NCBI GenBank assembly: GCA_965223845.1
Contig: CBDCXR010000004.1
Span: forward strand, 3,787,334 to 3,851,333
Reading direction: 5' to 3'
Source of the DNA: Planctomycetota bacterium
Lineage (GTDB): Bacteria; Planctomycetota; UBA8108; SXIK01
DNA: 64,000 nucleotides
Each line of letters opens with the position of its first letter. Positions within the stretch are counted from its first letter, which is position 1. Positions 1 to 64,000 of this stretch are shown in pieces. The translations under genes were made by a program, and so were the position numbers. Below the pieces are notes generated by a model. That model was not told the DNA's origin, ran no database searches, and saw only the letters and a list, made by a program, of their open reading frames with translations.

Positions 1-2
1 CT

Positions 3-698
3 CGGGCGAATCTGCTCGCCATTATTCCGACGAGCGTTGGCGGCTCGAAGCCGAACGTACTCGCTAGCGGCGACGCGCTTCCGTCGCCGCAGCAGCGTCT
101 CCTCGACACCCTTCGGGCGGAGGTGGAGCGCGGCGAGCTCGAAGGCGCTTTCAGTATCCGCGGCATGCCTCCCGGCCCCCTGAGCGCCGTACTCGCCTGG
201 GGCGTCGCCGAACCCAGTCGCGTCGAGCAGGCGCTCGTCGACCTGTTCGAGTCCGCCAAGAAGTATGGCGCCGGCTCGTTCTCGTCCACCGTGACTCGCT
301 TCCGGGATCGACCCGTCCATCGCGTTCAGTTCGGAAACGAGGATCCCAAGGTCGAGCGAATCTTCGGGCGTGGAGCCGCCGTCCACTGGACGACGACGAA
401 GGACGCCGTGCTCTTCGCGTACGGAGCGAAGAGTCTCGAGGCTCTCAAATGGAGCCTCGAGAGGAAGTCAACTCCCCGACGCAGCAAGCATCTCTACGCG
501 CCGGCGTTGTTCACGACGCGCGTCCGCCCGTGGCTCGATATTTTCGGTCCGCTCGATCGACGCGTCGAAAGCATGAAGTCGGCGGTTCGGCCGACGGACC
601 GTCTGTTCATGGAATCCAGCCTGAACGGCGACGGGATGCTCACGCGGTTCGAGATCCCCACGGGACTCATCCGCGCGCTGGTGAAAGCCGCGAAGTAG
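3..698 (+). CDS. hypothetical protein, 5' end lies outside the window
   Basis: Frame 3 is open from the first bases of the window to the stop at 696-698; the 123 start in the ORF track is an internal GTG. Third codon positions are GC-rich and the amino-acid composition is ordinary, unlike the Arg-rich shadow ORFs. No family recognised by eye. Confidence 0.45.
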   Translation, partial: RANLLAIIPTSVGGSKPNVLASGDALPSPQQRLLDTLRAEVERGELEGAFSIRGMPPGPLSAVLAWGVAEPSRVEQALVDLFESAKKYGAGSFSSTVTRFRDRPVHRVQFGNEDPKVERIFGRGAAVHWTTTKDAVLFAYGAKSLEALKWSLERKSTPRRSKHLYAPALFTTRVRPWLDIFGPLDRRVESMKSAVRPTDRLFMESSLNGDGMLTRFEIPTGLIRALVKAAK

Positions 699-748
699 CG
701 GGCTCGGAGCGCTCAGGGGTCGGAAAAGAGCTCGCGCGGTTCGATCCG

Positions 749-1912
749 TTATCGGGATTGGGCAGCGTCGGGCCCGTGAACGAGTGGGCCCGCACCCGCG
801 CCTTCGATCGAGTGCGCACCGGCGGGCGTCAGTCGAACGGCGGTCCTCACACGCTCGACGAGATTCCGCGCCGCGAGGCGACGCACGACGCGCTCGACGC
901 GCTTCGGGCTCCAGTTGAAGCGCGCCGCGAGCGAGGCGGGGTCGACCGCTTCGCTTCCGCCGCTCAAATGCAGCAGAAACAGTTGTTCGCGGAGACGCCG
1001 CGCCAGCCGGAGTCGAAACAGCGCTCGCGCCACGAGCCCGTACCGCGGCGAGAGGACGAGGGCGAGAAGGAAGAACACGCCCGCCATCGTCGCCATCGCA
1101 GCTGCGATCGAGCAGTCGATCGCGTAGGCGAGTGCGTATCCGGTCGCCGTGGATGCGATTCCGAACGCGACCGCGAGCGCGATCATGGAGCGCAGTCGAT
1201 CGGTGAGGAGGTACGCGGTCGCCGGAGGAACGACGAGCATCGCGACGACGAGGATCGCACCGACCGATTCGAACGAGCCGACGACGGTCACCGACACGGC
1301 GGACATGAGGAGGTAGTGAACGACGACGGGTGAGATTCCGAGCGCGGCGGCGAGCTGCGGATCGAAGCTGGCGACCTTGAGCTCCTTGTAGAACACGATG
1401 ACGACGAGCAGATCGAGGATGAGGATGGCGAGCGAAACCCAGATCGCCTTCGGGCCGAACTCGGGTCGCCCGGGGATCAAGGGATCGATCGGTGCGAGAC
1501 CGATCTCGCCGTAGAGAACGCAGTCGACATCGATGTGAACCGACGACAGATAGCGACTGAGAAGAATGACGCCGATCGAGAAGAGGGCCGGAAAAACGAC
1601 TCCGATCGAGGCATCCTCCTTGAGACGGCGGGTCCGAACGAGGAGCCCGACGAGAAAGACCGTCAAGACGCCGCACGCGCCGGCTCCGATGAGCGTCAGA
1701 ATCGGTGCGTGGGCTCCAGCGACGAGATACGCGATCGCGATCCCCGGCAGCACGGAGTGGCTGATCGCGTCCCCGAGAAGCGCCATGCGGCGGAGAACCA
1801 GGAACGAACCGACCAGCGCGCAACTCGACGCGACGGCGCTCCCGACGATGAGGATCACCCAGCGATCGGAGTCGAGGCCGAGGAACGAGCTGAGTCCGAG
1901 AACGAAGCTCAC
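749..1912 (-). CDS. ABC-3 family metal ABC transporter permease (ZnuB/MntB/TroD-like) with C-terminal winged-helix (DtxR-N-like) tail
   Basis: GTG start overlaps the upstream stop (GTGA at 1909-1912). The first ~280 aa are a multi-TM ABC-3 core (LVLRRMALLGDAISHSVLPG...). The last ~90 aa are soluble (SPKRVERVVRRLAARNLVERVRTAVRLTPAG) and are colinear with the wHTH part of the neighbouring permease tail. Confidence 0.85.
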   Translation of the reverse strand: MSFVLGLSSFLGLDSDRWVILIVGSAVASSCALVGSFLVLRRMALLGDAISHSVLPGIAIAYLVAGAHAPILTLIGAGACGVLTVFLVGLLVRTRRLKEDASIGVVFPALFSIGVILLSRYLSSVHIDVDCVLYGEIGLAPIDPLIPGRPEFGPKAIWVSLAILILDLLVVIVFYKELKVASFDPQLAAALGISPVVVHYLLMSAVSVTVVGSFESVGAILVVAMLVVPPATAYLLTDRLRSMIALAVAFGIASTATGYALAYAIDCSIAAAMATMAGVFFLLALVLSPRYGLVARALFRLRLARRLREQLFLLHLSGGSEAVDPASLAARFNWSPKRVERVVRRLAARNLVERVRTAVRLTPAGAHSIEGAGAGPLVHGPDAAQSR

Positions 1913-3228
1913 CTTGCACCTCGTCCACTCGTCGTCTCGGCGTCGTTTCCCTCCCCGTCGGGGTTCGGGATCGCTCGGCCGTGCGGGTCGTGCGTCGGAT
2001 GCCCCAGAATGCGCGCGAACTCACGCACGGCTTCGTCGCTGAGCGCGTGCTCCATCTCCTCGGCGTCGCGGTGGACGTGATCGGCGGGAAGGTCGAGTCT
2101 TCGCGTGAGATAGAGCTCCCAGAGCCGGTGCTTGCGGACGACGCGCTGCGCGGCAACGAGCCCGGAAGGAGTTAGGCGCAGTCCATCGGCAACGGTTTCG
2201 ACGAGCCTCCGCGCTGCGAGCGCCTGCGCGGTTCGATCGACGACGCCGCCTCTCTGTCCGCGAAATCCCATCAGAACGGAACGAGGTACGGCTTCCTCCC
2301 AACTGCCGGTGCTCTCACCGCAGCGGTAGAGGTCGTTGAGCAGGTTTTCGCGGCGGATGCGCCGGGCGAGGCGACGGTGGCGCACGAACGCCCAAACCAC
2401 CCCGCGCCGCGGCGCGAGCGCGGTCGAAAGCGCGAGAATCGCGCTCGCGACGACAACGATCGTGGGTCCCGTCGGCATGCGATCGATCGTTCCGCTCAGC
2501 GTCGCGCCGGCAGCGCTCGAAAACGCGCCGATGGTAGCGGCGAGAAGAAGCATGATGCTGAAACGGTCCGTCCACTGCCGCGCGGCCGCCGCCGGCGTGA
2601 CGAGGGCGGCGACGGTGAGGACGACGCCGACGGTTTGCAGTCCGACGACGACGACTGCGACGAGGACCACCGTGAGGAGGACCTCGAGAAAACGCGTCGG
2701 CAGACCGATGCTCGCGGCGAACTCGCGATCGAAGCAGAGGAGCTTGAGTTCCTTGTAGAAAAGGAGGATGCAGGCGAGGACGGCGGCGCCGACGACCGCG
2801 AAGAGTACGAGGTCGCTCCCGAGCAAGGTGACGGCCTGTCCGAACAGGAATCGATCGAGTCCCGCCTGATTTCCGTGCGCCGTCTTTTGAATGTACGTGA
2901 GAAGAACAATTCCCACGCCGAAGAACACCGAGAGCACGATGCCCATCGCGGAGTCTTCCTTGACCCGGCTCCCGCGAGCGACCGCGAGCATGACGAGCGC
3001 CCCCAGAAGTCCCGTGGCCGCCGCACCCGCGAGAATCGCCGGAGAGCTCTTCGCGCCGACGAGCAGATACGCGAGGCAGACCCCGGGGAGCGCCGCGTGA
3101 GCCAGAGCATCGCCGAGGAGGCTCTGCCGCCGAAGCACGGCGAAAACGCCCGTCGCACCACCGATCGTCCCGAGGAGGGACGTCCCGATGAGCACGTTTC
3201 GGAAAGTGGAAGATGTCAGCCAGTCCAT
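1909..3228 (-). CDS. ABC-3 family metal ABC transporter permease (MntC/TroC-like) fused to a complete DtxR/MntR-like metalloregulator domain
   Basis: ATG at 3228. The permease core (VLRRQSLLGDALAHAALPG...) is followed by ~140 aa resembling DtxR/MntR. This includes a wHTH (AQALAARRLVETVADGLRLTPSG) and a metal-site/dimerisation region (RKHRLWELYL...HVHRDAEEMEHALSDEAV...GHPTHDPHGRAIP). Confidence 0.88.
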   Translation of the reverse strand: MDWLTSSTFRNVLIGTSLLGTIGGATGVFAVLRRQSLLGDALAHAALPGVCLAYLLVGAKSSPAILAGAAATGLLGALVMLAVARGSRVKEDSAMGIVLSVFFGVGIVLLTYIQKTAHGNQAGLDRFLFGQAVTLLGSDLVLFAVVGAAVLACILLFYKELKLLCFDREFAASIGLPTRFLEVLLTVVLVAVVVVGLQTVGVVLTVAALVTPAAAARQWTDRFSIMLLLAATIGAFSSAAGATLSGTIDRMPTGPTIVVVASAILALSTALAPRRGVVWAFVRHRRLARRIRRENLLNDLYRCGESTGSWEEAVPRSVLMGFRGQRGGVVDRTAQALAARRLVETVADGLRLTPSGLVAAQRVVRKHRLWELYLTRRLDLPADHVHRDAEEMEHALSDEAVREFARILGHPTHDPHGRAIPNPDGEGNDAETTSGRGAR

Positions 3229-3399
3229 CGCCTTCGCCCCGTCGCTCCCGCATCGTCCGAGCGACGGATCAACAGCCCGTTGAGAAAGTGCTTCGAGTCG
3301 ACAGCCGGCTCGTGTGCGTTCCGATCGGCCGCGGCAAATGCGGACGATCTTACGGGTTTTCGAGAATGGGCGCGGCCGATTGGAGCGTGAACGCGCCGG

Positions 3400-3415
3400 T
3401 CGTTCGGCCGAACGA
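3400..3415 (-). promoter_or_regulatory. intercistronic hairpin just downstream of the ABC ATPase stop
   Basis: Perfect palindrome TCGTTCGGCCGAACGA (6-bp stem plus GGCC loop) lies 17 nt past the ATPase stop, inside a 203-nt gap of an otherwise tightly overlapped operon. The T-run is on the plus strand only, so it does not look like a canonical terminator for the minus-strand operon. Confidence 0.3.
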
Positions 3416-3431
3416 GTTTTTGGGCGGACGG

Positions 3432-4322
3432 TTAACCCGAGCTTCGCGGCGGCCGCGCGCGAAGAAGAGATTCCGCCGCCTTCGACAGCGCGGTCAATCG
3501 GCCGCCGTACGTCATTTGGATGTTCTCTTCGTTGAACGTCGTCGGCACGGGTCCCGCCGCGACGAGTCGCATGTTGAGAAAGATCACGTCGTCGAAGTAC
3601 GCCGCGACGGTTTGTAGGTCGTGGTGGACGGCGACGACCGTCCGACCCTCCGCGCGCAGCTTCTTCAGCAGGCCGAGAACCGCCTCCTCGGTCGCGGCGT
3701 CGACGCCCGCGAACGGCTCGTCCATCAGATAGAGCCGCGCGTCCTGCGCAAGCGCGCGAGCGAGGAACACGCGCTGCTGCTGGCCGCCGGAGAGCTGGTT
3801 GATCTGCCGCCGGGCGAACTCCTCCATGCCGACCTCGGCGAGGCAGCGCATCGCACGGTCACGATGCCGGCGAGTCGGCCACCGAATCCATCCCAGCTCG
3901 CCGTAGAGTCCCATCGTAACGACGTCGAGCGCCGTGGTCGGAAAATCCCAGTCGACGGTCTCTCGCTGCGGCACGTACGCGACCCACGATCGCCGCTCGG
4001 CGTACGGCGCGCCGAACACCTTGACCCAACCGGTCAGCGGACGCACGAGTCCGAGGATTCCCTTGAGCAGCGTACTCTTTCCTGCTCCGTTCGGTCCGAC
4101 GATGGCGATGAGCCGCCCGGGAGGAAAGGTGACGTCGACGTCCCAGAGGACGGGGTGCACGCCGTACGCGACGGTCATGTCGTGCACTTCCACCGCTGCC
4201 GGTGCGTTCTCGTCGGAGGACGAGGACGCCGCTGCGGTCGGCGCCTCATCGGCGCTAGGCTCCGCGCGCACCAAGCGAGCTTCTGCGTTGGGGCGATTCT
4301 CCTCGCGCTCCGCGCCGCTCAT
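3432..4322 (-). CDS. metal ABC transporter ATP-binding protein (ZnuC/MntA/TroB-like)
   Basis: Walker A GPNGAGKST, signature LSGGQQQR, Walker B LYLMDEP, H-loop VAVHHD. ATG at 4322 forms an ATGA overlap with the SBP stop. The 594-aa track ORF is a spurious upstream extension. Confidence 0.9.
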   Translation of the reverse strand: MSGAEREENRPNAEARLVRAEPSADEAPTAAASSSSDENAPAAVEVHDMTVAYGVHPVLWDVDVTFPPGRLIAIVGPNGAGKSTLLKGILGLVRPLTGWVKVFGAPYAERRSWVAYVPQRETVDWDFPTTALDVVTMGLYGELGWIRWPTRRHRDRAMRCLAEVGMEEFARRQINQLSGGQQQRVFLARALAQDARLYLMDEPFAGVDAATEEAVLGLLKKLRAEGRTVVAVHHDLQTVAAYFDDVIFLNMRLVAAGPVPTTFNEENIQMTYGGRLTALSKAAESLLRARPPRSSG

Positions 4323-5275
4323 CGCAGCGACTCCACGAGCGTCGTCACGTTGTGGCGAACCATCGTCGCGTAGGTGTCGGCGCCGCTCTCGGCCGGCCCC
4401 AAGGAGTCCGAGTAGAGCTCGCCCCCGACGGCGACCTCGTGGCCGCGGTCGCGGCACGCGGCCTGTACGGCCTCGATGCTCTTTCGCGGCACGCTGCTTT
4501 CGACGAAGATCGCTTTCAATTGTCGATCGATGATCACCTCGGTGACGCGCGCGATGTCGCGTAGACCGGCCTCCGCCGCCGTGTTGATGCCCTGGAGTCC
4601 GACGACCTCGACGCCGTAACGGTCTCCGAAGTAGCCGAATGCGTCGTGCGCCGTGACGAGAACGCGCGAGGATTCGGGGATCTTCCCGATTTCCTCCTTC
4701 ACCCACGCGTCGAGAGCCAGCAACTCGGCCGCGACCGCGCGGTAGCGCTCGTCGATCGCTTCCGCGTCCTCCGGCGACAGGGCTTTCAACTCCGTAGCGA
4801 CCGCACCGCAGACGATCGTCCACAGGGAGACGTCGAACCACACGTGCGGATCGACCGCCCCGTCCTCTCGGCGGACGCGATCCTCCGGCAGCGTCTCGGC
4901 AACCGCGACGACACGCCGGCCGGCGCCGGCGATGCGCTCGAGCACCGAGCCCATCTTCCCCTCGAGATGGAAGCCGTTGTAGAGAACGAGATCCGCGGCG
5001 CCGAGCCGGCGCACGTCGCTCTCCGTCGGATTGTAGAGGTGAGGATCGATCCCCGGGCGCATCAAGCCGACCACCTCGACCCCGTCCGGTGCGAGACGCT
5101 CGGCGATCTCTGCGATCATTCCCGTCGTCGCGACGACAACCGGACCGATGCGTTCCGCCCCGGGGGAGCAAGCGACGCCCGCCGCGAGCGCGAGACCGGC
5201 GAGCGCGCCCCGCCACCAGCGCCCGCGCGCACGTTCCGTGGATGCACCGAGCCGTCGAGTTCGCGCGTCGATCAT
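4319..5275 (-). CDS. metal ABC transporter substrate-binding lipoprotein (TroA/ZnuA/MntA, cluster A-I)
   Basis: Lipoprotein-type signal (LAGLALAAGVAC). Family-typical blocks GIDPHLYNPTESDV, LVLYNGFHLEG and DPHVWFD. First gene of the SBP-ATPase-permease-permease operon. Confidence 0.88.
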   Translation of the reverse strand: MIDARTRRLGASTERARGRWWRGALAGLALAAGVACSPGAERIGPVVVATTGMIAEIAERLAPDGVEVVGLMRPGIDPHLYNPTESDVRRLGAADLVLYNGFHLEGKMGSVLERIAGAGRRVVAVAETLPEDRVRREDGAVDPHVWFDVSLWTIVCGAVATELKALSPEDAEAIDERYRAVAAELLALDAWVKEEIGKIPESSRVLVTAHDAFGYFGDRYGVEVVGLQGINTAAEAGLRDIARVTEVIIDRQLKAIFVESSVPRKSIEAVQAACRDRGHEVAVGGELYSDSLGPAESGADTYATMVRHNVTTLVESLR

Positions 5276-5391
5276 AGAGAAGACTCTAACCGAGACGCGA
5301 GCTCGAGAACATGCCGCGCCTTCGGCTCGACGTTAACGCAGCGCCCGATGGCCCCGAACCGAGAACGTGGTCCCAAACCTCTCGGCGATCC

Positions 5392-6684
5392 TCACGGAGT
5401 CTCGTTCGTGCTCGGCTCCGTTGGCGGGGACGAGCCACCGTCCGCGGGAGCATCGGGAGCCGACTCGGCCGCCGCCGATTCCTTCGTCTTTCGGGGGAAC
5501 CGGCCGTTCTGCAGGAAATGAAGCGTGCGGCGGATCACCTCCGGCTCCGACGCCATGAATGTGTGGCCCACCGGAAGGACGCAAAAGTCGCGCGCACCGG
5601 GAAGCCGCGTGTTGTCGACGCGGACGACTCCGTCGTTGTCGCCGAGAAGAAACGGGTTGTAGCCTCGGCCCCCGGTTCCCCCCGCGATGATCCCGAATTC
5701 GCAGTCGGGAACGGGACGTGCGTCGACTTCATCCGGGGTCAGCTCCGGTCCCGACGGGCCCGCGAGCGCCCGAAAGATCGGGAACGACTCGAGCCGATTC
5801 GCGATGACGCTCCCCTGGTTGGGCGGCCCGAGCATCACGAGACGATGAGTCTGGATTCGCTGCCGCCAAGCCGCTGGCCGCGCGAGCAGCTCACGAACGA
5901 CGATGCCGCCGAGACTGTGCGTGACGAAGGAGACTTCCCGAATCTCGGACGCGGCGTCGAGCACTCTCTCGATCCCGTCGGCGTGGTCGTCGATCGAGCG
6001 CCGCGTGCTCGGGTATCCGACCGCAGCAGTTTCGTAACCGGCGGCGGCGAGTGCTTCCTCAAACTGCCGGAACATTCCCCTCGTTCTCCCGAGGCCGTGA
6101 ACGAGGACGACGAGATGGTCGCTCCGAGGACAGAGATCGCGTTCGCGCGCCTCGCGTTCGAAGCTCGTTCGGCACGCAGCGAACGAGCCCCACGCGCGCC
6201 GCACGTTGCCCGCGTCGAGAAGACGAAAGTGACCGAAGTGAACGTGCTCCTGAATGCGCCAGCCGCGACGCACAAAGCGATCCGCCCAGAGCTGAGCTCC
6301 CCCGAGTGTGCGGATCGGAAGATTCGGTCTCCCGACTCCGTGACGGCGCACGAGCTCACGGCTTCGGGCGGCGGCACACTCGTCCCAGCTGCCCGCGGCG
6401 ACGACTCGGGCACCGCGGATGTCGACGACGCGGTACCTCTCCTCGTCCGGAACACGCTCGATGCGAAGATCGAGTACGAGGCGATCAGCGCAGCGATCCG
6501 AGTTCGCGCGGTTCGCCGGGCGGGGCGGGGCTTTCGGCTTCGTTTCCTGAGCTCCTGCCCCGGCGCAAGCGAGCAGAACCGAGACGAACGCCGCCGCGAT
6601 GCGAGCCGCTCCCCCCAACCGAAAGACAAACGCTCCGCGTGGCGGCTTCGAGTCGCCCCGCGACTCGGGTGGATCGTTCGGCAT
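5392..6684 (-). CDS. secreted alpha/beta hydrolase (lipase/esterase-like) with uncharacterised N-terminal domain
   Basis: ATG at 6684 followed by a signal-like AAAFVSVLLACAGAGAQ. The C-terminal half has LVVLVHGLGRT and the nucleophile elbow THSLGG. The first ~105 aa of the track ORF are discarded as an Arg/Ser-rich extension. Confidence 0.72.
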   Translation of the reverse strand: MPNDPPESRGDSKPPRGAFVFRLGGAARIAAAFVSVLLACAGAGAQETKPKAPPRPANRANSDRCADRLVLDLRIERVPDEERYRVVDIRGARVVAAGSWDECAAARSRELVRRHGVGRPNLPIRTLGGAQLWADRFVRRGWRIQEHVHFGHFRLLDAGNVRRAWGSFAACRTSFEREARERDLCPRSDHLVVLVHGLGRTRGMFRQFEEALAAAGYETAAVGYPSTRRSIDDHADGIERVLDAASEIREVSFVTHSLGGIVVRELLARPAAWRQRIQTHRLVMLGPPNQGSVIANRLESFPIFRALAGPSGPELTPDEVDARPVPDCEFGIIAGGTGGRGYNPFLLGDNDGVVRVDNTRLPGARDFCVLPVGHTFMASEPEVIRRTLHFLQNGRFPRKTKESAAAESAPDAPADGGSSPPTEPSTNETP

Positions 6685-6982
6685 CGAGTCTTCCTCTCTG
6701 CGGCACGGACCGCTTCGAGCCAAAGTCCCGCGCCCGCCGTTCTCGTCTGAAGATGATTGTGGCGTGCTCGAGCGGGATCTCAAGCGTTCACCTCGAGGAA
6801 CGTCGACCCAAGTCCGGCGAGCGCCGCCGCGCGGAGAAGTCCGTTCCCTCGATGCCTCGATGTTCTCGCTTTGAGATCCCCGAGGAACCCAGTACATCTG
6901 GGAACTTCCGAAGGAAACGCCGGCGCGTCTTCTTCGCTCCGGTGTCCGCAGCCCGCTCCCGAGAGTACATCCGAGGAATGAG

Positions 6983-8458
6983 ATGAGACCAATCGCCAAG
7001 ATCTCCCTGCTGCTCCTAGCGCTTGCGTGTACCCCTCAGGCGATGTCCGCGCCGAAGAAGATTCTTCTCGTCGGCACGCATCCGAGTCACGGGTACAACC
7101 AGCACGAATACCTCCACGGGAATCGCATTCTCGCGCACTGCCTGCGGCAGAACGGCGTCGACGCCGTGTCCTACAACGGCTTTCCTCCGGCGGAGGAGAT
7201 CAATGAGGCGGCGCACTTCCACCTCTTCTGCTCCTGGGGCGGCGACTTCGTGCTAAAGGATGCGGACCGCCGGGCAATCTTCCTCGCAAACATTCGCCGC
7301 GGCATGGGCTTCTCGACGCTTCACTTTGCGTGCGATATCACCCCCGACCTCGAAGACAAGGGACTCGGCGACGTCTACATGGAGGCGCTCGGGGCGTTTT
7401 ACGACACCGGGTTCTCGCGCAACCCGCACAATACGGTCACTCTTCGTCCGGCGAACGTCGGGCATCCGATTCTGAGCGGCGTGAGCGAGCTGACGCAGCA
7501 CGACGAGATCTACTTCAACCTGCGGTTCATGCCGTACACGCGTCCGGTCCTCGTCGGACGAATCAAGGATCGCGACGGCGACTTCGATCGCTGGGTCTCG
7601 TGGTGTTACGAACGTCCCGACGGCGGGCGCTCGTTCGGCTACACGGGAGCGCACTTCCACAAGACCTTCGAAGCGGAGAGTTTCCGGCGCCACCTCGTAA
7701 ACGGGATTCTCTGGTCGGCGAAAGTCGAGCTTCCCGAAGGAGGGGCGAAGGTCGACTTCGATCCCGCGTGGCTCGTTCCGCCGCGCCGGAAGGCACCGGC
7801 TGGTCGCCCCCCCGCGGGAAAGCTCCTTCCGCTGGACCGGGCGGGAGGCGACGCGGAGTGGGTGAACATCCTCACGGCCGAATCCTTTCCGCGGTGGACG
7901 CAGAAAGGTAAGGCGAACTGGAAGCTCGAAGACGGAGTGCTCACCGGAACGGGGCCGGTCGGTCACGTCTTCAGCCCGCGCGGCGACTACGCCAACTTCG
8001 AGTACGAGGCCGAGGTGAAGATCAGCAACGATTCGAACAGCGGCATGTACTTTCGTGCGGAGCTCGGCGACTCGTGGCCGAATGGCTACGAAGCGCAGGT
8101 GAACGCCTCGCACGGCGATCCCGTACGCTCCGGCAGCCTCTATCACTTCGAGAAGGTGTTCGAGAAATATACGAAAAACGACGAGTGGTTCACGCAGCGC
8201 ATCGTCGCCGCCGGAAACCGGATCACCATTTCGATCAACGGTGCTCCCGTCGTCGACGTCGATATGGACGAGAAGCTCGCCCGAGTTCAGACTCAGCTCG
8301 CCGCGGAGACGGACGCGAGAAAGAAGCGTCAGCTCGGCCGGCTCGCACAGCAGATCGACAGCTTTCGCAAGCTCGAACGAGGCCACTTCGCGTTCCAGCA
8401 GCATCACGACGGTAGCGTGGTTCAGTACCGGAACGTCCGCGTGCGCGAATTGCCCTAG
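6983..8458 (+). CDS. secreted ThuA-like domain + DUF1080 (3-keto-disaccharide hydrolase-like) fusion protein
   Basis: GAGGA lies 5 nt upstream of the ATG. Signal peptide MRPIAKISLLLLALACTPQAMSA. The N-terminal ThuA-like region starts KKILLVGTHPSHGYNQHEY. The C-terminal DUF1080 jelly roll has KGKANWKLEDGVLTG, FEYEAEVKI, NSGMYFR and GHFAFQQHHDGSVVQYRNVRVREL. Confidence 0.8.
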   Translation: MRPIAKISLLLLALACTPQAMSAPKKILLVGTHPSHGYNQHEYLHGNRILAHCLRQNGVDAVSYNGFPPAEEINEAAHFHLFCSWGGDFVLKDADRRAIFLANIRRGMGFSTLHFACDITPDLEDKGLGDVYMEALGAFYDTGFSRNPHNTVTLRPANVGHPILSGVSELTQHDEIYFNLRFMPYTRPVLVGRIKDRDGDFDRWVSWCYERPDGGRSFGYTGAHFHKTFEAESFRRHLVNGILWSAKVELPEGGAKVDFDPAWLVPPRRKAPAGRPPAGKLLPLDRAGGDAEWVNILTAESFPRWTQKGKANWKLEDGVLTGTGPVGHVFSPRGDYANFEYEAEVKISNDSNSGMYFRAELGDSWPNGYEAQVNASHGDPVRSGSLYHFEKVFEKYTKNDEWFTQRIVAAGNRITISINGAPVVDVDMDEKLARVQTQLAAETDARKKRQLGRLAQQIDSFRKLERGHFAFQQHHDGSVVQYRNVRVRELP

Positions 8459-8466
8459 TCCTGCAC

Positions 8467-8507
8467 GGGAAAACGAGGCGACGGCTCTCAAGCTCGAGTG
8501 CGTCGCC
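8467..8507 (-). terminator. candidate intrinsic terminator after sdhB
   Basis: On the minus strand GGCGACG...CGTCGCC (7 bp plus an imperfect inner extension) starts right after the sdhB stop and is followed by TCGTTTTCCC. Confidence 0.4.
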
Positions 8508-8508
8508 C

Positions 8509-9258
8509 CTAGTCTCGCCGCCGCAGATTCGAACGAACGAACTCGCGATTGAGTCGCGCGATGTTTTCGACGCGGATCGACTTCGGGCACGCGGCCTCGC
8601 ACTCGCTCTCGTTCGTGCAGTTGCCGAAGCCTTCATCGTCCATCGCTTCGATCATCGCGCGTGCACGGCGAGCTCGCTCCGGCTGTCCCTGCGGGAGAAG
8701 CGCGAGCTGCGAGACCTTCGCGGAAACGAACAGCATCGCAGAGGCGTTCTTGCACGAGGCCACGCAGGCGCCGCAACCGATGCACGCCGCTGCGTCCATC
8801 GCGAGGTCGGCGTTTTCCTTCGGAATCGCGATCGCGTTCGCGTCGGGAGCCGCCCCCGTCCGCACCGACACGTAGCCACCGGCGCGGATGATTCGGTCGA
8901 AGCTCGAACGGTCGACAACGAGATCCTTCACCACCGGGAACGCGCCCGCGCGCCACGGCTCGATCTCGATCGTGTCGCCGCTCCGAAAGTGCCGCATGTG
9001 GAGCTGACAGACCGTCGTCCCGCGCTCGGGTCCGTGGGCGCGCCCGTCGATGACGAGGCTGCACATTCCACAGATTCCTTCGCGGCAATCGTGGTCGAAT
9101 GCGACCGGATCCTCGCCGCGACGCTCGAGATCTTCGTTGAGGACGTCCAGCATTTCGAGGAACGACGCCTCTTCCGAGATCCCGCTCACCTCGTACGTGA
9201 CCATACGACCGGGATCTTGCGCGTTCTTCTGCCGCCAGATCTTGAGCGTCAACTCCAT
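8509..9258 (-). CDS. sdhB: succinate dehydrogenase / fumarate reductase iron-sulfur subunit
   Basis: Starts at [10 protein letters not shown]. 2Fe-2S motif CREGICGMC. Cys clusters [11 protein letters not shown] and [12 protein letters not shown]. Lies directly downstream of sdhA. Confidence 0.92.
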
Positions 9259-9269
9259 CGCGCCGCTCG

Positions 9270-11179
<1,910 letters not shown>

Positions 11180-11183
<4 letters not shown>

Positions 11184-11833
11184 TGCGCGCCCTCCGCGAA
11201 GAAGTACGCGTAGAGAGGAAGAGACGCGTACCCGACCGCCACGAAGATCGCGAACAGACGACCCGCGATGCGGACGAGCGCAACGCACTTCGGCTGCGAC
11301 AGGCCGAGACTTCGAAACGCGCTTTGAAACCCGTGGCTCACGTGGAGCGCGACGACGCAGGATGCGAAGACGTACCAAATCACGTAGTAGGACCCGTGGA
11401 ACTTGTCGATCACGAGATCGTACAGCGACGCGCCTTCTGCCTTCGCGAACCGGAAGTCCTTGAGGTGGAGAACGAGGAAAACGAGGACGATGATCCCCGA
11501 ATAGATCATGGTCGAGCTCGCGATCGTTCGCTCTCCGGCCGAGGCCCGAGCGACGTAGCGTACGGGGCGCGCACGACGGTTTTCGATCGTCACCCACACG
11601 GCGAAGACGATGTGGACGAGAAAGAGCGCGGCGAGGATCGCTTCCGCCGGGTAGTAGAAGAGGAGGTTCGACGTCATCGCCTCGGCGTAGGCGTCGAAGG
11701 CGTCCTTCCCGAAGAAGAGAAGAAAGTTCCCGAGGAGATGGAGAACCAAGAAGCCGCACAAGAGAAGGCCGCTCACCGCGACGCACTGCTTCTTGCCGAT
11801 GGACGAACAGAGCGTCCGAAACATCCAGGTCAT
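11180..11833 (-). CDS. sdhC: succinate dehydrogenase cytochrome b subunit (single-subunit b558 type)
   Basis: About 217 aa with five hydrophobic segments and conserved His residues ([32 protein letters not shown]). First gene in a Bacillus-like sdhCAB order. Start taken at MTWMF (11833); MFRTL (11824) is an alternative. Confidence 0.82.
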
Positions 11834-12039
11834 GAAGGTGATCGAACCTCTCTCATCGTCACCGATTCGGGGTAGACGCCGAACAAGAGCGTTGCTGCCG
11901 AAGCGCGCGTGGGGAGCGGCATACGGGCGAACGCCGCGGGAAGAACCCAGATACTGTAGTCTTCGCATCCGCGCCATCAAGCCCCAACGTCGAGGCGATC
12001 GATCGCCGCCGCAAGCGCGGGCATTCGCCCGGTTGGAGG

Positions 12040-12954
12040 TCAGTTTTCAAGGATACTCTCGGCGGCGACGCTCTCGCGCGACGTGGGAGGCGTCGCGCCG
12101 GCTCGAGCGGCCACGTAGGCGCCGCAGCGACAGCTCCATTCGAGCCACTCGGCGGGAGGGACGCCCCGGAAGTACGCGTCGAGGAACCCAGCGAGAAACG
12201 CGTCGCCGGCGCCGACCGTATCTCCGACTCGAACGCGAAACCCCGGGTGCGCGAAAAATGACCCGGCATTGAGAAGGACGGCCCCGTGCGCTCCCCGAGT
12301 CACGCAGAGCGCAGCGAGCTCGAGCTGATCGGCGAGGCGCGCAAGAGCCGACCGAGCGGCGTCCGGATCCGCGAGATCCTTCGGCCCGGCCTCGCCGGTC
12401 GTCCATTCGTACACCCGCGCAAACTCGTCGTCGTTCATCTTCACGAAATCCGCGACGGCTAGCGAGTCCTTCACGATCGCCGCATCGTCGTACGGGGGGC
12501 GGAGATTGACGTCGAAACATCGGATCGCATCGCGCGCCCAAAGCTCCCGCACCGCGAGCCGCGAGCGCTCGGATCTCTGGGCGAGCGAACCGTAGAGAAC
12601 GAGATCCGCGGCGGGGAGGTCGGGGACGGCCATCCGATCCCACGCCGCGGGCGCCAAGATGTCGTAGGCGGGGATGCCGTCCTCGTCCGTCCGGACGAGG
12701 ACGCGCCCGGTCGGCAGCTCGGGGTGAACCGCGATCCCCGCGGTCGACATGCCGAACGCTTCCATGCGGGAGCGCAGCTCCTCGCCGAGCACGTCGTCGC
12801 CGACCGACGAGACGAGCGTCGCTCCGTGCCCGAGTGCGGTCAGGTGGTAACAGACGTTGAAGACCGCTCCTCCGGGGAAGAGGCCGGCCGGCAGCGAGTC
12901 CCAGAGAACCTCGCCGATCGCGACGATCTCCCCCCGACGCGGTGTCCCGCTCAA
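12040..12954 (-). CDS. PfkB-family carbohydrate kinase (fructokinase/ribokinase-like)
   Basis: N-terminal GEVLWD...GGAVFNV and C-terminal DTVGAGDAFLAGFL (PfkB signature 2). ATGA overlap with the upstream propeller gene. Confidence 0.85.
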   Translation of the reverse strand: MSGTPRRGEIVAIGEVLWDSLPAGLFPGGAVFNVCYHLTALGHGATLVSSVGDDVLGEELRSRMEAFGMSTAGIAVHPELPTGRVLVRTDEDGIPAYDILAPAAWDRMAVPDLPAADLVLYGSLAQRSERSRLAVRELWARDAIRCFDVNLRPPYDDAAIVKDSLAVADFVKMNDDEFARVYEWTTGEAGPKDLADPDAARSALARLADQLELAALCVTRGAHGAVLLNAGSFFAHPGFRVRVGDTVGAGDAFLAGFLDAYFRGVPPAEWLEWSCRCGAYVAARAGATPPTSRESVAAESILEN

Positions 12955-14306
12955 CGCTGCCCTCCGTCCGTGCCCGATTCGCGCTCGGAGCGGGACGGCT
13001 TGGCCTCACCCCGCTTCGTCCGCAGATCGAACGCGATCAGCTTCCGCTCGTCGCGGACGTAGAGGCGACCGCCGGAAAACGTGGGGACCGCCCACGCCGG
13101 CCAATCGAGGACGTCCGGAACCTCCGCGACGATCTTGTGTCCCTCGGGAGTCAAGCGAAGGAGATAGAGCTGACCGCGCTCGCCGAGAGCGATGAAATGG
13201 CCGTCGCCGTAGATGAACGTTCCCCGGCCGAGCGGGCTCCGCCACCGCCACTTCACGCGGCCCGTCGCGAGCTCGACGCAGTGGAGCTGAGCTTGACCTT
13301 CGTGCCGCCCGGCGAATCCGTACACGTGATCGTCCACGCAAACGATCGTCGACCAGTGGCTGTCGAGGATCTTCTCGCGCGAGAGGAGGTCGTCTTTCCA
13401 CAAGACGTCGTAGTCGTCTGCTCGAAGCCGAAGCGCGACCGCGCCGGTACCGTAGGTCGCCGAGAACAGCAGCTTGTCGCCGACGACGAGCGGCGTCGAA
13501 GCATTGACGGATTCGTGCTTCCTCGAACGCCAGGGAAAGTCCCATTTTCGTCGCCCAGCGACCGGGTCGAAGCACGCCATTCCCCCGCGGTGAAAGACGA
13601 AGAGTCGATCGACGCCAGCGACGGGGACCACGCGCGCGGCGGCGTAGCTTCCGCCTGCGGTCTTCTCCTTCCACACCGTCTCCCCCGTCCGCGCCTCCAG
13701 CGCGAGAGTGAGACCCGAGACTCCCATCGTCCCGCCCAAGTTGACGTAAAGGCGCCCACCGTGAAGCGCCGGGGCGGCGCCGACGCCGAAAAAATTTTGC
13801 GTCAGCGAGTACTCGCCGAGGAGATCGCGCCTCCACGCTTTTCGCCCGCTCTCGAGCTCGATCGCGTGGAGGATTCCGTTCGGGCCCAGTGTGTAAACGA
13901 GCTTCTTCTCCGCTGTGACGTCGACCTGGGGGCAGCAACGCGGCCCCCCGCTATACCCCCACGCGTCGACGTAGTCGGTGTCGTAGCTAAACCTCCAGCG
14001 ACGATCGCCGGTCTCCGGGTCGAGGTCGTCCACGTGCATCTGACCGCGGACGCGATGGAAGAAGATCAGATGCTCGCCGACGACGATCACCGAGCTGTAT
14101 CCCTCGCCGCCAGGGATGCGGAAGAGCTCGGGCGGACCGGTCTCGGGCCAGTCCTTCAGCCAGCCCGTCTCATCGAACGTAGCATCTTGCCGAGGGCCGA
14201 GCCAAAGGGCCCAATCGGTCGCGCTCACGCGCGAAGGGAGCGCGGTTCCGACGATCGCCGCCAGCACTGCGAGCCAACGCCCGTCCCATCGAAGGTTTCG
14301 ACGCAT
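12951..14306 (-). CDS. secreted PQQ-like (BamB-like) beta-propeller repeat protein
   Basis: Signal-like MRRNLRWDGRWLAVLAAIVGTALPSRVSA. Repeated motifs of the type G.LY..D..G.L.A.D..TG...W (DPETGDRRWRF, ELESGRKAWRR, EARTGETVWKE, DPVAGRRKWDF, ELATGRVKWRW). Start 14306 preferred; 14372 is possible. Confidence 0.78.
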   Translation of the reverse strand: MRRNLRWDGRWLAVLAAIVGTALPSRVSATDWALWLGPRQDATFDETGWLKDWPETGPPELFRIPGGEGYSSVIVVGEHLIFFHRVRGQMHVDDLDPETGDRRWRFSYDTDYVDAWGYSGGPRCCPQVDVTAEKKLVYTLGPNGILHAIELESGRKAWRRDLLGEYSLTQNFFGVGAAPALHGGRLYVNLGGTMGVSGLTLALEARTGETVWKEKTAGGSYAAARVVPVAGVDRLFVFHRGGMACFDPVAGRRKWDFPWRSRKHESVNASTPLVVGDKLLFSATYGTGAVALRLRADDYDVLWKDDLLSREKILDSHWSTIVCVDDHVYGFAGRHEGQAQLHCVELATGRVKWRWRSPLGRGTFIYGDGHFIALGERGQLYLLRLTPEGHKIVAEVPDVLDWPAWAVPTFSGGRLYVRDERKLIAFDLRTKRGEAKPSRSERESGTDGGQR

Positions 14307-14413
14307 CGATCTCTGCCTTTCCCCCGAGCGCGATCCACCACCGGCGACGAGACGCGCTCGCAGCGAGGTCATCGCGCGCGCACCTCGCCCGCGATCACGC
14401 GACGGCGTATTCT

Positions 14414-14466
14414 CCGCGGATGGCACGCGCCCCGCAACTTTCGTGCGGGTGTGCCCTCGTCCGCGG
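14414..14466 (-). promoter_or_regulatory. long nested hairpin capped by a GAAA tetraloop (minus-strand sense) in a 545-nt non-coding gap
   Basis: CCGCGGA/TCCGCGG outer helix, GGCAC/GTGCC middle helix and CCCGCA(A)C-GAAA-GTGCGGG apex. The loop reads GAAA on the minus strand, which is the strand of both flanking operons. Confidence 0.35.
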
Positions 14467-14851
14467 GACTCGCAGCTCCGGCTGAACGACGTCGCGCCCG
14501 GGAGGGCAAAAGGGAATCGGAAGGGGTCGACCTGGTCGCGTCGAGCGCGACTTCACTCTCGGGGTGCACACTTGGAACACCCCCACGTCCGCGGTCCAAA
14601 CGGTCCCCGGAGGCCGGTGACCACGAGAGCGCGCGGGCAGTCCGAGGTTCTTCTGTCCGCGTCTCGTCAAACCCCTTCCGAACCGATGAGCCTGTCTAGA
14701 CTCGCGCTCTACCATGCCTCAGAACAGTGCAAATGGCACGCGAAAAAAACCACCGAGGGGAAGACTTTCCGCCGAGCCTCACGGGCCCCGAACATCGCGG
14801 CTGAACCGCCCGCGAACTCGGAGAGCGGAGCGAGAAACACGGCGACTCGAC

Positions 14852-15997
14852 TCAAGAAAGTCGACGTCGATAGTCGTCGTAGTCGAATTCTCGGACGACG
14901 CGGAGACGATCGGTCTCGGGATCGAAGAGCGCGATCGAGGGGAGCCGAACGCCATTGAACGTCGTCGTCTTCACCATCGTGTAGTGGATCATGTCCTCGA
15001 AGACGACCCGATCTCCCACCCCGAGCGGCTCGTCGAACGAATAGTCGCCGATCACGTCTCCCGCGAGACAAGTCAGTCCGCCGAGACGATACGAGTACGG
15101 TTTCTCGCCCGGGCGTCCCGCGCCGCGAACCTCCGGTCGGTAGGGCATCTCGAGCACGTCCGGCATGTGCGCCGTCGCAGAAGTATCGAGAATCGCGATG
15201 TCGATGACGTTTCGAACGACGTCGAGAACCGACGCGACGAGAACGCCGGTCTCCCACCCGATGGCCTCCCCCGGCTCGAGGTAGACGTCGACTCCGTACC
15301 GCTCGCGAAAGCGGGAGATCAGTGCGCAGAGTCGCTCGACGTCGTACCCCGCGCGGGTAATGTGGTGACCGCCGCCGAAGTTCACCCACTCGACCCGCTC
15401 GAGCGCCGGGCCGAACCCTTCCTCGACTGCGACCAGAGCGCGCTCGAGAACGTCGGCGCCCTGACCGCAAAGCGCGTGGAAGTGGAGTCCCCGAATCGGC
15501 CCGAGAGCGTCCGCCGAGAAGTCGAACTCGCGGCGCGGAATTCCGAGCCGCGACTGCGGCGCGCACGGATCGTAGAGCGCGACCTCGACCTCGGAGTGCT
15601 CGGGATTGACGCGGAGGCCGGGAGACACGCGACCATCGGTCGCCTCTACGGCCCCGCGAAACCGCCGCCACTGCGCGAACGAGTTGAAGCTCACGTGATC
15701 GGCGATCTCGAGGATCGCCGGAAACTCCGCGTCCGAGTAGGCCGGGGCGTAGACGTGGAGCTCACCGCCGAACTCCTCGGCCCCGAGGCGCGCCTCGTGG
15801 AGGCTGCTCGCCGCCGTGCCCGCGAGATAGCGCGCGCAGAGCGGAGCCGCGGCGTGGAGCGCGAATCCCTTGAGCGCGAGAAGCACTCGCGCTCCGCTGG
15901 ACTCGCTGACTCCGCGCAAGACGCGTAGGTTTCGCTCGAGGCGCTTCTCGTTGCAGACGAAGCAGGGCGAGGGCGCCCGAGCGGGATCGAAGGTCAA
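14852..15997 (-). CDS. nspC: carboxynorspermidine/carboxyspermidine decarboxylase
   Basis: Family-typical blocks: PCFVCNEKRLERNL, LLALKGF, SSLHEARLG, NFGGGHH, YLEPGEAI, DTSATAHMPDVLEMPY, YRLGGLTCLAGDVIG. There is no in-frame ATG near the N-terminus. TTG at 15997 overlaps the upstream stop (TTGA) and gives 381 aa. Confidence 0.88.
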   Translation of the reverse strand: MTFDPARAPSPCFVCNEKRLERNLRVLRGVSESSGARVLLALKGFALHAAAPLCARYLAGTAASSLHEARLGAEEFGGELHVYAPAYSDAEFPAILEIADHVSFNSFAQWRRFRGAVEATDGRVSPGLRVNPEHSEVEVALYDPCAPQSRLGIPRREFDFSADALGPIRGLHFHALCGQGADVLERALVAVEEGFGPALERVEWVNFGGGHHITRAGYDVERLCALISRFRERYGVDVYLEPGEAIGWETGVLVASVLDVVRNVIDIAILDTSATAHMPDVLEMPYRPEVRGAGRPGEKPYSYRLGGLTCLAGDVIGDYSFDEPLGVGDRVVFEDMIHYTMVKTTTFNGVRLPSIALFDPETDRLRVVREFDYDDYRRRLS

Positions 15998-17169
15998 AGA
16001 TCTCGCTCCACCCAGGGGAGCCCGTACGTCGGGAGAAGCTCCATGAACGGAGACGGGTCGAGTTGCTCGACATTGAACACGCCCTCGCCGCGCCAGATTC
16101 CGCGGAGCAGAAGCTGGGCCCCGATCATCGCCGGCACTCCCGTCGTGTACGAAACCGCCTGCGCGCCGACCTCGCGGTAGCACTCCGCGTGGTCGCACAC
16201 GTTGTAGATGTACATCTTCCGCGGACGCCCGCCCGAATCTCCCTCGACGATGCACCCGATGCACGTCTTCCCGGCGTAAGTCTCACCCAGACGCCCCGGA
16301 TCGGGGAGGACGGCCTTCAGAAACTGCAGCGGAACGATCGAGTGGCCCTCGTACTCGACTGGGTCGATGCGCGTCATGCCGACGTTCTGAAGGACGCGAA
16401 GATGCGTGAGGTACTCGTCGCCGAACGTCATCCAAAAGCGGATGCGTTCGACCCCCGGAATGAACTTCGCGAGCGACTCCAGCTCCTCGTGGTAGAGGAG
16501 ATACATCCGCCGCGGTCCGATCTCCGGAAAGTCGAACGTCTCTGAGACGGACAGCGGCTCCGTCTCGACCCAGGCGCCGTTCTCGTAGTACTTCCCTCGC
16601 TGCGTGATCTCCCGGACGTTGATCTCCGGATTGAAATTCGTCGCGAACGGGTGGCCGTGGTCGCCGCCGTTGCAGTCGAGGATATCGATGGTTCGAATGG
16701 AGTCGAAGCGCTCCTTCGCGAGGTGAGCACAGAAGATGCTCGTCACGCCGGGATCGAATCCGCAGCCGAGGAGCGCCATGATGCCGCGCTCGCGAAAGCG
16801 ATCGTGATACTCCCATTGCCAGCGATAGCAGAACTTCGCCTCGTCCGGCGGCTCGTAGTTCGCCGTGTCGAGGTAGTGGACGCCAGTCGCGAGGCACGCG
16901 TCCATGATCGCGAGATCTTGATAGGGAAGTGCGACGTTGACGACGAGGTCGGGACCGAAGTCTTCGATCAGGCTCACGGTCTCGTCGACGTGATCCGCGT
17001 TCACCTGGGCCGTACGGATCGGGCGGTCGATCGCCGCTGCGATGCGATCACACTTCTCGAGCGTACGGCTCGCGAGACAGATCTCCTCGAACACCTCCGG
17101 CACCGCCGCGCACTTCCGCGCGACGACGTTTCCCACTCCGCCCGCCCCGATGATGAGTACTCTCGGCAT
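15994..17169 (-). CDS. carboxynorspermidine synthase/dehydrogenase (saccharopine dehydrogenase family)
   Basis: GGAGG lies 5 nt upstream of the ATG at 17169. Rossmann motif VLIIGAGGVGNVVA. Also LLGCGFDPGV and a conserved C-terminal half. Coupled to nspC. Confidence 0.9.
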   Translation of the reverse strand: MPRVLIIGAGGVGNVVARKCAAVPEVFEEICLASRTLEKCDRIAAAIDRPIRTAQVNADHVDETVSLIEDFGPDLVVNVALPYQDLAIMDACLATGVHYLDTANYEPPDEAKFCYRWQWEYHDRFRERGIMALLGCGFDPGVTSIFCAHLAKERFDSIRTIDILDCNGGDHGHPFATNFNPEINVREITQRGKYYENGAWVETEPLSVSETFDFPEIGPRRMYLLYHEELESLAKFIPGVERIRFWMTFGDEYLTHLRVLQNVGMTRIDPVEYEGHSIVPLQFLKAVLPDPGRLGETYAGKTCIGCIVEGDSGGRPRKMYIYNVCDHAECYREVGAQAVSYTTGVPAMIGAQLLLRGIWRGEGVFNVEQLDPSPFMELLPTYGLPWVERDL

Positions 17170-17309
17170 CCCGACCTCCGGCACGGACCTCGCCGCGCCG
17201 AACGGATCGCGGGCGACAGCTCGGAGCCAGGATGTACCCGATGGACCGGGGCGGGAACAGAGCTAATTCACCGCGCGAAAACGCCTTCGCGGGCGTGTCG
17301 ACGTCGGGG

Positions 17310-18500
17310 TCAACAAGAGCCGTAGACACACTCCGTGTGCTCGTCGTCGACGGTCGGGTCCGGGCCGCAAGTCTCGAGACCCGGCGGAGCCGGAGGCGCC
17401 TCACCCTGAAAGAGGCTCCCGAGAAGATGGAGCGGGTCGTTCAGATTGATCCCGCCGTCGTCGTTCACATCGGAGGCATCGGGACAGGGGGATGGATCCG
17501 CGCTCTTGAAGAGGTGGTTCAGGAGAGAAATCGCATCCGAAATATTGACCGATCCGTCGGTGTCGAAGTCGCCGCGGCGAAAGTCGACGGCCGGTGCGTC
17601 GCCGATGATCGCCGTACAGGTGAGGCTACCGTCCTCGCCGCAAGCGATGTCGCAGACGGACGCGACGAGCGTGTAGACATTCTCTCCGGCAACCGGCTCG
17701 GAATCGGTGTACCCCGTCGACGTGACGCGCGGTTGGTTCTCGAGCGGCACTCCGTTTCGCGAGAGCTCGATGCTCGTGTACGCGGTCCCCGCCGGACGCG
17801 TCCAGCGAACGCGAACCGAGCCGTTGTCGCGGACTTCGCAGGTGATCTCGGTCGGGCAGGGATCCGCATCGTCGACGAAAAGCTCCGGCTCGAGAACGAA
17901 ATCCGAGCTGTCGAGCGACGTATTGTGTCCCTGAATCGCGATGACGTTTTCGCCCGCTTGAAGCGAAGCGATCGCCTCGCAGTTGCTGATCACTATGCTC
18001 TGAAACTGATTCTCGCTCGCCCGATTCGTCGCCGTGGCGTCGAACGGAACTGGATCGCCGGGGTTCCCCGGGAGACCGACGCGCGCGGCCTCGATTCCGT
18101 TGATGTACGCCACGAAGCCGTCGTCGTAGCGAATGAAGAGCCTCAGCTTCGAGACCGCACTCGGATCGTCGATAGTAAAGATGCTGCGGATGTAGAGGCT
18201 CCAGAACCCGGTGTTGCCTCCACCGCCCTGCATCCCGTCGATCATGGTGTTGATCCAGGCCTCGCCGTACCCGAGCGCACTCGGACCGAGATCCCAGCGC
18301 CGATCGTCGTACTCGGCGGTGAACCAATCGGGATCGGGCTCTTCCACGCCGGGAAAGTACGTCCAGAGGTCACCGGATTGGATCAGCTGGACTTCTTCCG
18401 TCTTCGCCGGGGCCGCGAACACGAACGCGACGACGAACGGGACCGCAGACCGAGCGAAGCGCTTCGCTCCCACAAGCCTCTTCGGATGAACAGCGCGCAT
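17310..18500 (-). CDS. secreted protein: jelly-roll (galactose-binding-like) domain + Ig/Fn3-like domain + C-terminal dockerin-like module
   Basis: GGAGGG lies 4 nt upstream of the ATG at 18500. Signal peptide RSAVPFVVAFVFAAPAKTEE. The N-terminal domain has the pattern W.YF....P...W....YDD..W..G...LGYG ... YIR..F...D......L.L...YDDGFVAYING. The C-terminus carries two DxDxDG loops. Confidence 0.75.
   Translation of the reverse strand: MRAVHPKRLVGAKRFARSAVPFVVAFVFAAPAKTEEVQLIQSGDLWTYFPGVEEPDPDWFTAEYDDRRWDLGPSALGYGEAWINTMIDGMQGGGGNTGFWSLYIRSIFTIDDPSAVSKLRLFIRYDDGFVAYINGIEAARVGLPGNPGDPVPFDATATNRASENQFQSIVISNCEAIASLQAGENVIAIQGHNTSLDSSDFVLEPELFVDDADPCPTEITCEVRDNGSVRVRWTRPAGTAYTSIELSRNGVPLENQPRVTSTGYTDSEPVAGENVYTLVASVCDIACGEDGSLTCTAIIGDAPAVDFRRGDFDTDGSVNISDAISLLNHLFKSADPSPCPDASDVNDDGGINLNDPLHLLGSLFQGEAPPAPPGLETCGPDPTVDDEHTECVYGSC
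17313..17588 (-). other. dockerin-like double EF-hand module, copy 3 (C-terminal)
   Basis: VDFRRGDFDTDGSVNISDAISLLNHLF...PCPDASDVNDDGGINLNDPLHLLGSLF...PPAPPGLETCGPDPTVDDEHTEC is colinear with the modules at 46406-46684 and 47042-47320. Confidence 0.7.
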
Positions 18501-18835
18501 CACACCCTCCCTCACGAACGTTCGCGACGCATCGGCCGCCGGATCGTAGCGAATCGAATCTCAAACCGGACGGCTTTGCGAGACCACAGTCGCGCCGCTC
18601 AGCGAGCGGCTCCGACCGAGCGGCGCCTCCGAGACCCCTGGAGATCCGCCGCAGGCAAGCGTCCGAGCGCCTTCCATTTAATGAGCGCTCGCCTCCCCTG
18701 TAAAGAACGGCGACGTGTCGACGCCGACTTCACTTGCCGCTCGGCGACGAATCGGTCAACATTCCCAGCCCGCGGGCGAGAGCCATCTACGATGAGGAGC
18801 CCGCCGCGAGTCCACTACCGCAAGGCGAACACCGC

Positions 18836-20140
18836 GTGAGCTCGACGCACAACACCTTCGTGGGATTCGGCTTCGGTGCAATTCAGGCCGGGCTCTTCGC
18901 GCTCGAGGCCCAGCGCTCCGGACGCTTCGAGCGGATCGTGCTGGTCGAGGTCATCCCGGAGCTGGTCCACGCCGTTCGAGCGGCCGAAGGACGCTTTCGC
19001 GTCAACGTCGCCCACCTCGACCGGGTCGAGGACGTCGGCGTCGGTCCCGTCGAGATCTACGATCCCGCCGACGCGAGCGATCGCAGCCGGATCGTTCGCG
19101 CGATCGGCGAGGCCGCCGAGCTCGCCACGGCCGTTCCGAGCGTCGGCGCCTACTCGACCGGCGAACCCTCGAGCATCGACCGGCTGCTCGCGGACGGACT
19201 CGCCGCGCGACACGGGTCGGATCGCTCCGCGCCGCCACTCGTCGTCTACGCCGCGGAAAACCAGCTCGAAGCCGCAGCGATCCTCCGCGGAAAAGTCGCG
19301 AGCGCACTCGCGGGGACACCGCACCGCGACGCGGTTCTCTCCGGCGCCTGCTTTCTCGATACGGTGATCGGGAAAATGAGCGCGGTCGTGAGTGATCCTC
19401 GCCGTATCGCGGCGGAAACGCTCGCTCCGATCGCTCCAGGGATCGACCGCGCGTTCCTCGTCGAAGCGTTTCGCCACATTCTCGTCTCGCGGGTAGAGCG
19501 CGCCGACGGAACGCGCATCGATCGCTGCCTCGACATCTTCGAGGAGAAGGTCGACCTCACGCCTTTCGAGGAAGCGAAGCTCTTCGGTCACAACGCGACG
19601 CACGCGCTCGCCGGCTACCTTGCGGCGGCGCTCGGAATCGGTCGGATGGCGGAAATCGCAAGCGTTCCGGGGGCAATCGAGTTTCTTCGCGACGCGTTCA
19701 CCACGGAGTCTTGGCCCGCGCTCGCAGCTCGTTGGGCGGACGTCGATCCGCTCTTCACCACGTCCGGCTACGCGCGCTACGGCGACGAGCTCATCGACCG
19801 GATGCTCAATCCGTTCCTCGGCGATCCGGTCGCCCGCATCACCCGCGATCCCGAGCGCAAGCTCGGCTGGGATGATCGACTCGTCGGCGTGGTGCGACGG
19901 GCGCGCGCAGCCGGGGTGCCCGCACGGCGCTACGCGCTCGGGACGGTCGCGGCTCTCGATGCGAATTCCCCGGCGCTCCTCTCGAGCTGGTCCGAAGCCG
20001 AGACGTTCCTCCGAAACCTCTGGCCCGCGAGCGCGCCCGCCGGCGAAGTCGAGGCGATCCTCGATCTCGTTCGCGACGCAACGGGGGCGTTTCTCCGGTG
20101 GCGGAGCTCGGCGAGCCGAACATTTCCCTCGGTCGAGTAG
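18836..20140 (+). CDS. mannitol dehydrogenase family-like NAD-dependent oxidoreductase (function uncertain)
   Basis: N-terminal Rossmann-like FVGFGFGAIQAGLF. The central segment FEEAKLFGHNATHALAGYLAAALG resembles the MtlD block ERKLFTLNTGHAITAYLG. Start taken at GTG 18836 so that the Rossmann motif is N-terminal; the TTG at 18734 in the track is an alternative. Confidence 0.55.
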   Translation: MSSTHNTFVGFGFGAIQAGLFALEAQRSGRFERIVLVEVIPELVHAVRAAEGRFRVNVAHLDRVEDVGVGPVEIYDPADASDRSRIVRAIGEAAELATAVPSVGAYSTGEPSSIDRLLADGLAARHGSDRSAPPLVVYAAENQLEAAAILRGKVASALAGTPHRDAVLSGACFLDTVIGKMSAVVSDPRRIAAETLAPIAPGIDRAFLVEAFRHILVSRVERADGTRIDRCLDIFEEKVDLTPFEEAKLFGHNATHALAGYLAAALGIGRMAEIASVPGAIEFLRDAFTTESWPALAARWADVDPLFTTSGYARYGDELIDRMLNPFLGDPVARITRDPERKLGWDDRLVGVVRRARAAGVPARRYALGTVAALDANSPALLSSWSEAETFLRNLWPASAPAGEVEAILDLVRDATGAFLRWRSSASRTFPSVE

Positions 20141-20358
20141 CGGGACCGCGCCGCCCGTCCGGTGAGCGGGGCCACGCGGCGGTCTCCCACCGTCCCGCTC
20201 GACGCCGCCGGCGCCCGGGCTCGATCGCGAGCGAAGGGCTGCCACGGAACGGTGAATTTGAGAGAATGGCCGGCCGGCTCCGCGCGCGACGCGGGTGGAC
20301 GCAGCGGACGGACGAGCAACGACACCGAACGACCGAGAGGAATCCCCAGAAGTCTACG

Positions 20359-20589
20359 ATGGCACACGCAATCCAGATGCCCCGAGCGGGACAGAGCATG
20401 ATCGAGGGCCGGGTCGTCGCGTGGCTCAAGAAGGAAGGCGAGGCCGTCGAGCGCGGCGAGCCTCTGCTCGAGATCGAGACCGACAAGGCGAATCTCGAAG
20501 TCGAAGCACTCGAGGCGGGCATCCTCCGCAAGGTGCTGGCGAAAGAAGGCGACGTCGTCCCCGTGCTGTCCGTGGTCGGCGTGATCGGC
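20359..20589 (+). repeat. lipoyl-domain coding repeat, copy 1
   Basis: IQMPRAGQSMIEGRVVAWLKKEGEAVERGEPLLEIETDKANLEVEALEAGILRKV... has a near-identical layout to copy 2. Long shared nucleotide strings are visible (gcgggacagagcatg, gtcgagcgcggcgagcc, gacaaggcgaatctcga). Confidence 0.85.
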
Positions 20590-22029
20590 GCGGCGGACGA
20601 AGCGATCGACTACGATGCTCTCGTATCTGCCGCCGCCGAAGCGGCGGAGGAGTCTAAGCCGACCACCGACGCGGCGACGGAACCCTCGACGGAAGCGGCG
20701 ACGCCGCCGGCTGACGCGGAGCTCGTCGGCCACACGGTGCTCATGCCCCAGGCGGGACAGAGCATGACGGAAGGCCGAATCCTCTCGTGGCTGAAGAACG
20801 AAGGGGACGCGGTCGAGCGCGGCGAGCCGCTCGTAGAGATCGAAACGGACAAGGCGAATCTCGAGATCGAGGCTCTCGCCGCGGGACATCTGCGCAAGAT
20901 CTTCGCGAACGAAGGAGAGCTCGTCCCCGTGCTCGCCGCGGTCGCGGTGATCGGACCGAGAGACGCGGACATCGACTTCGACGAGCACGCGCGGCGCGCC
21001 GAGGCGGCGCGGGCGCAAGGGACCGCGCCGCCGCCCGCCGCGCCCACGGCGAGTCCGGCCCCCGCCCGCTCGCCCGCCGAGCCGGCGGCGGCGACGAATC
21101 CGCGGCGCCCGGCGCCCGCGGTGGCGAGCCCGACGGTGACCGCCGCCGCGTCGCGCCGTCTCGCCGCCTCGCCGCTAGCGCGGAGGGTCGCGAAGGAGCG
21201 CGGCGTCACGCTCTCCGCCGTCCGCGGCACCGGACCGAACGGGCGCATCCTCCGGCGCGACGTCGAGGCGGCGCCGGCCGGCGGCGGTCACGCAGCTGCG
21301 AATGGCGCGGGGATCGATCTCTCCGCGCTCGGTGCGAGCCGCCCGTACCCCGAACCGGCCGCGCGCCCGCCGGCCGAGGTTCCGCTGACCGGCATGCGGG
21401 GCGCGATCGCGTCGGCTCTCCAGCAGTCGAAGCAGACGCTCCCCCATTTCTACGAGGCGATCACCGCGGATGTGACGGCGCTTCTCGAGCGGAGGAGTGG
21501 GCTCGAGCAAGAAGGTGCCCGCGTTTCCGTGAACGACTTCGTCGTCCGGGCCGTCGCGATCGCACTAGCCGATGAACCTCGCGTCAACTGTCGCGTTGCG
21601 GACGATCGCATCGAATATCCTTCGGCGGTCAACATCGGCATCGCCGTCGGAACGGAAGACGGGCTCGTCGTCCCCGTCGTGCAGAACGCCGCGACGCTCG
21701 ATCTCGTCGGACTCTCCGCCGAGTCGAAGCGCATCATCGAAGCCGCGCGCTCCGGGAAGTTGATCGGAATGGGAACGGGCACCTTCACGATCTCGAATCT
21801 CGGCATGTTCGGCATCGAGAGCTTCAGCGCGATCATCAATCCGCCGGAAGGCGCGATCCTCGCCGTCGGCGCCGCTCGACCCGAGCTCCGGCCCTGGGCC
21901 GGCGGCTTCGCGCCGCGAGCGGTGATGACGCTCACGCTTTCTGCGGACCACCGCGCGATCGATGGCGTGCTCGCCGCTCGATTCCTCAGTCGTCTGCGTT
22001 CGCTGCTCGAAGAGCCGGATCGGTTGTAA
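20359..22029 (+). CDS. 2-oxoacid dehydrogenase complex E2 dihydrolipoyl acyltransferase with two lipoyl domains
   Basis: Two lipoyl domains, each with EIETDKA. E3/E1-binding segment ASPLARRVAKERGVTLSAVRGTGPNGRILRRDV. Catalytic domain with SADHRAIDG. No E1 or E3 gene in the window. Confidence 0.9.
   Translation: MAHAIQMPRAGQSMIEGRVVAWLKKEGEAVERGEPLLEIETDKANLEVEALEAGILRKVLAKEGDVVPVLSVVGVIGAADEAIDYDALVSAAAEAAEESKPTTDAATEPSTEAATPPADAELVGHTVLMPQAGQSMTEGRILSWLKNEGDAVERGEPLVEIETDKANLEIEALAAGHLRKIFANEGELVPVLAAVAVIGPRDADIDFDEHARRAEAARAQGTAPPPAAPTASPAPARSPAEPAAATNPRRPAPAVASPTVTAAASRRLAASPLARRVAKERGVTLSAVRGTGPNGRILRRDVEAAPAGGGHAAANGAGIDLSALGASRPYPEPAARPPAEVPLTGMRGAIASALQQSKQTLPHFYEAITADVTALLERRSGLEQEGARVSVNDFVVRAVAIALADEPRVNCRVADDRIEYPSAVNIGIAVGTEDGLVVPVVQNAATLDLVGLSAESKRIIEAARSGKLIGMGTGTFTISNLGMFGIESFSAIINPPEGAILAVGAARPELRPWAGGFAPRAVMTLTLSADHRAIDGVLAARFLSRLRSLLEEPDRL
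20728..20955 (+). repeat. lipoyl-domain coding repeat, copy 2
   Basis: VLMPQAGQSMTEGRILSWLKNEGDAVERGEPLVEIETDKANLEIEALAAGHLRKI... is a tandem duplicate of copy 1, separated by an Ala/Pro/Glu-rich linker. Confidence 0.85.
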
Positions 22030-22040
22030 AACTCGCGGGG

Positions 22041-22064
22041 GATCGACGCCTCGAGGCGTCGGTT
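22041..22064. terminator. hairpin between the convergent E2 and lipB genes (possible bidirectional terminator)
   Basis: CGACGCC-TCGA-GGCGTCG is a perfect 7-bp stem with a tetraloop (22044-22061), extendable by A-T and G-U pairs. There is no strong U-run on either side. Confidence 0.35.
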
Positions 22065-22068
22065 CGAG

Positions 22069-22779
22069 TCAACCGTTCGCGAGCGCTTCGGCCTCCGCCG
22101 CGACGAGTAGCCGGAGATTCCGATCGAACACGCTCGTGAACGACCGGTGAACCGCGCCGCAGAGCGCCGTCCACTCGGGAAGAGACCCGGCCGGCAACTC
22201 GCGCTCGAGGCTCGTTACTTCGGCGTCCGAGATCCCGCAGGGAACGATCGTATCGAAGCCGTCGAGATCTCTCTCGACGTTGAGAGCGAAGCCGTGTGAC
22301 GTCACCCACTGCTGCGCGCGGATGCCGATCGCCGCGATCTTGCGCGGAGCCGCGTCCGGACCGACCCACACTCCCGTGCGCCCGTCGACGCGTCGCCCGA
22401 CGATCTCGTAATCCGCGAGTACTCCGAGCAGAGCCTCCTCGACGCGCCGAAGATAGGCGTGGAGGTCCCGCTCGTCGCCCGAGAGCTGGACGATCGGATA
22501 TCCGACGAGTTGCCCCGGACGGTGAAACGTCACGTCGCCGCCGCGGCGCGACGGGACGATCGCGATGCCGCGCGAGGCGTACTCGGCTCGCGGGAGGCGG
22601 AGATGCTCATCGCCACCTCTCGTGCCCCACGTCACCGTAGGCGGGTGCTCGAGGAGCCACAGAAGATCCGGAATCTCGTCCGCTGCACGGCGTTTGACGA
22701 GACGCTCTTGCGTTCGCGTGGCGTCGTCGTAGCGGATCGGAGTTCGAGGTGTACGGACGTTCTCGGGGAGGAGATTCAC
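22069..22779 (-). CDS. lipB: lipoyl(octanoyl) transferase
   Basis: LWLLEHPPTVTWG, RRGGDVTFHRPGQLVGYP, KIAAIGIRAQQWVTSHGFALNV, IVPCGI (catalytic Cys and Lys regions). GTG start. Confidence 0.9.
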   Translation of the reverse strand: MNLLPENVRTPRTPIRYDDATRTQERLVKRRAADEIPDLLWLLEHPPTVTWGTRGGDEHLRLPRAEYASRGIAIVPSRRGGDVTFHRPGQLVGYPIVQLSGDERDLHAYLRRVEEALLGVLADYEIVGRRVDGRTGVWVGPDAAPRKIAAIGIRAQQWVTSHGFALNVERDLDGFDTIVPCGISDAEVTSLERELPAGSLPEWTALCGAVHRSFTSVFDRNLRLLVAAEAEALANG

Positions 22780-22866
22780 ACGAAGTGCGCGAAGGATCGC
22801 GAAGGGAGAGAAGAAGTAAGAATAAGAGTAGGAATGAGAGCGAGAATAAAAGGAAGCGCGCCCGGG

Positions 22867-22913
22867 TGGGAAGGAAAACGCCCGGCGAACGGGGAACCGG
22901 TCGCCGGGCGTTT
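22867..22913 (-). terminator. intrinsic terminator downstream of amtB
   Basis: On the minus strand AAACGCCCGGCGA...TCGCCGGGCGTTT (13-bp, GC-rich stem, 12-nt loop) is followed by TTTTCCTTCC. It starts 23 nt after the amtB TAA stop. Confidence 0.65.
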
Positions 22914-22935
22914 CGCTATTACCGACTGAAGCGAG

Positions 22936-24324
22936 TTACACGTCGTAGCCGACTTCGCCGTGCTGCGAGAGGTCGAGGCCCTGGAGCTCCTCGTCCTCGC
23001 TCGCGCGGAATCCCTTCGTGACCGCGTTCACGATTGCGTAGAGGATCGCCGTCACGACGGCGGAGTACACCATGGTGATGACGACGGCGAGAATCTGCGT
23101 GAGGATCAACCCGCCGCTCGGCACTCCGCCTACAGAGACGAAGACGCCCGTGAGGATCGCGCCGACGGTTCCACCGACTCCGTGGACGCCGAACGCGTCG
23201 AGCGAGTCATCGAATCCGAGGCGCGCCTTGAGGACGGCGACGCAGAAGTAGCACACCGCCGCGACGATGACGCCCATGATGAGAGCGGCTCCGGGCTGGA
23301 CGTATCCCGCCGCCGGGGTGATGCAGACGAGGCCCGCAACGAGTCCCGTGGCGACGCCGAGCACGGTGGCCTTTCCGTGGTGGACCCGCTCGATCACCGC
23401 CCACGCGAGAGCGGCCGATGCCGCGCAAACGTGAGTGACGGTGAACGCGAGAACGGCGGTCCCGTCGCTCGCGAGACCGCTCCCGCCGTTGAATCCGAAC
23501 CAGCCGAACCAGAGGAGACCGGCTCCGAGCACGGTGAGGGTCAGGTTATTCGGCGCCATTTTCTGCTGCGGGTAGCCGCGGCGCTTCCCGATGAGGATCG
23601 CGAGAACGAGCGCGGACACACCCGACGAGATGTGGACGACGGTTCCACCGGCGAAGTCGATCGCGCCGTAGCCGGTCACGCCTTCGAGCCACCCGTCACC
23701 ACCGAGCAGGCCACCACCCCAGACCCAGTGGCAGATCGGATCGTAGACGAGCGTCGCCCAGAGGAGCGTGAAGAGGACGTAGGGTCCGAACCGCACGCGT
23801 TCCGCGAACGCTCCGGCGATGAGGGCCGGCGTGATGATCGCGAACATCATCTGGAAGGTCATGAAGAGCATGTGCGGGATGACGTGTCCCGAGTTCGGTT
23901 GGGGCGCATCCCAAGCGACTCCGCTCAGCATGAAGTAGTCCATGCCGCCGATGAATCCGCCCACATCGGTCCCGAAGGCGAGACTGTAGCCGATCACCAC
24001 CCACTGCACGCTCACGAGTCCCATGCAGAACACGCTGTGCATCATCGTCCCGAGGACGTTCTTCGAGCGCACCATGCCCGCGTAGAAGAGGGCGAGGCCC
24101 GGCGTCATGAGGAGTACTAATGCGCACGAGGCGAGAATCCACGCGATCGATCCCGAATCGAGCGCCGACGCCACCTCGGCGGCGGCTTCGGCAGCGGCTT
24201 CGGTGGCAGCCTCGACGACTTCGGCGCCCTCGGCACCTTCACCCTGGCCGAAAGCGATCGCCGGCATCCCGGCACTGAGCAGGCCGGCGACCCAAGATCG
24301 CCGGCGTTTTGAGAAGGAAAACAT
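22936..24324 (-). CDS. amtB: ammonium transporter (Amt family)
   Basis: Signal peptide then LVLLMTPGLALFYAGMVRSKN, GAIDFAGGTVVHISSG, FGWFGFNGGS and LDAFGVHGVGG (the twin-His and Phe-gate regions). Starts at MFSFSK (24324). Confidence 0.92.
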   Translation of the reverse strand: MFSFSKRRRSWVAGLLSAGMPAIAFGQGEGAEGAEVVEAATEAAAEAAAEVASALDSGSIAWILASCALVLLMTPGLALFYAGMVRSKNVLGTMMHSVFCMGLVSVQWVVIGYSLAFGTDVGGFIGGMDYFMLSGVAWDAPQPNSGHVIPHMLFMTFQMMFAIITPALIAGAFAERVRFGPYVLFTLLWATLVYDPICHWVWGGGLLGGDGWLEGVTGYGAIDFAGGTVVHISSGVSALVLAILIGKRRGYPQQKMAPNNLTLTVLGAGLLWFGWFGFNGGSGLASDGTAVLAFTVTHVCAASAALAWAVIERVHHGKATVLGVATGLVAGLVCITPAAGYVQPGAALIMGVIVAAVCYFCVAVLKARLGFDDSLDAFGVHGVGGTVGAILTGVFVSVGGVPSGGLILTQILAVVITMVYSAVVTAILYAIVNAVTKGFRASEDEELQGLDLSQHGEVGYDV

Positions 24325-24451
24325 CTCGAATGACCTCAAACGAAGTTTGCTTGCGGAACGCGACGTCGGTGGGGACCCCTCCACCACGGAGTCGCACGCG
24401 CGAACAAACGCGAGGAATCGTCCTCCGGAAGCTGCCTCGACCGCGAGTGCG

Positions 24452-24799
24452 TTAGATCGCCTCGTTGCCGCGTTCGCCCGTGCGGATGCGCACGCAGTCT
24501 TCGAGCGGAAGGACGAAGATCTTGCCGTCTCCGATCTTCCCTTCCTCGCCGGTGCGACCGCCGCGGATGATCGCCTCGATCGTCGCCTCGACGAATTCGT
24601 CGTTGACCGCAATCTCGAGCCGAACTTTCGGGATGAGATTCACCTGGTACTCGTGACCGCGGTAAATCTCGGTGTGTCCCTTCTGGCGTCCGAGCCCCTG
24701 CGCGTCGCTAACGGTGAGGCGAAAGACCTCGACCGAGCTGAGCGCTTCTTTCACCGCCTCAAGTCGAGACGGCTGCACGACAGCGATGATGTACTTCAT
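24452..24799 (-). CDS. glnK: nitrogen regulatory protein P-II
   Basis: MKYIIAVVQPSRLEAVKEAL... T-loop GRQKGHTEIYRGHEY with the uridylylatable Tyr. C-terminal GDGKIFVLPLE. GGAGAGG SD upstream. Adjacent to amtB. Confidence 0.92.
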   Translation of the reverse strand: MKYIIAVVQPSRLEAVKEALSSVEVFRLTVSDAQGLGRQKGHTEIYRGHEYQVNLIPKVRLEIAVNDEFVEATIEAIIRGGRTGEEGKIGDGKIFVLPLEDCVRIRTGERGNEAI

Positions 24800-24843
24800 A
24801 GGAACCTCTCCGATGGGCTGTTCTCTCGACGGTGGAGCTCGGG

Positions 24844-24862
24844 CCGATTCGGCGCGAATCGG
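24844..24862. promoter_or_regulatory. perfect 8-bp inverted repeat upstream of glnK
   Basis: CCGATTCG-GCG-CGAATCGG lies 45-63 nt upstream of the glnK ATG, in the 153-nt gap after glnD. Confidence 0.3.
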
Positions 24863-24952
24863 ATCAGAAACAACCCTCCTCGCCGCACCGCGAGATTCGT
24901 TCATCCTCTCTAGTTTGAGCCGATCGCCCTCGACGACCGGCGCCGAAAGCTT

Positions 24953-27682
24953 TTACCCCACGCCTGTAGTCTCCGCACCACTCTCCTCGGGCTCCGCCGC
25001 GTCGCGGCCGCGCGCCCGAAGGAGCAGCTCTCTCTCGACACGACGTTGAATCTCCGGGTCACTCACCTTCAACCCGTCGGCTCCGAGCACGTAGAAGACG
25101 TCTCGAACTCGAGCGCCGAAGGTGGAAAGTTTTGCCGTGTGGACGCCGAGGCCGCGCTCGTGGAGACCCGACGCCACATCGAACAGGAGGCCGGGCCGGT
25201 CTCCCGCATTCACCTCGATCACCGTAAACCGTTCCGAGCTCACGTTGTTGATCGTCACCCGCGGCCCGTACAACGGACGGGGAGCTCGATGGCGCCCGAG
25301 TCTCGCGCGGTGCTCCTCCACGACGCTCGAAACTTCGATCGCTGACGATTCTAAAGACGCGAAGGAGCCGCGCAGGCGCTCGATTCGCGTCGAGACGGGG
25401 ATCCTCACGCCGTCGTCGACCTCGACGATGAACTGATCGATCGCGAAGCCATCGGCGTGCGAGTAGATGCGCGCCCCGAGAACGCTGAACCCCTGACAAA
25501 AGAGAAGCCCGGTCAACTCGGCAAATAGTCCGGGGCGATCGGGAGCGCAGATGCTCACCTCGTGGTAGTCGCCGAACGCCTCCGCGCTCACCCCGACCGA
25601 TCCGTGCTCGCGGACCCCGTCTAGCAACTCGACGTGACGGAGCATCGTCTCCGGGCGCACTTCGCGCCCGTAGTCGGAGCCCTCCATCGAACGGCAATGC
25701 TCCCGCAGTCTCGCGCGCTGCGCGTCGTCGAGGTCGGCGTCCTCGACGAGGGACCGCAGCTCGGTCCCCGCTGGCTCTCCCGTGCGCAGCCGCTCGAGTG
25801 TGTTCTCGTACACTTCCTTGAGCTGTGCGCCCTTCCACCCCGTCCAAGTGCCCGGGCCGACAGATTTGATGTCGAGGTGAGTCAGTAGGTAGAGCATCTT
25901 GAGCCGTTCCGCGGTTTCGCACGCTGTCGCGAGCCCCGCGATGACGTCGGGGTCCGAGTAGTTCCGCCGCTCGGAGACTCGGAAGAGTCGAAGATGCCGG
26001 TAGACGAGGAATTCGACCGCGGATGCGATCTCGCTCGTTAGCCCCAATCGCTCACAAACGATGGCCGAAATCGTCCAGCCGCTCACCGAATGATCGCCTT
26101 CGAATGCCTTTCCGACGTCGTGGAGAAGAAGCGCGAGGCGGAGCGGCAAAGGATCGCTGAGCTCGTCGTAGACGCGGCGGAACTCGCGCTCGGTCGAGTC
26201 GTCGCCCTCGGCGATGCGGTCGAGCTCACGGAGGGCACGAAGCGTGTGGGCATCGACGGTGAAATGGTGGTGTCCATCGAAGCTGACGAGACAATCGAGC
26301 TTCCGGAACTCCGGTAGAATCCGTGCGAGGAGCCCGGTCTCGTGCATCGCGGTCAACGCTTCCCCGACGCGTTGCTCGTGCCGCAGAATCGAGACGAACT
26401 TGCGCATCACCGGAGCCGAGTGCGTCAAGTCGCCCGGCTCGCGCGCGACGCGCTGGCGAATCCATTCGCGCAGCGTTTCGCTCGGTCGAATGTCTTTCTT
26501 CTGTGCGACGCGAAGGAAGTCGAGGATCTCCTCGGGCGTCCCTCCGTTCGGCGGATCACCCGCGAGGTAAAGACGTCCCCGGTACGAATTGAGGACCGGG
26601 TGGACGCGATCGGCGACGAATGTCCGCGTGACCCAACTGAACGAACGACGCCCGCGCGTTTCGCTTTCCACGTAGTAGCGAAGAAAGCAATCGACGGCGC
26701 GGGTGTGACGGTAGTAGTCGCCCATGAGCTCCTCGACCGCGGCACGCGGATCGGCATCGGATCCGTAGCCGAGGTGTCGAGCGACGGCGAACTGGGTATC
26801 GCGCTCGAGCACGTCGAGGCGACTCTCGCTCTCCAAGTGGAGGGCACAGCGAACGCGGAGAAGAAAGCGATACGCCGCGCGCCAAGCGGTGACGTGATCC
26901 ACGGAGAAGTCGCCCGTCTGGGAGAGGCTGCGCATGCCTCGTCCGGCGTGGCGGAGATTCTCGATCCACCGAACGCGCTGAAGATCACGGAGTCCGCAGA
27001 TGCCGTCTTTCGTGTCGGGTTCGATGACGTACAGAGTGCGGCGCGGATCCTCGAGAGACTCGCGGAGAAGTCGCACCTGCTCCGAGCAGAATCTCGCTCC
27101 CCGACGTCGCCGATACCGCCAGAGCGCTTTCTCGCGGAACGTCGAGTAGACTTCGTCGCTTCCCCAGAGGTGGCGGGCGTCGAGAAGAGCCGTCGCCGTG
27201 CTCAGATCGTCGTGCATCCACCCGAAGCACTCCCGCGGCGATCGCACCGAGTGACCGAGTTCGAGCCCCGCGTCCCAGAGAAGAGGGACGAGTCGCTCCA
27301 CGCGATCCGTCGCGGCGCCCCGGCGAATGAGCACCAGGAGATCGACATCGGAATGCGGGCATTGCTCCGCGCGACCGAATCCGCCCACCGCGGCCAAGCA
27401 AACGCTCGCGGGCTCGAGCTCCGCGGCCAGAGCGCGCTCGACGACGACGCGATCGATCGCGGTCGAAAACGAGCGACAGGCTTCGAACGCGTCGCGGCCG
27501 GACTGAATCTCGCGGCGGAGTTGAGCGAGCGCGGAGTCGACCGAGGCGCGCTTCGCGTCGAGTCCCTCCGAGGCGCGCGGCGACGATCCGCGCATTCGCT
27601 CGCCGGAGTCGAGTCTCGGCCCGCCCGACCGGGACGAGTCGCCGGAATCTAGCGCCGGGCTCTCTGAATTCATTCGGGCCAT
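24953..27682 (-). CDS. glnD: [protein-PII] uridylyltransferase / uridylyl-removing enzyme
   Basis: Nucleotidyltransferase motif GGFGRAEQCPHSDVDLLVL. HD domain LLLHDVGK. Two C-terminal ACT-like domains (VSICAPDRPGLFAELTG, IEVNAGDRPGLLFDVASG). Start at MARM (27682) or MNSES (27673). Confidence 0.9.
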   Translation of the reverse strand: MARMNSESPALDSGDSSRSGGPRLDSGERMRGSSPRASEGLDAKRASVDSALAQLRREIQSGRDAFEACRSFSTAIDRVVVERALAAELEPASVCLAAVGGFGRAEQCPHSDVDLLVLIRRGAATDRVERLVPLLWDAGLELGHSVRSPRECFGWMHDDLSTATALLDARHLWGSDEVYSTFREKALWRYRRRRGARFCSEQVRLLRESLEDPRRTLYVIEPDTKDGICGLRDLQRVRWIENLRHAGRGMRSLSQTGDFSVDHVTAWRAAYRFLLRVRCALHLESESRLDVLERDTQFAVARHLGYGSDADPRAAVEELMGDYYRHTRAVDCFLRYYVESETRGRRSFSWVTRTFVADRVHPVLNSYRGRLYLAGDPPNGGTPEEILDFLRVAQKKDIRPSETLREWIRQRVAREPGDLTHSAPVMRKFVSILRHEQRVGEALTAMHETGLLARILPEFRKLDCLVSFDGHHHFTVDAHTLRALRELDRIAEGDDSTEREFRRVYDELSDPLPLRLALLLHDVGKAFEGDHSVSGWTISAIVCERLGLTSEIASAVEFLVYRHLRLFRVSERRNYSDPDVIAGLATACETAERLKMLYLLTHLDIKSVGPGTWTGWKGAQLKEVYENTLERLRTGEPAGTELRSLVEDADLDDAQRARLREHCRSMEGSDYGREVRPETMLRHVELLDGVREHGSVGVSAEAFGDYHEVSICAPDRPGLFAELTGLLFCQGFSVLGARIYSHADGFAIDQFIVEVDDGVRIPVSTRIERLRGSFASLESSAIEVSSVVEEHRARLGRHRAPRPLYGPRVTINNVSSERFTVIEVNAGDRPGLLFDVASGLHERGLGVHTAKLSTFGARVRDVFYVLGADGLKVSDPEIQRRVERELLLRARGRDAAEPEESGAETTGVG

Positions 27683-27953
27683 ACAAGTCCATCGACCCAG
27701 GCGGAGCTCCGCCGAGTCGAGATCTGCCGCTTCGGCGATCCGGAGGGGCTCGGCAAACGCACGAGAGCTCGAGACGGTACCGTCCGATCTCGCGTTTCGT
27801 TCGCCGGCAGTCCAGGAGCGACGCGAGCGAGCGAGCAAGTCCTATCTTGAAACTGTATGGACCCCCAATGGTCGCGCGCATTGTGGCCGATGGGCGGGCA
27901 CGGCGCAAGCCCGCCGCCTCTCCCGCCTAAACGAGATCGACCGCGCGGCGAGA

Positions 27954-29081
27954 TCAGTAGGTCCAGGCGTCGCGTCCCGGCGAAAACACCCTTCGCTCAC
28001 CGGGGAGAGCGGCCGGCCGGAGCTCGAAAGCCGGAACGATCCCGCGAGGCCAGCCGCGGGTCTCGGCGCCTTCGTCGACGAAGACGTGATAGAGACGGGC
28101 GCCCGAGACGCGCAGCGGCTCATCGCGCTCGCGCTCGCGGCCGCGAATCGCGCGAAGCGGGATGAACCATCGCCCTCCCCGCGCCGTCACGCCCTCGACC
28201 GGCACGAGGATGTATCGCGTATCGCCGCGCGAACGAACCGCGTCGGGATCGAGCTCGACTTCGACGAGCCACTCCGGCTCGAGCGAGGCCGTGGTAGCGC
28301 GGGAACGCTCGAGATCCAAATCGAGAGTCTCGGCGCGTCCGTCCAGCGACTCGCCCAACCGGTGGCGAATCCCGACAAGGCGCGGATGGGGCCGCTCGCG
28401 GGAAGCCGGCTCGAGGTGCCACTGAAGCTCCGTCGAGATCTCCCGCTCGCCGTTCCATCGCGTCGAATGAGCCGTCGACGATCGATAGGCATCGGCGGCC
28501 TGAGGACGACTCCGATCCTGCGGCGCGGGGGACTCGGCGAGGCGCGTGGCGTTCCCGTCTACCCAAAGAGCGCCCGCGAAAACTCCGGCCACGCCGGCGA
28601 TCAAGACCGCGGCCGCGACTGCTTCGCGGTGCCGAACTCGGCGCGCGGGCATGCGCTGCACAGTAGCCGTCGCGCGATGGCTCGGATCGTCGGCGGTCTC
28701 GCCTTCGCGTCGCACGAGGCGCCGTTCGGTGCGCTCCGCCCTTTCGGCCAGTCCCACGACCGAGGTGCGCGGTGGACGACTTCGCTCGACCGTCCGTTCG
28801 CAGCGCCTACCGGGAAGCATCGAGAGAGCCTCGACGCGGGCGACGATCGCCCCGGCACGCTTTCGCCGCATCTCGGCAACGCGAGAACCGGTTCGCTCGA
28901 TCTCTGGCGCCGCCGACTCAAAGAGCGAACGCACATCCTCGTCGAACTCGTCCACCCACCTCGAGCAGTCGGCGCAGCGTCGGAGGTGCCGCCGCACGAG
29001 TTGAAGCGCGAAAGGATCAGCCAGCTCGCCTTCGCAGTAGAGCCAGAGGTCGTCGCGCAGTTGGCTACAGACGTCCTTCAT
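27954..29081 (-). CDS. membrane anti-sigma factor (zinc-finger ZAS type) with large uncharacterised extracytoplasmic domain
   Basis: N-terminal HLRRCADC (H-x3-C-x2-C). Single TM AVAAAVLIAGVAGVFAGALWV. Overlaps the sigma gene by 17 nt. No family recognised for the C-terminal ~200 aa. Confidence 0.7.
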   Translation of the reverse strand: MKDVCSQLRDDLWLYCEGELADPFALQLVRRHLRRCADCSRWVDEFDEDVRSLFESAAPEIERTGSRVAEMRRKRAGAIVARVEALSMLPGRRCERTVERSRPPRTSVVGLAERAERTERRLVRREGETADDPSHRATATVQRMPARRVRHREAVAAAVLIAGVAGVFAGALWVDGNATRLAESPAPQDRSRPQAADAYRSSTAHSTRWNGEREISTELQWHLEPASRERPHPRLVGIRHRLGESLDGRAETLDLDLERSRATTASLEPEWLVEVELDPDAVRSRGDTRYILVPVEGVTARGGRWFIPLRAIRGRERERDEPLRVSGARLYHVFVDEGAETRGWPRGIVPAFELRPAALPGERRVFSPGRDAWTY

Positions 29082-29688
29082 GGCTCAACCTCACTCGCGC
29101 GCGCCGCTCGAGCCGGGCGCGCGCCGTTCGAATCAAGTGGTCGACCTTGGAAAAGCTCACGTTCAAGCGCGTCGCCAGCTCGCGGTACGACAGCCCGTCG
29201 AAGTAGCGCAGGATCAGGATGTCGCGCTCCGCCGCCGGCAACTCGTCGAGGAGTCCGTTCAGATCTGCGCATTCGTTCTTCGGCTGCGACCATCCCTGCT
29301 GGAGCTCCTCGGCTCGCGCGGCCAGCGCCTTTCGCTCGGACCGATAACGCCGCCGGCGATCGCGACAGAGCGATCGCGCGATCTGGTAGAGCCACGGCGC
29401 GAATCGCCGCGCATCGTCCAGCTGCGCAAGGTGCGTGTACGCACGGATGAACGTCTCCTGCGCGATCTCTTCGGCGTCGGATCGATTCGACCCGAGCAGT
29501 CTGAAACAGAGCCCGAACACGGACGGCTCGTAGTGTTCAACCAACTCGCGAAACGCATCGCGGTCGCCGTCGAGCACACGCCGGACCGTCTCCCCTGCGT
29601 CGGAGATCGTCCCGGGCGGCTCAACCCGTTCGGGGTCGGGCCGGTCGGGATCGGTGCTGGCGTCTGGCCCGCGCTGCGGGTCGCGCAT
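29065..29688 (-). CDS. ECF-type RNA polymerase sigma factor
   Basis: Region 2 (FRELVEHYEPSVFGLCFRLLG...AEEIAQETFIRAY) and region 4 (ERDILILRYFDGLSYRELATRLNVSFSKVDHLIRTARARL). Start set at MRDPQ (29688). The track ORF extends to 29862 across an AT-rich palindrome that looks non-coding. Confidence 0.82.
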   Translation of the reverse strand: MRDPQRGPDASTDPDRPDPERVEPPGTISDAGETVRRVLDGDRDAFRELVEHYEPSVFGLCFRLLGSNRSDAEEIAQETFIRAYTHLAQLDDARRFAPWLYQIARSLCRDRRRRYRSERKALAARAEELQQGWSQPKNECADLNGLLDELPAAERDILILRYFDGLSYRELATRLNVSFSKVDHLIRTARARLERRARVRLSHEGRL

Positions 29689-29721
29689 CAAGCTGGATGA
29701 AGCTCGCACGTCGAAATCGCC

Positions 29722-29743
29722 CGAAAAAGGATCCTTTTTTTCG
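29722..29743. promoter_or_regulatory. AT-rich near-perfect palindrome centred on GGATCC upstream of the ECF sigma gene
   Basis: CGAAAAAGGATCCTTTTTTTCG lies ~35-55 nt upstream of ATG 29688. It is a strongly AT-rich island in a GC-rich background. Confidence 0.3.
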
Positions 29744-30025
29744 TCCCGGGGAACGCGGACGGGTGCGCTGAGAGTCCCGAGGAGATCGCGAATCGAGGAT
29801 TCTAACGTGGATGCCGGGCGGGCTTCCACTCCGTCCGGGGCGCGCCGGGACGCTGCGTCCACACCTTCTCTGGTTCCCTCCCGAGGTCGGGTTTCGGAGC
29901 TCGTCTCGCCGTCCTTCCCCCACCTGCGGCTCTCTCCTGGCCCCCTCTCACCTCGCTCCTCTGCCGTGCTCTGCGCTCCCGCGTGAATCGCCTTCTCGAG
30001 CGAGCGAGAGCAACCGAGTCCGACG

Positions 30026-31039
30026 CTAGATCCCGAAGTCGTACTGATCGATGTTCTCGCGCGTGAACCGGATCGGCTCCGAAAGGATGACCACGCGATC
30101 GTCGCGCGGACTGAAGACTAGCTCGCCGTGACCGGGAACGCTTACGCCGGGCGCCACCGGCTCGCCGCCGACGAGCCGCGCCGCGAGCCGGACCGTGAGC
30201 GAGCCGAGAGCGCGCGGGTCCCAGAGGTAAAAGCTCTCGAGGACGCCCTCCTTCACGTAGGAGCGCATCTTGTTCGGCGTCGAATTGCCCACGAGAGCTA
30301 CCGCCCCAGCGCGCCCCGTACGCTTCAAGGCCTCCGCCGCACCCGGCACGGAGTTCGAGTCGAACGCGATGATCCCGCGGAGATCGGGAACGGCGTTGAG
30401 AAGGGTCGCCACCTTCTGTCGTGCTTCGTTCTCGTTCTCGTTCGTGACGACGGTCTCCGCGAGAACGAGCTCGGGGTAACGCTCCGCAGCCCGCGCCTCC
30501 GCGATGCGACGCCACGTGTTCAGGTTCGCTGCGTCGAGGCTGCCGATGACGACGGCCCACTTACCCTTCTCGCCCATCTGGCGCGCCAGATCGTCGATGA
30601 GGCGCTCGCCGAGAACTTGGTCGTCGATCTGATTCACCATGATCTCGCGCGTGCTCTCGGCGGCGTCCGTGTCCCACGTGAGAACCTTGATCCCGGCGGC
30701 CTGAGCTTTCGAGATGAACTTCGCCATCGATTTCGGCTGATTCGGAGCGACGCAGATCGCATCGACCCGCTGACGGATCCAGGTGTCGACAAAGCGCGTT
30801 TGCTCCGCGGCGCTCGCCGTCGTCGGACCGTCGTAGATCAACTGAACTCCGAGCTCTTCCGCCGCCTTTCGCGCCCCTCGCTCGCAGGCGTCGAAATAAT
30901 CGATGTTGATGAGCTTCGGCATCATGGCGATCACGACCCGATCGCTCGACGCCCCCGAATCGCAGGCCGAAAGCACCACGCCCAAGATAGCGACGAGCAC
31001 CGACCTCACACCCGCCTCCGCCCGCGTCGATCTGCGCAT
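30026..31039 (-). CDS. CUT2-family sugar ABC transporter substrate-binding lipoprotein (LsrB/RhaS-like)
   Basis: Lipobox VLSAC. IAMMPKLINIDYFDA...LIYDGPT...DAICVAPNQP...IKVLTWDTD resembles LsrB/rhamnose-type periplasmic binding proteins. Confidence 0.82.
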   Translation of the reverse strand: MRRSTRAEAGVRSVLVAILGVVLSACDSGASSDRVVIAMMPKLINIDYFDACERGARKAAEELGVQLIYDGPTTASAAEQTRFVDTWIRQRVDAICVAPNQPKSMAKFISKAQAAGIKVLTWDTDAAESTREIMVNQIDDQVLGERLIDDLARQMGEKGKWAVVIGSLDAANLNTWRRIAEARAAERYPELVLAETVVTNENENEARQKVATLLNAVPDLRGIIAFDSNSVPGAAEALKRTGRAGAVALVGNSTPNKMRSYVKEGVLESFYLWDPRALGSLTVRLAARLVGGEPVAPGVSVPGHGELVFSPRDDRVVILSEPIRFTRENIDQYDFGI

Positions 31040-31187
31040 TCCAAACTCCTTTCGATACTCCGCATCCAGAGGTTTGGTTCCCGTACCTGTCCCCTGCTCC
31101 GATAGGCGAACGATTTCACACTCCTGGCCCTCACACCTCAAACTCTCTCTTCTGGTCTCCCGTCGGAAACGAAGCTTGCGCGGACTC

Positions 31188-32144
31188 CTAGCGTTCGCGG
31201 TGAAGCCACACTCCGCTGATCAGAAGCAGGCCGAGAAGCACAGGATCGAGGTGACTGATCTTGAACGGAAGGTTCGCGTCGCCCCAGAGCGCCGCACTGC
31301 GAAGGCCCTCCTCGAGTGCCGCGATCACCAAAACTCCGAGAATCGAACCGCGGAGGGAGCCGAAGCCGCCGTCGACCCTCGTGCCTCCGAGGACGACGGC
31401 GACGATGACGCGGAGCTCGAGCCCCCCGAGCGCACTCGCACTCACCGAGCTGTTTCTCGCCGTGAACGCAATCGCGGCAAAGAAGGCGAGACCACCCATG
31501 AGGGCGTAGGTTTCGACGAGCCTTCGCTCGACGCGAATCCCGGCGTAGCGCGCGGCGACACGGTTCCCTCCGATGACGAGGAGCTCTCGCTGCCATCGCG
31601 CCGCGCGGAGCCAAGCCCCGCCGCCGAGAAAGAGGACGAGCGTGAACACGCCGACGAATCCGAGCTCACCGAGTGCCCCGTATCCCGGGACCGAGACGAA
31701 CGGAGCCCGCTCGGCGTCACCGAGAAGCACGAAGCACAGTCCACGGAAGAGAATCATCGTTCCGAGGGTCGCGATCAGCGGCGGCATGTGGAGCCGGGCG
31801 ACGAGCACTCCGTTCGCCAGGCCCGCGGTGAACCCGACGGCAAGCCCGAGCGGAAGCGCGGTCATCCAGAACCCCATCCCACCGTCGATGCAGGCCATCG
31901 CTGCGGCGACGAGCGCCACCATCGAACCGACGGAGAGGTCGATGCCACCGGTCTCGAGGACGAGCGTCATTCCGAACGCGAGGAAGAGGAGCGGCGCCGA
32001 TTGGACGATGAGATCCGACGAGTACGAAGCGAGGTAGCTCGCGACATCGCCGACGGATGCGAAACGAGCGCCGCTGATGGCCGTAAAGAGCACAACCTCG
32101 AGAACGAGCACTCCGGCGAGAATCCAGTGGCGCTTCGCGCTCAT
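31188..32144 (-). CDS. CUT2 sugar ABC transporter permease
   Basis: MSAKRHW start with an ATGA overlap. About 10 hydrophobic segments and the RbsC-like block ETGGIDLSVGS. Confidence 0.88.
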   Translation of the reverse strand: MSAKRHWILAGVLVLEVVLFTAISGARFASVGDVASYLASYSSDLIVQSAPLLFLAFGMTLVLETGGIDLSVGSMVALVAAAMACIDGGMGFWMTALPLGLAVGFTAGLANGVLVARLHMPPLIATLGTMILFRGLCFVLLGDAERAPFVSVPGYGALGELGFVGVFTLVLFLGGGAWLRAARWQRELLVIGGNRVAARYAGIRVERRLVETYALMGGLAFFAAIAFTARNSSVSASALGGLELRVIVAVVLGGTRVDGGFGSLRGSILGVLVIAALEEGLRSAALWGDANLPFKISHLDPVLLGLLLISGVWLHRER

Positions 32145-33124
32145 CGCAGCTCCTCTTCGAGCTTCGCGCGGCGGCCGATCAAGCAATCCGCCCCGATGAC
32201 GAGCACGATCGCACCGCCGATGACGACCTCCCGCGCGTAGGGATTTACGCCGGAGTAGATCAGCGCCTGCTGCGCGAAATAGAGGAAGAACGCGCCCAGA
32301 ATCGTCCCGAGATAGCTGCCCTCTCCGCCGAAGATATTCGTTCCGCCGAGAACCACCGCGCCGACGACCGTCAATTCGAAGCCGCGCATCATGCGAGCCG
32401 GCTCGATCGCCTGGATCTGAGTGACGGCGACGAGCGCCGCGGCACCGAGGAACACGCCACCGACCGCGAACGCACTCAGAAGTATGCGGCCGGAATCGAG
32501 GCCTTGGAGTCGGCACGCCGCGGGCGAGTTGCCGCGCGCGAGCCAGCGGCGCGGAGTCTCCGCACTCGCCTCCCACACGATCGCCACCACCACCGCGACG
32601 AGCGCGATCGAGCCGGCGTAAAACTTTCCCGGGAGATGGAACGCGTCGTCGGGAACGGACACGTTGCCGCTGAACCCGTCGATCGTGAGGTCGGCGACGA
32701 TGAGAGCGAGGCCACGGTAGAGCGGGAGCGCGCCGAGGGTCACGATGATCGCGGGAATCCCCAGCGCGCGGACGAGCGCACCGTTGACGAACGAAAGTCC
32801 GCCGGCGGTGAGGAAGAGAACGGCGTAGCACGTCGCGGGCGACGCTCCGAGGTGGACGCAGACGCCGAAGAGCGTTCCGGCGAACGCGATCACGCTTCCG
32901 ACCGAGAGATCGATCGCACCGGAGCAGACGATCCCGGTCATCCCGAGTGACGCGAGCAGGACCGGCGCGCAATCCGGTCCGGCTTGCGCAAGGACGGCTC
33001 GAAACGAAGCCCCCTCTCGAAGCTGCGCCGCGATCCAGACGAGGAGGAGCGCGTTTCCGCCGAGGAGAACCCACACCCGCAAGCGAAGCGGTGCGGAGAG
33101 TCGAGACCACAACTCTTTCGTCAT
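32141..33124 (-). CDS. CUT2 sugar ABC transporter permease
   Basis: RbsC-like block CSGAIDLSVGSVIA; multi-TM. ATGA overlaps at both ends. Confidence 0.88.
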   Translation of the reverse strand: MTKELWSRLSAPLRLRVWVLLGGNALLLVWIAAQLREGASFRAVLAQAGPDCAPVLLASLGMTGIVCSGAIDLSVGSVIAFAGTLFGVCVHLGASPATCYAVLFLTAGGLSFVNGALVRALGIPAIIVTLGALPLYRGLALIVADLTIDGFSGNVSVPDDAFHLPGKFYAGSIALVAVVVAIVWEASAETPRRWLARGNSPAACRLQGLDSGRILLSAFAVGGVFLGAAALVAVTQIQAIEPARMMRGFELTVVGAVVLGGTNIFGGEGSYLGTILGAFFLYFAQQALIYSGVNPYAREVVIGGAIVLVIGADCLIGRRAKLEEELR

Positions 33125-34641
33125 CGCTCGTCGTCCTCGTCGCCGGCCCCGATCGCAGCCAGCAGCGCGTCCGCCGGAGTCCGCCGCGCTCCCGTGAGCT
33201 CGTCGACGATGCGTCCCTCCCGCACGACGAGGACTCGATCGCCGAGAGCGACGACCTCCGGCAAGTCGCTCGACACGACGAGCACCGCGACCCCGCGCGC
33301 CGCGAGGTCGCGCACCATCGCGTGGATCTCCGCCTTCGCTCCGACGTCGACGCCTCGCGTCGGCTCGTCGAGGATGAGGACGCTCGGCTCGCGCTCGAGC
33401 GCGCGCGCGAGTACTGCCTTCTGCTGGTTTCCCCCGCTGAGCGTGGCGATCGGCTGAGTCACGTCCGCCGTGACGATGCGGTAGTCGCGGACGAGTCGAC
33501 TCACCGTTTCCGCGACGCGACGCGGCGGCGCAACCCCCCAGCGCGTGATGAGATCGCTAAACCCCACGCTCAGGTTGTCCGCGAGCGAATGATCGAGGAC
33601 GAGCGCCTGACCCGCCCGCTCCTCGGGTACGAGCACCACCCCGCGAGCGAGGGCATCGTAGGCGCTCTTCGGCGACCAGGCTTTGCCGTGAAGACTCAGT
33701 GCTCCGGCACGGAGAGGCACGAGACCGAAGAGAGCGCGCGCGATCTCCGATCGACCGGCGCCGACGAGACCCGCGAGCGCGACGATCTCACCGCGGTGAA
33801 GTGAGAACGAAATGTCCTCGAACTCTCCGGAGCGAGAGATCCCGCTTACCTCGAGGACGGGCGGCCCCGGCTCCGATCGCGGACGAGGGGTTTTCTCCGC
33901 GAGCGTACGTCCGACCATCGCCCGCACGATGGTCGAGGCATCCACTTCCCGTGCAACATGCACCGCGACGAGCGCGCCGTCGCGAAGAACGGCGATGCGA
34001 TCGGCGATCGCGAGAACTTCCTCGAGGCGGTGCGAGACGTAGAGAGCCGAACGACCGCTCGCGCGGATGCGCCGGAGCTGGTCGAAAAGACGATCGACAT
34101 CGGGGCCGCTCAGACTCGCGGTCGGCTCGTCGAGAACGAGCAAGCGGGCGTCTCGTGCGACTTCCCTCGCGATCGCTACCTCCTGCTTCTCCGCCGCGCT
34201 CAGCCGGCCGAACGCCGTTCGCGGCTCGACGGCGACGCCCGATCGCGTCAGGCGGGCGAGAGCGAGCGCGTGGAGAGCCTCCCAGTCGACGGCGCCCCAC
34301 TTCCGCCGCGGCCACGGCTCGCCGAGGAGCAGATTCTCGCTGACGCTCAGCCGATCGAAGTACGTGAGCTCCTGGTGGATCGTCGCGATCCCGGCCGCGT
34401 GCGCGGCGCGGGGATCAGCGAAGTCGACGCGGGCGCCGGCGAGCGTGATCTCTCCGGCGTCGGGAGCGTGAACGCCGCTCAGGATCTTGATCAGCGTCGA
34501 TTTTCCCGCGCCGTTCTCACCGACGAGCGCGAGGACTTCGGCGCGGTGGACATCGAGGTCGATCGGATGCAGCGCCGGAACGCCGGAGTACGACTTCTCC
34601 ACTCCTCGAAGCGAACACAGCGGGCCGTCGCTCAAAGACAT
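33121..34641 (-). CDS. CUT2 sugar ABC transporter ATP-binding protein (duplicated ATPase)
   Basis: First half has GENGAGKST and LLVLDEPT. Second half has GLVGAGRSE, LSGGNQQK and ILDEPTRGVDVGA. Starts at MSLSDGP (34641). The track ORF of 822 aa is an extension. Confidence 0.92.
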   Translation of the reverse strand: MSLSDGPLCSLRGVEKSYSGVPALHPIDLDVHRAEVLALVGENGAGKSTLIKILSGVHAPDAGEITLAGARVDFADPRAAHAAGIATIHQELTYFDRLSVSENLLLGEPWPRRKWGAVDWEALHALALARLTRSGVAVEPRTAFGRLSAAEKQEVAIAREVARDARLLVLDEPTASLSGPDVDRLFDQLRRIRASGRSALYVSHRLEEVLAIADRIAVLRDGALVAVHVAREVDASTIVRAMVGRTLAEKTPRPRSEPGPPVLEVSGISRSGEFEDISFSLHRGEIVALAGLVGAGRSEIARALFGLVPLRAGALSLHGKAWSPKSAYDALARGVVLVPEERAGQALVLDHSLADNLSVGFSDLITRWGVAPPRRVAETVSRLVRDYRIVTADVTQPIATLSGGNQQKAVLARALEREPSVLILDEPTRGVDVGAKAEIHAMVRDLAARGVAVLVVSSDLPEVVALGDRVLVVREGRIVDELTGARRTPADALLAAIGAGDEDDER

Positions 34642-35606
34642 CGCCAGAGCATGAACGCGCAGTAGCCGACGAGGAGCACGCCGCCCTCGGGACGACTGAT
34701 CCGCCGCGGTCCGACGACCGAGAAGCAGAGGACGAGCACCGAGAAGAGAGACGCGGCCGCGAAGTCCCACACCCCACCGGCCGGAACCTGCACGGAGCCG
34801 ATGGACGCCGTCACGCCGAGCACGAAGAGAAGATTGAAAATATTCGATCCGACGACGTTCCCGACCGCGATATCGGTCTCGCCGCGTCGGGCAGCGACGA
34901 TGGTGGCGACGAGCTCCGGGAGGCTCGTACCGAAGGCGACGAGCGTGAGTCCGATGATCGCTTCGGGAACGTCGAGCGCCCGTGCGATGGAAGCGGCGGA
35001 ATCGACGGTCAGCGTGGCGCCGCCGGCGAGACCAAAGGCTCCACCGACGACGAGGAAGAGATTCTTGACGAGCGATCGCGGCTCGACCGACGCGGTGCTG
35101 CGCTCGACGTCGTCGCGAAACCCACCCGCTGCCCGCTGACTGAGTGCGTCCCGCGCGGCGTTGTAGAGGAAGATGCAGAAGAGGAGAAGAAGAAGGACGC
35201 CGTCGGTGCGATCGAACTCGGAGACCTGACCGCGGAGGATCGTGTCGAGCGCCATCACGAACGCCGCCGCCGTGGCGAGGAGCATCGTCGGGATTTCCCG
35301 CGGTACGACCGAACCGGTGACCATGAGCGGACGGACGAGCGCTCCGCACGCGAGCACGAGACCGACGTTCGCGATGTTGGAGCCGACGACATTCCCAAAC
35401 GGAAGCTCGGCTCGCCCCTGGAGAATGGCGCTCACGTTGACGGCGAGTTCGGGCGCGCTGGTCCCGAAGGAAACGACGGTGAGGCCGACGACGAGTGGGG
35501 AGACTCCGAAGGATCGTGCGATTCCCGCCGCACCGCGAACGAGCCACTCTCCGCCGATGACCAGCACGACCAGTCCGGTCACCAACCATAGGAAGTCGTA
35601 AACCAA
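34632..35606 (-). CDS. Ca2+/Na+ antiporter (CaCA family, YrbG-like)
   Basis: Two alpha-repeats, GTSAPEL...GNVVGSNIAN and GTSLPEL...GNVVGSNIFN, in about 10 TM segments. TTG at 35606 is preceded by GGGAG and gives 324 aa, which is family-typical. Upstream ATGs would add an Arg/Pro-rich 55-73 aa. Confidence 0.78.
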   Translation of the reverse strand: MVYDFLWLVTGLVVLVIGGEWLVRGAAGIARSFGVSPLVVGLTVVSFGTSAPELAVNVSAILQGRAELPFGNVVGSNIANVGLVLACGALVRPLMVTGSVVPREIPTMLLATAAAFVMALDTILRGQVSEFDRTDGVLLLLLFCIFLYNAARDALSQRAAGGFRDDVERSTASVEPRSLVKNLFLVVGGAFGLAGGATLTVDSAASIARALDVPEAIIGLTLVAFGTSLPELVATIVAARRGETDIAVGNVVGSNIFNLLFVLGVTASIGSVQVPAGGVWDFAAASLFSVLVLCFSVVGPRRISRPEGGVLLVGYCAFMLWRCL

Positions 35607-35826
35607 CGATGAACTCCCGCCTTCGGTCGAGCGCGACAAGTGACCGAGAGAGCCTACCGGAGGGGCGTTCGAGGATTCAAGCCCGGCGCACGAGTCAGGA
35701 CGAGCGGGGCCGGTTTGCGTTTCGATGCGATTCGCGATGCGCGGCGCGTTCGTTGGCGGCGGACGACGCATCCCGTATTCTGGTCGTTCCTCGTCAGACC
35801 CCATGCGATCCGAACTGGAGACCACG

Positions 35827-37062
35827 ATGAAGCCGCGCGTCGCCGTAGTGGCCTGCCTCGATACGAAAGGGCGCGAAACGGGCTTTCTCGCGGATCGACT
35901 GCGCGCCGAGGGCTGCGACGTTCACGTCGTCGACGTCGGGATTCAGGGAGAGCCGGCGTTCCCCGCGGAGACGACGCGGGAGCAAGTCGCGACCGCCGGT
36001 GGCACGACTCTGGGCGAGCTCCGCGCGCGCGGCGACCGCGGTCACGCGGTCGCGCACATGGCTCGCGGAGCAGCGGAAGTGGTCCGCGAGCTGTACGCGG
36101 ACGGACGGATCGACGGCATCATCGGTGCGGGTGGGTCCGCCAACACGACGATCGCCACGCGCGCGATGCAGACGCTTCCCGTCGGCGTTCCGAAACTCAT
36201 GGTGTCGACTCTGGCCTCCGGCGACGTCTCGCCGTACGTCGACACGAAGGACATCACGATGATGTACTCGGTTGTCGACATCGCCGGAATCAATCGCATC
36301 TCCCGGCGGATCCTCGACAACGCTGCACGCGCCATCGCGGCGATGACTCGCGCGGCGTCCGCGCCGGAGCCGGAGGAAACAGACCGTCCGCTCATCGCCG
36401 CGACGATGTTCGGCGTCACGACTCCGTGCGTCACCGCGGCGAAAGAGCACCTCGAAGCGCGCGGGTATGAAGTCTTAGTGTTCCACGCGACCGGAAGCGG
36501 CGGACGGGCGATGGAAGGACTGATCGCCGACGGATTCATCCGCGGTGTACTCGACATCACGACCACCGAGCTCGCCGACGAGCTCGTCGGCGGAATCCTG
36601 AGCGCGGGTCCCGACCGCCTCACGGCGGCCGCGCGGCACGGCGTTCCGCAGATCGTCTCCATCGGAGCGGTCGACATGTGCAACTTCGGCCCGCGAGACA
36701 GCGTGCCGAACGAGTTTGCCGCGCGAACGTTTTACGAGCACAATCCGACGGTGACGCTGATGCGCACCACCGCCGAGGAAAACGCGGAGATCGGACGACG
36801 CATCGCCGCGCGCGTCGGACGCTCGCGCGGTTCCTGCCGCGTCGTCGTGCCGCGACGAGGTGTTTCCGCAATCTCGACGGCGGGGCAGCCGTTTCACGAT
36901 CCACACGCGGACGCGGCGTGCATCGACGCCTTGAGGCGCGAGCTCCCGGACGGCATCCCCTGCGTCGAGCTGGACGAGGACATCAATGCACCCGCATTCG
37001 CGCTCGCGTGCGCTGACGCACTCCTCGAGCTGCTCGACGAAACGCACGAACGACCCTCGTGA
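35827..37062 (+). CDS. UPF0261 family protein (Tm-1 N-terminal-like, putative ATP-binding)
   Basis: MKPRVAVVACLDTKGRE..., GIIGAGGSANTTIAT, VGVPKLMVST, TMFGVTTPCV, VFHATGSGGRAME and DITTTELADELVGG are typical UPF0261 blocks. Confidence 0.85.
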   Translation: MKPRVAVVACLDTKGRETGFLADRLRAEGCDVHVVDVGIQGEPAFPAETTREQVATAGGTTLGELRARGDRGHAVAHMARGAAEVVRELYADGRIDGIIGAGGSANTTIATRAMQTLPVGVPKLMVSTLASGDVSPYVDTKDITMMYSVVDIAGINRISRRILDNAARAIAAMTRAASAPEPEETDRPLIAATMFGVTTPCVTAAKEHLEARGYEVLVFHATGSGGRAMEGLIADGFIRGVLDITTTELADELVGGILSAGPDRLTAAARHGVPQIVSIGAVDMCNFGPRDSVPNEFAARTFYEHNPTVTLMRTTAEENAEIGRRIAARVGRSRGSCRVVVPRRGVSAISTAGQPFHDPHADAACIDALRRELPDGIPCVELDEDINAPAFALACADALLELLDETHERPS

Positions 37063-37114
37063 CGTCGAGCGAGCCATCGCATTCGAGTATCGGCAACCCA
37101 TCTGAGGAAATCCC

Positions 37115-37945
37115 ATGGCGATTCCGCGTTCCGAAATCCTCCGGCGACTCCGCGATCAGATCGACCGTCGGCGACCGATCATCGGCGCCGGAGCGGGGAC
37201 GGGAATCACCGCGAAGTTCGCCGAGAAGGGCGGCGTCGATCTCATCATCATCTACAATTCGGGGCGATACCGGATGGCCGGGCGCGGCTCGCTCGCCGGC
37301 CTTCTTCCCTACGGCGACGCGAACGCGATCGTCGTCGACATGGCGCGCGAGGTCCTTCCCGTCGTCGACGACGTTCCCGTGCTCGCCGGCGTCTGCGGGA
37401 CGGATCCCTTTCGTGTCATGGACGTCTTTCTGCCGGAGCTCCAGCGCATCGGATTCTCCGGCGTGCAGAACTTTCCCACGGTCGGACTCTACGACGGCAA
37501 TCTACGCACGAATCTCGAAGAGACGGGGATGGGATACCGACTCGAGGTCGAGCTCGTCCGGAAGGCGCGCGCCCTCGATCTCTTCACCGCTCCGTACGTA
37601 TTCTCTCCCGAAGATGCGGTCGCGATGGCCGACGCCGGCGCGGACGTCCTCGTCCCTCACATGGGCCTCACGACGAAAGGGGCGATCGGAGCGCAGAGCG
37701 CTCGCTCTCTCGAGGAGTGTCCGGCCGTCATTCAAGAGATGGCAGACGCCGCCAAAGCAGTACGAGACGACGTCATCATCCTCTGCCACGGGGGACCGAT
37801 CAGCGAGCCGGCCGACGCGGAGTTCATACTCAAAAGGACGCGAGGCGTGGACGGGTTCTTCGGCGCCTCGTCGATCGAGCGGCTCGCGACGGAGCCCGCG
37901 ATCACACGGCAGACGGAAGCGTTCAAGTCGATCGCGATCGATTGA
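37115..37945 (+). CDS. phosphoenolpyruvate hydrolase-like TIM-barrel protein (Tm-1 C-terminal-like)
   Basis: [70 protein letters not shown] and ILCHGGPI are typical of the family that partners UPF0261. Confidence 0.85.
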
Positions 37946-37959
37946 TCCACGAGCAGCGC

Positions 37960-39678
37960 TCAATCGATCCCGAGCTCGATCTGAAGCCGCTCGAGGAGGA
38001 CGCGCTCGTACTCCGTCATGCTCGTCGCATCTGAACTCGCCGCTCTCGCCGCCTCGAGCGCTTCGTCGATGTTCCGAAGCTGTTGGTGAGCGATCGCGAG
38101 ATAGAGGAGGTTCGCACCGGCGGGAAAGAGCTCGGCGGCGCGCGTGAGATTTGCGATCGCCTCTTCCTCGTCCGCACCGAGGCGGAACTGAATCCAACCG
38201 AGGGTGTTGAGGACGATGCCTTCGAGTTCGGCGGGATCGATGGATCCACCGAAACTCTCCCAAAACTCCGGACGGCGCCCTCGAACGAGGCGCAGAGCTT
38301 CGGTCGCAATCCTCTCGGCAGTGACGAGTTCATCGTCGTCCATCGCCATGAACCAAGCGAGGTTGTTCGCGTCGTGCGCGCGAGCGAGCCACTGTGCCTG
38401 CGCCTTTTTTCCGGCCTCGTATCGGTGGCGGTAGATCTCTACGATGGTCGCGCGCACTTTGGCTGCGCGCGTCTCGAACCGAACCGCGCGAAGCATGTCG
38501 TGAAGCACGAATCCGACTTCCGCTTTTGCCGTGCTCCCGAAGGCGTCCCAGATTCTGATCGCTTGGTCGAGCATTCGTTCGACCGTGCCTTCGAGCGCCT
38601 CGACCTCTTCCGGCGCCGCGTTCTCTGCGAGCGCATCGCGCAGCTCCTTTCGGGCTCGAATGGCCCGGTAGAGGGAGTCGCGGACGAAGTATTCGACGTA
38701 CTCGGGAACTTCGGTCACATCGACGAGACGCCGCACCGACTCGAGATCCGCGTCGCCCCGGTGGAGCGCGGCCCGGAGAGGACGCCACTCGCGCCAAACC
38801 GGATGATGGACGGGAAAGACGGAGTAGGTTCCGAAGAGCACAAACGCCGCCCAAACGGCGACCGTCGCCGCGGCGCGTACGGGTCGAACGCTCGGGATCG
38901 CGCGAGCGAACGCGAGGAATCCGAGGACGGATCCCGTGACGAATCCCCCGAGGTGCGCGCTCGTCGCAATCCGAACCTCATCGCCCGCGAACGAACGTAT
39001 GAGTGCGCCGGTGATGAAGTGGTCGGCGATGAGAATCGTCGGGACGATCAGGAAGTACCGGCCACGAACGCGGAGTCGACCGTTCCGGACGTATCCGAAC
39101 ATGGCGACGAGCAACGCGCCGACGAGACCGTAGAGCGCACCCGACGCTCCGACTCCCAACCCCGAGGAAAACGCCTGGAACGCGAATCCGCCGCCGAGGG
39201 CACTCGCGAGGTAGAGCGTGAGGAATCGCGCGCGTCCGAGCCGAGGCTCGAGACGGATTCCGAACAGGTAGACGCCGAGCATGTTGAGGGCGATGTGCCC
39301 GAAGAACCCGTGCAGAAACGTCGCGGTGAGGATCCGCCAGTATTCGCCGTCCCAAACGCTGATCTGGAACTGCGCCCCGAGCTGCTCGATCGCCGGACTG
39401 CGCGCTTGGAGCCCGTAGACGATCACGTTCGCGAGGATGATCGCCATCGTGACCGGCGCGCGGCCGCGCCGGCGAGGCCTCTGCACGTCGCGACGCGGCG
39501 ACGCCTCCTCGGAGAACGTGTCGGCCGAGCCGTCCTCGCTCGTCGGCGGCGAGCGATCGGTTCCGAGCGGTCCCGACGCGCGCGGCGAATGGATCTCGTG
39601 ACTCTCGCGGCCGGGAACGGGCGGCGGAGTCGACGATCCCAGATGGAACTTCTCGTCCTCTCGCTCAGGCGCGGGCAT
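37960..39678 (-). CDS. rhomboid family intramembrane serine protease with ~300-aa C-terminal helical (TPR-like) domain
   Basis: WRILTATFLHGFFGHIALNM, catalytic GASGALYG, and AHLGGFVTG. The C-terminal half is soluble, helical and repeat-like. The start overlaps the trkH stop by 14 nt. Confidence 0.85.
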   Translation of the reverse strand: MPAPEREDEKFHLGSSTPPPVPGRESHEIHSPRASGPLGTDRSPPTSEDGSADTFSEEASPRRDVQRPRRRGRAPVTMAIILANVIVYGLQARSPAIEQLGAQFQISVWDGEYWRILTATFLHGFFGHIALNMLGVYLFGIRLEPRLGRARFLTLYLASALGGGFAFQAFSSGLGVGASGALYGLVGALLVAMFGYVRNGRLRVRGRYFLIVPTILIADHFITGALIRSFAGDEVRIATSAHLGGFVTGSVLGFLAFARAIPSVRPVRAAATVAVWAAFVLFGTYSVFPVHHPVWREWRPLRAALHRGDADLESVRRLVDVTEVPEYVEYFVRDSLYRAIRARKELRDALAENAAPEEVEALEGTVERMLDQAIRIWDAFGSTAKAEVGFVLHDMLRAVRFETRAAKVRATIVEIYRHRYEAGKKAQAQWLARAHDANNLAWFMAMDDDELVTAERIATEALRLVRGRRPEFWESFGGSIDPAELEGIVLNTLGWIQFRLGADEEEAIANLTRAAELFPAGANLLYLAIAHQQLRNIDEALEAARAASSDATSMTEYERVLLERLQIELGID

Positions 39679-41146
39679 GCGAAGTCTCGCTCAACGATCC
39701 GCGGAGCTGGAGCTTCCGCCACACGTCCGGATGAAGAAGCGCCAGCACGGCGACGATTTCGAGACGTCCGACCCACATCGCGCCGGTGAGGACGAGCTTG
39801 CTCGCCGTGGGCAGGTCGGCAAAGTTCCCCATCGGTCCGACGCTCTGAAACCCCGGTCCGATGTTCCCGAGACACGCGAGCGATGCGGAAAACCCGGTGA
39901 CGAGATCGCTCCCGAAGAGGACGAGGACCGATCCAACGAGAAGATAGCCGAGGAGGTAGAGTCCCCAGAGTGTGACCACCGCGCGCAGAATCTCCGTGGG
40001 AATCGTCCGCTCGCCGTAGCGGATCGGCAACACCGCACGAGGGTGCAGCACTCGCGTGAGCTCGCTCCAAAAAAGCTTGAGCACGAGAAGGAGTCGAATC
40101 GCTTTCGCACCGCCCGCCGCAGATCCAGCGCAGCCTCCCACGAGCATCACGAGCACGAGCAGCACCTTCGCCGAGTCGCCCCAGAGAGCGTAATCCGCGC
40201 TCGCGTAGCCGGTGCTTGAGATCAAGCTCGCCGACTGAAAGAGCCCTAGGCGCACGCGCTCCGCCATCGACCCGCCATCGACGAGTGCGGCGACACCGAG
40301 ACCGCCAAAGACCGCGACACCGATGTAGAAGAGAAACTCGCCATCGCGAAAGACGACGCTCGGGCGCTGCGTGAACGCTCGGTACTGGAGTGTAAAGCTC
40401 GCTCCCGCCAGCAACATAAAGACGATGATAATCCACTCTGCGGCGGGATTCTGGTATCCCGCGATCGACTGCCCGTTCGGAGAGAATCCGCCGGCCGCGA
40501 GCGTCGTCAGGCTGTGGACGAACGCGTCGTAGGGCGACATCCCCGCGATGATGAGCGCAACCGTCTCGATGCCGGTGAGGATCGAGTAGAGCGCCCAGAG
40601 CCGCTGAGCGGTCGAGCGAATCTGCGGCGTGAGCGGCTCCGAAGCAGCGCCCGACGCCTCGGCGAAAAAGAGCTGGCGCCCGGCGATCCCGAGGCGCGGG
40701 AGAACCACGACGAAGAGCGCGATGACACCCAAGCCGCCGAACCACTGCGTCATCGCACGCCAGAGAAAAAACGCGCGCCCGTAGCGCGGATCATCGAAAT
40801 CCCGCAGGATCGTCGCGCCCGTCGTCGTGAATCCCGACATCGACTCGAAGAACGCATCGACGATCGGGAGACCGGAAAAGATGAAGGGCAGAGAGCCGAT
40901 GAGAGCGACGACGAGCCAGGTCCCCGAGACGACTCCCATCGCCTCGCTGCGGCGAAAGACGGAGACTCTACGGTAGCCGAGACTGAACAGAACGCCGATC
41001 GTCAACGCCGCGGCGAGTGCGATGGCAAACTGACCGACCGACGCCCACTCGCGATCGTACGCCGCGAGTAGCATCGGAAGGACGAAGGCGACGCTGAAGT
41101 AGCGAAGAAGGTGACCGATGACGCCGAGAACGAGGAGGATGCGCAC
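39665..41146 (-). CDS. trkH: Trk/Ktr-type potassium uptake membrane subunit
   Basis: Multi-TM with pore-loop motifs SGFTTTGATIL, AAGGFSP, SSTGYAS and GNIGPG. Confidence 0.9.
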   Translation of the reverse strand: MRILLVLGVIGHLLRYFSVAFVLPMLLAAYDREWASVGQFAIALAAALTIGVLFSLGYRRVSVFRRSEAMGVVSGTWLVVALIGSLPFIFSGLPIVDAFFESMSGFTTTGATILRDFDDPRYGRAFFLWRAMTQWFGGLGVIALFVVVLPRLGIAGRQLFFAEASGAASEPLTPQIRSTAQRLWALYSILTGIETVALIIAGMSPYDAFVHSLTTLAAGGFSPNGQSIAGYQNPAAEWIIIVFMLLAGASFTLQYRAFTQRPSVVFRDGEFLFYIGVAVFGGLGVAALVDGGSMAERVRLGLFQSASLISSTGYASADYALWGDSAKVLLVLVMLVGGCAGSAAGGAKAIRLLLVLKLFWSELTRVLHPRAVLPIRYGERTIPTEILRAVVTLWGLYLLGYLLVGSVLVLFGSDLVTGFSASLACLGNIGPGFQSVGPMGNFADLPTASKLVLTGAMWVGRLEIVAVLALLHPDVWRKLQLRGSLSETSHARA

Positions 41147-41319
41147 GGCTAGAAGCTCGCTCCACGGGCGCCCCGGGCCGGACGCCGGTGGATCCGCCGC
41201 GACGGTCGTCGCTGCGCGCGCGCGCCATCGCGACGACTCGCGAGACGGAGCGAGCTCGACGTGGAGGGGACCGACCGTCGTTCAATGCGAATCGATGGGC
41301 TCACCGTGCTCACGACTCC

Positions 41320-42663
41320 TCACACCGTCCGACTCAGGAAGAAATTCCGCGCTTCTTCCTCGAACTCGCGCGTGCAAAAGAGAAGAACTCGATCGTCCGC
41401 GAGGATCTCGTCGCTTCCCTTCGGAATGATGACGTCGGCACCGCGAAGGATCGCGCCGACGATCACGAACTCCGGGACCTTCAGCGAAAAGAGCGGGGTC
41501 CCCGGATAGTCGCTCGGGAGTCGCACCTCGAGCACCATCGCGTCGCCGTGCTCGAGCTCGGCGAGAAGCTCCGTGCCGGAATCGGAGATGCACTTGAGCA
41601 CACTCCGGATCGCCGCGCCGCCCGCCGAACGCACGACGTCGATGCCGACGCGCTCGAACAGGCGCTCGTTCGCTTGCGAACCCGCGCGCGTGACGATTCG
41701 AGGCACGTTGAGCTGCTTCGCGAGCAACGAGACGAGGAGATTCTTCTCGTCGTTCGACATCACCGCGATGAGGACGCTGGCGTCCGCGATGCGCTCCTCT
41801 TCGAGGAGATCGATGTCGGCCCCGTCGCCGTGGAGGACGAGAGAATTGAGCACGCGAGCCACTTCTTCGCAGCGCGTGCGATCCGACTCGATCAACTTCA
41901 CCTGCCAGCCGGCGTCTTCCATTCCCAGCGCGACCGCCAATCCGACCTCGCCCCCGCCGACGACGGTCGCCCGGCGCGCATCGCGCGAGCCGTTCTCCGA
42001 TTTCAAGTATTTGAAGAGGAGCCGGTTCATGTCACCGGGGTTTCCCATCGCGGTGATCTTGTCGCCGGGCTGGAACTCCGTGTTGCCCTTCGGGATGAAG
42101 ATCTCGTCGCCCCGACGAGCCATCACGAGGACGACTCCGCTCGGCACTCCGACTTCCATGAGCCGTCCGCGCGTGACCGGAGCGCCCTCCTCGACGGCGT
42201 GCCGGAACAACTTGACCTTTCCGCCGACGAACGCCTCGACGTCGAGTGCACCCGGGACCGCGACGATCCGCAGGATCTCCTTCGCGAGTTGCTCCGCCGG
42301 CCGGAGCACGTGATCGATGCCGAGCGATTCTGCGAGCGCGGCCGCGCTCCCGACCGCGCCGTGAAAGTCCGATCGGAAGAGGAGGCAGATCGTTTTCTCC
42401 ACGCCGAGCCGCTTCGCGACCACGCAGGCGACGAGATTCTGCTCGTCGTGAGCCGAACACGCGATGAAGACGTCCGCGCTCGCGATCCTCGCGCGGTGGA
42501 GAGTCTCCGTCGACGAGATCAGCCCCGGGACCGTCTCGACATCGAGTCGATCGAATCTCCCGCCGCTTTCCTTCGACGTGACGAGGACGACGCCGTGGTC
42601 GGTCATCGTCGCCTCCGCGATGCGGAAGGCGATCTCGTCGTCTCCAGCGATGACGATATTCAT
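41320..42663 (-). CDS. trkA: Trk system potassium uptake protein TrkA (tandem RCK)
   Basis: Two RCK_N/RCK_C units. The second Rossmann motif is canonical (TVVGGGEVGLAVA). The first is degenerate (IVIAGDDEIAF). Confidence 0.9.
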   Translation of the reverse strand: MNIVIAGDDEIAFRIAEATMTDHGVVLVTSKESGGRFDRLDVETVPGLISSTETLHRARIASADVFIACSAHDEQNLVACVVAKRLGVEKTICLLFRSDFHGAVGSAAALAESLGIDHVLRPAEQLAKEILRIVAVPGALDVEAFVGGKVKLFRHAVEEGAPVTRGRLMEVGVPSGVVLVMARRGDEIFIPKGNTEFQPGDKITAMGNPGDMNRLLFKYLKSENGSRDARRATVVGGGEVGLAVALGMEDAGWQVKLIESDRTRCEEVARVLNSLVLHGDGADIDLLEEERIADASVLIAVMSNDEKNLLVSLLAKQLNVPRIVTRAGSQANERLFERVGIDVVRSAGGAAIRSVLKCISDSGTELLAELEHGDAMVLEVRLPSDYPGTPLFSLKVPEFVIVGAILRGADVIIPKGSDEILADDRVLLFCTREFEEEARNFFLSRTV

Positions 42664-42789
42664 GGGCTACGAATGCGCACGGTCGGTGCTCGGACTCGGC
42701 GGCGGGTTCCCGAACGGTCGGCTCTCGTCGCCCGGCGGGAGCGAGCGAGGGCTCGGGTACACGTGGCCCGTCACGTTTTCGGAACAGAG

Positions 42790-42818
42790 ACGGTAGGAGA
42801 CGTCCCAAACCCTGTCAA
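42790..42818 (-). promoter_or_regulatory. candidate sigma70-type promoter for trkA-trkH-rhomboid
   Basis: The minus strand reads TTGACA (42818-42813), a 17-nt spacer, then TACCGT (42795-42790). It lies about 125 nt upstream of the trkA ATG. Motif match only. Confidence 0.3.
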
Positions 42819-42932
42819 GCGCCCTCGGCTCACGCCGGACCCGAGCACGGGAGTCCCACCCTCCTTCTTCGGCGGCCGCCATCTGCTCGCTTGAACCGAT
42901 CGTCGGGTCTCACCGCTTCGAACCGCACCCGA

Positions 42933-44372
42933 TCAAGCGAGGAAGCCGAGAGGAGCGAAGTACCCGTCGCGATCGTCGGCCGCGAGACGCCCGTAGCCGG
43001 GAATGATCTCGCCGATCCTGGACGCCGGATCCCCGAGATGTTGCGTGAGGATCTCGTGGTAGACCGCGCGAAAATCCGTGCGGTGCGCCAGATACCGGCC
43101 GTTTGCGGTGGAGAAGAGATCGCCGTTCTCCCAGCGGTCCGGAGAACAGTTGTAGACGCCCCCGCGCACTCCGCCTCCGAGGGCGAACAGACAGGCGGCC
43201 TCGCCGTGATCGGTCCCCCCGTTCGCGTTCTGGAGCGATGTGCGGCCGAATTCCGTCAGGGTGACGATCAGGACGTCGTTCCAGATCGGCTTCAAGTCGA
43301 AGTAGAGCGCCGTGAGCGCCGCGCCGAGATCGCGAAGAAGTCGAGGAAACGCGGTGACCTGATTCCCGTGCGTATCGTAGTTCCCTTGGTTGCAGCCCGT
43401 GATCTGCAGTCCGTCGACCTGCTTGAGGAGCCGCGCGCAGTCCGCTACGAATCCCGCAAACGCTCGGTCGCTGATGGCAGCGTAGTGCGGCACGGCGTTC
43501 GGCTCCGGATCGTACGGCGCCTCGCGGACGTGAGTCTCGAAGAACTCGAGACTCTCGAGCAGGGTACGCCCGGTCGAGTAGGCGAGCGTCTCGTATGGGA
43601 TCGTCCGCGTAAGACTTCGACCGTACGCGCCCTTGAGGCCGGATCCGATCGGCGGCGCAGCGTTCGGAAACTCGCCGAGCGGCACTCCGGCGGGGAGGGC
43701 GTAGTCGGCGACGGAGCGCAAGACCGGAACGAGGGTCGGTCCCTTCATGAGAACGACTTGGTTGCCGCTGAGTGTCGCGGCGCGCATCGGGTTCGCAGGA
43801 TCAGGATACGCCGTCAGGTAGCGGTTGAACACGCCGTCCTCGCGTGTCGTCTCGCCCGGGAGGCCATTCTCCCAAAACTGCTGGCTCGAAAAGTGCGAGC
43901 GGTTCTGCTCGGCGTAGCCGACGCGGTGAAGAACAGCGAGCTGCGGCCCGCGTTCGTCGAGCCGACCATGAAAGATATCAGCGAGCCGCGGTGCGCCGTC
44001 GCCCGACTCATCGACCGTCGGGTAGAAGTGAGCGAATCCGTTGAGATCGTGCGTCCGCGCCCGGTCCGGACGGAGCTGTGGACGTGCCTCCTCGAACGTC
44101 GGCGCACGCCCGGAGATCCCGGGGTCGCCGTAAGGAATCACCGCCTGGACGCCGTCGAGTCCTCCGCGAAGGAAGATGAAGAGGATCTTCTTCCGCCTCC
44201 CGGCGGGATCGACCGCCGCTGGCTCGCCCGCAAGAGCCGTACCGATCGTCCGGTGAAAAGGCGCCGGAACGCCGAAGCCCAACGCGGCGAGAGACGCCGC
44301 ACTCCAGCGGCAGAATCTGCGCCGACCGAATCGACGAAGCGGATTCCAGATTCGTTCTTCAGATGAATTCAT
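42933..44372 (-). CDS. DUF1501 domain protein (sulfatase-fold, TAT signal)
   Basis: Twin-arginine N-terminus RRFGRRRFCRWSAASLAALG. KILFIFLRGGLDG and TEFGRT...NGGTDHG are family-typical. ATGA overlap with the DUF1800 stop. Confidence 0.9.
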   Translation of the reverse strand: MNSSEERIWNPLRRFGRRRFCRWSAASLAALGFGVPAPFHRTIGTALAGEPAAVDPAGRRKKILFIFLRGGLDGVQAVIPYGDPGISGRAPTFEEARPQLRPDRARTHDLNGFAHFYPTVDESGDGAPRLADIFHGRLDERGPQLAVLHRVGYAEQNRSHFSSQQFWENGLPGETTREDGVFNRYLTAYPDPANPMRAATLSGNQVVLMKGPTLVPVLRSVADYALPAGVPLGEFPNAAPPIGSGLKGAYGRSLTRTIPYETLAYSTGRTLLESLEFFETHVREAPYDPEPNAVPHYAAISDRAFAGFVADCARLLKQVDGLQITGCNQGNYDTHGNQVTAFPRLLRDLGAALTALYFDLKPIWNDVLIVTLTEFGRTSLQNANGGTDHGEAACLFALGGGVRGGVYNCSPDRWENGDLFSTANGRYLAHRTDFRAVYHEILTQHLGDPASRIGEIIPGYGRLAADDRDGYFAPLGFLA

Positions 44373-46798
44373 TGGAGCTGAAATTGAGGCAAACTAGCGA
44401 GGAATGCGGTCACGGCGCGGACGCGATCGACGGCTCCCGCTTCGCGGTAGATCTCGAGCGCGAGCTCGCGATGCTCGACGGGGAGGGCTTGGCCGTGGAG
44501 GAGGAGCGCGAAAAACTCGACCACTCGCTCCCCGCTGTCGAGCGCCCACTGCCGCTGAAACGAGAGCGGATTCCACACGAACCGCCGATCGGCCGGAGAC
44601 CCGGGGTGGATTCCGCGGCTGAGATACTTGAGCCGCTCGAGGAGTCCGATCGTGTGCATCCAGTCGAAGCCGAGCTCCGACTCCCCCGTCGGATCGGCGA
44701 ACTCGAAGAGCTCCATTCCCGCGAGAGTGAGCTCTCGCGACGCGCGAATTCCGTCGTTGACGCTCAAGCCTCCGTCTAGCGCCCGTACCGCGCTCACAAT
44801 CGTCTCGAGCGGTGTCTTTACCTTGGCGCAGGCGTACTCGAGGCTCAGGAACTCGTCCGAGCGAAGGATCGTCCGCACGACCTCGCGCAAGTCTCCGTTC
44901 GAGTGCGCCCACGCGTCGATGACGTCGACGAGAAGATCCGGCTCTTGGTACTCGCGCGGAGAGATTCGCTCGTCCGCGTTCGTGTCGAGTCGGCGAAAGA
45001 CCGCGAGCGGTCTCCCATTCGGAAGAACGAGCGGGATCGGCATCTCCCACTCGTCGAGATCGAGCAATCCGTCACCATCGGAATCGACGCTCTCGAAGTG
45101 CGCAGCGAGCTCGGCGCGGAGAGGGTATGTGCGAGGAAGAGCGGAAAGATCGTCCGTCACGAAGAGCTGGATCAGCTTCGTTCCGACGAACTTCGCCGTG
45201 TCGCGGAAATGCGCGATTCGTCGCAAGACGAGGTCGAACTCCTCGACCGCCCGCTCCGGCGTCCGCTGATCTTCGTTGGCGGGAATCGTGAGCGCCGCCC
45301 GCGGCGGAACGGGGTTCCCGAGCGAGTCGACGCCCCCGTAGCGCGGGAGGAACAGATCTTTTCGCCCCCAATCGTGGCCGCCGTCTCGGAGTCCGGGATG
45401 GCCGAACGCGAAGGCCCACACGTACGTCCCGTCGTCCCAATTCGCCCGCGCCGGGAAGGCAAACGGCCGAGGCTCGCGCCCATCGATCGGGAATCGCGGG
45501 AGGTCGGGCTGGTCGTGAAAGCCGATGTCGTGCGGAAAAAAATGCCGCCGCTCGACCCACGCGACCGTCCAGCCCGTAAGGATGCGCGAGAGCTCCTCGA
45601 TGTCGCGCTGAGTGTACAGATGGTCCACGCCGAGCGTCGACAGCTCAAGCACTTCGCGCGCGTAGTTCTCATTCGGGGCTGCGGCGGTATTCTCGAAGCC
45701 GTTCAAGTAGATGAGCATCGCAACGCTCTTCGCCGAACCTTCGACGAGATCCGCAAAGCTCCCGAGCGCGTGACGCCGAAAGTACTCGTACTCTCGGCGC
45801 TCCATGTCCGCGGCGACAGCGAGCTGAGCGGCGCCGGTTCCGTACTTCCAGTACGCGACCGGAGCGAACTCGAACTCGGCGGGACTCAGCGTGCCGTCGG
45901 CCGTCGAGCGACCGAACTCCGCGAAGCTACGCACACCGGGATGCGCCGCGCGAAACTCACTCCACTCGCCGGCGTCGATCGTGCCGGAGCCGTCGCCATC
46001 GACGTGCCGAAACAGCTCCGCCGAACCGCGCGCGGCGACCCCCCCGCGTCGCATCCGTCCAAAAAAGAGGTCGCGGAGGGTCGTGATCTGAGTGTGAAAG
46101 TGGTTGTTCCAAAACAGCGCGAGGACGTGGAGCAGCTGCCACCGGCTCGAACGCGCGTTTTCGATCAGCATCGCTTCGAGGCGCTCGATGGGCGCGCCCG
46201 ACACCGGATCGCGAAAGCCGATGCGGAGACGATCGATGCGCTGCGCGAGCTCGGGTTCGTGGCCGACCGGATCGTAGTCGACCGGGGGGCGCAGCTGATC
46301 CTCGATATACCGCTCGAGATCGGCGCGCGTTTGAATCCGGGCGAGCAACTCCTCGTTTGGGCCGAACGTGATTCTTCTCAGTGCATGAGCGATGAGCGCG
46401 GTGTCGTCCGGGCACAGCTCGTACTTCGAGCAGCCTAGGTACCCAGAGTTGCGATCGACGCCGCAGGCGACCGGCCCCGGAGGAGCGGGCGGTGGCAGGT
46501 CGCCGAAGAGATGGCCGAGGAGATAGAGCGCATCGGAAATGTCGACGCCATCGTCGTCGTTCGCGTTGGCGGCTTCGACGCACGTCCCGCGACGGCTCTC
46601 CGCGAAGAGTGCGTTCAACACGAAGATCGGATCGGCGACGTTGACCGCACCGTCTGCGTTGGCGTCGCCGCGGCGAAACTGAACCCGGCGAACGAAGGAA
46701 TCTCCGAGCGTCGCGACCAACGGAAGGAGCGTCAAGCAGGTGACGCGCGCCGCGACCGCCAACCCTCCCCCGAACATCCTCTGTCGCTGCTCGCGCAT
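44369..46798 (-). CDS. DUF1800 domain protein with N-terminal dockerin-like module and inserted EF-hand loops
   Basis: DUF1800 blocks LFWNNHFHT, MLIYLNG...NENYAREVLELSTLGV...RILTGW. N-terminal dockerin-like module. Inserted DGDGSGTIDAGEW, DSDGDGLLDLDEW and DTNADERISPREY loops. Start MREQ (46798) or MFGGG (46777). Confidence 0.85.
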   Translation of the reverse strand: MREQRQRMFGGGLAVAARVTCLTLLPLVATLGDSFVRRVQFRRGDANADGAVNVADPIFVLNALFAESRRGTCVEAANANDDDGVDISDALYLLGHLFGDLPPPAPPGPVACGVDRNSGYLGCSKYELCPDDTALIAHALRRITFGPNEELLARIQTRADLERYIEDQLRPPVDYDPVGHEPELAQRIDRLRIGFRDPVSGAPIERLEAMLIENARSSRWQLLHVLALFWNNHFHTQITTLRDLFFGRMRRGGVAARGSAELFRHVDGDGSGTIDAGEWSEFRAAHPGVRSFAEFGRSTADGTLSPAEFEFAPVAYWKYGTGAAQLAVAADMERREYEYFRRHALGSFADLVEGSAKSVAMLIYLNGFENTAAAPNENYAREVLELSTLGVDHLYTQRDIEELSRILTGWTVAWVERRHFFPHDIGFHDQPDLPRFPIDGREPRPFAFPARANWDDGTYVWAFAFGHPGLRDGGHDWGRKDLFLPRYGGVDSLGNPVPPRAALTIPANEDQRTPERAVEEFDLVLRRIAHFRDTAKFVGTKLIQLFVTDDLSALPRTYPLRAELAAHFESVDSDGDGLLDLDEWEMPIPLVLPNGRPLAVFRRLDTNADERISPREYQEPDLLVDVIDAWAHSNGDLREVVRTILRSDEFLSLEYACAKVKTPLETIVSAVRALDGGLSVNDGIRASRELTLAGMELFEFADPTGESELGFDWMHTIGLLERLKYLSRGIHPGSPADRRFVWNPLSFQRQWALDSGERVVEFFALLLHGQALPVEHRELALEIYREAGAVDRVRAVTAFLASLPQFQLQ
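46406..46684 (-). other. dockerin-like double EF-hand module, copy 1 (N-terminal, DUF1800 protein)
   Basis: VQFRRGDANADGAVNVADPIFVLNALF...TCVEAANANDDDGVDISDALYLLGHLFG...PPPAPPGPVACGVD...C. Confidence 0.7.
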
Positions 46799-46975
46799 TC
46801 GAGTTTCGTCTCTCGCTTCGCCGGCCGATGGCACCGGTGATCTAACCGCGCATCCTCCGTCTTTCTTGTACCCGAGAACGATCTCTCGTGCGCCTCCGAA
46901 CCGCGCGCGACCTTGGCTCGGGTCGGAACTCGTGAGACGATGGCGAGAACGAAACGGCTCCGAGTTCCATCGACA

Positions 46976-48526
46976 ATGCGCTTCACCCTCGCGTTCTGCG
47001 CTCTAACTCTGGTCGTCGCGTTCTCGTCCATCGCGCGAGCCGAAGACTTCGTTCGCGGTGATGGGAACGGCGACGCGGCGGTCGACATCGCCGATCCGGT
47101 TTTCGTCTTTCTCGCCCTCTTCGGCAGCGAAGGTCCTCTACCCTGCGCCGACGCGGCGGACGCCAACGACGACGGCGCTGTCGACGTCGCGGACGTCGCC
47201 TATCTCCTCAACTATCTCTTCGGCGACGGGACCGCCCCGCCGCCGCCGGGTGACGGCCCATGCGGAGGCGTCGACCCGACGCTCGACGAGCTCGCGTGTT
47301 CGGAGCCGCTCGAACCGCCGCTCGCGAGCGGACCACCGAGGCTCCGCTGGACGGCGACGTACGCGCCGGCACGGGGACTGGAGCAGCGAACTCGGCTCCC
47401 TCTTTCGACGGAAAGCGACGACACGGTCCGCGCCGACCTCGGCGTCGCGTTTTCCCTGCTTCTCGAGGCTTCGGCACATCCGGACGGCCGCGCGCCCGTC
47501 GAGATTCTGCTCGACCCTCACACTGTCGATCCGGAAGTCCTCGCCGTACGCTGCGATCGCGATCTCCTCTCGCCCGAGGGGATCGTCCCGGCCGGCACCA
47601 ATCTCGCCCCGTGGTTCTCACGCGAGACCGAGGGCTGGATCGACCCGATCTACCTCACCCAGGAGGTCGCGCTCCGGGTCGATCGCCTCACCTCGGTAGG
47701 ACCGATCGATCCGGGTCGCCACGTGTTCACAGCGGAAGCGGTCGACACCGCTTGCGCTCGTGCGTCTCCTGCTGCGATCGCGATCGAGATCGTACCGTCG
47801 CTCGCCCCGCGGATCTCCATCGCCGCGATCGACGAGACCGGAGCTCCGCACCCCCACCACGCGGGGAGCGGCAACCTTCGCGTTTCGCCCGGAGCGGACG
47901 ACATCCTCCTCGAGATCGATGCCACCCCGAACGCCGCCGTTGAGGACGCGCCCATCGACGCGGAGAGTCTACACGTCTCGTCCTCGCCGCCGGTGGACGG
48001 CGCGGCCGATCTCACGGAACGATTCGAGCGCGTCGCACCGACTCTCTGCCGATGGCGGGGCCGCGTCCCCGTGCGCGAGCTCACGCCCGGGAACACGACG
48101 ATCACGGTTTCGCTTCGGTCGGCGAATGACGCCGCGGCGAGCAGCGTCCTCTTCACGATCGAGCTCGAGGTGTCGTACGCCCGCGACGTCCAGTCGATTT
48201 GGAACGCCAACTGCTCCGGCTGCCACGAGGGGCCGAACGCGGCGCGCGGACTCGAGCTCGTCGCGCCCGGAGAAGACCCGGAGGAAATTCGGCGCTCCTT
48301 CGTCAACGTGTTCGCTGCGGGGCCGTCGATCGAATCGGTCGCGCCGGTTCACGTCCGCCCGTTCTTTCCGCGCCGGAGCTACCTCTTTCACAAGCTCGAG
48401 GGCACGCACCTCGACGAGCCCGTCCGCGGCAGCGGCGAACGCATGCCGGCGGACGGTCCGCCGTACTTGAGTGAGGCTGCCATCCACACGGTCCGGAGCT
48501 GGATCGTCCAGGGCGCCGCTCCGTAA
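46976..48526 (+). CDS. secreted protein: N-terminal dockerin-like module, central beta-rich region, C-terminal CxxCH (PSCyt1-like) heme-binding domain
   Basis: Signal peptide MRFTLAFCALTLVVAFSSIARA. Dockerin-like module. C-terminal VQSIWNANCSGCHEG..ARGLEL...SYLFHKLEG...MP...PYLSEAAIHTVRSWI resembles the planctomycete cytochrome c domain. Confidence 0.75.
   Translation: MRFTLAFCALTLVVAFSSIARAEDFVRGDGNGDAAVDIADPVFVFLALFGSEGPLPCADAADANDDGAVDVADVAYLLNYLFGDGTAPPPPGDGPCGGVDPTLDELACSEPLEPPLASGPPRLRWTATYAPARGLEQRTRLPLSTESDDTVRADLGVAFSLLLEASAHPDGRAPVEILLDPHTVDPEVLAVRCDRDLLSPEGIVPAGTNLAPWFSRETEGWIDPIYLTQEVALRVDRLTSVGPIDPGRHVFTAEAVDTACARASPAAIAIEIVPSLAPRISIAAIDETGAPHPHHAGSGNLRVSPGADDILLEIDATPNAAVEDAPIDAESLHVSSSPPVDGAADLTERFERVAPTLCRWRGRVPVRELTPGNTTITVSLRSANDAAASSVLFTIELEVSYARDVQSIWNANCSGCHEGPNAARGLELVAPGEDPEEIRRSFVNVFAAGPSIESVAPVHVRPFFPRRSYLFHKLEGTHLDEPVRGSGERMPADGPPYLSEAAIHTVRSWIVQGAAP
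47042..47320 (+). other. dockerin-like double EF-hand module, copy 2 (N-terminal, CxxCH protein)
   Basis: EDFVRGDGNGDAAVDIADPVFVFLALFG...PCADAADANDDGAVDVADVAYLLNYLFG...PPPPGDGPCGGVDPTLDELAC. Confidence 0.7.
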
Positions 48527-48711
48527 CGGTCGCTGGCGATCGCAGAGCTCGAATCCACCGGGACGCCGAGCAGAATCCGCAGTGACACGGATCTCGGGTA
48601 GGATCTGAAAGAGTAAGCGAGCAGAACTCCGCCGCGATTCGACCCGGAGAGTCCGCCTGCTCGCGGTGCGTCACGCGACTTCAACCAAGTTCATTCTCCG
48701 AGGAGTTGACC

Positions 48712-49281
48712 ATGCGCCGAAAAACGTGGCTCGGCGGTGTGCTCTCTGTGCTCGCCCTCACGCTTCTCATCTCGCCCGACGGCCGCGCTCGTTCCCAGTC
48801 GGGGGACGCGGGTGACGACGGCCCGAAGAAACCCGAGACCGCGACCGTCGACCGCGCCGCGCTCGAAGCAGAGTTCGCCAAGACGCTCGAAAACGCCGTC
48901 CTCGTCGGCAAATTTCGGCTGATCTCGAACGACGAGATCGGCGACGAGAAGCCCGAGCGCTACGAGATTCGGTCGGCGAAGAAGCTCGCGGGCGATCGCT
49001 GGATCATCACCGCTCGCGTCAAGTACGGCACGCTCGACGTCGAGTTTCCGTTCCCGGTCGACGTCGTGTGGGCCGGCGATACACCGATCATCTCTGTCAC
49101 CGACGTGCGCTTTCTCACGTACGGTCCGTACACCGCTCGCGTCATGGTCTACCGCGGACTCTACACCGGAACCTGGTTCGGTCCCGGTCACGGCGGACTC
49201 ATGAGCGGCCGCGTCGAACGCGCCGCAGCGGACGCGAAGGACGCGAAAGACGCAGAACGCGCCGAGCCGAAATCGGAGTAG
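48712..49281 (+). CDS. secreted hypothetical protein
   Basis: AGGAG lies 6 nt upstream of ATG 48712. Signal peptide MRRKTWLGGVLSVLALTLLISP. GC-rich third positions, a beta-rich core and a charged KDAKDAERAEPKSE tail. No family name recognised. Confidence 0.6.
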   Translation: MRRKTWLGGVLSVLALTLLISPDGRARSQSGDAGDDGPKKPETATVDRAALEAEFAKTLENAVLVGKFRLISNDEIGDEKPERYEIRSAKKLAGDRWIITARVKYGTLDVEFPFPVDVVWAGDTPIISVTDVRFLTYGPYTARVMVYRGLYTGTWFGPGHGGLMSGRVERAAADAKDAKDAERAEPKSE

Positions 49282-49317
49282 GCTCCTCGTCCGAACGCGA
49301 GATCACGGACCGATGAC

Positions 49318-52300
49318 TCACGCCTTCGCGAGGTAGATCACAACTTCGGTTCCAGCGCCCGTGGCGGCCTTGAGGCGGAGGTCCCCTCCGTGTCCTCGCA
49401 CCGCGCCGTATGCGATCGAGAGCCCGATCCCTGAATTGCCGTCGGACAGCTTGGTCGTGAAGAACGGCTCGAGAGCGCGCTCGCGCTCGGGCTCGTTCAT
49501 CCCGGGGCCGCTGTCTCGGATGCGCACTTCAACGTACGCTCCGTCGAGAAGCCCCCCGGGATCGTCCACGAGACGAGTGTTCGACGTGCGAACGGTCAGC
49601 GTACCCGTCGTCGCCATCGCTTCTCGCGCGTTCCGAAGGATCGCCTCGAAGGCGGCGGACAGTCGATTCCGCTGCGCGCGAACCGGCCACAGTCCGACTT
49701 GCGCGCGAAAATCGACTCGCACGCCGCCCCGGCTCGCCGTCTCGGCATCGACGAGCGACTGGAGAAGAGCGTTGAGATCGATCTCCTCTTCCGGCTCCGA
49801 CGAATCGTTCGCGCTGCCGCAGAAGAGAGCCAGCCGATCGGTGAGCTCCTGGGCCTCGGTAAGACGTTCGAGCAGACGGTCGTCGACGCTGGGAGGATGT
49901 TCCTCGGAGCCGAGAAACGCGTCCAGGTGGTCGAGGATCCCGCGCAAGTCGCGAGAGAGTCGGCGCGAGAGTCCTTGGAGACTCTCGAGACGACGATCGC
50001 GCTCGCGAAGCGCCGCGACGCGCGCCTCCCGAGTCTCTTCGACGACGACGACGACACGGGTTCGTTGCCCACCCCCGATCGTGAATCCGCGCAAACGAAA
50101 GATCCGCTCGTCGGCGTCGTTCGGGCGGAACCCCTGAATCGAAAACGGTTCTCCCGCCGCGAGCATGCGAAGAGGAGCGTCGAGGTCGCGATGCGCGAAG
50201 AAGGGGAGGAGCGTGAGGGGCCGTCCGACGACATCGTCGAGTCGCGCCGGATCGATTCCGAGGCTCTCGGCGGCATTCCCGTTGAAGTCGATGACGCGGC
50301 CGCCGGCGTCGAGGACGAAAAGCGGATGGGGATAACTCGCGAACAGCGCGCGGTACCGCGTCTGTCGCCGGCGGTGCGCGAGCGACCACCGAAGCACGAT
50401 CGCCAGCGCAGCGAGCCCGACGATCGCCGCCACGGCGAGGAGCGCGCTCGTGACCCAGTCCCGCGACGGCGCGAAGCCTGCGACGGAAAACCGGTGCACG
50501 ATCGGCTCCCGGCAACTGTTGCCGTCGCGATCGCGCACCTCGACTTCGAGGACGTGATCCCCCGCGGCCAGCGGCCCCACACGAAGCGAGCTCTCGTGCG
50601 AGAACACGGACCACGGCTCGTTGTCGACGCGAGTGCGGTAGAGAAGCTCCCCGGGCGGCGTATCACCCCGGTGATCGTTCGCTCCCCACGAAAACGTGCC
50701 GACGCCGTCCTCATCGATCTCGTTCGGCAGGTCGCGGTGCGTGAAGCGAGGCGGGCGCCGCCCCTCGAGCGGTCGGTAGCGCCACACGCCTTGTCCATGA
50801 GTTCCGATGAGGAGAGTTCCCGGCTCCGAAACCGATGGAAAGACCGGCCAAACGCCGCTCCAACGATCGCCGGCCGAGCCGACGGGGACGTCGTAGAAAC
50901 ATTCGCCGTCGAAGCGGGTAAGCCCTCGATCCGTCCCGAACCAGAGATCGTCCCCGAGAGTCCTGATCGACCACACCGCGCTCGAAATCTCGCGAAAGCT
51001 CTCGACCTCGTCGCCACGGATGCGGCTCACCCCGGTGGCGGAGTCCGGGTAGCAGACCCAGATCGATCCGTCGGAACCTTCCGCGACCGACCACGTCGCG
51101 GACGAGAGCAGCCCGTCGTCGAGATCCCACTGCTGCTCCGGGACGAATCGCGGCTCGCCGACTTCCTCGCCGGAGAGAAACCGGCCACGAAAGACGCCGC
51201 GATCGGTAGCGAGCCAGAGCTCACCCGTCCGGAGGCGAAGGAGGTCGTTGACCGCGTACCGGCCGCCCTCGAGGCTCACCGTCTCGAATTGGGATCCGGT
51301 GAGCACCGAATGACGAAAGATCGCCGAGCTCGGGCCGTCGACGTCGCGGTGCGGGAGAAACCACAGCTCGCCGCGCCAATCCTTCACAATCCGGGCGATG
51401 CGGTGATCGCGAAGGCCCGGCGCGGTGACGCGGTGCCAATTGATCCCGTCGTAGACGTGCGCACCCAAGAACGCGTTCGAAGTGATCCAGACTCGTCCTT
51501 CGCCGTCTTCGGCGAGGCCGGTGACGCGCGGAAACGGAAACGACTGAATCCGTCCGCTGCGTTCGTGGAGCACGACGGCACTGTCCATGCCGGCGAAGAC
51601 GTCCCCGCCGCTGGTTTCGATGAGACTGAGAACACTCGGATGGACTCCCTCGTGCCCGGTCTCGACGTGCGACCAGCGACGCGACTCGGGATCGAAGACG
51701 GCGATTCCTCCCGGTCCCACGCGGAACCAGACGACGCCCGAGGTGTCGACGATCTCCGCCGCGAGCGCGACCGACCCGATGCCCAGCTCCGCCGCCGTCT
51801 CCCAATCGCGACCGTCCGGCGAGACGATGACTCGGCCGTCCTCGGTCGTCGCGACGTAGATGCCGTCGTGGAGGCGGAGGATCCTCGTCACGCTTCGATC
51901 CGGCGCACTCGCCGGACGCCAAACCTCGCCGTCGAGTCGAGCGAGAATGCCCGACGCCCCGGTCTCGGTGCTCGCATCGTCGCGCGGGACGAACCATCCC
52001 CACAGCTCGGCGCTCTCTTCCCCGCCGATCGGATCGCCCGCTGCTCGCCGCGGCGACGCTTCGTGCTCGACGCGGAAAAACCGCACGCAAACCTGGTCGC
52101 CGAGCCGCGGATCGACCTCCCGGCGTTCGACCCGTTTCCACCGCTTTCGACTGAGATCGCGCGTGAAGAGATCGAACGTCGTCGCGATCCAGTGGCGGCC
52201 GTCTCCGGCGACTGCGTACGCGCGGATCTCGCCGGTCACGTTGAGAAGAGGCTGATCCTCCGGGTCGAGAGGAGAGAGAGCCTCGCGGCGAATCTTGAAG

Positions 52301-52839
52301 TGACGGCGCTCCCCGCCGTCGAGAAGAAAGAGCTCGCCGAAACGTCCGCGCGCGAGAAAGAGACTCTGGCCTCGGTACACCGGTTCGAGGACGCCCTCGC
52401 CGAGGAGACGCCAGAGCACGCCCGCGCCGAGCGCGTAGATCTCCTTGAGCGACTCGGCGATCGTCGTGATGTCCGGCGCCGGATTCCCCGCCGGGAACGG
52501 AAACACGTCCCACTGCCACAGGTCGTAGCGGCACACACCGAGATTCGTCGCGGCGTAGACCTCGTTCGTGCTCGCTTGAAGGAGAGCCGTCACCGAGTTC
52601 GAGTTGAGTCCGTCCTCGCGCGAGTAGCTGTTCCAGCGCCACGCTTCGCCGAGCGCCGCTCGCAGCCGCAGAGCGCCGGCCGTCAACTCCGTCGCCGGGG
52701 CAGCTCTCGCCGGGATCGCCGGTTCGAACTGCCCCTGCGCCGGTACTACGGAGGCGCAGATGAGAGATGCACCCACACCAACCGCGGAGACCCTACGCCG
52801 AAGGCGAGCGGCAACGCAGACAGAGCGGCGTGCGTTCAA
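49318..52839 (-). CDS. sensor kinase-like protein: periplasmic two-component-regulator propeller repeats + Y_Y_Y domain, TM, PAS, dimerisation region, HATPase_c
   Basis: TTG at 52839 (TTGA overlap with the upstream small ORF) gives the signal peptide MNARRSVCVAARLRRRVSAVGVGASLICASVVPAQG. Long propeller-type repeats follow, then a Y_Y_Y-like segment (LLYRTRVDNEPWSVF...HVLEVEVRDRDGN) and TM LLAVAAIVGLAALAIVL. ATPase boxes present: ILRNAREAM, DSGPGM, FEPFFTTK, GIGLSI. Confidence 0.85.
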   Translation of the reverse strand: MNARRSVCVAARLRRRVSAVGVGASLICASVVPAQGQFEPAIPARAAPATELTAGALRLRAALGEAWRWNSYSREDGLNSNSVTALLQASTNEVYAATNLGVCRYDLWQWDVFPFPAGNPAPDITTIAESLKEIYALGAGVLWRLLGEGVLEPVYRGQSLFLARGRFGELFLLDGGERRHFKIRREALSPLDPEDQPLLNVTGEIRAYAVAGDGRHWIATTFDLFTRDLSRKRWKRVERREVDPRLGDQVCVRFFRVEHEASPRRAAGDPIGGEESAELWGWFVPRDDASTETGASGILARLDGEVWRPASAPDRSVTRILRLHDGIYVATTEDGRVIVSPDGRDWETAAELGIGSVALAAEIVDTSGVVWFRVGPGGIAVFDPESRRWSHVETGHEGVHPSVLSLIETSGGDVFAGMDSAVVLHERSGRIQSFPFPRVTGLAEDGEGRVWITSNAFLGAHVYDGINWHRVTAPGLRDHRIARIVKDWRGELWFLPHRDVDGPSSAIFRHSVLTGSQFETVSLEGGRYAVNDLLRLRTGELWLATDRGVFRGRFLSGEEVGEPRFVPEQQWDLDDGLLSSATWSVAEGSDGSIWVCYPDSATGVSRIRGDEVESFREISSAVWSIRTLGDDLWFGTDRGLTRFDGECFYDVPVGSAGDRWSGVWPVFPSVSEPGTLLIGTHGQGVWRYRPLEGRRPPRFTHRDLPNEIDEDGVGTFSWGANDHRGDTPPGELLYRTRVDNEPWSVFSHESSLRVGPLAAGDHVLEVEVRDRDGNSCREPIVHRFSVAGFAPSRDWVTSALLAVAAIVGLAALAIVLRWSLAHRRRQTRYRALFASYPHPLFVLDAGGRVIDFNGNAAESLGIDPARLDDVVGRPLTLLPFFAHRDLDAPLRMLAAGEPFSIQGFRPNDADERIFRLRGFTIGGGQRTRVVVVVEETREARVAALRERDRRLESLQGLSRRLSRDLRGILDHLDAFLGSEEHPPSVDDRLLERLTEAQELTDRLALFCGSANDSSEPEEEIDLNALLQSLVDAETASRGGVRVDFRAQVGLWPVRAQRNRLSAAFEAILRNAREAMATTGTLTVRTSNTRLVDDPGGLLDGAYVEVRIRDSGPGMNEPERERALEPFFTTKLSDGNSGIGLSIAYGAVRGHGGDLRLKAATGAGTEVVIYLAKA

Positions 52840-53150
52840 GGGCGGGCGGGCGGCGGATCTCCTGCAGCCGCGCTCCCCTGGGCGACCGCCGCGACTCCGG
52901 AGAGGCTCTCGGCGCGCGCGACGCGGGCGATGAATACCGCGAGCCCTGCGCCGATGCTGAGAACGACACCGAGCATAAAGAGGATGCTCCAGTAGAGGCC
53001 CGCCGCCAGACTCCCCTGCGAATCGCCGCCGTCCGATCGAGCGCTGTCCTCGACGGCCTCGCCGCACATCGCACACTGGGCGGTGAGCTCCGGTGCGAAC
53101 GCTGCAAAGGAGAGGGCGACGATGACGAACATGCGCGCGGGAGTGTTCAT
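52836..53150 (-). CDS. small membrane protein with signal peptide, CAMC motif and one TM helix
   Basis: 104 codons with strongly GC-rich third positions. MNTPARMFVIVALSFAAFAPELTAQ-CAMCGE...LYWSILFMLGVVLSIGAGLAVFIA. The stop overlaps the TTG of the sensor kinase. The competing frame here is only the Arg-rich extension of the kinase ORF. Confidence 0.6.
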   Translation of the reverse strand: MNTPARMFVIVALSFAAFAPELTAQCAMCGEAVEDSARSDGGDSQGSLAAGLYWSILFMLGVVLSIGAGLAVFIARVARAESLSGVAAVAQGSAAAGDPPPARP

Positions 53151-53400
53151 GCTCTAATTCTATCCCGGACCGCGCGGGAGTTTCTACTCCGCCGCACGTT
53201 TCTCGGCGGACGCGGGCTGGGCCGGCTCGGTTTCGCGCGCGCCCCGGGCAGCGCGCCGCGATACGATGCGCTCGCGGTCGATTTCCGACCGATCATAGGC
53301 CCCACCCACTCGAAATCGACGAGCTCCCACGATGCCGTTTCTCCCTCGACGTCGACCCGACGAACGTGTGCGCAGAGATCGAACGCCGCACGCATACACG

Positions 53401-56085
53401 ATGTCTCCCTCCTCGATCGCGTTTCCACTCGTCGCCGGCGTGCTGGTCGCGAAACTCGCGTTCGGAGACCCGACCGCCCTCCCTCTGGACCGCGGCGCCG
53501 CGGGACTCGAGCGCGCGCTGAAGCAGCTCTCGACGACGGCGAGCGTTCTCCACGTCGTCGCCCACCCCGACGACGAAGACGGCCCGCTCCTCACCTACCT
53601 CGCGCGCGGGCGCGGTGTGCGTACGATGGCCCTCTCGCTCACACGCGGTGAAGGCGGCGCAAATCTCATCGCACCGTATTTCTTCGATGAGCTCGGCGTC
53701 CTTCGCACGCTCGAATACCTCGAGGCGAATCGCTACTACGGCGTCGAACAGTTCTTCACCCGCGCCGCAGACTACGGGTACTCGAAACAGCTCTCCGAAG
53801 CCCAGCGCAAGTGGAAGGGATCCGAGATCCTGCTCGAGGACATGGTTCGCGTGATCCGCCGCGAGCGCCCGGACGTCGTGATCTCGCGCTTCTGGGGCGG
53901 GCGGAGAGACGGTCACGGTCACCACACCCTCGCGGGTGTCCTCACGCCGGAGGCCTGCGCCGCCGCCGCGGATCCGGAACGCTTCCCCGATCAACTGCGC
54001 GAAGGGCTCTTTCCCTGGCGAGTGAAGAAGCTCTACCGCGGGAACATCCGCCCCGAGCGCCGCGCGGAGGACGCGGAGGCGTGGACGGTGAAGGTCGATG
54101 CGGGCGAGTACGATCCCCTCCTCGGGGCGTCGTACTACCAGATCGCGCGCCGGGGCTACGGTTTCCATCGCTCCCAGGGGATCCTCCATCACGACGGTCG
54201 CGCCGGCAGCCGCGTCAGCCACTACCAGCTCATTCCGGCCGACTCGGACGAGCGCGTCGTAGAGGAAAGCCTGTTCGACGGCCTCGATACGACCCTTCGC
54301 GGTCTCACCGAATACTGGAGTGGCGAGACTCCGGCTTGGCTCGTCGACGGACTCGATCGGACTGCGGACTGGATCGCCTCCGCCCGTTCAGAATTCCGCG
54401 CGGACGATCCGCCGCGTATCGTTCCCCCGCTCGCGAACGCGCTGCGCTCGGTGCGCTCGCTCTCGAGTCAACTCTTCGACACGAGCTCCGGCACGCCCGA
54501 AAGCCATCGCGAGATCGCACGGCACCTCGCGCGGAAGGAACACGAACTCGAGCGCGCGCTCAGCCTCGCGCTCGGAATCGATCTCGAGGCGGCCGCGGGG
54601 AGAGACTCGCTCACCGGTTCGTCGCCCTTCTCACGCTCGAGCACGTTCGCCCACGCGACCCCGGGACAGATGTTCGACGTCGGTGTACGCCTCGTGCATC
54701 GCAGCCGCGTCCCGGTCGAGTTTCTGAAGGCGACGCTGAGCCTACCTCCGGGTTGGAGCTCGATGCTTCGAGACGCGACTCCGCCCGACTCGAATCTCGC
54801 TTACAACGGCGAAGCCCGGGCGAAGTTCAGCGTCGCGGTACCTTCCGCAGCATCGCCCACCCGACCGTACTGGCGACGCGCATCGATTTCCGACGCGTTT
54901 TACGACGTCGTCGATTCGCTCGCGACGCTGCCGTTCGCCCCGCCGCCGGCGTCCTGCCGCGCGACGATTCGCGTCGCCGGCGTCGAGGTCTCGGTCGACA
55001 CTCCGGTCCGCCTCGTCCTTCGCGATCCGGGGCTCGGGACTCGCTATCCGCCGCTCGCCGTCGCGCCACCGGTCAGCGTTCGATTCGCCGAGGGCGCGGG
55101 GATCCTGCCGCGCGGCAGGACGCGCTACGAGCTCACCGTGACCGTCCGCGGCGACGTCGCGGGCGGCGCATCGGGCGACGTGCGCCTCCAGGTCCCCGCC
55201 GGCTGGTCCGTCGAACCGGCGAGTGCGCCGTTTCGATTCGATCGCGAGGGCGCCGAGTCGACGCTCCGCTTCACGCTCTCGGCGCCGACGGAGCCCGCCG
55301 GCGAACGGTACGAAATCCGCGCGATCGCACGCCACGCGGACCGTGAGTACTCCGAAGGCTACCGGACGATCGAAGCACGCGACGTCGGCCGCTACGATTA
55401 CTATCTACCCGCGATTCACCGAGTGCGCGTCGTCGACGTCAACCTCGCGAACGACCTCGCCATCGCTTACGTGACGGGTTCCGGAGACGACATTCCGCAG
55501 AGCCTCCGTTTCCTCGGAATCGCGCCGACGCTTCTCGATTCCGAGACGCTCCAGAGCGGTGACCTCGATCGCTTCGACGCGATCGTCGTCGGCGTTCGGG
55601 CCTACGCGGTCCGAGAAGACGTCCGCCGCGTCAACTCGCGCCTCCTCGGCTACGTCGAACGCGGCGGCGTCCTCGTCGTTCAGTACCAGACGCCCGAGTT
55701 CGATCGAAACTTCGGCCCGTATCCGTATTCGATGGGACGCGCCGAAGAAGTGAGCGAGGAAGACGCCGCGGTCCGCATCCTCGCCCCGGAACATCCGCTT
55801 TTCACACAGCCGAATGCGATCGCCGCCGCCGACTTCGACGACTGGGTTGAGCAGCGCGGCTCGAAGTTCTGGGCGACCTGGGATGAGCGATACACACCGC
55901 TTCTCGAATGCCACGACGAAGACCAGGAACCACAACGCGGCGGGATGCTCTACGCACGCTCCGGAAAGGGCGCATACATCTACAGCGCGTACGCATGGTA
56001 CCGCCAGCTTCCCGCGGGAGTTCCCGGTGCGTTCAGGATCTACGCCAACCTGCTGTCCCACCGGAGAACTCTCGAGTCTCGCTAG
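53401..56085 (+). CDS. PIG-L (LmbE-like) family deacetylase fused to beta-sandwich repeats and a C-terminal ThuA/GATase1-like domain
   Basis: VLHVVAHPDDEDG and HGHHTLAG (PIG-L metal site). The central region is Ig-like. The C-terminal segment DRFDAIVVGVRAYAVRED...GGVLVVQYQT resembles class-I amidotransferase-like/ThuA-like folds. Confidence 0.82.
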   Translation: MSPSSIAFPLVAGVLVAKLAFGDPTALPLDRGAAGLERALKQLSTTASVLHVVAHPDDEDGPLLTYLARGRGVRTMALSLTRGEGGANLIAPYFFDELGVLRTLEYLEANRYYGVEQFFTRAADYGYSKQLSEAQRKWKGSEILLEDMVRVIRRERPDVVISRFWGGRRDGHGHHTLAGVLTPEACAAAADPERFPDQLREGLFPWRVKKLYRGNIRPERRAEDAEAWTVKVDAGEYDPLLGASYYQIARRGYGFHRSQGILHHDGRAGSRVSHYQLIPADSDERVVEESLFDGLDTTLRGLTEYWSGETPAWLVDGLDRTADWIASARSEFRADDPPRIVPPLANALRSVRSLSSQLFDTSSGTPESHREIARHLARKEHELERALSLALGIDLEAAAGRDSLTGSSPFSRSSTFAHATPGQMFDVGVRLVHRSRVPVEFLKATLSLPPGWSSMLRDATPPDSNLAYNGEARAKFSVAVPSAASPTRPYWRRASISDAFYDVVDSLATLPFAPPPASCRATIRVAGVEVSVDTPVRLVLRDPGLGTRYPPLAVAPPVSVRFAEGAGILPRGRTRYELTVTVRGDVAGGASGDVRLQVPAGWSVEPASAPFRFDREGAESTLRFTLSAPTEPAGERYEIRAIARHADREYSEGYRTIEARDVGRYDYYLPAIHRVRVVDVNLANDLAIAYVTGSGDDIPQSLRFLGIAPTLLDSETLQSGDLDRFDAIVVGVRAYAVREDVRRVNSRLLGYVERGGVLVVQYQTPEFDRNFGPYPYSMGRAEEVSEEDAAVRILAPEHPLFTQPNAIAAADFDDWVEQRGSKFWATWDERYTPLLECHDEDQEPQRGGMLYARSGKGAYIYSAYAWYRQLPAGVPGAFRIYANLLSHRRTLESR

Positions 56086-56261
56086 CCTACTTTGGGGCCA
56101 ACGAGCCGGTCGGAGAACCGGTTCGACGACGCGGAACGAACCATCTCCGGCGGCATCGCGAGGTACGGGAAGAGTCGTCGCAGAGTCGCGAAGAGGAGAC
56201 CGCCCGAGATGGTTTCCGCTCGCGGTTTCTTGGACGGGTTCTCAGCTCGTGCGCACCGCTG

Positions 56262-58388
56262 TCACTCGCCCGCTTTGTCTTCGCTTCCCTCTTCGGACGA
56301 CTCGGAGTCCTCGTCCTTCTCCTTCTCCGGAGCGTACTCGAGCTCCGGAGCCGGCGGTTCACCGCCGTCGCCTTTCAAGTAGTGCTCGAACCACCGCAGC
56401 ATCCGCAGGTGGTAATCGAAGCGCGCCGCCGACTTCCGGTTGCCGTGGCCTTCTCCCGGATAGAGGACGAGGCGCACGGGTGTCTTCCCGAGATGGCGAA
56501 GGTGACGGTAGAGCTCCATCGACTGGCTCGGATGGACGCGGGTGTCCTCTTTACCGTGGAGAATGAGGAGTGGCGTGCGCGACTTCTCGACGTGGTAGAT
56601 GGGACTTCGTTCGAGGAACCATTCCCAATTGCCGTAGAGTTTCTTTCGCGCGTGGACGAGGAACATCTCGTTCGGGATGTCCGTCGTACCGAACTTCGAG
56701 ATTTGATCGCTGATACCGACGAACATCACGCCAGCCGCGAAGCGCTCGGAGTGATAGGTCGAGCACCACGCCGTCGCGAAGCCGCCGTAGGACCCGCCCG
56801 TGACACCGACTTTATCCTTGTCGACGAGTCCGATCGAAACGAGGTGATCGACGGTGTCGACGAGGTCGTCGAACTCCTTCCCCGCGTAGTCACTCTGGCC
56901 GAGCTTCGAGAACGCGACTCCGCGTCCCGTACTGCCGCGGTAGTTGGGGTGGAACACCGCAAAGCCGCGTGCCGAGGCGACCTGACCCGGTCCCGAGTAG
57001 AACGATGTCCACCCGTTTCGATCGTGAGCCTCGGGTCCACCGTGAACGCGAAGGATCAGCGGGTACCGTTCGCCCTCTTTCTCGTCGAGCGGTCGAATCA
57101 GGATCCCCTCGAGCTCGAGACCGTCGCGCGCTTTGTAGCGGACGATCTCCTGCTTCGCAAAGCGCATCGCGTCGAGCCAGTCGTTGCTCGTCGTCAAACG
57201 ACGCGGCGATTCTTCCGATGTCCGGAGCGCAAAGACCTCATTCGGGTACTCGGGATGACTCGAGAGGAACGCGATGCGCGAGCCGTCGCGCGAGATCGAG
57301 AGATCGGACGCGACGAGCGATCCCTTCTCGACGAGCACACGCGGCTTCTCGGCGTCGATGTGATACTCGCCGATCGAGCACGTCGCCCCGACCGAGGCGA
57401 TGTAGCTCACGGTGAAGTCGTCCTTCCAAACGATCGCGTCAAAGTCGCCCTCTCCCGGAAACGGAAGCTGCTTCGGCGCGCCGCCGACGGCGGGTACGAC
57501 CATGAGTCGCCCGGCGTTCGGATCGTGGATGTCCTCGGCCGAGAGAAACGCGAGCTTCGTTCCGCTCGGATTCCAGGCGAGGGGCCCGAGCTTCCCCGGC
57601 GTGTCGAAGACGGCGAAGACTTGCGCCGACTCGACGTCGACCACGTGGATCTTTCGCTTCATGAACCAGTCGTCGATGAGCGGGGTCGGCGCGATCGTGA
57701 GCGCGAGGCGGTCGCCGCGCGGCGACCAGTGAAGATCGGACGGGAATCCCTCGATCTCGAGCGCTCGCGGCTCATCGTCGCTGTTGATCGAGCCGACGAG
57801 GACGCGCGTCGGGCGAAACTCTTCTTCGTAGATCTGCTGATTGAAACCCTTCTCGACGAGAGACTTTCGATCGTCGGCGACCGGGTCGGTCGCGATGAAC
57901 GCGACGCGCTTCCCGTCCGGACTCCACGAGTAGGACGCTATGTCACTCTTATGAGAGAGAACCTTGCTCGCCTCACCACCGTCGATCGGGATGACGTAAA
58001 GACTTCGGTGAGCGTCTTTCCCGCGTTTCGCGAGAAACGAAATTCCGGTTCCGTCGGGCGTCCACTCGACTTGACCGACGCTCACTTCACCGCTCACGTA
58101 CGGTCGCGAAGTGCCGTCCGCGCCGATCACGTGAAGCTCGGCCCACGACGAGCCGGACGGCTCGGCGACCGGCGTTCTCGGGACGCGGAGAACGTACGCG
58201 ATGCGCTGCCCGTCCGGCGCGATCCGCGCGGACGAGACCATGCGGAGCTTCGCCACGTGCTCGGGAGTGAACACCTCGCCGGCGGAGTCGTTCGCGACCG
58301 GAGTGTCCGAGTCGTCCGCGGCGACGGCGAGAGTGGCGATGCTGGCGAAGAGCGCGGCGGACGCAACAAGCACAGTACGTTCGTTCAT
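56262..58388 (-). CDS. S9 family serine peptidase (prolyl oligopeptidase / acylaminoacyl-peptidase type) with N-terminal beta-propeller
   Basis: Signal peptide MNERTVLVASAALFASIATLAVA. TolB/WD40-like repeats (SPDG.R.AF). Nucleophile elbow GGSYGGFATAW; PLLILHGKEDTRV; PGEGHG. Acidic C-terminal tail. Confidence 0.9.
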   Translation of the reverse strand: MNERTVLVASAALFASIATLAVAADDSDTPVANDSAGEVFTPEHVAKLRMVSSARIAPDGQRIAYVLRVPRTPVAEPSGSSWAELHVIGADGTSRPYVSGEVSVGQVEWTPDGTGISFLAKRGKDAHRSLYVIPIDGGEASKVLSHKSDIASYSWSPDGKRVAFIATDPVADDRKSLVEKGFNQQIYEEEFRPTRVLVGSINSDDEPRALEIEGFPSDLHWSPRGDRLALTIAPTPLIDDWFMKRKIHVVDVESAQVFAVFDTPGKLGPLAWNPSGTKLAFLSAEDIHDPNAGRLMVVPAVGGAPKQLPFPGEGDFDAIVWKDDFTVSYIASVGATCSIGEYHIDAEKPRVLVEKGSLVASDLSISRDGSRIAFLSSHPEYPNEVFALRTSEESPRRLTTSNDWLDAMRFAKQEIVRYKARDGLELEGILIRPLDEKEGERYPLILRVHGGPEAHDRNGWTSFYSGPGQVASARGFAVFHPNYRGSTGRGVAFSKLGQSDYAGKEFDDLVDTVDHLVSIGLVDKDKVGVTGGSYGGFATAWCSTYHSERFAAGVMFVGISDQISKFGTTDIPNEMFLVHARKKLYGNWEWFLERSPIYHVEKSRTPLLILHGKEDTRVHPSQSMELYRHLRHLGKTPVRLVLYPGEGHGNRKSAARFDYHLRMLRWFEHYLKGDGGEPPAPELEYAPEKEKDEDSESSEEGSEDKAGE

Positions 58389-58734
58389 GACGATTCGTTT
58401 CCGTCGAAAGACAAGCACACCCGCAGAGCGGCGGACAAAACTCCCGCTCTGGTTGCTGGTGCGCGCAAGATCGGAGGCGCCGCCCGCATCGGAGGTCGGG
58501 TTCCGGCGCACGAAGACCATCGGATTTCGAGACCCACGGTCACGATGACCGCGCGCTTCTTCCGGGTCAACCGATTCCTAGCGTCGGCATCAGCGGGCGC
58601 GATCTTCGGCGCGGGAACGTCCAAAGCGCCGGGACGGGGTTTTCGGAACGAGCTCCACTCGTCCGGCCGCCCGCGCTTCAGCCGGACGGGGGCGCGGCGG
58701 AGAAACTGTCCGAAATCCCGACGAACGGGCCCTC

Positions 58735-59991
58735 TCAGTCCTTGGGGCGGAGCAGCGCCAGCGCACGCGCGGCCGCGGCGGCTCGAGCTCCGCCTCGCGC
58801 CGACTCCGCACGAAAGAGCGCGACGACGTCCGCTCGGTCGACGCCCTTCGTCCTCGGCTCGATACCGCCGAGGAGACGGACGACGTACGCGACTTCGTCG
58901 TCCGATTCACTCGCGCCGGCCAGCTCGAGGAGCCGAGCGATCGCGGGATCGTCGCCGCGCCGAGCGAGGACCCAGAGGATCCGCCGGCGCTCGTCCGCAT
59001 CCTTCGCCTCGCGAGAGCGCGCGACGAGCGCCGCGGTCATTCGCGGTCCGGGGAGCAGCACCGCCGCCTCGAGCGCGGCGCCGCGGATCTGGCGATTCGC
59101 ATCGCCCGTCGCCGCCGCGATGCGCGCGATCTCACTCTGGAGACCCGCGCGCGCGAACCCGATGAGCGCCGCGCAGTGCTCGGCGATCCCGAGGCTCGTC
59201 GCTCGATCGTAGATGCGACGCGCCGTCCCGCGCTCGGAGTTCGCCACGAGACTGTCGGCGAGCCGAAGATACGCCCGGCGAACGCGCAGGTGATCGATCC
59301 CCTCGGTCGTGCGGAGCGCCTCCTCGAGGACGCTAACGGACGAAATCTCACCGATGAGTGCGAGCGATTCGATCGCGACGAGGCGAACTTCCCGATCCTC
59401 GTCGCGCGCAGCTTCGAGCAGGTGCTGAACGGCCAGCGCGTCCTTGCGCAGTCCCATCGCTCGGAGGACGCCGAGTCGCAGATTCCCCGTCGCGCCCGAG
59501 AGCGCATCGCGGAGCGCCTTCTTCACGGTGACGACAGGGATCCGTTCGAGCGCACGCCGCGCGGCTTCGCGGACGGCCGCCTCGCCGTGCCCGCCGAGGA
59601 TCGACGCGAGCGGCCGCACGGATTCGTACTTTCCCAGTCGTCCGATCTCCTCGATGAGCGCGACGCGAGCCCGGAGCGGAAGCTCCGCCTCGAGGGCGGC
59701 GAGGGCGGACTTGACGAACTCACGCCTCGCGCCATCCGCACCGGGGCGTCCGCTCTCCGCACTCGCACGTTCCAGCCGGTCCGCACCGCGCGCAAACTCG
59801 CTCGGCTCTTCGCTCGCAAGCTGCGAGACGATCGCAGCGAACGGCGGCGGATCCTGGGCGCGAGCTCCGTCGGCGAGGAATGCAAGCGCGAACGGGATGA
59901 TCGACAAGAAGATCGGCAGCGCACGCGACGGCGCGAACGGTCTCGACCGGCGCGCCAGCGCGACGACAAGGAAACAGGCGTTCGAATTCAT
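58735..59991 (-). CDS. exported HEAT-repeat protein (partner of Gfo/Idh/MocA gene, module 1)
   Basis: N-terminal hydrophobic signal/anchor. Repeats of the type D..VR..A...L (AVREAARRALERIP, DREVRLVAIESLALIG, NRQIRGAALEAAVLL). Colinear with the partial protein at 63157-64000. Confidence 0.7.
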   Translation of the reverse strand: MNSNACFLVVALARRSRPFAPSRALPIFLSIIPFALAFLADGARAQDPPPFAAIVSQLASEEPSEFARGADRLERASAESGRPGADGARREFVKSALAALEAELPLRARVALIEEIGRLGKYESVRPLASILGGHGEAAVREAARRALERIPVVTVKKALRDALSGATGNLRLGVLRAMGLRKDALAVQHLLEAARDEDREVRLVAIESLALIGEISSVSVLEEALRTTEGIDHLRVRRAYLRLADSLVANSERGTARRIYDRATSLGIAEHCAALIGFARAGLQSEIARIAAATGDANRQIRGAALEAAVLLPGPRMTAALVARSREAKDADERRRILWVLARRGDDPAIARLLELAGASESDDEVAYVVRLLGGIEPRTKGVDRADVVALFRAESARGGARAAAAARALALLRPKD

Positions 59992-60026
59992 GGTGACGAG
60001 CTTCTAGTGGCGAGAGCGATCGACGA

Positions 60027-61253
60027 CTATATCTGGTACGGAGCCCGCATCGGACGGTCGAGCCAACGCGAGGCCGCTTCGTCGTCGACGATTTCTTCCT
60101 TGGCCGGATCCCAGCGGATCGTGCGACCGAGCCAGATCGCGATGTTCGAGAGATGACACACCGTGACCGAGCGCGCGCCGATTTCGACGTCGGCGACCGG
60201 CTCGTCGCGCGTGGTCATGCAGTTCCACCAATCGCGATGGTGTCCGGGGCTCCGGTAGAGTTTCACCGCCGGACTCGCGAGCTCGGCTCCGAGCTCCGCG
60301 GGATCCGCCGCGAATTTGCCGCGGTTCACGGTGATCGAGCCGGCCGACCCGACGAACTTGACCCCGTCGGCCGCTACCTTGCCGCAGCGCACCGTGACAC
60401 CGTTCTCGTAAACGATCGTCACGTACTCTTTTCCAGATTCGGGCGGGCGAACCTCTACCGGTCCGCTGCGCTCGTACCCGAGACCCCATTGCGCGATGTC
60501 GAGATGGTGAGCTCCCCAATCGGTCATCGTGCCGCCGGAAAACTCGCGGTACGCCCGCCAGCTCCCGGGGTGGAGCTTCCGATTGTAGTCACGCCACGGC
60601 GCGGGTCCGATCCAGCGGTCCCAATCGAGTCCCGATGGTACCGGCTCGGCGGGGAGGCGACAGGGTCGCGACGATCCCCATACGCTCACGAGGACTTCCT
60701 TGACCGCTCCAATTCGACCATTTCGAACGAGCTCGCAGGCGCGATGGAACTCCGCGCCCGAGCGCTGCTGACTCCCGACTTGAACGACGCGAGCGTAGCG
60801 ACGCGCGGCGTCGACCATCTTTCGTGCCTCGACGACGGTGAGGCTGAGCGGCTTTTCGCAGTAGACGTCCTTCCCCGCTTCACACGAGTGGATCGCCGGA
60901 AGCGCGTGCCAGTGATCGGGCGTCGCGATGACGACCGCGTCGACGTCCTCCCGGTCGAGGAGCGCGCGATAGTCGTTCGTCTTGAAACACGCCGAGCCAA
61001 CGCGGGCGGCGGCGGCGTCACGCTTCGACGCGTCGACGTCGCAGACCGCGACCGACGGGTGGGACTTGCTCGTCGCATATCGGCCGAGGTGTCCGTTTCC
61101 CATGCCGCCGACACCGATGTGTCCGATTCCGACGCGCTCGTTCGCATCGGGACGAAACGCCGTCCCGATGGCCCCTGGACGAGCGATCGCCGGAGCGACG
61201 AGTCCGGCTCCGAGCGCGCCTAGGAACGAGCGACGACTGACGCGCCGAGACAT
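60027..61253 (-). CDS. TAT-exported Gfo/Idh/MocA family oxidoreductase (module 1)
   Basis: Twin-arginine signal MSRRVSRRSFLGALGAG. Rossmann VGIGHIGVGGMG. DAVVIATPDHWHA and VYCEKPLS. C-terminal RSPGHHRDWWNCM. Confidence 0.9.
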   Translation of the reverse strand: MSRRVSRRSFLGALGAGLVAPAIARPGAIGTAFRPDANERVGIGHIGVGGMGNGHLGRYATSKSHPSVAVCDVDASKRDAAAARVGSACFKTNDYRALLDREDVDAVVIATPDHWHALPAIHSCEAGKDVYCEKPLSLTVVEARKMVDAARRYARVVQVGSQQRSGAEFHRACELVRNGRIGAVKEVLVSVWGSSRPCRLPAEPVPSGLDWDRWIGPAPWRDYNRKLHPGSWRAYREFSGGTMTDWGAHHLDIAQWGLGYERSGPVEVRPPESGKEYVTIVYENGVTVRCGKVAADGVKFVGSAGSITVNRGKFAADPAELGAELASPAVKLYRSPGHHRDWWNCMTTRDEPVADVEIGARSVTVCHLSNIAIWLGRTIRWDPAKEEIVDDEAASRWLDRPMRAPYQI

Positions 61254-61868
61254 CGCGATCCTCCGAGCTGGTTTCGGTCGAGATGAGCCGCGCCCGCGTC
61301 GCGTCACATCGCCATCGAGCTGAAGCGAGCCCCGCGCGCGGAGGAACCGAACGACCGCGAAGGCAGCAACAGCGGTAAATCGAGAACGTAATCCCAGGAA
61401 AGGATAGTCCACCGTGCGCGCGATGACAGCTCTCTCGTCCGTTCGATTTGTCGATTCCGGCGTGCTGAGACGGGCGCTGCGCTTGTGTTCGACGAGACTC
61501 GGCACGGGGCGATTCGATTTAGCCGGGAACTAGCGCGTTCGCTCTCCTCCGACAAACAACGGACGAATCCTCCCCGGCTCGAGACGCGAGGCGCGAACGG
61601 GACGACTCCCGATCGGGCGAGCCGTGAGACGGGATCGATACCGCTTTCGCCCACGGATGCTCTGTCGTGAATCCGCGACGATCGTCTGGAAACACGTGCC
61701 GTTCGGTTCGCGATGCCGACCGATGTCCCTCGTTTTCTGACGGCGAACCGATTCGCGCGCGGACCCCCAGCTCACGACTCGTGTTCAGGCGACCGAACTC
61801 TTAGCTCGATCGCGCTCCGAGGCCGGTAGAATGACGCGCAACGAGAATCCACTGAGCGAGGTATCAAG

Positions 61869-63143
61869 ATGGCAGAACGCTCGACCCGACGGCGGTTTCT
61901 AAAGCGCGCGGCGCAGATCGGAGCGGCCGCGAGCGCACCGGCGATTTTTCCGCACGGAATGCTCGGTGCGGCATCGCCGAACGAGCGCATCGTCACCGGT
62001 CATATCGGCGTCGGCGGCATGGGCACGGGACAGCTCCGCGGCTCGTTTCTTCAGAACGCGGGGGCGATTTGCGATGTCGACGAAAACCACCTCCGCCGCG
62101 CCGCTCGTCTCGTCGGTCGGTACGTCCCGCTCTACCGCGACTTTCGCGAGCTCCTCGACCAGCGTGACATCGACGGCGTCGTCGTCGCGACGCCCGATCA
62201 CTGGCACGCAGTGCAGACTGTCTACGCGTGCGAAGCGGGAAAGGACGTCTACTGTCAGAAGCCCCTCAGCCTCACCGTCGAAGAAGGGCTCAAGATGAAA
62301 GCCGCCGCGGATCGCTGCGGGCGCATCATCCAAGTCGGCTCGCAGGGACGCTCGACGCGCGCCGCGTACAAGGCCTGCGGTTACGTTCGGAACGGACAGA
62401 TCGGCCGCGTGAAGGAAGTGCGCTGCTGGCACTACGCCAATCCCGTCGGGGGCTTCAAACCCGACGAGCCGCCGCCTCCGCACCTCGACTGGGATCTCTG
62501 GCTCGGTCCGGTTCGCTACGTGCCCTACAACGTCGACCGCTGTCACTTCAATTTTCGTTGGTTCCTCGAGTTCGGTGGCGGACAGATCCGCGACCGCGGC
62601 GCGCACGTCATGTCCGTTGCGCTGTGGCTGCTCGGCGCCGACACGCAGCCGCTTCACTCGGTCGAAGCAACGGGAACGGCTCCCAAGGAGGGCATCTGGG
62701 ATTGTCCCGTCGACATGGAGGTGAAGTACGAGTTCAAGGACCCGGACTGGACGATGTACTGGCTCCAGCCCGGCGAGCCGCAGCGCGGTGCGGGCTACGG
62801 CGCGACGTACCTCGGGGAGAAGGGAAACCTCATCGTCACCGGAGGAGACGGCGGCTGCGGCACCGAGGAAAAAGCGATGCAGTACACTCCGCCCTCCGAT
62901 GGAGTTCAGCCGTACAAGAGTCCTGGTCACGAACGCGATTGGCTGAATTGCATGAAGACGCGGGAGAAGCCGATCATGCACATCGACGCGGGTCTCGCGG
63001 TCGCCAATCTGTGCATTCTGGGGAACATTTCGTACATCCTCGGACGCGAGCTCCGGTGGGATGCCGAGACGAATCGTGTGATCGGTGACGCGGAGGCGAA
63101 CCGGATGCTCGCTCGGCCAAATCGCACGCCGTGGCGGATTTGA
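61869..63143 (+). CDS. TAT-exported Gfo/Idh/MocA family oxidoreductase (module 2, paralogue of 60027-61253)
   Basis: MAERSTRRRFLKRAAQIGAA, VTGHIGVGGMG, DGVVVATPDHWHA, VYCQKPLS and KSPGHERDWLNCM are colinear with module 1. Confidence 0.9.
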   Translation: MAERSTRRRFLKRAAQIGAAASAPAIFPHGMLGAASPNERIVTGHIGVGGMGTGQLRGSFLQNAGAICDVDENHLRRAARLVGRYVPLYRDFRELLDQRDIDGVVVATPDHWHAVQTVYACEAGKDVYCQKPLSLTVEEGLKMKAAADRCGRIIQVGSQGRSTRAAYKACGYVRNGQIGRVKEVRCWHYANPVGGFKPDEPPPPHLDWDLWLGPVRYVPYNVDRCHFNFRWFLEFGGGQIRDRGAHVMSVALWLLGADTQPLHSVEATGTAPKEGIWDCPVDMEVKYEFKDPDWTMYWLQPGEPQRGAGYGATYLGEKGNLIVTGGDGGCGTEEKAMQYTPPSDGVQPYKSPGHERDWLNCMKTREKPIMHIDAGLAVANLCILGNISYILGRELRWDAETNRVIGDAEANRMLARPNRTPWRI

Positions 63144-63156
63144 GGAGGGACGGACC

Positions 63157-64000
63157 ATGAGATACCACGCACTCGCGATCGCGATCGCCACCTCGCTGCT
63201 CCTCGCCGCTGCCTCCCCGATCCGCGCGGAGACTCCCGCCACCGAAACCGTCCCCGATCCGGCGGCCGACCGCGCCGTCGCGAAGCTCGTCGAACAGGTC
63301 ACATCGGACGACAAGGACGTCCGCTACGCCGCTCGATCGGCGGCGCGTACGCTCGGGGCGCGGGCGATCAACCCGCTCGGCCGGCTGCTCGAGCACGAGA
63401 GCCGCGAAGTTCGGATCACGGCGCTCCGAGCGCTCGAGCAGATCGTGCATCACGCCGGTCGACCTGGTGCGGCTCGAGAGGCGCTCGCGGCGAGCCGGTC
63501 GTTGGCTCGGGTCGTCCGCTCGGACTCCCCGCAGTGGGTGAAGCTCGAGCTTCTCAGTCTCGTCGCGCACATTGGCGGGGACGCGATCGTTCCCCGCGTG
63601 AGCGGCTTCCTCCACGACCCCGATCCGCACGTCCGCGAGACGGCGCGCCTCGCCCTCGAGCGCATCCCAACGCGCGCGGCGAGCGGAGCTCTCATTCGCG
63701 CGGTGCGCGAATCGACCGGCGCAGATCGCGTCGCGTTTCTGTTCTCGCTCGGGAAGAAGCGTGACCCCGCGCTGACATCGTTTCTCCTCAGTCAGGCGTA
63801 CGACAGAGACGAAGAGGTCCGCCTCGCCGCACTCCGCGCGCTCGCGCACGCCGGTGCGCCGGAGGCTCAGCCGGCGTTTCGAGACGAGATCCAGCGCTCG
63901 GAGTCTCACGAGCGCGCTCAGCTGTTCGGAGAACTGCTCCGTCTCGCCGACGAGCTCGCAGACGCGGGTCGCTCGGGCGTCGCACGCCACCTGTTCGGCG
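63157..64000 (+). CDS. exported HEAT-repeat protein, 3' end outside window (module 2)
   Basis: Not in the ORF track because it has no stop inside the window. GAGGAGG lies 8 nt upstream of ATG 63157. My own translation gives the signal peptide MRYHALAIAIATSLLLAAASPIRA followed by DKDVRYAARSAARTLG, SREVRITALRALEQI, DPHVRETARLALERIP and DEEVRLAALRALAHAG. Confidence 0.7.
   Translation, partial: MRYHALAIAIATSLLLAAASPIRAETPATETVPDPAADRAVAKLVEQVTSDDKDVRYAARSAARTLGARAINPLGRLLEHESREVRITALRALEQIVHHAGRPGAAREALAASRSLARVVRSDSPQWVKLELLSLVAHIGGDAIVPRVSGFLHDPDPHVRETARLALERIPTRAASGALIRAVRESTGADRVAFLFSLGKKRDPALTSFLLSQAYDRDEEVRLAALRALAHAGAPEAQPAFRDEIQRSESHERAQLFGELLRLADELADAGRSGVARHLFG

Follow-up and report, generated by a model that had tools for sequence, protein, structure and literature searches.

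EF-hand insertions in a DUF1800 protein encoded with DUF1501 and a dockerin-tagged cytochrome c in a small Planctomycetota clade

Background

DUF1800/DUF1501 gene pairs are widespread in bacteria, and an operon has been predicted for them (PMC5122149). In Planctomycetes and Verrucomicrobia, few families have multiplied as much as DUF1501 and the large proteins that partner it (DUF1800, PSCyt/PSD); these are also common in other phyla. That DUF1501 is associated in PVC bacteria with proteins of the cytochrome c type has already been published (Kamneva et al. 2012, PMC3542564). The literature searched yielded no function for any DUF1800 or DUF1501 protein.

The locus described here lies in a 64,000-nucleotide stretch of Planctomycetota DNA (the window) and comprises a DUF1800 protein with EF-hands (DUF1800-EF), a downstream DUF1501 gene and a divergently transcribed gene for a mono-heme cytochrome c protein (Table 1). 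An earlier note on this DNA had reported the EF-hand loops and proposed a Ca-regulated complex of these proteins.

Table 1. Positions of the genes, domains and motifs of the locus within the window
Feature	Positions	Strand	Remarks
DUF1800-EF protein	44369-46798	minus	809 aa from ATG 46798; Pfam DUF1800 match; alternative starts GTG 46834 and ATG 46777 (start of database copy P0001)
Putative signal peptide/anchor region of DUF1800-EF	46703-46798	minus	residues 1-32; basic n-region, then hydrophobic stretch
Dockerin-fold module of DUF1800-EF	46409-46693	minus	residues ~36-130; two Ca loops, four conserved Cys
Dockerin Ca loops of DUF1800-EF	46631-46666 and 46532-46567	minus	
Insertion 1	45815-46090	minus	residues ~237-328; EF-hand pair, EF1 and degenerate partner
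EF1 loop, DGDGSGTIDAGE	45965-46000	minus	canonical
Degenerate partner loop of EF1	45875-45910	minus	
Two further subfamily-specific insertions	45254-45556	minus	residues ~415-458 and ~485-515; without EF motifs
Insertion 3	44942-45151	minus	residues ~550-619; canonical EF-hand pair, EF2 and EF3
EF2 loop, DSDGDGLLDLDE	45050-45085	minus	canonical
EF3 loop, DTNADERISPRE	44951-44986	minus	canonical ligands
ATGA stop/start overlap, DUF1800/DUF1501	44369-44372	minus	read from sequence
DUF1501 protein	42933-44372	minus	479 aa
Twin-arginine motif of DUF1501	44304-44327	minus	GRRRFCRW
DUF1501 conserved motif GGxD	44151-44174	minus	
DUF1501 conserved motif RSHF	43890-43904	minus	
DUF1501 conserved motif DTH	43365-43379	minus	
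DUF1501 conserved motif TDHG	43203-43220	minus	
Divergent intergenic region	46799-46912		common to DUF1800 operon and cytochrome gene
Dockerin-tagged mono-heme cytochrome c protein	46913-48526	plus	537 aa; database copy starts 46976
Dockerin module of cytochrome protein	47042-47308	plus	
Cytochrome c domain	48173-48526	plus	C-terminal, class I
CSGCH motif (CxxCH)	48212-48226	plus	read from sequence
Conserved Met in GERMP	48434-48448	plus	

Clade distribution and gene order

The EF-hand architecture of DUF1800 is not unique to the window genome; it defines a small, conserved Planctomycetota clade of ~50 clusters at 90% identity, with three full-length clusters at 50%. Database protein P0001 is 100% identical to the window DUF1800-EF protein. 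Related MAGs come from marine and groundwater habitats.

DUF1501 lies directly downstream of DUF1800-EF in 13 related loci, where its orthologs (51-65% identity) track those of DUF1800-EF (46-58%). Of the 13 loci with both DUF1501 and enough upstream sequence, 12 hold a cytochrome ortholog. These orthologs are full-length, share 32-44% identity and adjoin DUF1800-EF divergently in 13 related loci, the gene order across the intergenic region being kept. The ATGA overlap, from which coupling had been read, is present in the window genome but is not conserved, a 72-nt gap separating the two genes in the closest relative; this counts against the explanation preferred below.

It has also to be considered that the three genes are neighbors without a shared mechanism, with DUF1800-EF acting alone, for example as a Ca-binding structural protein of the surface or periplasm, and the adjacency being historical. 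Consistent with this, class B paralogs and the single locus L002 keep all EF loops without adjacent DUF1501 or cytochrome genes, and locus L004 has DUF1501 but lacks the cytochrome gene, all of which count against a three-protein module. However, the pairing of DUF1800 with DUF1501 is widespread, with a predicted operon (PMC5122149), all three genes stay together in 12 loci whose proteins share 32-65% identity, and DUF1800-EF and the cytochrome protein have a common dockerin type, which makes an accident of neighborhood very unlikely. A canonical DUF1501-PSCyt-PSD1 module is located 4-6 kb from the class B paralogs.

The DUF1800-EF protein

DUF1800-EF matches the DUF1800 family (PF08811) with 242.1 bits against a Pfam gathering score of 26.1 (E 1.6e-71), the match falling in three stretches because of insertions. 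The family motifs HxLxRxTFG, WxNHF, NENYAREhxEL and HDxGxK are present, and the invariant residues R142, H233, E377, N378, R381, E382, E385 and H475, among others, are retained, invariance having been scored in alignments of 75 and 55 sequences, canonical members of ~500 aa among them. The AF2 model has a pLDDT of 92.2 and a pTM of 0.91, with pLDDT below 50 at residues 1-14 and 20-32. The N-termini of homologs resemble that of the window protein, and conserved Cys residues together with the signal-peptide-like N-terminus suggest that DUF1800-EF is exported.

The N-terminal module, previously called dockerin-like, has a dockerin fold with two Ca loops, whose ligands are canonical in 46 and 45 of the 48 homologs, respectively. 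The dockerin type I model (PF00404) leaves the modules of DUF1800-EF (14.9 bits) and the cytochrome protein (14.2) below its cut-off of 22.9, and the same module in ORF 17310-18515 passes it with 25.7 bits. Besides these two proteins, many unrelated secreted planctomycete proteins carry this module.

EF-hand pairs in the DUF1800 core

The three canonical EF-hand loops of the earlier note are present at coordinates agreeing with the ranges it gave, and a fourth, degenerate loop that it had missed is paired with EF1. Four EF-hand families (PF00036, PF13202, PF13405 and PF13499) were tested, and DUF1800-EF exceeds the gathering scores of all, with 49 bits for EF-hand_5, 42 for EF-hand_1, 35 for EF-hand_6 and 32.5 for EF-hand_7; insertion 3 matches EF-hand_7 with an E-value of 1.1e-7. 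An EF-loop regular expression finds four matches against 0.096 expected, a number reached in 0 of 20,000 shuffles. Ligands are canonical in 40 (EF1), 46 (EF2) and 44 (EF3) of the 48 homologs, and the partner loop of EF1 is canonical in none of them, its D5, G6 and E12 being conserved. Position 6 of EF3 is Glu in the window protein and Gly in 41/48 homologs. Judged by these alignments, the Ca ligands of the EF and dockerin loops are under purifying selection.

Both pairs reside in lineage-specific core insertions, as had been anticipated. Insertion 1 measures 94 aa in the subfamily versus 7 aa, as a median, in DUF1800 proteins outside it, and insertion 3 measures 70 aa versus exactly 3 aa (a D/E-P-P turn); the two further insertions, which flank the conserved HDWGRK motif, measure 44 aa versus 2 aa and 31 aa versus 6 aa. 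In the AF2 model analyzed with DSSP, helices flank each EF loop and beta-bridges occur at 274/304 and 579-580/611-612. In insertion 1 the model shows helix-loop-helix units whose beta-bridges fall at position 8 of the loop, and the predicted structure pairs two helix-loop-helix units in the manner of EF-hands. Since other DUF1800 proteins have 7 and 3 residues at the sites of the EF-hand insertions, and the CxxCH gene keeps its place in 13 related loci, neither of the observations that the earlier note named as fatal to its proposal (such loops in most homologs, or loss of this synteny) was made.

The possibility that the loops bind another metal, for example lanthanides as in lanmodulin, with the module handling that metal, is extremely improbable. 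The NCBIfam lanmodulin model LanM (NF053806) gives a weak match (E 0.044), but at 13.9 bits versus a cut-off of 135, and ordinary EF-hand models fit the loops well. Carboxylates are frequent at position 9 of the EF2 loop (D 20/48, E 15/48), as such a reading would expect. Pro at loop position 2 is a hallmark of lanmodulin, yet it is absent from the six most frequent residues at this position in all three loops of the 48 sequences.

The DUF1501 protein

The DUF1501 protein matches PF07394 with 86.9 bits against 27 (E 2e-24) over profile positions 242-332 of 390 only, and its homologs carry this family throughout. The twin-arginine signal noted before is borne out by R17, R18 and F20, each at least 90% conserved in 55 homologs, and DUF1501 is therefore predicted to be exported by the Tat system. 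Its alpha/beta core fold is shared with AP, NPP and sulfatases. Invariant residues include D73, S159-H160, D333, H335 and D388-H389 as candidate metal ligands and nucleophile; S159, the candidate nucleophile, follows strand 145-152 and precedes helix 160-169.

The cytochrome c partner

The C-terminal 117 aa of the divergently encoded protein alone pass the Pfam Cytochrome_CBB3 model (PF13442; 28.7 versus 27 bits, E 1.6e-6), whereas the whole 537-aa protein scores 22.8 bits, under the cut-off. The motifs CxGCHE, RMP and SWIxQGA are conserved in 14 aligned sequences. PSCyt1 (PF07635), the planctomycete cytochrome c family, gives no match to the isolated domain at E <= 10, and a true PSCyt protein from locus L017 scores 58 bits; a resemblance of the window domain to PSCyt1 is therefore no more than a lead. 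With its CxxCH motif and distal Met, the protein is of the class I cytochrome c type and a predicted heme carrier.

Proposed role of Ca2+ and significance

A tentative explanation, the best available though held at somewhat under even odds, is that these proteins of a small Planctomycetota clade work together outside the cytoplasm as a three-protein module in which Ca2+ serves structure or assembly and not switching. DUF1501 would be a Tat-exported enzyme of the alkaline phosphatase superfamily, retaining the full set of candidate ligands of a two-metal site and a candidate Ser nucleophile. DUF1800-EF would be its large, mostly helical partner, probably exported via Sec, with five predicted Ca2+ sites, namely two in the N-terminal dockerin and three in the two EF-hand pairs that appear to interrupt surface turns of the conserved core. 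The mono-heme protein bears the same type of dockerin, and this common module makes a shared location with DUF1800-EF probable. Since Ca2+ is abundant outside the cell, EF-hands and dockerins beyond the cytoplasm are as a rule saturated with it and serve as structural sites, above all in marine and groundwater habitats. The EF-hand pairs may accordingly be permanently loaded and rigidify the clade-specific surface insertions outside the cytoplasm.

The Ca-regulated complex of the earlier note, in which the EF pairs would be sensors and the conformation of DUF1800 would switch DUF1501 activity or electron transfer from the cytochrome, draws on canonical loops with conserved ligands. Their placement also suits regulation: EF1 is inserted directly after WNNHFH, the most conserved His motif of the family (W230/N232/H233), and EF2/EF3 directly precede the conserved motif EPDLL...REV.R.IL.SDEF. 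Nevertheless, DUF1800-EF is apparently an exported protein with a dockerin that is itself Ca-dependent, and its sites more likely bind Ca2+ structurally. External Ca2+ normally lies far above EF-hand affinities, and for this reason switching is considered unlikely and Ca regulation unsupported.

It is also conceivable, though rather improbable, that the internal pairs act as dockerin-like docking surfaces to which DUF1501, the cytochrome protein or some cohesin-like scaffold would bind; Ca2+ would then serve complex assembly instead of fold stability. Dockerins are duplicated EF-like loops, of which DUF1800-EF already uses one set; the same module is borne by the cytochrome protein, both proteins being presumably exported, and new interfaces typically arise at surface insertions. 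Against this, the EF loops are kept in paralogs without adjacent DUF1501 or cytochrome genes.

By itself, the EF-hand decoration is a modest, clade-level domain insertion. The EF-hand clade nevertheless represents a compact system in which the heme domain resides on a separate small protein, and the conserved Ca sites of the helical partner are open to mutation, Tb3+ luminescence and Ca-dependent stability tests; this layout and these probeable sites could ease biochemical dissection.

Comparison with known systems

Like other DUF1800/DUF1501 pairs, the window locus has the two families adjacent and co-oriented with a Tat signal on DUF1501 (PMC5122149), and its DUF1800 protein keeps all family-wide invariant residues. 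Unlike them, it has a dockerin, two EF-hand pair insertions and two more insertions (809 versus ~500 aa), a conserved divergent cytochrome c partner and an ATGA coupling local to the window genome.

Cellulosomal type I dockerins differ from the window modules, which fall under the Pfam cut-off in both proteins of the module, carry an extra Cys-containing PPPxPGPxxCG extension and occur in a planctomycete instead of a cellulolytic firmicute. The EF-hand pairs resemble calmodulin-like pairs (PF13499) in their 12-residue loops (D1, D/N/S3, D/N/S5, G6, hydrophobic 8, E12) and in their modeled pairing through a short beta-bridge. In contrast to these, they occur as single pairs in an unrelated helical protein that is probably exported, include one degenerate loop among their four, and are probably structural sites and not sensors. 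DUF1501 shares only 8-15% identity with nucleotide pyrophosphatase/phosphodiesterases and other alkaline-phosphatase-superfamily enzymes, from which it also differs by a large helical insertion (residues ~262-318) and by needing, or at least being encoded with, a DUF1800 partner.

The window DUF1800-EF protein has no Pfam match to PSCyt2 (DUF1549) or PSD1 (DUF1553). In hhalign comparisons, the C-terminal half of DUF1800 aligns with PSD1/DUF1553 over 211-249 collinear columns (P 8.7e-4 to 0.0033; HH probability 10-23%), versus P 0.03-0.63 over 12-47 columns in controls, and sub-threshold Pfam PSD1, PSD2 and PSD5 matches recur in 3-4 of 55 DUF1800 members. These profile comparisons suggest a remote relationship between this half and PSD1/DUF1553. 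A bolder and quite unlikely proposal makes DUF1800 a remote PSD1/DUF1553 homolog, unites DUF1800-DUF1501 pairs and PVC PSCyt-PSD-DUF1501 modules in one superfamily and regards the EF-hand clade as its split, Ca2+-assembled form. Such systems would be two-component extracytoplasmic machines, with enzyme, helical partner and heme protein here split onto three polypeptides, and dockerins and internal EF pairs might mediate Ca2+-dependent assembly on a planctomycetal surface scaffold. If confirmed, the DUF1800-PSD1 link would unify two large sets of uncharacterized systems.

Like the PVC modules of DUF1501 with PSCyt1/PSCyt2/PSD1 (PMC3542564), the window trio combines a Tat-signal DUF1501, a large, probably exported partner and a c-type heme domain. 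It departs from them in that the heme domain is of the Cytochrome_CBB3 and not the PSCyt1 type and resides on a separate dockerin-tagged protein, that the partner of DUF1501 is DUF1800 and not PSCyt2-PSD1, and that EF-hands, absent from the classical module, are present. The trio is a variant of the DUF1501-plus-cytochrome systems already known from PVC bacteria and not a one-off.

Architecture of the EF-hand-decorated DUF1800 protein

DUF1800-EF, a DUF1800 protein with an N-terminal dockerin module and internal EF-hand loops (EF1, EF2 and EF3), matches Pfam DUF1800 (E 1.6e-71) and four EF-hand families, every one of them above its gathering score; its Dockerin_1 match is sub-threshold. An EF-loop regular expression finds four matches in the protein against 0.096 expected, a number reached by none of 20,000 shuffled sequences. 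The adjoining gene encodes a DUF1501 protein whose N-terminal twin-arginine motif is conserved among 55 homologues. The EF loops, the ATGA overlap between the two genes and the twin-arginine signal, all proposed in the earlier note, are thereby confirmed from the sequence, Pfam, the shuffles and these homologues. As a clade-conserved feature the ATGA overlap was rejected, as it is not kept across the clade. For DUF1800-EF, sequence searches of the PDB return nothing but dockerin and EF matches, and for DUF1501 no match.

Features of the module and its surroundings (window coordinates)
Feature	Position	Strand	Remarks
DUF1800-EF gene	44369-46798	-	809 aa from ATG; alternative starts GTG 46834, ATG 46777
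DUF1501 gene	42933-44372	-	479 aa; Pfam DUF1501 E 2e-24
ATGA overlap, DUF1800-EF/DUF1501	44369-44372	-	seen in sequence
EF1 loop	45965-46000	-	canonical, 12-residue
EF2 loop	45050-45085	-	canonical, 12-residue
EF3 loop	44951-44986	-	canonical, 12-residue
Two dockerin-type loops of DUF1800-EF	46631-46666, 46532-46567	-	
DUF1800 C-terminal half (PSD1 comparison)	44369-45400		
CxxCH (cytochrome c) gene	46913-48526	+	divergent from DUF1800-EF; encodes a signal peptide
TrkA, TrkH, rhomboid-domain protein	37960-42663	-	after DUF1501
ORF just downstream of cytochrome gene	48706-49281	+	191 aa, exported-looking
Sensor histidine kinase	49318-53076	-	1252 aa; Reg_prop, Y_Y_Y, PAS, HATPase
PIG-L/NPCBM_assoc protein	53332-56085	+	917 aa
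Dockerin-tagged exported protein	17310-18515	-	401 aa; module C-terminal, Cys-containing PPAPPG..CG tail

Alignment with 27 other DUF1800 proteins reveals four segments that are present in DUF1800-EF only. Between fixed flanking alignment columns the EF1 region measures 94 aa, where the other proteins have a median of 7 aa. The EF2/EF3 region measures 70 aa and corresponds elsewhere to a D/E-P-P turn of exactly 3 aa. The remaining two insertions, of 44 and 31 aa (2 and 6 aa, respectively, in the other proteins), contain no EF motifs. Canonical residues occupy calcium-ligand positions 1, 3, 5 and 12 in 40 (EF1), 46 (EF2) and 44 (EF3) of 48 subfamily members, and in 46/48 and 45/48 for the two dockerin loops. 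The partner loop of EF1 (residues 297-308) is degenerate and has kept only D5, G6 and E12. The view that the EF loops lie in insertions is borne out by these lengths.

A search of 5.8 billion proteins yielded one protein identical to DUF1800-EF and approximately 50 clusters whose proteins are 800-900 aa long and 45-58% identical to it, nearly all with EF-hand Pfam matches, the named members being Planctomycetota. The EF loops lie at the same three positions throughout these relatives. Other planctomycete DUF1800 proteins of ~660 and ~1000 aa possess the dockerin and lack internal EF loops, and canonical proteins of ~500 aa have neither. Run with HMMER against the complete set of 1.84 billion representatives at 50% identity, the subfamily profile gave 28,504 hits at E <= 1e-10, but end-to-end matches were limited to three full-length clusters and a few fragments; among the matches listed, those outside the subfamily were mostly multi-stretch DUF1800 matches. 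The EF decoration is therefore the mark of a small, tight clade within a very large family.

A 'DES.N..L..RE' motif that fits a loose EF-loop pattern recurs at a conserved position in the ~1000-aa subfamily of dockerin-DUF1800 proteins and in related hits (database proteins P0063, P0066, P0067, P0085, P0297, P0301, P0303 and P0328). It may represent another calcium site or have arisen by chance.

Composition of the module

The divergent CxxCH protein shares with DUF1800-EF the dockerin module and its Cys-containing PPPxPGPxxCG tail, which are followed over ~290 aa by a middle region with no family match. Its C-terminal domain, taken alone, exceeds the Pfam Cytochrome_CBB3 cut-off. Membership of this haem domain in PSCyt1, a planctomycete cytochrome domain, was rejected, as no PSCyt1 match was obtained. 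CxGCHE, RMP and SWIxQGA are conserved in 14 aligned sequences of the protein.

With each species represented by one genome, a scan located 26 loci, all in Planctomycetota MAGs. A full-length orthologue of the CxxCH protein (32-44% identity) is encoded divergently upstream of DUF1800-EF in 13 of them, and a DUF1501 orthologue (51-65%) directly downstream, likewise in 13/26. Where DUF1501 and enough upstream sequence are available, the cytochrome gene is found in 12 of 13 loci; the sole exception is L004 (1-1300), in which a ROK-like gene takes its place and DUF1800-EF and DUF1501 are kept. Synteny of the CxxCH gene, proposed earlier as a check, is therefore upheld, and the module comprises three genes. 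That these genes stand together without any functional link is considered distinctly improbable.

The EF loops also occur apart from these partners. A paralogous clade from marine MAGs (L014, L016-L019, L021, L023 and L026) and a separate locus, L002 (listed L002/L003), keep all the EF loops without an adjacent DUF1501 or cytochrome gene. A 1458-aa LTD-CotH protein is encoded upstream of the paralogue in several marine loci, and a classical PSCyt1-PSCyt2-PSD1 and DUF1501 pair lies 4-6 kb downstream in L017, L023 and L026.

Several neighbouring genes were considered as well. TrkA, TrkH and the rhomboid-domain protein recur in the same order at L001:12154-17107 (9.18-Mb Planctomycetota MAG OZ244999.1); their synteny is confined to the closest relative, and they have no relation to the module. 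The 191-aa ORF has no Pfam or NCBIfam match and is placed outside the module because its conservation is limited to the closest relative (56% identity) and it is not adjacent there, an IS110 transposase and other genes intervening. The large histidine kinase and PIG-L/NPCBM_assoc genes flank the module.

Proposed roles of the components and of the EF-hand pairs

Domain architecture, insertions, ligand conservation, folds and synteny point to an extracytoplasmic module of three components. DUF1501 would be a Tat-exported enzyme of the alkaline phosphatase superfamily and DUF1800-EF its Sec-exported helical partner, and the haem protein would probably reach the site of DUF1800-EF through their common dockerin type. 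The dockerin module itself is a general tag of many unrelated secreted planctomycete proteins: its carriers in this lineage include esterases, serpins and serine hydrolases, and in the ORF at 17310-18515 it scores above the Pfam Dockerin_1 cut-off (25.7 bits). A role of the EF pairs as internal docking surfaces is thought unlikely.

Dockerins and external EF-hands are usually calcium-saturated. Since the proteins also appear to be exported, the EF pairs are tentatively regarded as structural or assembly sites rather than switches, and service in calcium regulation seems rather unlikely. The calcium-regulated complex envisaged in the earlier note, whose reasoning was otherwise largely sound, is on these grounds not sustained. 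Binding of another metal is very improbable, and lanmodulin-like selectivity was rejected, because the lanmodulin score is low (13.9 bits, the cut-off being 135) and the residues frequent at loop position 2 do not include proline.

Relationship to known systems

Pairing of DUF1800 with DUF1501 is known and uncharacterised (PMC5122149), and DUF1501 together with PSCyt/PSD cytochrome proteins constitutes a described module of PVC bacteria whose function is unknown (PMC3542564). The literature searched assigns no function to DUF1800. Members of DUF1800 repeatedly match the Pfam families PSD5, PSD1 and PSD2 below threshold. A comparison of loci L030-L109 with alignments A4/A1 addressed PSD1 (DUF1553), the usual partner of DUF1501 in PVC bacteria. 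With hhalign, 44 canonical DUF1800 proteins and 79 PSCyt1-PSCyt2-PSD1 proteins gave a collinear alignment of 249 columns (P 0.0033), in which the C-terminal half of DUF1800 is paired with the PSD1 region and both C-termini are reached; a broader DUF1800 alignment covered 211 columns at P 8.7e-4. All controls, whether reversed, column-shuffled or drawn from unrelated families, were weaker (P 0.03-0.63, 12-47 columns). The comparison was uninformative with just three near-identical PSCyt proteins and became suggestive only with the 79 diverse sequences. These alignments suggest that the C-terminal half of DUF1800 may be a remote relative of PSD1. The locus is not unique and is unlikely to encode a calcium-regulated complex; it represents a variant, kept across the clade, of a system that is known but uncharacterised.

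What the first reader, a model, noticed from the sequence alone, without database searches (positions are those of the whole stretch)
52836..53150. 104-codon signal-peptide/CxxC/TM protein translationally coupled (TTGA) to the giant sensor kinase
The small ORF has coding-like GC3. It has a cleavable-looking signal peptide ending ...ELTAQ, followed directly by CAMCGE, an acidic/Gly-rich linker, one strong TM helix (LYWSILFMLGVVLSIGAGLAVFIA) and a short tail. Its TGA shares three bases with the only plausible start of the kinase (TTG 52839), which then yields a good signal peptide. This implies co-translation and probably a stoichiometric partnership. A periplasm-facing CxxC next to a propeller sensor could be a redox or metal co-sensor, or an accessory subunit. 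Automated annotation would likely miss the ORF because the kinase ORF can be extended over it in another frame.
Basis: partly seen in the sequence, partly recalled or inferred. Interest (0 to 1): 0.55.

Follow-up and report, generated by a model that had tools for sequence, protein, structure and literature searches.

The report
Small Cys/Sec membrane protein beside sensor
The small gene is real and belongs to an unnamed, widespread family of tiny membrane-anchored proteins with a two-cysteine centre (selenocysteine in about a quarter of relatives) that normally sits at the end of cytochrome oxidase operons and in this lineage has been placed in front of a large sensor protein.

Summary
The 104-codon ORF (52836-53150, minus strand) is a genuine gene with coding-like GC3. 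It is already called in the public annotation. It has about 546 homologues in Planctomycetota and Bacteroidota, all 'hypothetical', with no Pfam or NCBIfam model. Signal peptide, C-x-x-C and TM helix are confirmed, and both Cys are invariant.

In 14 of 59 distinct homologues one of the two Cys codons is an in-frame TGA (CxxU or UxxC). A SECIS-like hairpin follows it. This marks the motif as a redox or metal centre and points to a selenoprotein family that I could not find described.

About 70% of family genes lie directly after SCO1 and DUF420/CtaM at the end of aa3 cytochrome oxidase operons.

A subclade (the window plus five other lineages) instead sits directly upstream of orthologues of the Reg_prop-PAS-HATPase protein. 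The TTGA overlap is not conserved: gaps are 9-70 nt elsewhere. The kinase start is ambiguous (TTG 52839 or GTG 52776). The 'kinase' has no conserved phospho-acceptor His.

Best reading: a periplasmic thiol or copper module borrowed from oxidase biogenesis and co-expressed with the sensor. That mechanism is inferred, not shown.

The parts
52836..53150 (-). Small gene, 104 aa. It is a member of an unnamed signal-peptide / C-x-x-C / single-TM family.
   Evidence: ORF list. GC3 is 0.80. Identical product in public protein sets. Family alignment A1. Scores 102 bits against the family HMM.
53079..53150 (-). Signal peptide, residues 1-24 (MNTPARMFVIVALSFAAFAPELTA). Cleavage is inferred after A24, which would leave Q-C-A-M-C at the mature N-terminus.
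   Evidence: Read from the sequence. The short h-region followed by an A-x-A-like site directly before the motif is conserved across the family: AxA|C or AxA|U in the ACPxC clade, xA|QC in the AQCAMC clade. The cleavage site is inferred, not shown.
53064..53075 (-). C26-A-M-C29 motif, the functional centre (TGC GCG ATG TGC).
   Evidence: Both Cys are invariant in 28 aligned sequences. Either position is an in-frame TGA in 14 of 59 distinct homologues.
52926..52997 (-). Transmembrane helix, residues 52-75 (LYWSILFMLGVVLSIGAGLAVFIA), with the family motif G-x-[YF]-W-S-I-L-F-M-L. An R-rich cytoplasmic tail follows.
   Evidence: Hydropathy 2.65. Conserved motif. The AF2 model has a helix at 49-95 with pLDDT 84-95.
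52836..52839 (-). TTGA overlap: TTG (52839-52837) is a candidate start of the downstream gene and TGA (52838-52836) is the stop of the small gene.
   Evidence: The alternative start is GTG 52776, 59 nt downstream of the stop, and the public annotation uses it.
49318..52839 (-). Downstream gene, 1173 aa from the TTG start. Domain order: signal peptide, about 760-aa periplasmic Reg_prop propeller region, TM (residues 798-816), PAS, DHp-like segment without a conserved His, HATPase_c.
   Evidence: Pfam and NCBIfam. TM prediction. Orthologues P0003-P0006, L005, L021, L033, L063 and L068. No conserved His.
53157..53186 (-). Sigma-70-like promoter match (TAGAAA-18 nt-TAGAAT). It ends 7 nt before the ATG, so the small gene plus sensor transcript may be leaderless.
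   Evidence: It is the only promoter-like match in 49000-53500, against 0.2 expected from shuffles. No terminator-like site lies between the two genes. This is a consensus match only.

Best explanation
The ORF encodes a type-I, single-pass inner-membrane protein.

Proposed anatomy (inferred from sequence):
- After signal-peptide cleavage, about 27 periplasmic residues remain, beginning Q-C-A-M-C.
- A flexible acidic/Gly linker tethers this segment to one TM helix.
- A short basic cytoplasmic tail follows.

The N-terminal C-x-x-C is a redox-active and/or Cu(I)-binding dithiol. In about a quarter of homologues it is a selenol/thiol pair.

The family's usual place is the last gene of aa3-type cytochrome c oxidase operons, directly after the copper chaperone/thiol reductase SCO1 and the assembly factor DUF420/CtaM. 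There it most likely acts as a membrane-tethered arm that reduces or metallates thiol sites near the membrane surface during oxidase maturation.

In the window's lineage a subclade of this family has moved in front of a Reg_prop-PAS-HATPase sensor and is transcribed with it. I propose that the oxidation or copper-loading state of its C-x-x-C is read by the sensor, through TM-TM or juxtamembrane contact. This would resemble MgrB making PhoQ sensitive to periplasmic redox state, and SenC/PrrC being wired to RegB/PrrB.

Shown: the gene is real; family membership; invariant Cys with Sec replacement; SCO1-DUF420 linkage; conserved synteny with the sensor.

Inferred: topology and cleavage site; redox or copper chemistry; any contact with the sensor.
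For: - Real, conserved family with invariant C26/C29.
- In-frame TGA, never TAA or TAG, falls exactly at one of the two Cys codons in 14 of 59 distinct homologues, in several separate clades. The frame continues into the conserved TM motif.
- TGA still terminates genes in the same loci, for example the L003 small gene itself.
- SECIS-like hairpins, UxxC forms: 7 of 7 have a 6-7 bp stem starting 10-11 nt after UGA with loop GGUC. Two pairs show compensatory changes. 0 of 45 Cys forms have a GGU loop at that site.
- SECIS-like hairpins, CxxU forms: a consensus 8-pair hairpin with 4 compensatory pairs.
- Some Planctomycetes carry the full Sec machinery (PMC4807772).
- Oxidase context: COX1-CtaA-CtaB-COX3-COX4-SCO1-DUF420-small in L012. 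The same order occurs in Algoriphagus, a Bacteroidota genome, and in L061. DUF420 lies directly upstream in 43 fetched loci.
- CtaM/DUF420 is required for aa3 oxidase activity, and further assembly factors are expected (PMC9145763).
- Sensor synteny in six lineages with 9-70 nt gaps, and no terminator-like site in the window. The sensor-linked copies form one cluster.
- Basic residues follow the TM helix (positive-inside rule; sequence).
Against: - No experiment bears on any step.
- The window copy is not next to SCO1, DUF420 or cox genes, so a role in oxidase maturation cannot be assumed for it.
- Two sensor orthologues (L001, L004) lack the small gene upstream, and in L021 it lies 3.3 kb away on the other strand. 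The sensor can therefore exist without an adjacent copy.
- Synteny among related Planctomycetota may simply be inherited.
- The SECIS-like hairpin overlaps a conserved peptide (E/A-A-V-A-S/A) whose codons are partly self-complementary. Some Cys forms also form a stem there, with a CUUG or CUGG loop.
- Sec-decoding genes could not be checked in the MAGs that carry the TGA forms.
- The AF2 model draws the signal sequence as a helix continuous through the CxxC. An uncleaved two-helix hairpin topology is therefore not excluded.
- Redox and metal-binding roles cannot be told apart from sequence.
Confidence: 0.45

Rival explanations
1. The small protein is purely a cytochrome oxidase or copper-handling biogenesis factor. 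Its position in front of the sensor only reflects co-regulation or inherited gene order, for example the sensor controlling respiratory genes. It neither binds nor modulates the sensor.
For: About 70% of family members lie in SCO1-DUF420-small operons, with no sensor of this type nearby. Sensor orthologues L001 and L004 lack it. The overlapping stop/start is not conserved. In Algoriphagus a terminator-like hairpin separates the small gene from an unrelated kinase that follows it.
Against: The window has no cox, SCO1 or DUF420 gene within 64 kb. The pair persists in six lineages, although the small proteins share only about 36-55% identity and the sensors 33-46%. The sensor-linked copies form their own cluster. 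The window has a promoter-like site only upstream of the small gene and no terminator between the two genes.
Confidence: 0.3
2. The C-x-x-C is a Cu(I)- or other soft-metal-binding site, that is, a membrane-tethered metallochaperone or metal sensor, not a thiol-disulfide redox centre.
For: It is linked to SCO1, a copper chaperone, and to oxidase genes. The motif resembles the MxCxxC of HMA domains (own knowledge). Sec also occurs in the metal-binding UxxC of a cation-transporting ATPase and in a MerT-like protein, according to the selenoprotein table of PMC9312934. An ectodomain of about 27 residues is too small for a thioredoxin fold.
Against: Most Sec/Cys pairs in CxxU or UxxC motifs are in oxidoreductases (PMC9312934). 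No His or Met ligands are conserved near the motif. There is no HMA or other metal-domain match.
Confidence: 0.2
3. The ORF is a chance open frame in GC-rich DNA, or the 5' part of the kinase gene read in the wrong frame. The TGA-containing relatives are pseudogenes or assembly errors.
For: High-GC DNA gives many long spurious ORFs here. The kinase frame stays open back to 53076.
Against: 546 homologues occur in two phyla with a conserved motif pattern. GC3 is 0.80 in the small frame and 0.61 in the kinase frame. The 14 independent TGAs fall only at the two Cys codons, with intact frames on both sides and dedicated hairpins.
Confidence: 0.03

Closest known systems
MgrB (with PhoQ) and other small membrane-protein modulators of sensor kinases
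   Same: Both are very small single-pass membrane proteins with periplasmic cysteines. MgrB acts on PhoQ, and the PhoQ/PhoP response to loss of DsbA involves MgrB (PMC11825808). The role proposed here is the same in concept.
   Different: There is no sequence similarity. MgrB is N-in/C-out without a cleaved signal peptide, and its gene is not adjacent to phoQ (own knowledge). Here the gene lies directly upstream of the sensor, the Cys pair is a C-x-x-C at the mature N-terminus, and Sec variants exist. Interaction with the sensor is untested.
SenC/PrrC (SCO1 homologue) co-transcribed with RegB/RegA (PrrB/PrrA)
   Same: SenC/PrrC is a membrane-anchored periplasmic copper/thiol protein of oxidase assembly. 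It is invariably co-transcribed with a redox-responding two-component system (PMC9147068). The logic matches an oxidase-biogenesis module placed next to a sensor.
   Different: SenC has a full thioredoxin-fold SCO domain with CxxxC and His. The window protein has about 27 periplasmic residues and no SCO1 match. The sensor here is a propeller/PAS protein with no conserved His and no adjacent response regulator.
Bacterial CuA/CuB assembly factors: SCO1, TlpA, PCuAC, CtaK, CtaM (DUF420)
   Same: The family gene is the terminal gene of cox-SCO1-DUF420 operons. TlpA keeps CuA-site and Sco cysteines reduced. Many bacteria lack TlpA and unknown factors are expected (PMC9145763).
   Different: It is not homologous to any of these factors (no Pfam or NCBIfam hit) and it is much smaller. 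The window copy lies outside any cox cluster.
Prokaryotic selenoprotein families with CxxU/UxxC motifs and Cys homologues
   Same: It shows Sec/Cys pairing at a C-x-x-C, a hairpin directly downstream of the UGA, and multiple independent Cys/Sec switches. This is the pattern used to define such families (PMC9312934; PMC12013277).
   Different: The window member has Cys at both positions. I found no family in the reviews I read that is a small TM-anchored, oxidase-operon protein. Several families listed there only as 'hypothetical protein' could not be compared.
CcmH/NrfF (LRCxxC) and HMA/CopZ (MxCxxC) proteins
   Same: These are periplasmic or metal-handling C-x-x-C proteins. CcmH is also membrane-anchored and acts on respiratory cofactor assembly (own knowledge).
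   Different: There is no profile match to either. The ectodomain is too short for the CcmH helical bundle or the HMA ferredoxin-like fold.

Membership tests
Unnamed AQCAMC / ACPxC small membrane-protein family (defined here, alignment A1) | N-terminal signal sequence, invariant C-x-x-C directly after it, short acidic/Gly linker, TM helix with G-x-[YF]-W-S-I-L-F-M-L, basic tail, 75-130 aa | tested here: met
   The window protein scores 102 bits against the family HMM. Alignment shown. 546 members found.
Selenoprotein family with Cys homologues | In-frame UGA aligned with a conserved Cys of homologues, with the reading frame conserved on both sides | tested here: met
   Met for 14 of 59 distinct homologues: 7 CxxU and 7 UxxC. 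The window copy itself is the Cys/Cys form.
Selenoprotein family with Cys homologues | Bacterial SECIS: a stem-loop starting about 11 nt after the UGA with G(U) in the apical loop | tested here: met
   UxxC forms: 7 of 7 have a 6-7 bp stem 10-11 nt after UGA, loop GGUC, 2 compensatory pairs. CxxU forms: consensus 8-pair hairpin with 4 compensatory pairs, less uniform. 0 of 45 Cys forms have a GGU loop at that site. Rfam had no matching model.
Selenoprotein family with Cys homologues | selA, selB, selC (tRNA-Sec) and selD present in the same genomes; Se incorporation shown | not testable with these tools
The literature shows that some Planctomycetes have the machinery (PMC4807772).
Cytochrome c oxidase biogenesis cluster component | Encoded within a cox operon next to SCO1 and DUF420/CtaM | tested here: not met
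   Met for the family at large, with 43 fetched loci having DUF420 directly upstream. Not met for the window copy: no cox, SCO1 or DUF420 match in the 64 kb.
SCO1/SenC (PF02630) | Thioredoxin-like fold with CxxxC and a distal His | tested here: not met
   No Pfam or NCBIfam match. The motif is CxxC, and the ectodomain is about 27 residues.
CcmH/NrfF and HMA/CopZ CxxC proteins | Profile match to the CcmH or HMA domain | tested here: not met
   No families found at E<=0.1 in Pfam or NCBIfam. No PDB sequence relative.
Bacterial lipoprotein | Lipobox [LVI][ASTVI][GAS]C, with the Cys as the first mature residue | tested here: not met
   The window has L-T-A-Q-C, with Q at position -1. In UxxC relatives Sec occupies that position. 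The pattern fits signal peptidase I (AxA) better; this is an inference.
MgrB-type small-protein regulator of a sensor kinase | Direct binding to the sensor and modulation of it | not testable with these tools
   Only synteny in six lineages is available. There is no sequence similarity to MgrB, so this is a functional analogy only.
Canonical two-component histidine kinase (the downstream gene) | HisKA/DHp domain with a conserved phospho-acceptor His, plus HATPase_c | tested here: not met
   HATPase_c is present with N, G1, F and G2 boxes, but there is no HisKA match. No His column is conserved between PAS and HATPase_c in 7 orthologues, and two orthologues have no His there at all.

The most novel reading that the evidence does not exclude
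The family is a previously unrecognised selenoprotein/Cys-protein family. It would act as a new membrane-tethered thiol (selenol) or copper factor for aa3 cytochrome oxidase maturation, working with SCO1 and CtaM. In one Planctomycetota lineage it would have been recruited as the redox- or copper-sensing subunit of an atypical, His-less propeller/PAS/ATPase sensor.
Probability: 0.3. Interest if true: 0.78.

Novelty: new variant of a known kind. Interest (0 to 1): 0.62.

Why it matters
- The review of bacterial cytochrome oxidase assembly states that further assembly proteins are expected but unidentified. It also notes that TlpA is absent from many bacteria and that the role of CtaM/DUF420 is unknown (PMC9145763). 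A conserved C-x-x-C (or Sec) protein encoded directly after SCO1 and CtaM in two phyla is a concrete, testable candidate for that gap.
- The Sec forms would add a selenoprotein family that gene callers split or truncate. In L003 it was called as two genes of 30 and 33 aa.
- The sensor-linked subclade offers a natural case of an oxidase-biogenesis module wired to signal transduction. The partner 'kinase' lacks the canonical phospho-acceptor His.

Tried and rejected
- Pfam and NCBIfam on the small protein and on a cox-linked relative: no family.
- PDB sequence search with the family profile: only chance hits, E>=0.1.
- Word-indexed search with the single sequence found only itself. The full HMMER scan was needed to find relatives.
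- Exact-sequence contig look-up for the window protein: not on record.
A 9-sequence subset worked.
- Rfam scan of six loci carrying TGA forms: no SECIS-type match, only RNase P and chance miRNA hits.
- Minimum free energy of the 45 nt after the codon does not separate Sec forms from Cys forms in this GC-rich DNA. Loop sequence and stem position do.
- P0025, a 710-aa repetitive protein that matched the TM region nine times, is unrelated.
- The Algoriphagus kinase after the small gene is not homologous to the window sensor outside HATPase_c. It is a polytopic membrane protein preceded by a terminator-like hairpin, so I did not count it as sensor synteny.
- L002 is cut just upstream of the kinase and is uninformative.
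- A lipoprotein reading was rejected (no lipobox).
- A kinase start at GTG 53076 or 53067 was rejected because GC3 is 0.61 over that stretch and it would overlap the conserved small gene.
- Complex modelling of small protein plus sensor was not possible with the single-chain tool.
Full report
**The observation**

The minus-strand ORF 52836-53150 (ATG start, 104 aa) is present as described.
- Its product is MNTPARMFVIVALSFAAFAPELTAQCAMCGEAVEDSARSDGGDSQGSLAAGLYWSILFMLGVVLSIGAGLAVFIARVARAES...
- The codon-position GC profile is 0.70/0.58/0.80, typical of genes in this 67% GC window. The kinase frame laid over the same stretch has GC3 of only 0.61.
- One strong TM segment is predicted.
- The AlphaFold2 model built on the family alignment gives two helices, residues 3-39 and 49-95, with mean pLDDT 82.
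- The gene is not overlooked by annotation. The identical 104-aa product is in NCBI/ENA from a 7.87-Mb contig.

**It is a member of a real, unnamed family**

- Pfam and NCBIfam give nothing.
- The word-indexed search found only the protein itself.
- A full HMMER scan of 1.84 billion cluster representatives found about 30 small proteins of 76-127 aa with the same layout.
- In the alignment both cysteines are invariant. The consensus reads signal peptide - AQCAMCxE - about 15 variable residues - GGxLAxGFxWSILFMLG....
- A profile search then returned 546 proteins at E<=1e-4. All are 'hypothetical', none has a Pfam domain, and they come from Planctomycetota and Bacteroidota (Algoriphagus, Cecembia, Aquiflexum, Roseivirga).
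- A second clade carries A-C-P-x-C-K-E-A in place of AQCAMC.
- In both clades an A-x-A-like signal-peptidase site sits directly before the motif. The mature protein would therefore begin with C-x-x-C or Q-C-x-x-C. This is an inference from sequence.

**Selenocysteine forms**

In L003, upstream of a kinase orthologue, gene callers had split the homologue into 30-aa and 33-aa genes. Read through, it is one frame...DLAAQCAL-TGA-SES...-TM...DD-TGA.

I read every family locus through in-frame stops. Of 59 distinct sequences:
- 7 are CxxU (L003, L007, L008, L009, L021, L037, L046);
- 7 are UxxC (L011, L013, L016, L020, L023, L035, L044).

The interrupting codon is always TGA and always lies at one of the two Cys positions. 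The conserved TM motif always continues in frame. TGA also terminates genes in the same loci, so the code is standard.

Hairpins downstream of the TGA:
- UxxC forms all have a 6-7 bp stem starting 10-11 nt after the UGA with the loop GGUC. Two pairs show compensatory changes (CG/GC and CG/AU).
- From my own knowledge, an upper stem-loop 11 nt after the UGA with a GGUC loop is the arrangement of the E. coli fdhF SECIS.
- CxxU forms share a consensus 8-pair hairpin with four compensatory pairs, less uniformly.
- None of 45 Cys forms has a GGU loop at the equivalent site, although some form a stem there with a CUUG or CUGG loop.

One caveat is that the stem overlaps a conserved E/A-A-V-A-S/A peptide. 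Sec-decoding genes could not be checked in these MAGs. Some Planctomycetes do have the machinery (PMC4807772).

The reviews and prediction papers I could read list no small membrane-anchored, oxidase-linked selenoprotein. Several entries named only 'hypothetical protein' could not be compared.

**Genomic context of the family**

- In L012 the gene is the last of COX1 - CtaA - CtaB - COX3 - COX4 - SCO1 - DUF420 - small.
- The same order occurs in Algoriphagus marinus. L061 has SCO1 - DUF420 - small, followed by a multihaem cytochrome c.
- HMMs built from these neighbours find DUF420 directly upstream of the small gene in 43 fetched loci, usually with SCO1 before it.
- L007 and L008 lie convergent to COX3/COX4/cytochrome genes.
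- DUF420 is CtaM, which is required for aa3 oxidase activity by an unknown mechanism. The same review notes that TlpA, the reductant of CuA-site and Sco cysteines, is missing from many bacteria and that more assembly proteins are expected (PMC9145763).

**Link to the sensor**

The downstream gene (49318-52839 from TTG) has a signal peptide, Reg_prop repeats, a TM at residues 798-816, PAS and HATPase_c. Orthologues share 33-46% identity.

| Locus | Small-gene motif | Position relative to the sensor orthologue |
|---|---|---|
| Window | CAMC | TTGA overlap, or 59 nt to GTG 52776 |
| L003 | CxxU | 9 nt upstream |
| L005/L006 | CSMC | 30 nt upstream |
| L033 | CAMC | about 70 nt to the first ATG |
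| L063/L064 | CALC | about 45 nt upstream |
| L068 | CAMC | 37 nt upstream |
| L001, L004 | none | no small gene upstream |
| L021 | CAMU | 3.3 kb away, divergent strand |
| L002 | unknown | contig cut just upstream |

- The sensor-linked small proteins cluster together in a rough NJ tree.
- In the window, the only promoter-like match in 4.5 kb ends 7 nt before the small gene's ATG. No terminator-like site separates the two genes.
- The window holds no cox, SCO1 or DUF420 gene.

**The start of the sensor gene**

In its frame the only start codons are GTG 53076 and 53067, TTG 52839 and GTG 52776. The first two lie deep inside the small gene in a stretch with non-coding-like GC3. The public annotation uses GTG 52776 (P0002, 1152 aa), which leaves a signal peptide with no charged n-region. 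TTG 52839 supplies an Arg-rich n-region like those of the orthologues. TTG is therefore the better guess and the TTGA overlap is plausible. It is not proven, it is not 'the only plausible start', and coupling by overlap is not conserved.

**The 'kinase'**

No HisKA domain is detected. In a 7-orthologue alignment no His column is conserved between PAS and HATPase_c, and two orthologues have no His there at all. The ATP-binding boxes are conserved. No response regulator is adjacent in the window. Calling it a histidine kinase is therefore unsafe.

**Interpretation**

Shown:
- a real gene of a conserved two-phylum family;
- an invariant C-x-x-C that switches to Sec repeatedly;
- primary linkage to SCO1-CtaM at the end of cox operons;
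- a subclade stably placed in front of the propeller/PAS/ATPase sensor.

Inferred:
- N-out/C-in topology after signal cleavage;
- a redox-active or Cu(I)-binding N-terminal arm;
- in the window, relay of periplasmic thiol, copper or oxidase-assembly status to the sensor.

The closest functional precedents are MgrB with PhoQ (PMC11825808) and SenC/PrrC co-transcribed with RegB/RegA (PMC9147068). It is a member of neither family.

The main rival reading is that it acts only in oxidase or copper biogenesis and that the gene order reflects co-regulation or inheritance. Sequence cannot separate a redox role from a copper-binding role. Sec is known in both kinds of CxxC site (PMC9312934).

**Verdict**

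The more notable result lies outside the window. It is an undescribed Cys/Sec small-protein family tied to cytochrome oxidase operons.

Noticed in passing
window 49909-50004 (minus strand; residues about 946-977 of the 1173-aa product): The DHp-like segment between PAS and HATPase_c has no His conserved among 7 orthologues, and two orthologues have none there. No HisKA Pfam match was found. The N, G1, F and G2 boxes of the ATPase domain are intact. The 'sensor kinase' may not autophosphorylate on His.
   Followed up: partly
window 53157-53186 (minus strand): The only sigma-70-like match in 4.5 kb (TAGAAA-18 nt-TAGAAT) ends 7 nt before the small gene's ATG at 53150, in an AT-rich patch. This suggests a leaderless transcript for the small gene plus sensor.
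   Followed up: no
window 56262-58520 (minus strand) and L001 286-2358: A peptidase S9/PD40 protein lies directly upstream of the sensor orthologue in L001. In the window it lies upstream on the same strand, separated by the plus-strand PIG-L gene (53332-56085) and the small gene. This looks like an older S9-sensor neighbourhood into which genes were inserted.
   Followed up: no
L065 9001-13024 (Algoriphagus marinus): In this Bacteroidota genome the small gene ends the cox-SCO1-DUF420 operon with a terminator-like hairpin and T-run. A 1234-aa polytopic HisKA/HATPase_c kinase follows, unrelated to the window sensor outside the ATPase domain. I did not test whether 'small gene then giant kinase' recurs in Bacteroidota.
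   Followed up: partly
L003 322-582: Public gene calling split the CxxU homologue into two genes (30 aa and 33 aa) at the in-frame TGA. P0043 looks like another truncated call of a UxxC form. Sec members of this family are probably systematically mis-annotated.
   Followed up: partly
L051 1029-2488: A variant gene order: COX4 - small gene - SCO1 - DUF420. Here the small gene sits before SCO1 instead of after DUF420.
   Followed up: no
L061 1928-5695; L008 4866-8432; L007 4454-6148: Very large multihaem cytochrome c proteins (about 1190-1255 aa; Cytochrom_C, FixO-like and C7-like matches) lie next to the small gene in several AQCAMC/AQCAMU loci.
   Followed up: no
L009 1923-3605 and L021 5203-6861: A DUF1570 protein lies near the AQCAMU gene in both loci, and an SDR-family reductase lies downstream in both. 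This is a third recurring context that I did not explore.
   Followed up: no
window 46913-48526 (plus strand) and 48706-49281 (plus strand): Two secreted proteins lie convergent to the sensor. One is 537 aa with a weak dockerin-like N-terminus and a weak cytochrome-c-like CxxCH region. The other is 191 aa with no family match.
   Followed up: no
L023 7144-7664 (minus strand): A bacterial RNase P class A RNA (163 bits) turned up in the Rfam scan. It is unrelated to the finding.
   Followed up: no
P0025 (710 aa, metagenome): A highly repetitive protein matched the TM segment of the query nine times (E=4e-16). This is a compositional or repeat artefact, not a relative.
   Followed up: yes

Follow-up and report, generated by a model that had tools for sequence, protein, structure and literature searches.

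In the last part of the window, the 64,000-nt stretch of Planctomycetota DNA that was analysed, a gene for a Gfo/Idh/MocA oxidoreductase (Gfo) is twice followed by a gene for a HEAT-repeat protein (HEAT). Gene adjacency, phylogenetic breadth and co-inheritance of the partners show that each module is an operon-like Gfo-HEAT unit. We judge it somewhat probable that HEAT, itself non-catalytic, serves in the periplasm as the scaffold or adaptor subunit for a glycoside 3-dehydrogenase of the BT2158/ThuB kind. From comparisons of sequences and models we infer that the two proteins bind each other, that the chemistry is a 3-oxidation, which substrates are used, and that HEAT is a scaffold and not another kind of accessory protein. 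The features are as follows.

58735..59991, minus strand: HEAT1, 418-aa predicted exported HEAT-solenoid protein, short form (ORF, PF13646, AF2 model)
60027..61253, minus strand: Gfo1, 408-aa Tat-motif Gfo/Idh/MocA oxidoreductase, PF01408 + PF19051 (ORF, Pfam)
61254..61868, no strand: divergent intergenic region, 615 nt between the modules (sequence read)
61869..63143, plus strand: Gfo2, 424-aa Tat-motif Gfo/Idh/MocA oxidoreductase, PF01408 + PF19051 (ORF, Pfam)
63157..64000, plus strand: HEAT2, N-terminal 281 aa of a long-form predicted exported HEAT-solenoid protein, cut by the window end (translation, PF13646)

The four ORFs lie where the original prediction had put them, and all the motifs that it quoted were found. 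In each module the two genes share a strand, with Gfo1 ending 35 nt before HEAT1 and Gfo2 13 nt before HEAT2. The exact 408-aa product of Gfo1 was found in a public collection. Pairwise identities, proposed earlier as a check, were computed and favoured the prediction. Gfo1 and Gfo2 are paralogous along their full length as claimed (40% identity, 435 columns, E 6e-93), and HEAT1 is colinear with the 281-aa fragment of HEAT2 (30% identity over 189 aa, E 2e-12). The latter similarity exceeds repeat-versus-repeat noise, because the alignment is colinear over many homologues and contains the motifs HHAGRPGA, VRExARxALERIP and YLRLAD, which are specific to the HEAT family. The contigs L002 and L087 are the nearest relatives of the window and have wider synteny in common with it. 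The intergenic region presumably harbours the promoters of both modules. Comparison with the equivalent L002 region gave no conserved blocks, and a search of 61254..61868 against Rfam gave no match. The equivalent place in L087 is taken by a gene for a CHASE sensor kinase.

A survey of Gfo neighbourhoods covered 80 loci, 73 of them informative, with ~1.2 Mb of flanks. The gene directly downstream of Gfo belonged to the HEAT family at 16 of these 73 loci, and at L072 in addition. HEAT was the commonest downstream partner, followed by a xylose-isomerase-like TIM barrel (5 loci). About 57 of the 73 loci had no HEAT neighbour, indicating that the enzyme fold does not require a HEAT partner. HEAT-family matches that were not directly downstream of Gfo numbered about 4 in the surveyed flanks. 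When HEAT-family genes were looked up instead, a Tat-motif PF01408+PF19051 Gfo gene adjoined on the same strand in 9/9 informative cases, with a spacing of 11-67 nt or a 4-nt overlap. The adjacency occurs in Planctomycetota, Verrucomicrobiota, Phycisphaerae/Tepidisphaerales, Omnitrophota and others, and is thereby kept far outside the source genome, as the survey suggested in the original prediction was meant to establish. Distance matrices of Gfo and HEAT were correlated over 24 pairs (Mantel r=0.586, reached by 0 of 5000 permutations), nearest neighbours agreed in 10 of these pairs, and partner matching was paralogue-specific in three genomes. The correlation and the paralogue-specific matching show that the partners are co-inherited. 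Together with the tight spacing (11-35 nt) and the 4-nt overlaps, paralogue-specific co-inheritance suggests that the two proteins are stoichiometric partners.

The arrangement had been read as a mirror-image duplication. The mirrored two-gene layout is real, and both modules are arranged in the same way in L002 and L087, but the duplication is ancient and not a recent local event. At the DNA level the mirror similarity has faded except where coding sequence is conserved (217 nt at 76%), which indicates that the duplication is old. Gfo1 and Gfo2 fall into different clades of a tree of 104 Gfo sequences, and the Gfo1 clade holds L045, L068 and L053, all three HEAT-linked. Orthologues are closer than the window paralogues, both for Gfo1/HEAT1 (L087 66%/47%, L002 71%/56%) and for Gfo2/HEAT2 (L002 85%/47%, L087 76%/45%, L007 63%/38%). 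The two window modules are lineages that diverged anciently.

Both oxidoreductases belong to the Gfo/Idh/MocA family. PF01408 and PF19051 (cutoffs 24 and 23.3) matched Gfo1 with 82 and 97 bits and Gfo2 with 59 and 81 bits, and both proteins contain the GVGGMG motif. The Tat-export motif (S/T-R-R-x-F-L-K followed by a hydrophobic region) was found in both, as SRRSFLG in Gfo1 (SRRSFLGALGAGLVAPAIA) and TRRRFLK in Gfo2 (TRRRFLKRAAQIGAAASAPAI), and on the basis of this twin-arginine motif both are predicted to be exported by Tat. All 22 HEAT-linked Gfo proteins that were inspected carry the motif, as do essentially all of the 104 sampled Gfo.

The 3-keto-glycoside pathway of Bacteroidota (BT2156-BT2159/AL1-AL4) includes the Tat-exported Gfo-type enzyme BT2158/AL3, in which NAD is bound tightly and does not exchange, the DUF1080 hydrolase BT2157 and a xylose-isomerase-like enzyme (PMC8121099; bioRxiv 10.1101/2024.03.25.586180). 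BT2158/AL3 resembles the window enzymes in the Gfo/Idh/MocA fold and the twin-arginine signal, and gives their best NCBIfam and PDB matches. The top NCBIfam match of both was BT_2158_fam glycoside 3-dehydrogenase, and the best PDB matches of Gfo2 were 8tdf_A/8tdh_A (E 3e-36), the 8tdf similarity spanning chiefly the N-terminal ~220 residues. Gfo1 and Gfo2 were rejected as BT_2158_fam equivalogs (NF058561), since they scored 170.3 and 176.3 bits against a curated cutoff of 750. The AL3 active site consists of Gln161 (NAD contact), Asp248, His252 (contacts O3) and the sugar contacts Arg192/Trp195 (bioRxiv 10.1101/2024.03.25.586180). With an inferred 8tdf-AL3 numbering offset of 29, Gln159, Asp242 and His246 of Gfo2 align with the NAD-contact/catalytic Gln/Asp/His of 8tdf, so that the triad is apparently conserved, whereas equivalents of Arg192/Trp195 seem to be absent from the window enzymes, a gap and non-equivalent residues taking their place in the HMMER alignment to 8tdf_A. 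Given the low scores and the apparent lack of Arg/Trp, the window enzymes could act on another substrate or even at another position of the sugar.

HEAT1 and HEAT2 are both HEAT-repeat alpha-solenoid proteins by PF13646 (HEAT_2; cutoff 27.7), with 56 bits (4.3e-15) and 79 bits (2.6e-22), respectively. In the AF2 model of HEAT1 (pLDDT 91.7, pTM 0.83) residues 50-413 form an alpha-solenoid of about 11 hairpins, and a long-form orthologue, P0041, was also modelled as a solenoid (pLDDT 92.2). Foldseek matched HEAT1 to protein-binding solenoids only, such as alphaRep, importin-alpha and PP2A-A, and the other fold matches on the HEAT side were likewise to protein-binding scaffolds. The conserved positions of the family are A/L/G/V and a few Arg/Asp; a conserved His or Cys was sought in the family alignment and none was found, and the CxxCH motif was absent too. 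The N-terminus of HEAT1 is long, includes a hydrophobic segment that ends in ARA/QD, and is the part of the model with low confidence, and HEAT2 has a plain Sec-type signal (MRYHALAIAIATSLLLAAASPIRA/ET). The N-terminus was signal-peptide-like in 136 of the 147 best HEAT-family representatives.

The two HEAT proteins are not equivalent. HEAT1 is a C-terminally truncated short form of a ~850-aa protein and is without the terminal jelly-roll domain; its orthologues have 332 aa in L002 (56% identity) and 849 aa in L087 (47%). HEAT2 is a long form whose orthologues have 671-709 aa and a C-terminal beta-sandwich domain, so about 60% of it lies past the window end. Its nearest relatives are the Gfo2-clade partners (L002 47%, L087 45%, L007 38%) and Verrucomicrobial mini forms. 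Mini forms (~180-200 aa) retain the solenoid core alone. We defined the Gfo-linked HEAT family by a colinear profile match and a place directly downstream of a Tat-motif PF19051 Gfo (alignments A2/A5/A7), and both were found for HEAT1 and HEAT2. An HMM built from A2 gave 424 bits for HEAT1 and 319 bits for the HEAT2 fragment, both being training members, and 96-454 bits for independent members at 17 surveyed loci. The family has 14,165 representatives at E<=1e-30 and is named no further than "HEAT repeat protein".

Domain fusions and neighbouring genes bear on the pathway. ThuA-HEAT fusions were found in L040, P0052, P0146, P0203 and P0207, HEAT-DUF1080 (3-keto-disaccharide hydrolase) fusions in P0037, P0059, P0261 and others, and a triple ThuA-HEAT-DUF1080 fusion in P0177. 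Other fused or terminal domains are F5/8C, FG-GAP, LamG_3 and a GH2_N-like sugar-binding jelly roll, the last being the commonest accessory domain and present in most long forms. Glycoside hydrolase and sulfatase genes often lie near Gfo-HEAT pairs in other genomes, and at L088 the vicinity also encodes AP_endonuc_2, another Gfo, a sulfatase and GH95. Loci related to the window modules thus have HEAT fused to or beside DUF1080, AP_endonuc_2 and a second Gfo, as is comparable with BT2156-BT2159/AL1-AL4. However, the described Bacteroides/Alistipes clusters include no HEAT protein (PMC8121099; bioRxiv 10.1101/2024.03.25.586180), and no DUF1080 or TIM-barrel gene adjoins the window modules. The predicted role in periplasmic glycoside or sugar oxidation gains support from the BT_2158_fam best match, from 8tdf/8tdh and from the ThuA/DUF1080 fusions. 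The ThuA/DUF1080 context that had been cited for this role is indeed present in the window as one gene (6875-8458, the sole ThuA domain there), but at 50 kb it is weak context taken alone. At the level of sequence, the comparative evidence ties the Gfo-HEAT pair to a putative periplasmic 3-keto-sugar breakdown of glycosides.

ThuAB, the disaccharide 3-dehydrogenase of Agrobacterium/Sinorhizobium, consists of the Gfo-family ThuB and an accessory ThuA, which is needed for 3-keto-disaccharides, as summarised in PMC8121099. By that summary it resembles the window modules in joining a Gfo-family dehydrogenase to a non-dehydrogenase partner, and ThuA domains are repeatedly fused to the HEAT family in other genomes, but the partner in the window is a HEAT solenoid and not ThuA. 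The modules were rejected as a ThuAB system because no ThuA (PF06283) was found within or beside either of them.

In the proposed mechanism, Gfo would fold and take up NAD(P) while still in the cytoplasm, leave by Tat, and oxidise a sugar hydroxyl in the periplasm, most likely at C3 of a glycoside as BT2158/AL3 and ThuB do. The exported HEAT solenoid, without a catalytic or cofactor site of its own, would be the subunit that serves Gfo as a scaffold or adaptor. The conserved ~190-330 residues at its N-terminus would hold the dehydrogenase, and the variable remainder would recruit either the glycan to be oxidised or the activities that follow in the pathway. In most long forms this remainder is a GH2_N-like jelly roll, and in other genomes ThuA, 3-keto-disaccharide hydrolase, F5/8C or FG-GAP. 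The two anciently diverged versions in the window probably differ in sugar specificity, and HEAT1 would be the version that lost the C-terminal half. Glycan recruitment cannot be the universal function, since the mini forms consist of the core alone and HEAT1, too, is without the domain presumed to bind sugar. Several mini forms have no signal peptide, which disagrees with a simple scheme of separate export for both proteins.

A stronger form of this reading, which we put forward tentatively and with some doubt, is that the HEAT solenoid is an obligate structural subunit of a periplasmic multi-enzyme machine for non-hydrolytic, oxidation-elimination cleavage of glycosides in PVC bacteria. On HEAT, the Tat-exported 3-dehydrogenase would be assembled with ThuA, the 3-keto-glycoside hydrolase and the sugar-binding module; reactive 3-keto intermediates might be channelled and bound NAD recycled inside one complex. 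Where mini forms are signal-less, the folded enzyme might carry its HEAT partner through the membrane by Tat hitchhiking.

The carbohydrate-binding-like C-terminal domains (GH2_N-like fold, F5/8 type C, LamG_3) and the glycoside hydrolases and sulfatases encoded nearby would also fit independent glycan capture, in which HEAT binds or presents polysaccharide via its jelly-roll or F5/8C domain and is co-regulated with Gfo while forming no complex. We regard this as unlikely. HEAT1 and the mini forms keep the tight adjacency with the solenoid core alone, conservation within the family lies in the solenoid and not in the sugar-binding-like domain, and the spacing and co-inheritance described above point to stoichiometric partners.

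HEAT might instead dock the Tat-exported Gfo to a periplasmic acceptor, a cytochrome c or a ThuA partner, as an electron outlet through which tightly bound NAD(P)H is re-oxidised without a sugar co-substrate. The in vivo re-oxidation of AL3/BT3-type enzymes is an open question, for which 'specialized proteins, such as cytochromes' have been considered (bioRxiv 10.1101/2024.03.25.586180), and ThuAB is called cytochrome-c dependent in the summary given by PMC8121099. The repeated ThuA fusions would agree, as would P0136, a weak profile match with a HEAT_2 domain that is annotated as 'putative heme-binding domain-containing protein'. But no cytochrome gene adjoined the modules in the window or at any examined locus, the family has no conserved Cys/His and no CxxCH, and its commonest accessory domain is sugar-binding-like and not a redox domain, which makes an electron outlet rather improbable.

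Tat systems use dedicated binding partners and co-export signal-less subunits, as in the hydrogenase and DMSO reductase systems. With this precedent, and with a twin-arginine motif on every partner Gfo, the HEAT core might bind Gfo or its Tat signal and govern how the enzyme is loaded with cofactor, exported or kept stable. The mini forms without a signal would then either act in the cytoplasm or be carried out with Gfo by Tat hitchhiking. P0026-29, P0031 and the mini forms of L009, L011 and L017 have neither a signal peptide nor an in-frame upstream start. However, the great majority of HEAT proteins, both window proteins included, have their own signal peptides and would therefore meet Gfo only after export; members bear extracytoplasmic-type domains (DUF1080, jelly roll), and such a partner is missing beside most Tat-exported Gfo relatives. 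A maturation factor is thus quite improbable.

Planctomycetota have very many genes of both the HEAT-repeat and the Gfo type, and the window shares wider synteny with L002 and L087, but inherited synteny or chance clustering of gene types abundant in PVC genomes is hardly credible given the adjacency across several phyla at 23-40% partner identity, the fixed position and strand, the very short spacing, the congruent trees, the fusions to pathway enzymes and the scarcity of HEAT-family matches elsewhere in the surveyed flanks.

Periplasmic Gfo-type glycoside 3-dehydrogenases initiate a recently recognised, broad-specificity, non-Koshland glycan breakdown, in which recycling of the non-exchangeable NAD and handling of labile 3-keto intermediates were left open (PMC8121099; bioRxiv 10.1101/2024.03.25.586180). 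A dedicated co-inherited HEAT partner accompanies a large share of such Gfo in Planctomycetota, Verrucomicrobiota and neighbouring phyla. The pair is widespread, has no name and is apparently unstudied, and our literature search found no paper linking the HEAT family to the 3-keto-glycoside pathway. If HEAT is a scaffold, a missing organising component of this pathway has been identified, and Gfo-HEAT co-expression would be a simple handle for poorly behaved PVC Gfo enzymes. If the multi-enzyme machine exists, HEAT would represent a new class of accessory subunit in a pathway so far described as separate soluble enzymes only. A scaffold role would also help to annotate a very large number of 'HEAT repeat domain-containing proteins'.

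Zymomonas GFOR is a periplasmic, Tat-exported Gfo-family enzyme with tightly bound NADP (cited in PMC8121099). It is like the proposed Gfo in family, Tat export and tight binding of the cofactor. GFOR functions by itself, with free glucose and fructose as its substrates and C1/C2 as the positions attacked, and we know of no HEAT partner or PF19051-type C-terminal domain association for it. A phycobilin lyase/NblB-type identity of HEAT1 and HEAT2 (NF058502, NF045915) was rejected at 17-30 bits against cutoffs of 300-330. The window proteins score far under the cutoffs of the PBS-lyase-type HEAT families (CpcE/CpcF, NblB, YibA), and differ from these and from eukaryotic scaffolds (PP2A-A, importins) in being predicted as exported and in being paired with a dehydrogenase. 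Unlike PBS-lyase-type proteins, the HEAT family has no bilin-lyase context and carries sugar-related accessory domains.

The Gfo-HEAT pair is real, general and apparently unstudied. In the window it occurs as two divergent modules at the right end, each with a Gfo gene followed by a gene for a HEAT-repeat protein. The coordinates of the four ORFs in the original prediction were right, and every motif quoted from them was found in the translations. Identical copies of the window's proteins are present in the public protein collection. The genes are as follows.

60027-61253, minus strand: Gfo1, 408 aa, PF01408 and PF19051 (GFO_IDH_MocA_C2), twin-arginine motif SRRSFLG
58735-59991, minus strand: HEAT1, 418 aa, PF13646
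61869-63143, plus strand: Gfo2, 424 aa, PF01408 and PF19051 (GFO_IDH_MocA_C2), twin-arginine motif TRRRFLK
63157 to window end, plus strand: HEAT2, 281-aa fragment, PF13646

As had been proposed, the Gfo proteins are paralogous along their full length (40% identity end to end, E 6e-93) and the HEAT proteins are colinear (30% identity over 189 residues between HEAT1 and the HEAT2 fragment, E 2e-12). The genes are separated by 35 nt in module 1 and by 13 nt in module 2. Both modules originate from a 615-nt intergenic region, which showed no conservation with its equivalent in L002 (a contig of another genome) and no Rfam match. HEAT2 begins with a plain Sec-type signal peptide, and the N-terminus of HEAT1 is longer, with a hydrophobic helix ending ARA/QD. 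HEAT1 is a shortened form, its orthologue on contig L087 being 849 aa and its relatives at 42-48% identity 846-916 aa. HEAT2 orthologues are 671-709 aa and therefore the greater part of HEAT2 lies past the window end. HEAT1 and HEAT2 are not equivalent partners. Downstream of HEAT1, on its strand and 215 nt away, is a gene for a 752-aa PD40 beta-propeller and S9 prolyl-oligopeptidase protein (56262-58520, minus strand); it is also next after the HEAT1 orthologue in L002 and is absent there in L087. It may be co-transcribed with HEAT1 in the lineage of the window.

The mirror arrangement had been taken for a duplication of the module. The modules are indeed paralogous in a deep sense, but a recent inverted duplication was ruled out by DNA similarity and the Gfo tree. 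Mirror similarity at the DNA level was confined to conserved coding blocks, the longest of 217 nt at 76%, and Gfo1 and Gfo2 fell in different clades when 104 Gfo sequences were placed in a neighbour-joining tree. The closest pairs to Gfo1/HEAT1 were in L002 (71%/56% identity) and L087 (66%/47%), and those to Gfo2/HEAT2 in L002 (85%/47%), L087 (76%/45%) and L007 (63%/38%). Contigs L002 and L087 contain both modules in the same divergent arrangement. The much closer relatives elsewhere and the arrangement shared with L002 and L087 indicate two old module lineages kept side by side. In L087 the place exactly between the divergent modules is occupied by a CHASE-domain hybrid sensor kinase gene (2969-5656), and an Hpt gene comes after the HEAT gene. 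At 49318-53292 (minus strand), 5 kb from the modules, the window encodes a sensor histidine kinase of 1324 aa that combines Reg_prop propeller repeats with PAS domains. The neighbouring kinases and the Hpt gene are hints of two-component control.

Domain fusions are the most telling evidence on the role of the HEAT family. ThuA is fused at either end of HEAT in locus L040 and in the HEAT-family proteins P0052, P0146, P0203 and P0207, a C-terminal 3-keto-disaccharide hydrolase domain (DUF1080) is carried by P0037, P0059, P0261 and others, and P0177 is a ThuA-HEAT-DUF1080 triple fusion. In locus L088 a TIM-barrel gene (AP_endonuc_2) and a second Gfo come after a Gfo/HEAT-DUF1080 pair. They are the remaining enzyme types of the 3-keto-glycoside pathway as described, whose DUF1080 part the fusion provides; also nearby are a sulfatase and a GH95. 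We propose that a Tat-exported, cofactor-loaded dehydrogenase would oxidise a glycoside, probably at C3, and that the exported solenoid would hold the dehydrogenase via its conserved N-terminal repeats and act as an adaptor recruiting the glycan or the next activities. The analysis shows the adjacency and how widespread it is, the joint inheritance, the fusions and the predicted folds; from these comparisons we infer the Gfo-HEAT binding, the 3-oxidation chemistry and the substrates. Further HEAT-family members have F5/8 type C, LamG or FG-GAP domains, and the HEAT protein might instead capture glycan independently of the enzyme, which is possible but unlikely.

In the window, the 527-aa product of 6875-8458 (plus strand), 50 kb from the modules, has ThuA (PF06283, 7e-16) and 3-keto-disaccharide hydrolase (PF06439, 1e-32) domains, the same two that HEAT-family proteins of other genomes carry as fusions. 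At 35644-37945 (plus strand) a UPF0261 gene is followed by a 279-aa ORF, and in locus L090 a ThuA-HEAT fusion and its Gfo are immediately preceded by a PEP_hydrolase and UPF0261 pair (4941-7001). The two occurrences of UPF0261 may reflect either a recurring association or chance.

Among NCBIfam families, both Gfo proteins matched the BT_2158_fam glycoside 3-dehydrogenase best, scoring 170-176 bits where the equivalog cutoff is 750. Among solved structures, 8tdf_A and 8tdh_A were closest (E 3e-36) and the C-glycoside 3-oxidase DgpA came next. Aligned to 8tdf, Gfo2 keeps a Gln, an Asp and a His that would match Gln161 (NAD-contacting) and Asp248/His252 of AL3; counterparts of the AL3 sugar-contact residues Arg192/Trp195 appear to be missing (a gap and non-equivalent residues). 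A twin-arginine motif was present in 22 of 22 HEAT-linked Gfo proteins and in essentially all 104 sampled relatives. The family match, the residues shared with 8tdf and the Tat motifs suggest that Gfo1 and Gfo2 would work like the BT2158 class without being equivalogs of it. BT2158 and AL3 are described as Tat-exported with tightly bound, non-exchanging NAD, and how they are re-oxidised in vivo is acknowledged to be an open question (PMC8121099; bioRxiv 10.1101/2024.03.25.586180). The HEAT protein could thus be imagined as an adaptor to an electron acceptor, which we regard as improbable. The BT2156-2159/AL pathway and ThuAB are among the closest known systems, but no HEAT component has been described in either, and literature searches for HEAT repeats linked to Gfo, ThuA or glycoside 3-dehydrogenase found nothing. 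The modules would join a known periplasmic chemistry of sugar oxidation to a widespread, so far unrecognised family of accessory subunits, whose function is predicted by comparison.

In AF2 models, HEAT1 (pLDDT 91.7) and its long orthologue P0041 (pLDDT 92.2) each form an uninterrupted alpha-solenoid, and the only structural neighbours are protein-binding scaffolds (alphaRep, PP2A-A, importins, CAND1, SF3B1 and CpcE/F). Across 159 members, the positions that are conserved hold structural Ala/Leu/Gly/Val and a few Arg/Asp. Neither a conserved cofactor or metal site nor any conserved His or Cys was found among these members, which makes a catalytic or redox role of the HEAT protein unlikely. Searching 1.84 billion representatives with the family profile yielded 14,165 matches at E<=1e-30, the best 150 of which all span the full 847-position profile. 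A signal-peptide-like N-terminus is present in 136 of the 147 best sequences examined, and the jelly-roll motif in 118. The C-terminal domain had no PDB match by sequence search and only weak Pfam matches (GH2_N, E 0.012; PA14, E 0.09). No source names these proteins beyond 'HEAT repeat protein'. P0163 (6021 aa), P0167 (4325 aa) and P0175 (4673 aa) are giant HEAT proteins with 24 separate profile-matching stretches each.

Mini forms, about 180-200 aa long in general and 175-250 aa in the cases listed here, consist of the N-terminal core only and are encoded directly after Tat-motif Gfo genes (L009:2789-3328, L011:10402-10977, L017:11372-12121; P0026-P0029 and P0031). Neither a signal peptide nor an in-frame upstream start codon was found for these mini forms. 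Since they keep the core only, they argue for enzyme binding as its putative function. The signal-less forms either act in the cytoplasm or leave bound to the enzyme, which raises the possibility of Tat hitchhiking. A HEAT protein serving as a maturation or export factor, in place of the adaptor proposed here, seems quite doubtful.

The pair had been predicted to be conserved, and all nine informative HEAT-family look-ups in public assemblies had a same-strand PF01408+PF19051 Gfo gene adjacent, upstream in 8/9 and downstream in one (L090), with gaps of 11-67 nt or a 4-nt overlap. L001 was counted as uninformative and left out of the nine, as the contig end removes its true upstream gene; its apparent HEAT-then-Gfo order was rejected, because its downstream Gfo is of another subfamily (28% identity). 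For the survey from the Gfo side, the Gfo alignment was the seed of a genome scan with one genome per species. The scan gave the best 80 of at least 600 relatives, which do not include the genome of the window, and a HEAT-family HMM was run over all ORFs of these loci, 73 of which had enough downstream sequence. A HEAT-family gene was directly downstream of Gfo in 16 of the 73, and in one more positive locus (L072) it lies within an array of tandem Gfo genes; about four matches occurred elsewhere in ∼1.2 Mb of surveyed loci. HEAT-negative loci with a same-strand downstream gene (n=44) had a xylose-isomerase-like TIM barrel in five and another Gfo in three, so the HEAT family is the single commonest downstream neighbour. 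Chance synteny is scarcely credible.

Positive loci were found in Planctomycetota, Verrucomicrobiota, Tepidisphaeraceae, Phycisphaerales, Omnitrophota and unclassified bacteria, and none in the large Acidobacteriota/Bacteroidota section of the 104-sequence Gfo tree. The Gfo and HEAT distance matrices were correlated over 24 pairs (r=0.586; 0/5000 permutations as high), nearest neighbours were concordant in 10/24 pairs, and the proteins most closely related to HEAT2 are precisely those partnered with Gfo2-clade enzymes. Gfo and HEAT partners are inherited together. At L036:7011-14392, L072:9259-19126, L080:2-4682 and L040:5645-11302, four to six Tat-motif PF19051 Gfo paralogues are arranged in tandem on one strand.

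The window also encodes, at 53332-56085 (plus strand), a protein of 917 aa in which a PIG-L/LmbE-type deacetylase domain at the N-terminus is combined with NPCBM-associated and GLMA-like domains, apparently an unusual, large exported architecture of carbohydrate de-N-acetylase type. A DUF1501/DUF1800 pair typical of Planctomycetota is located at 42933-47002 (minus strand), and its 877-aa DUF1800 protein has several EF-hand motifs.
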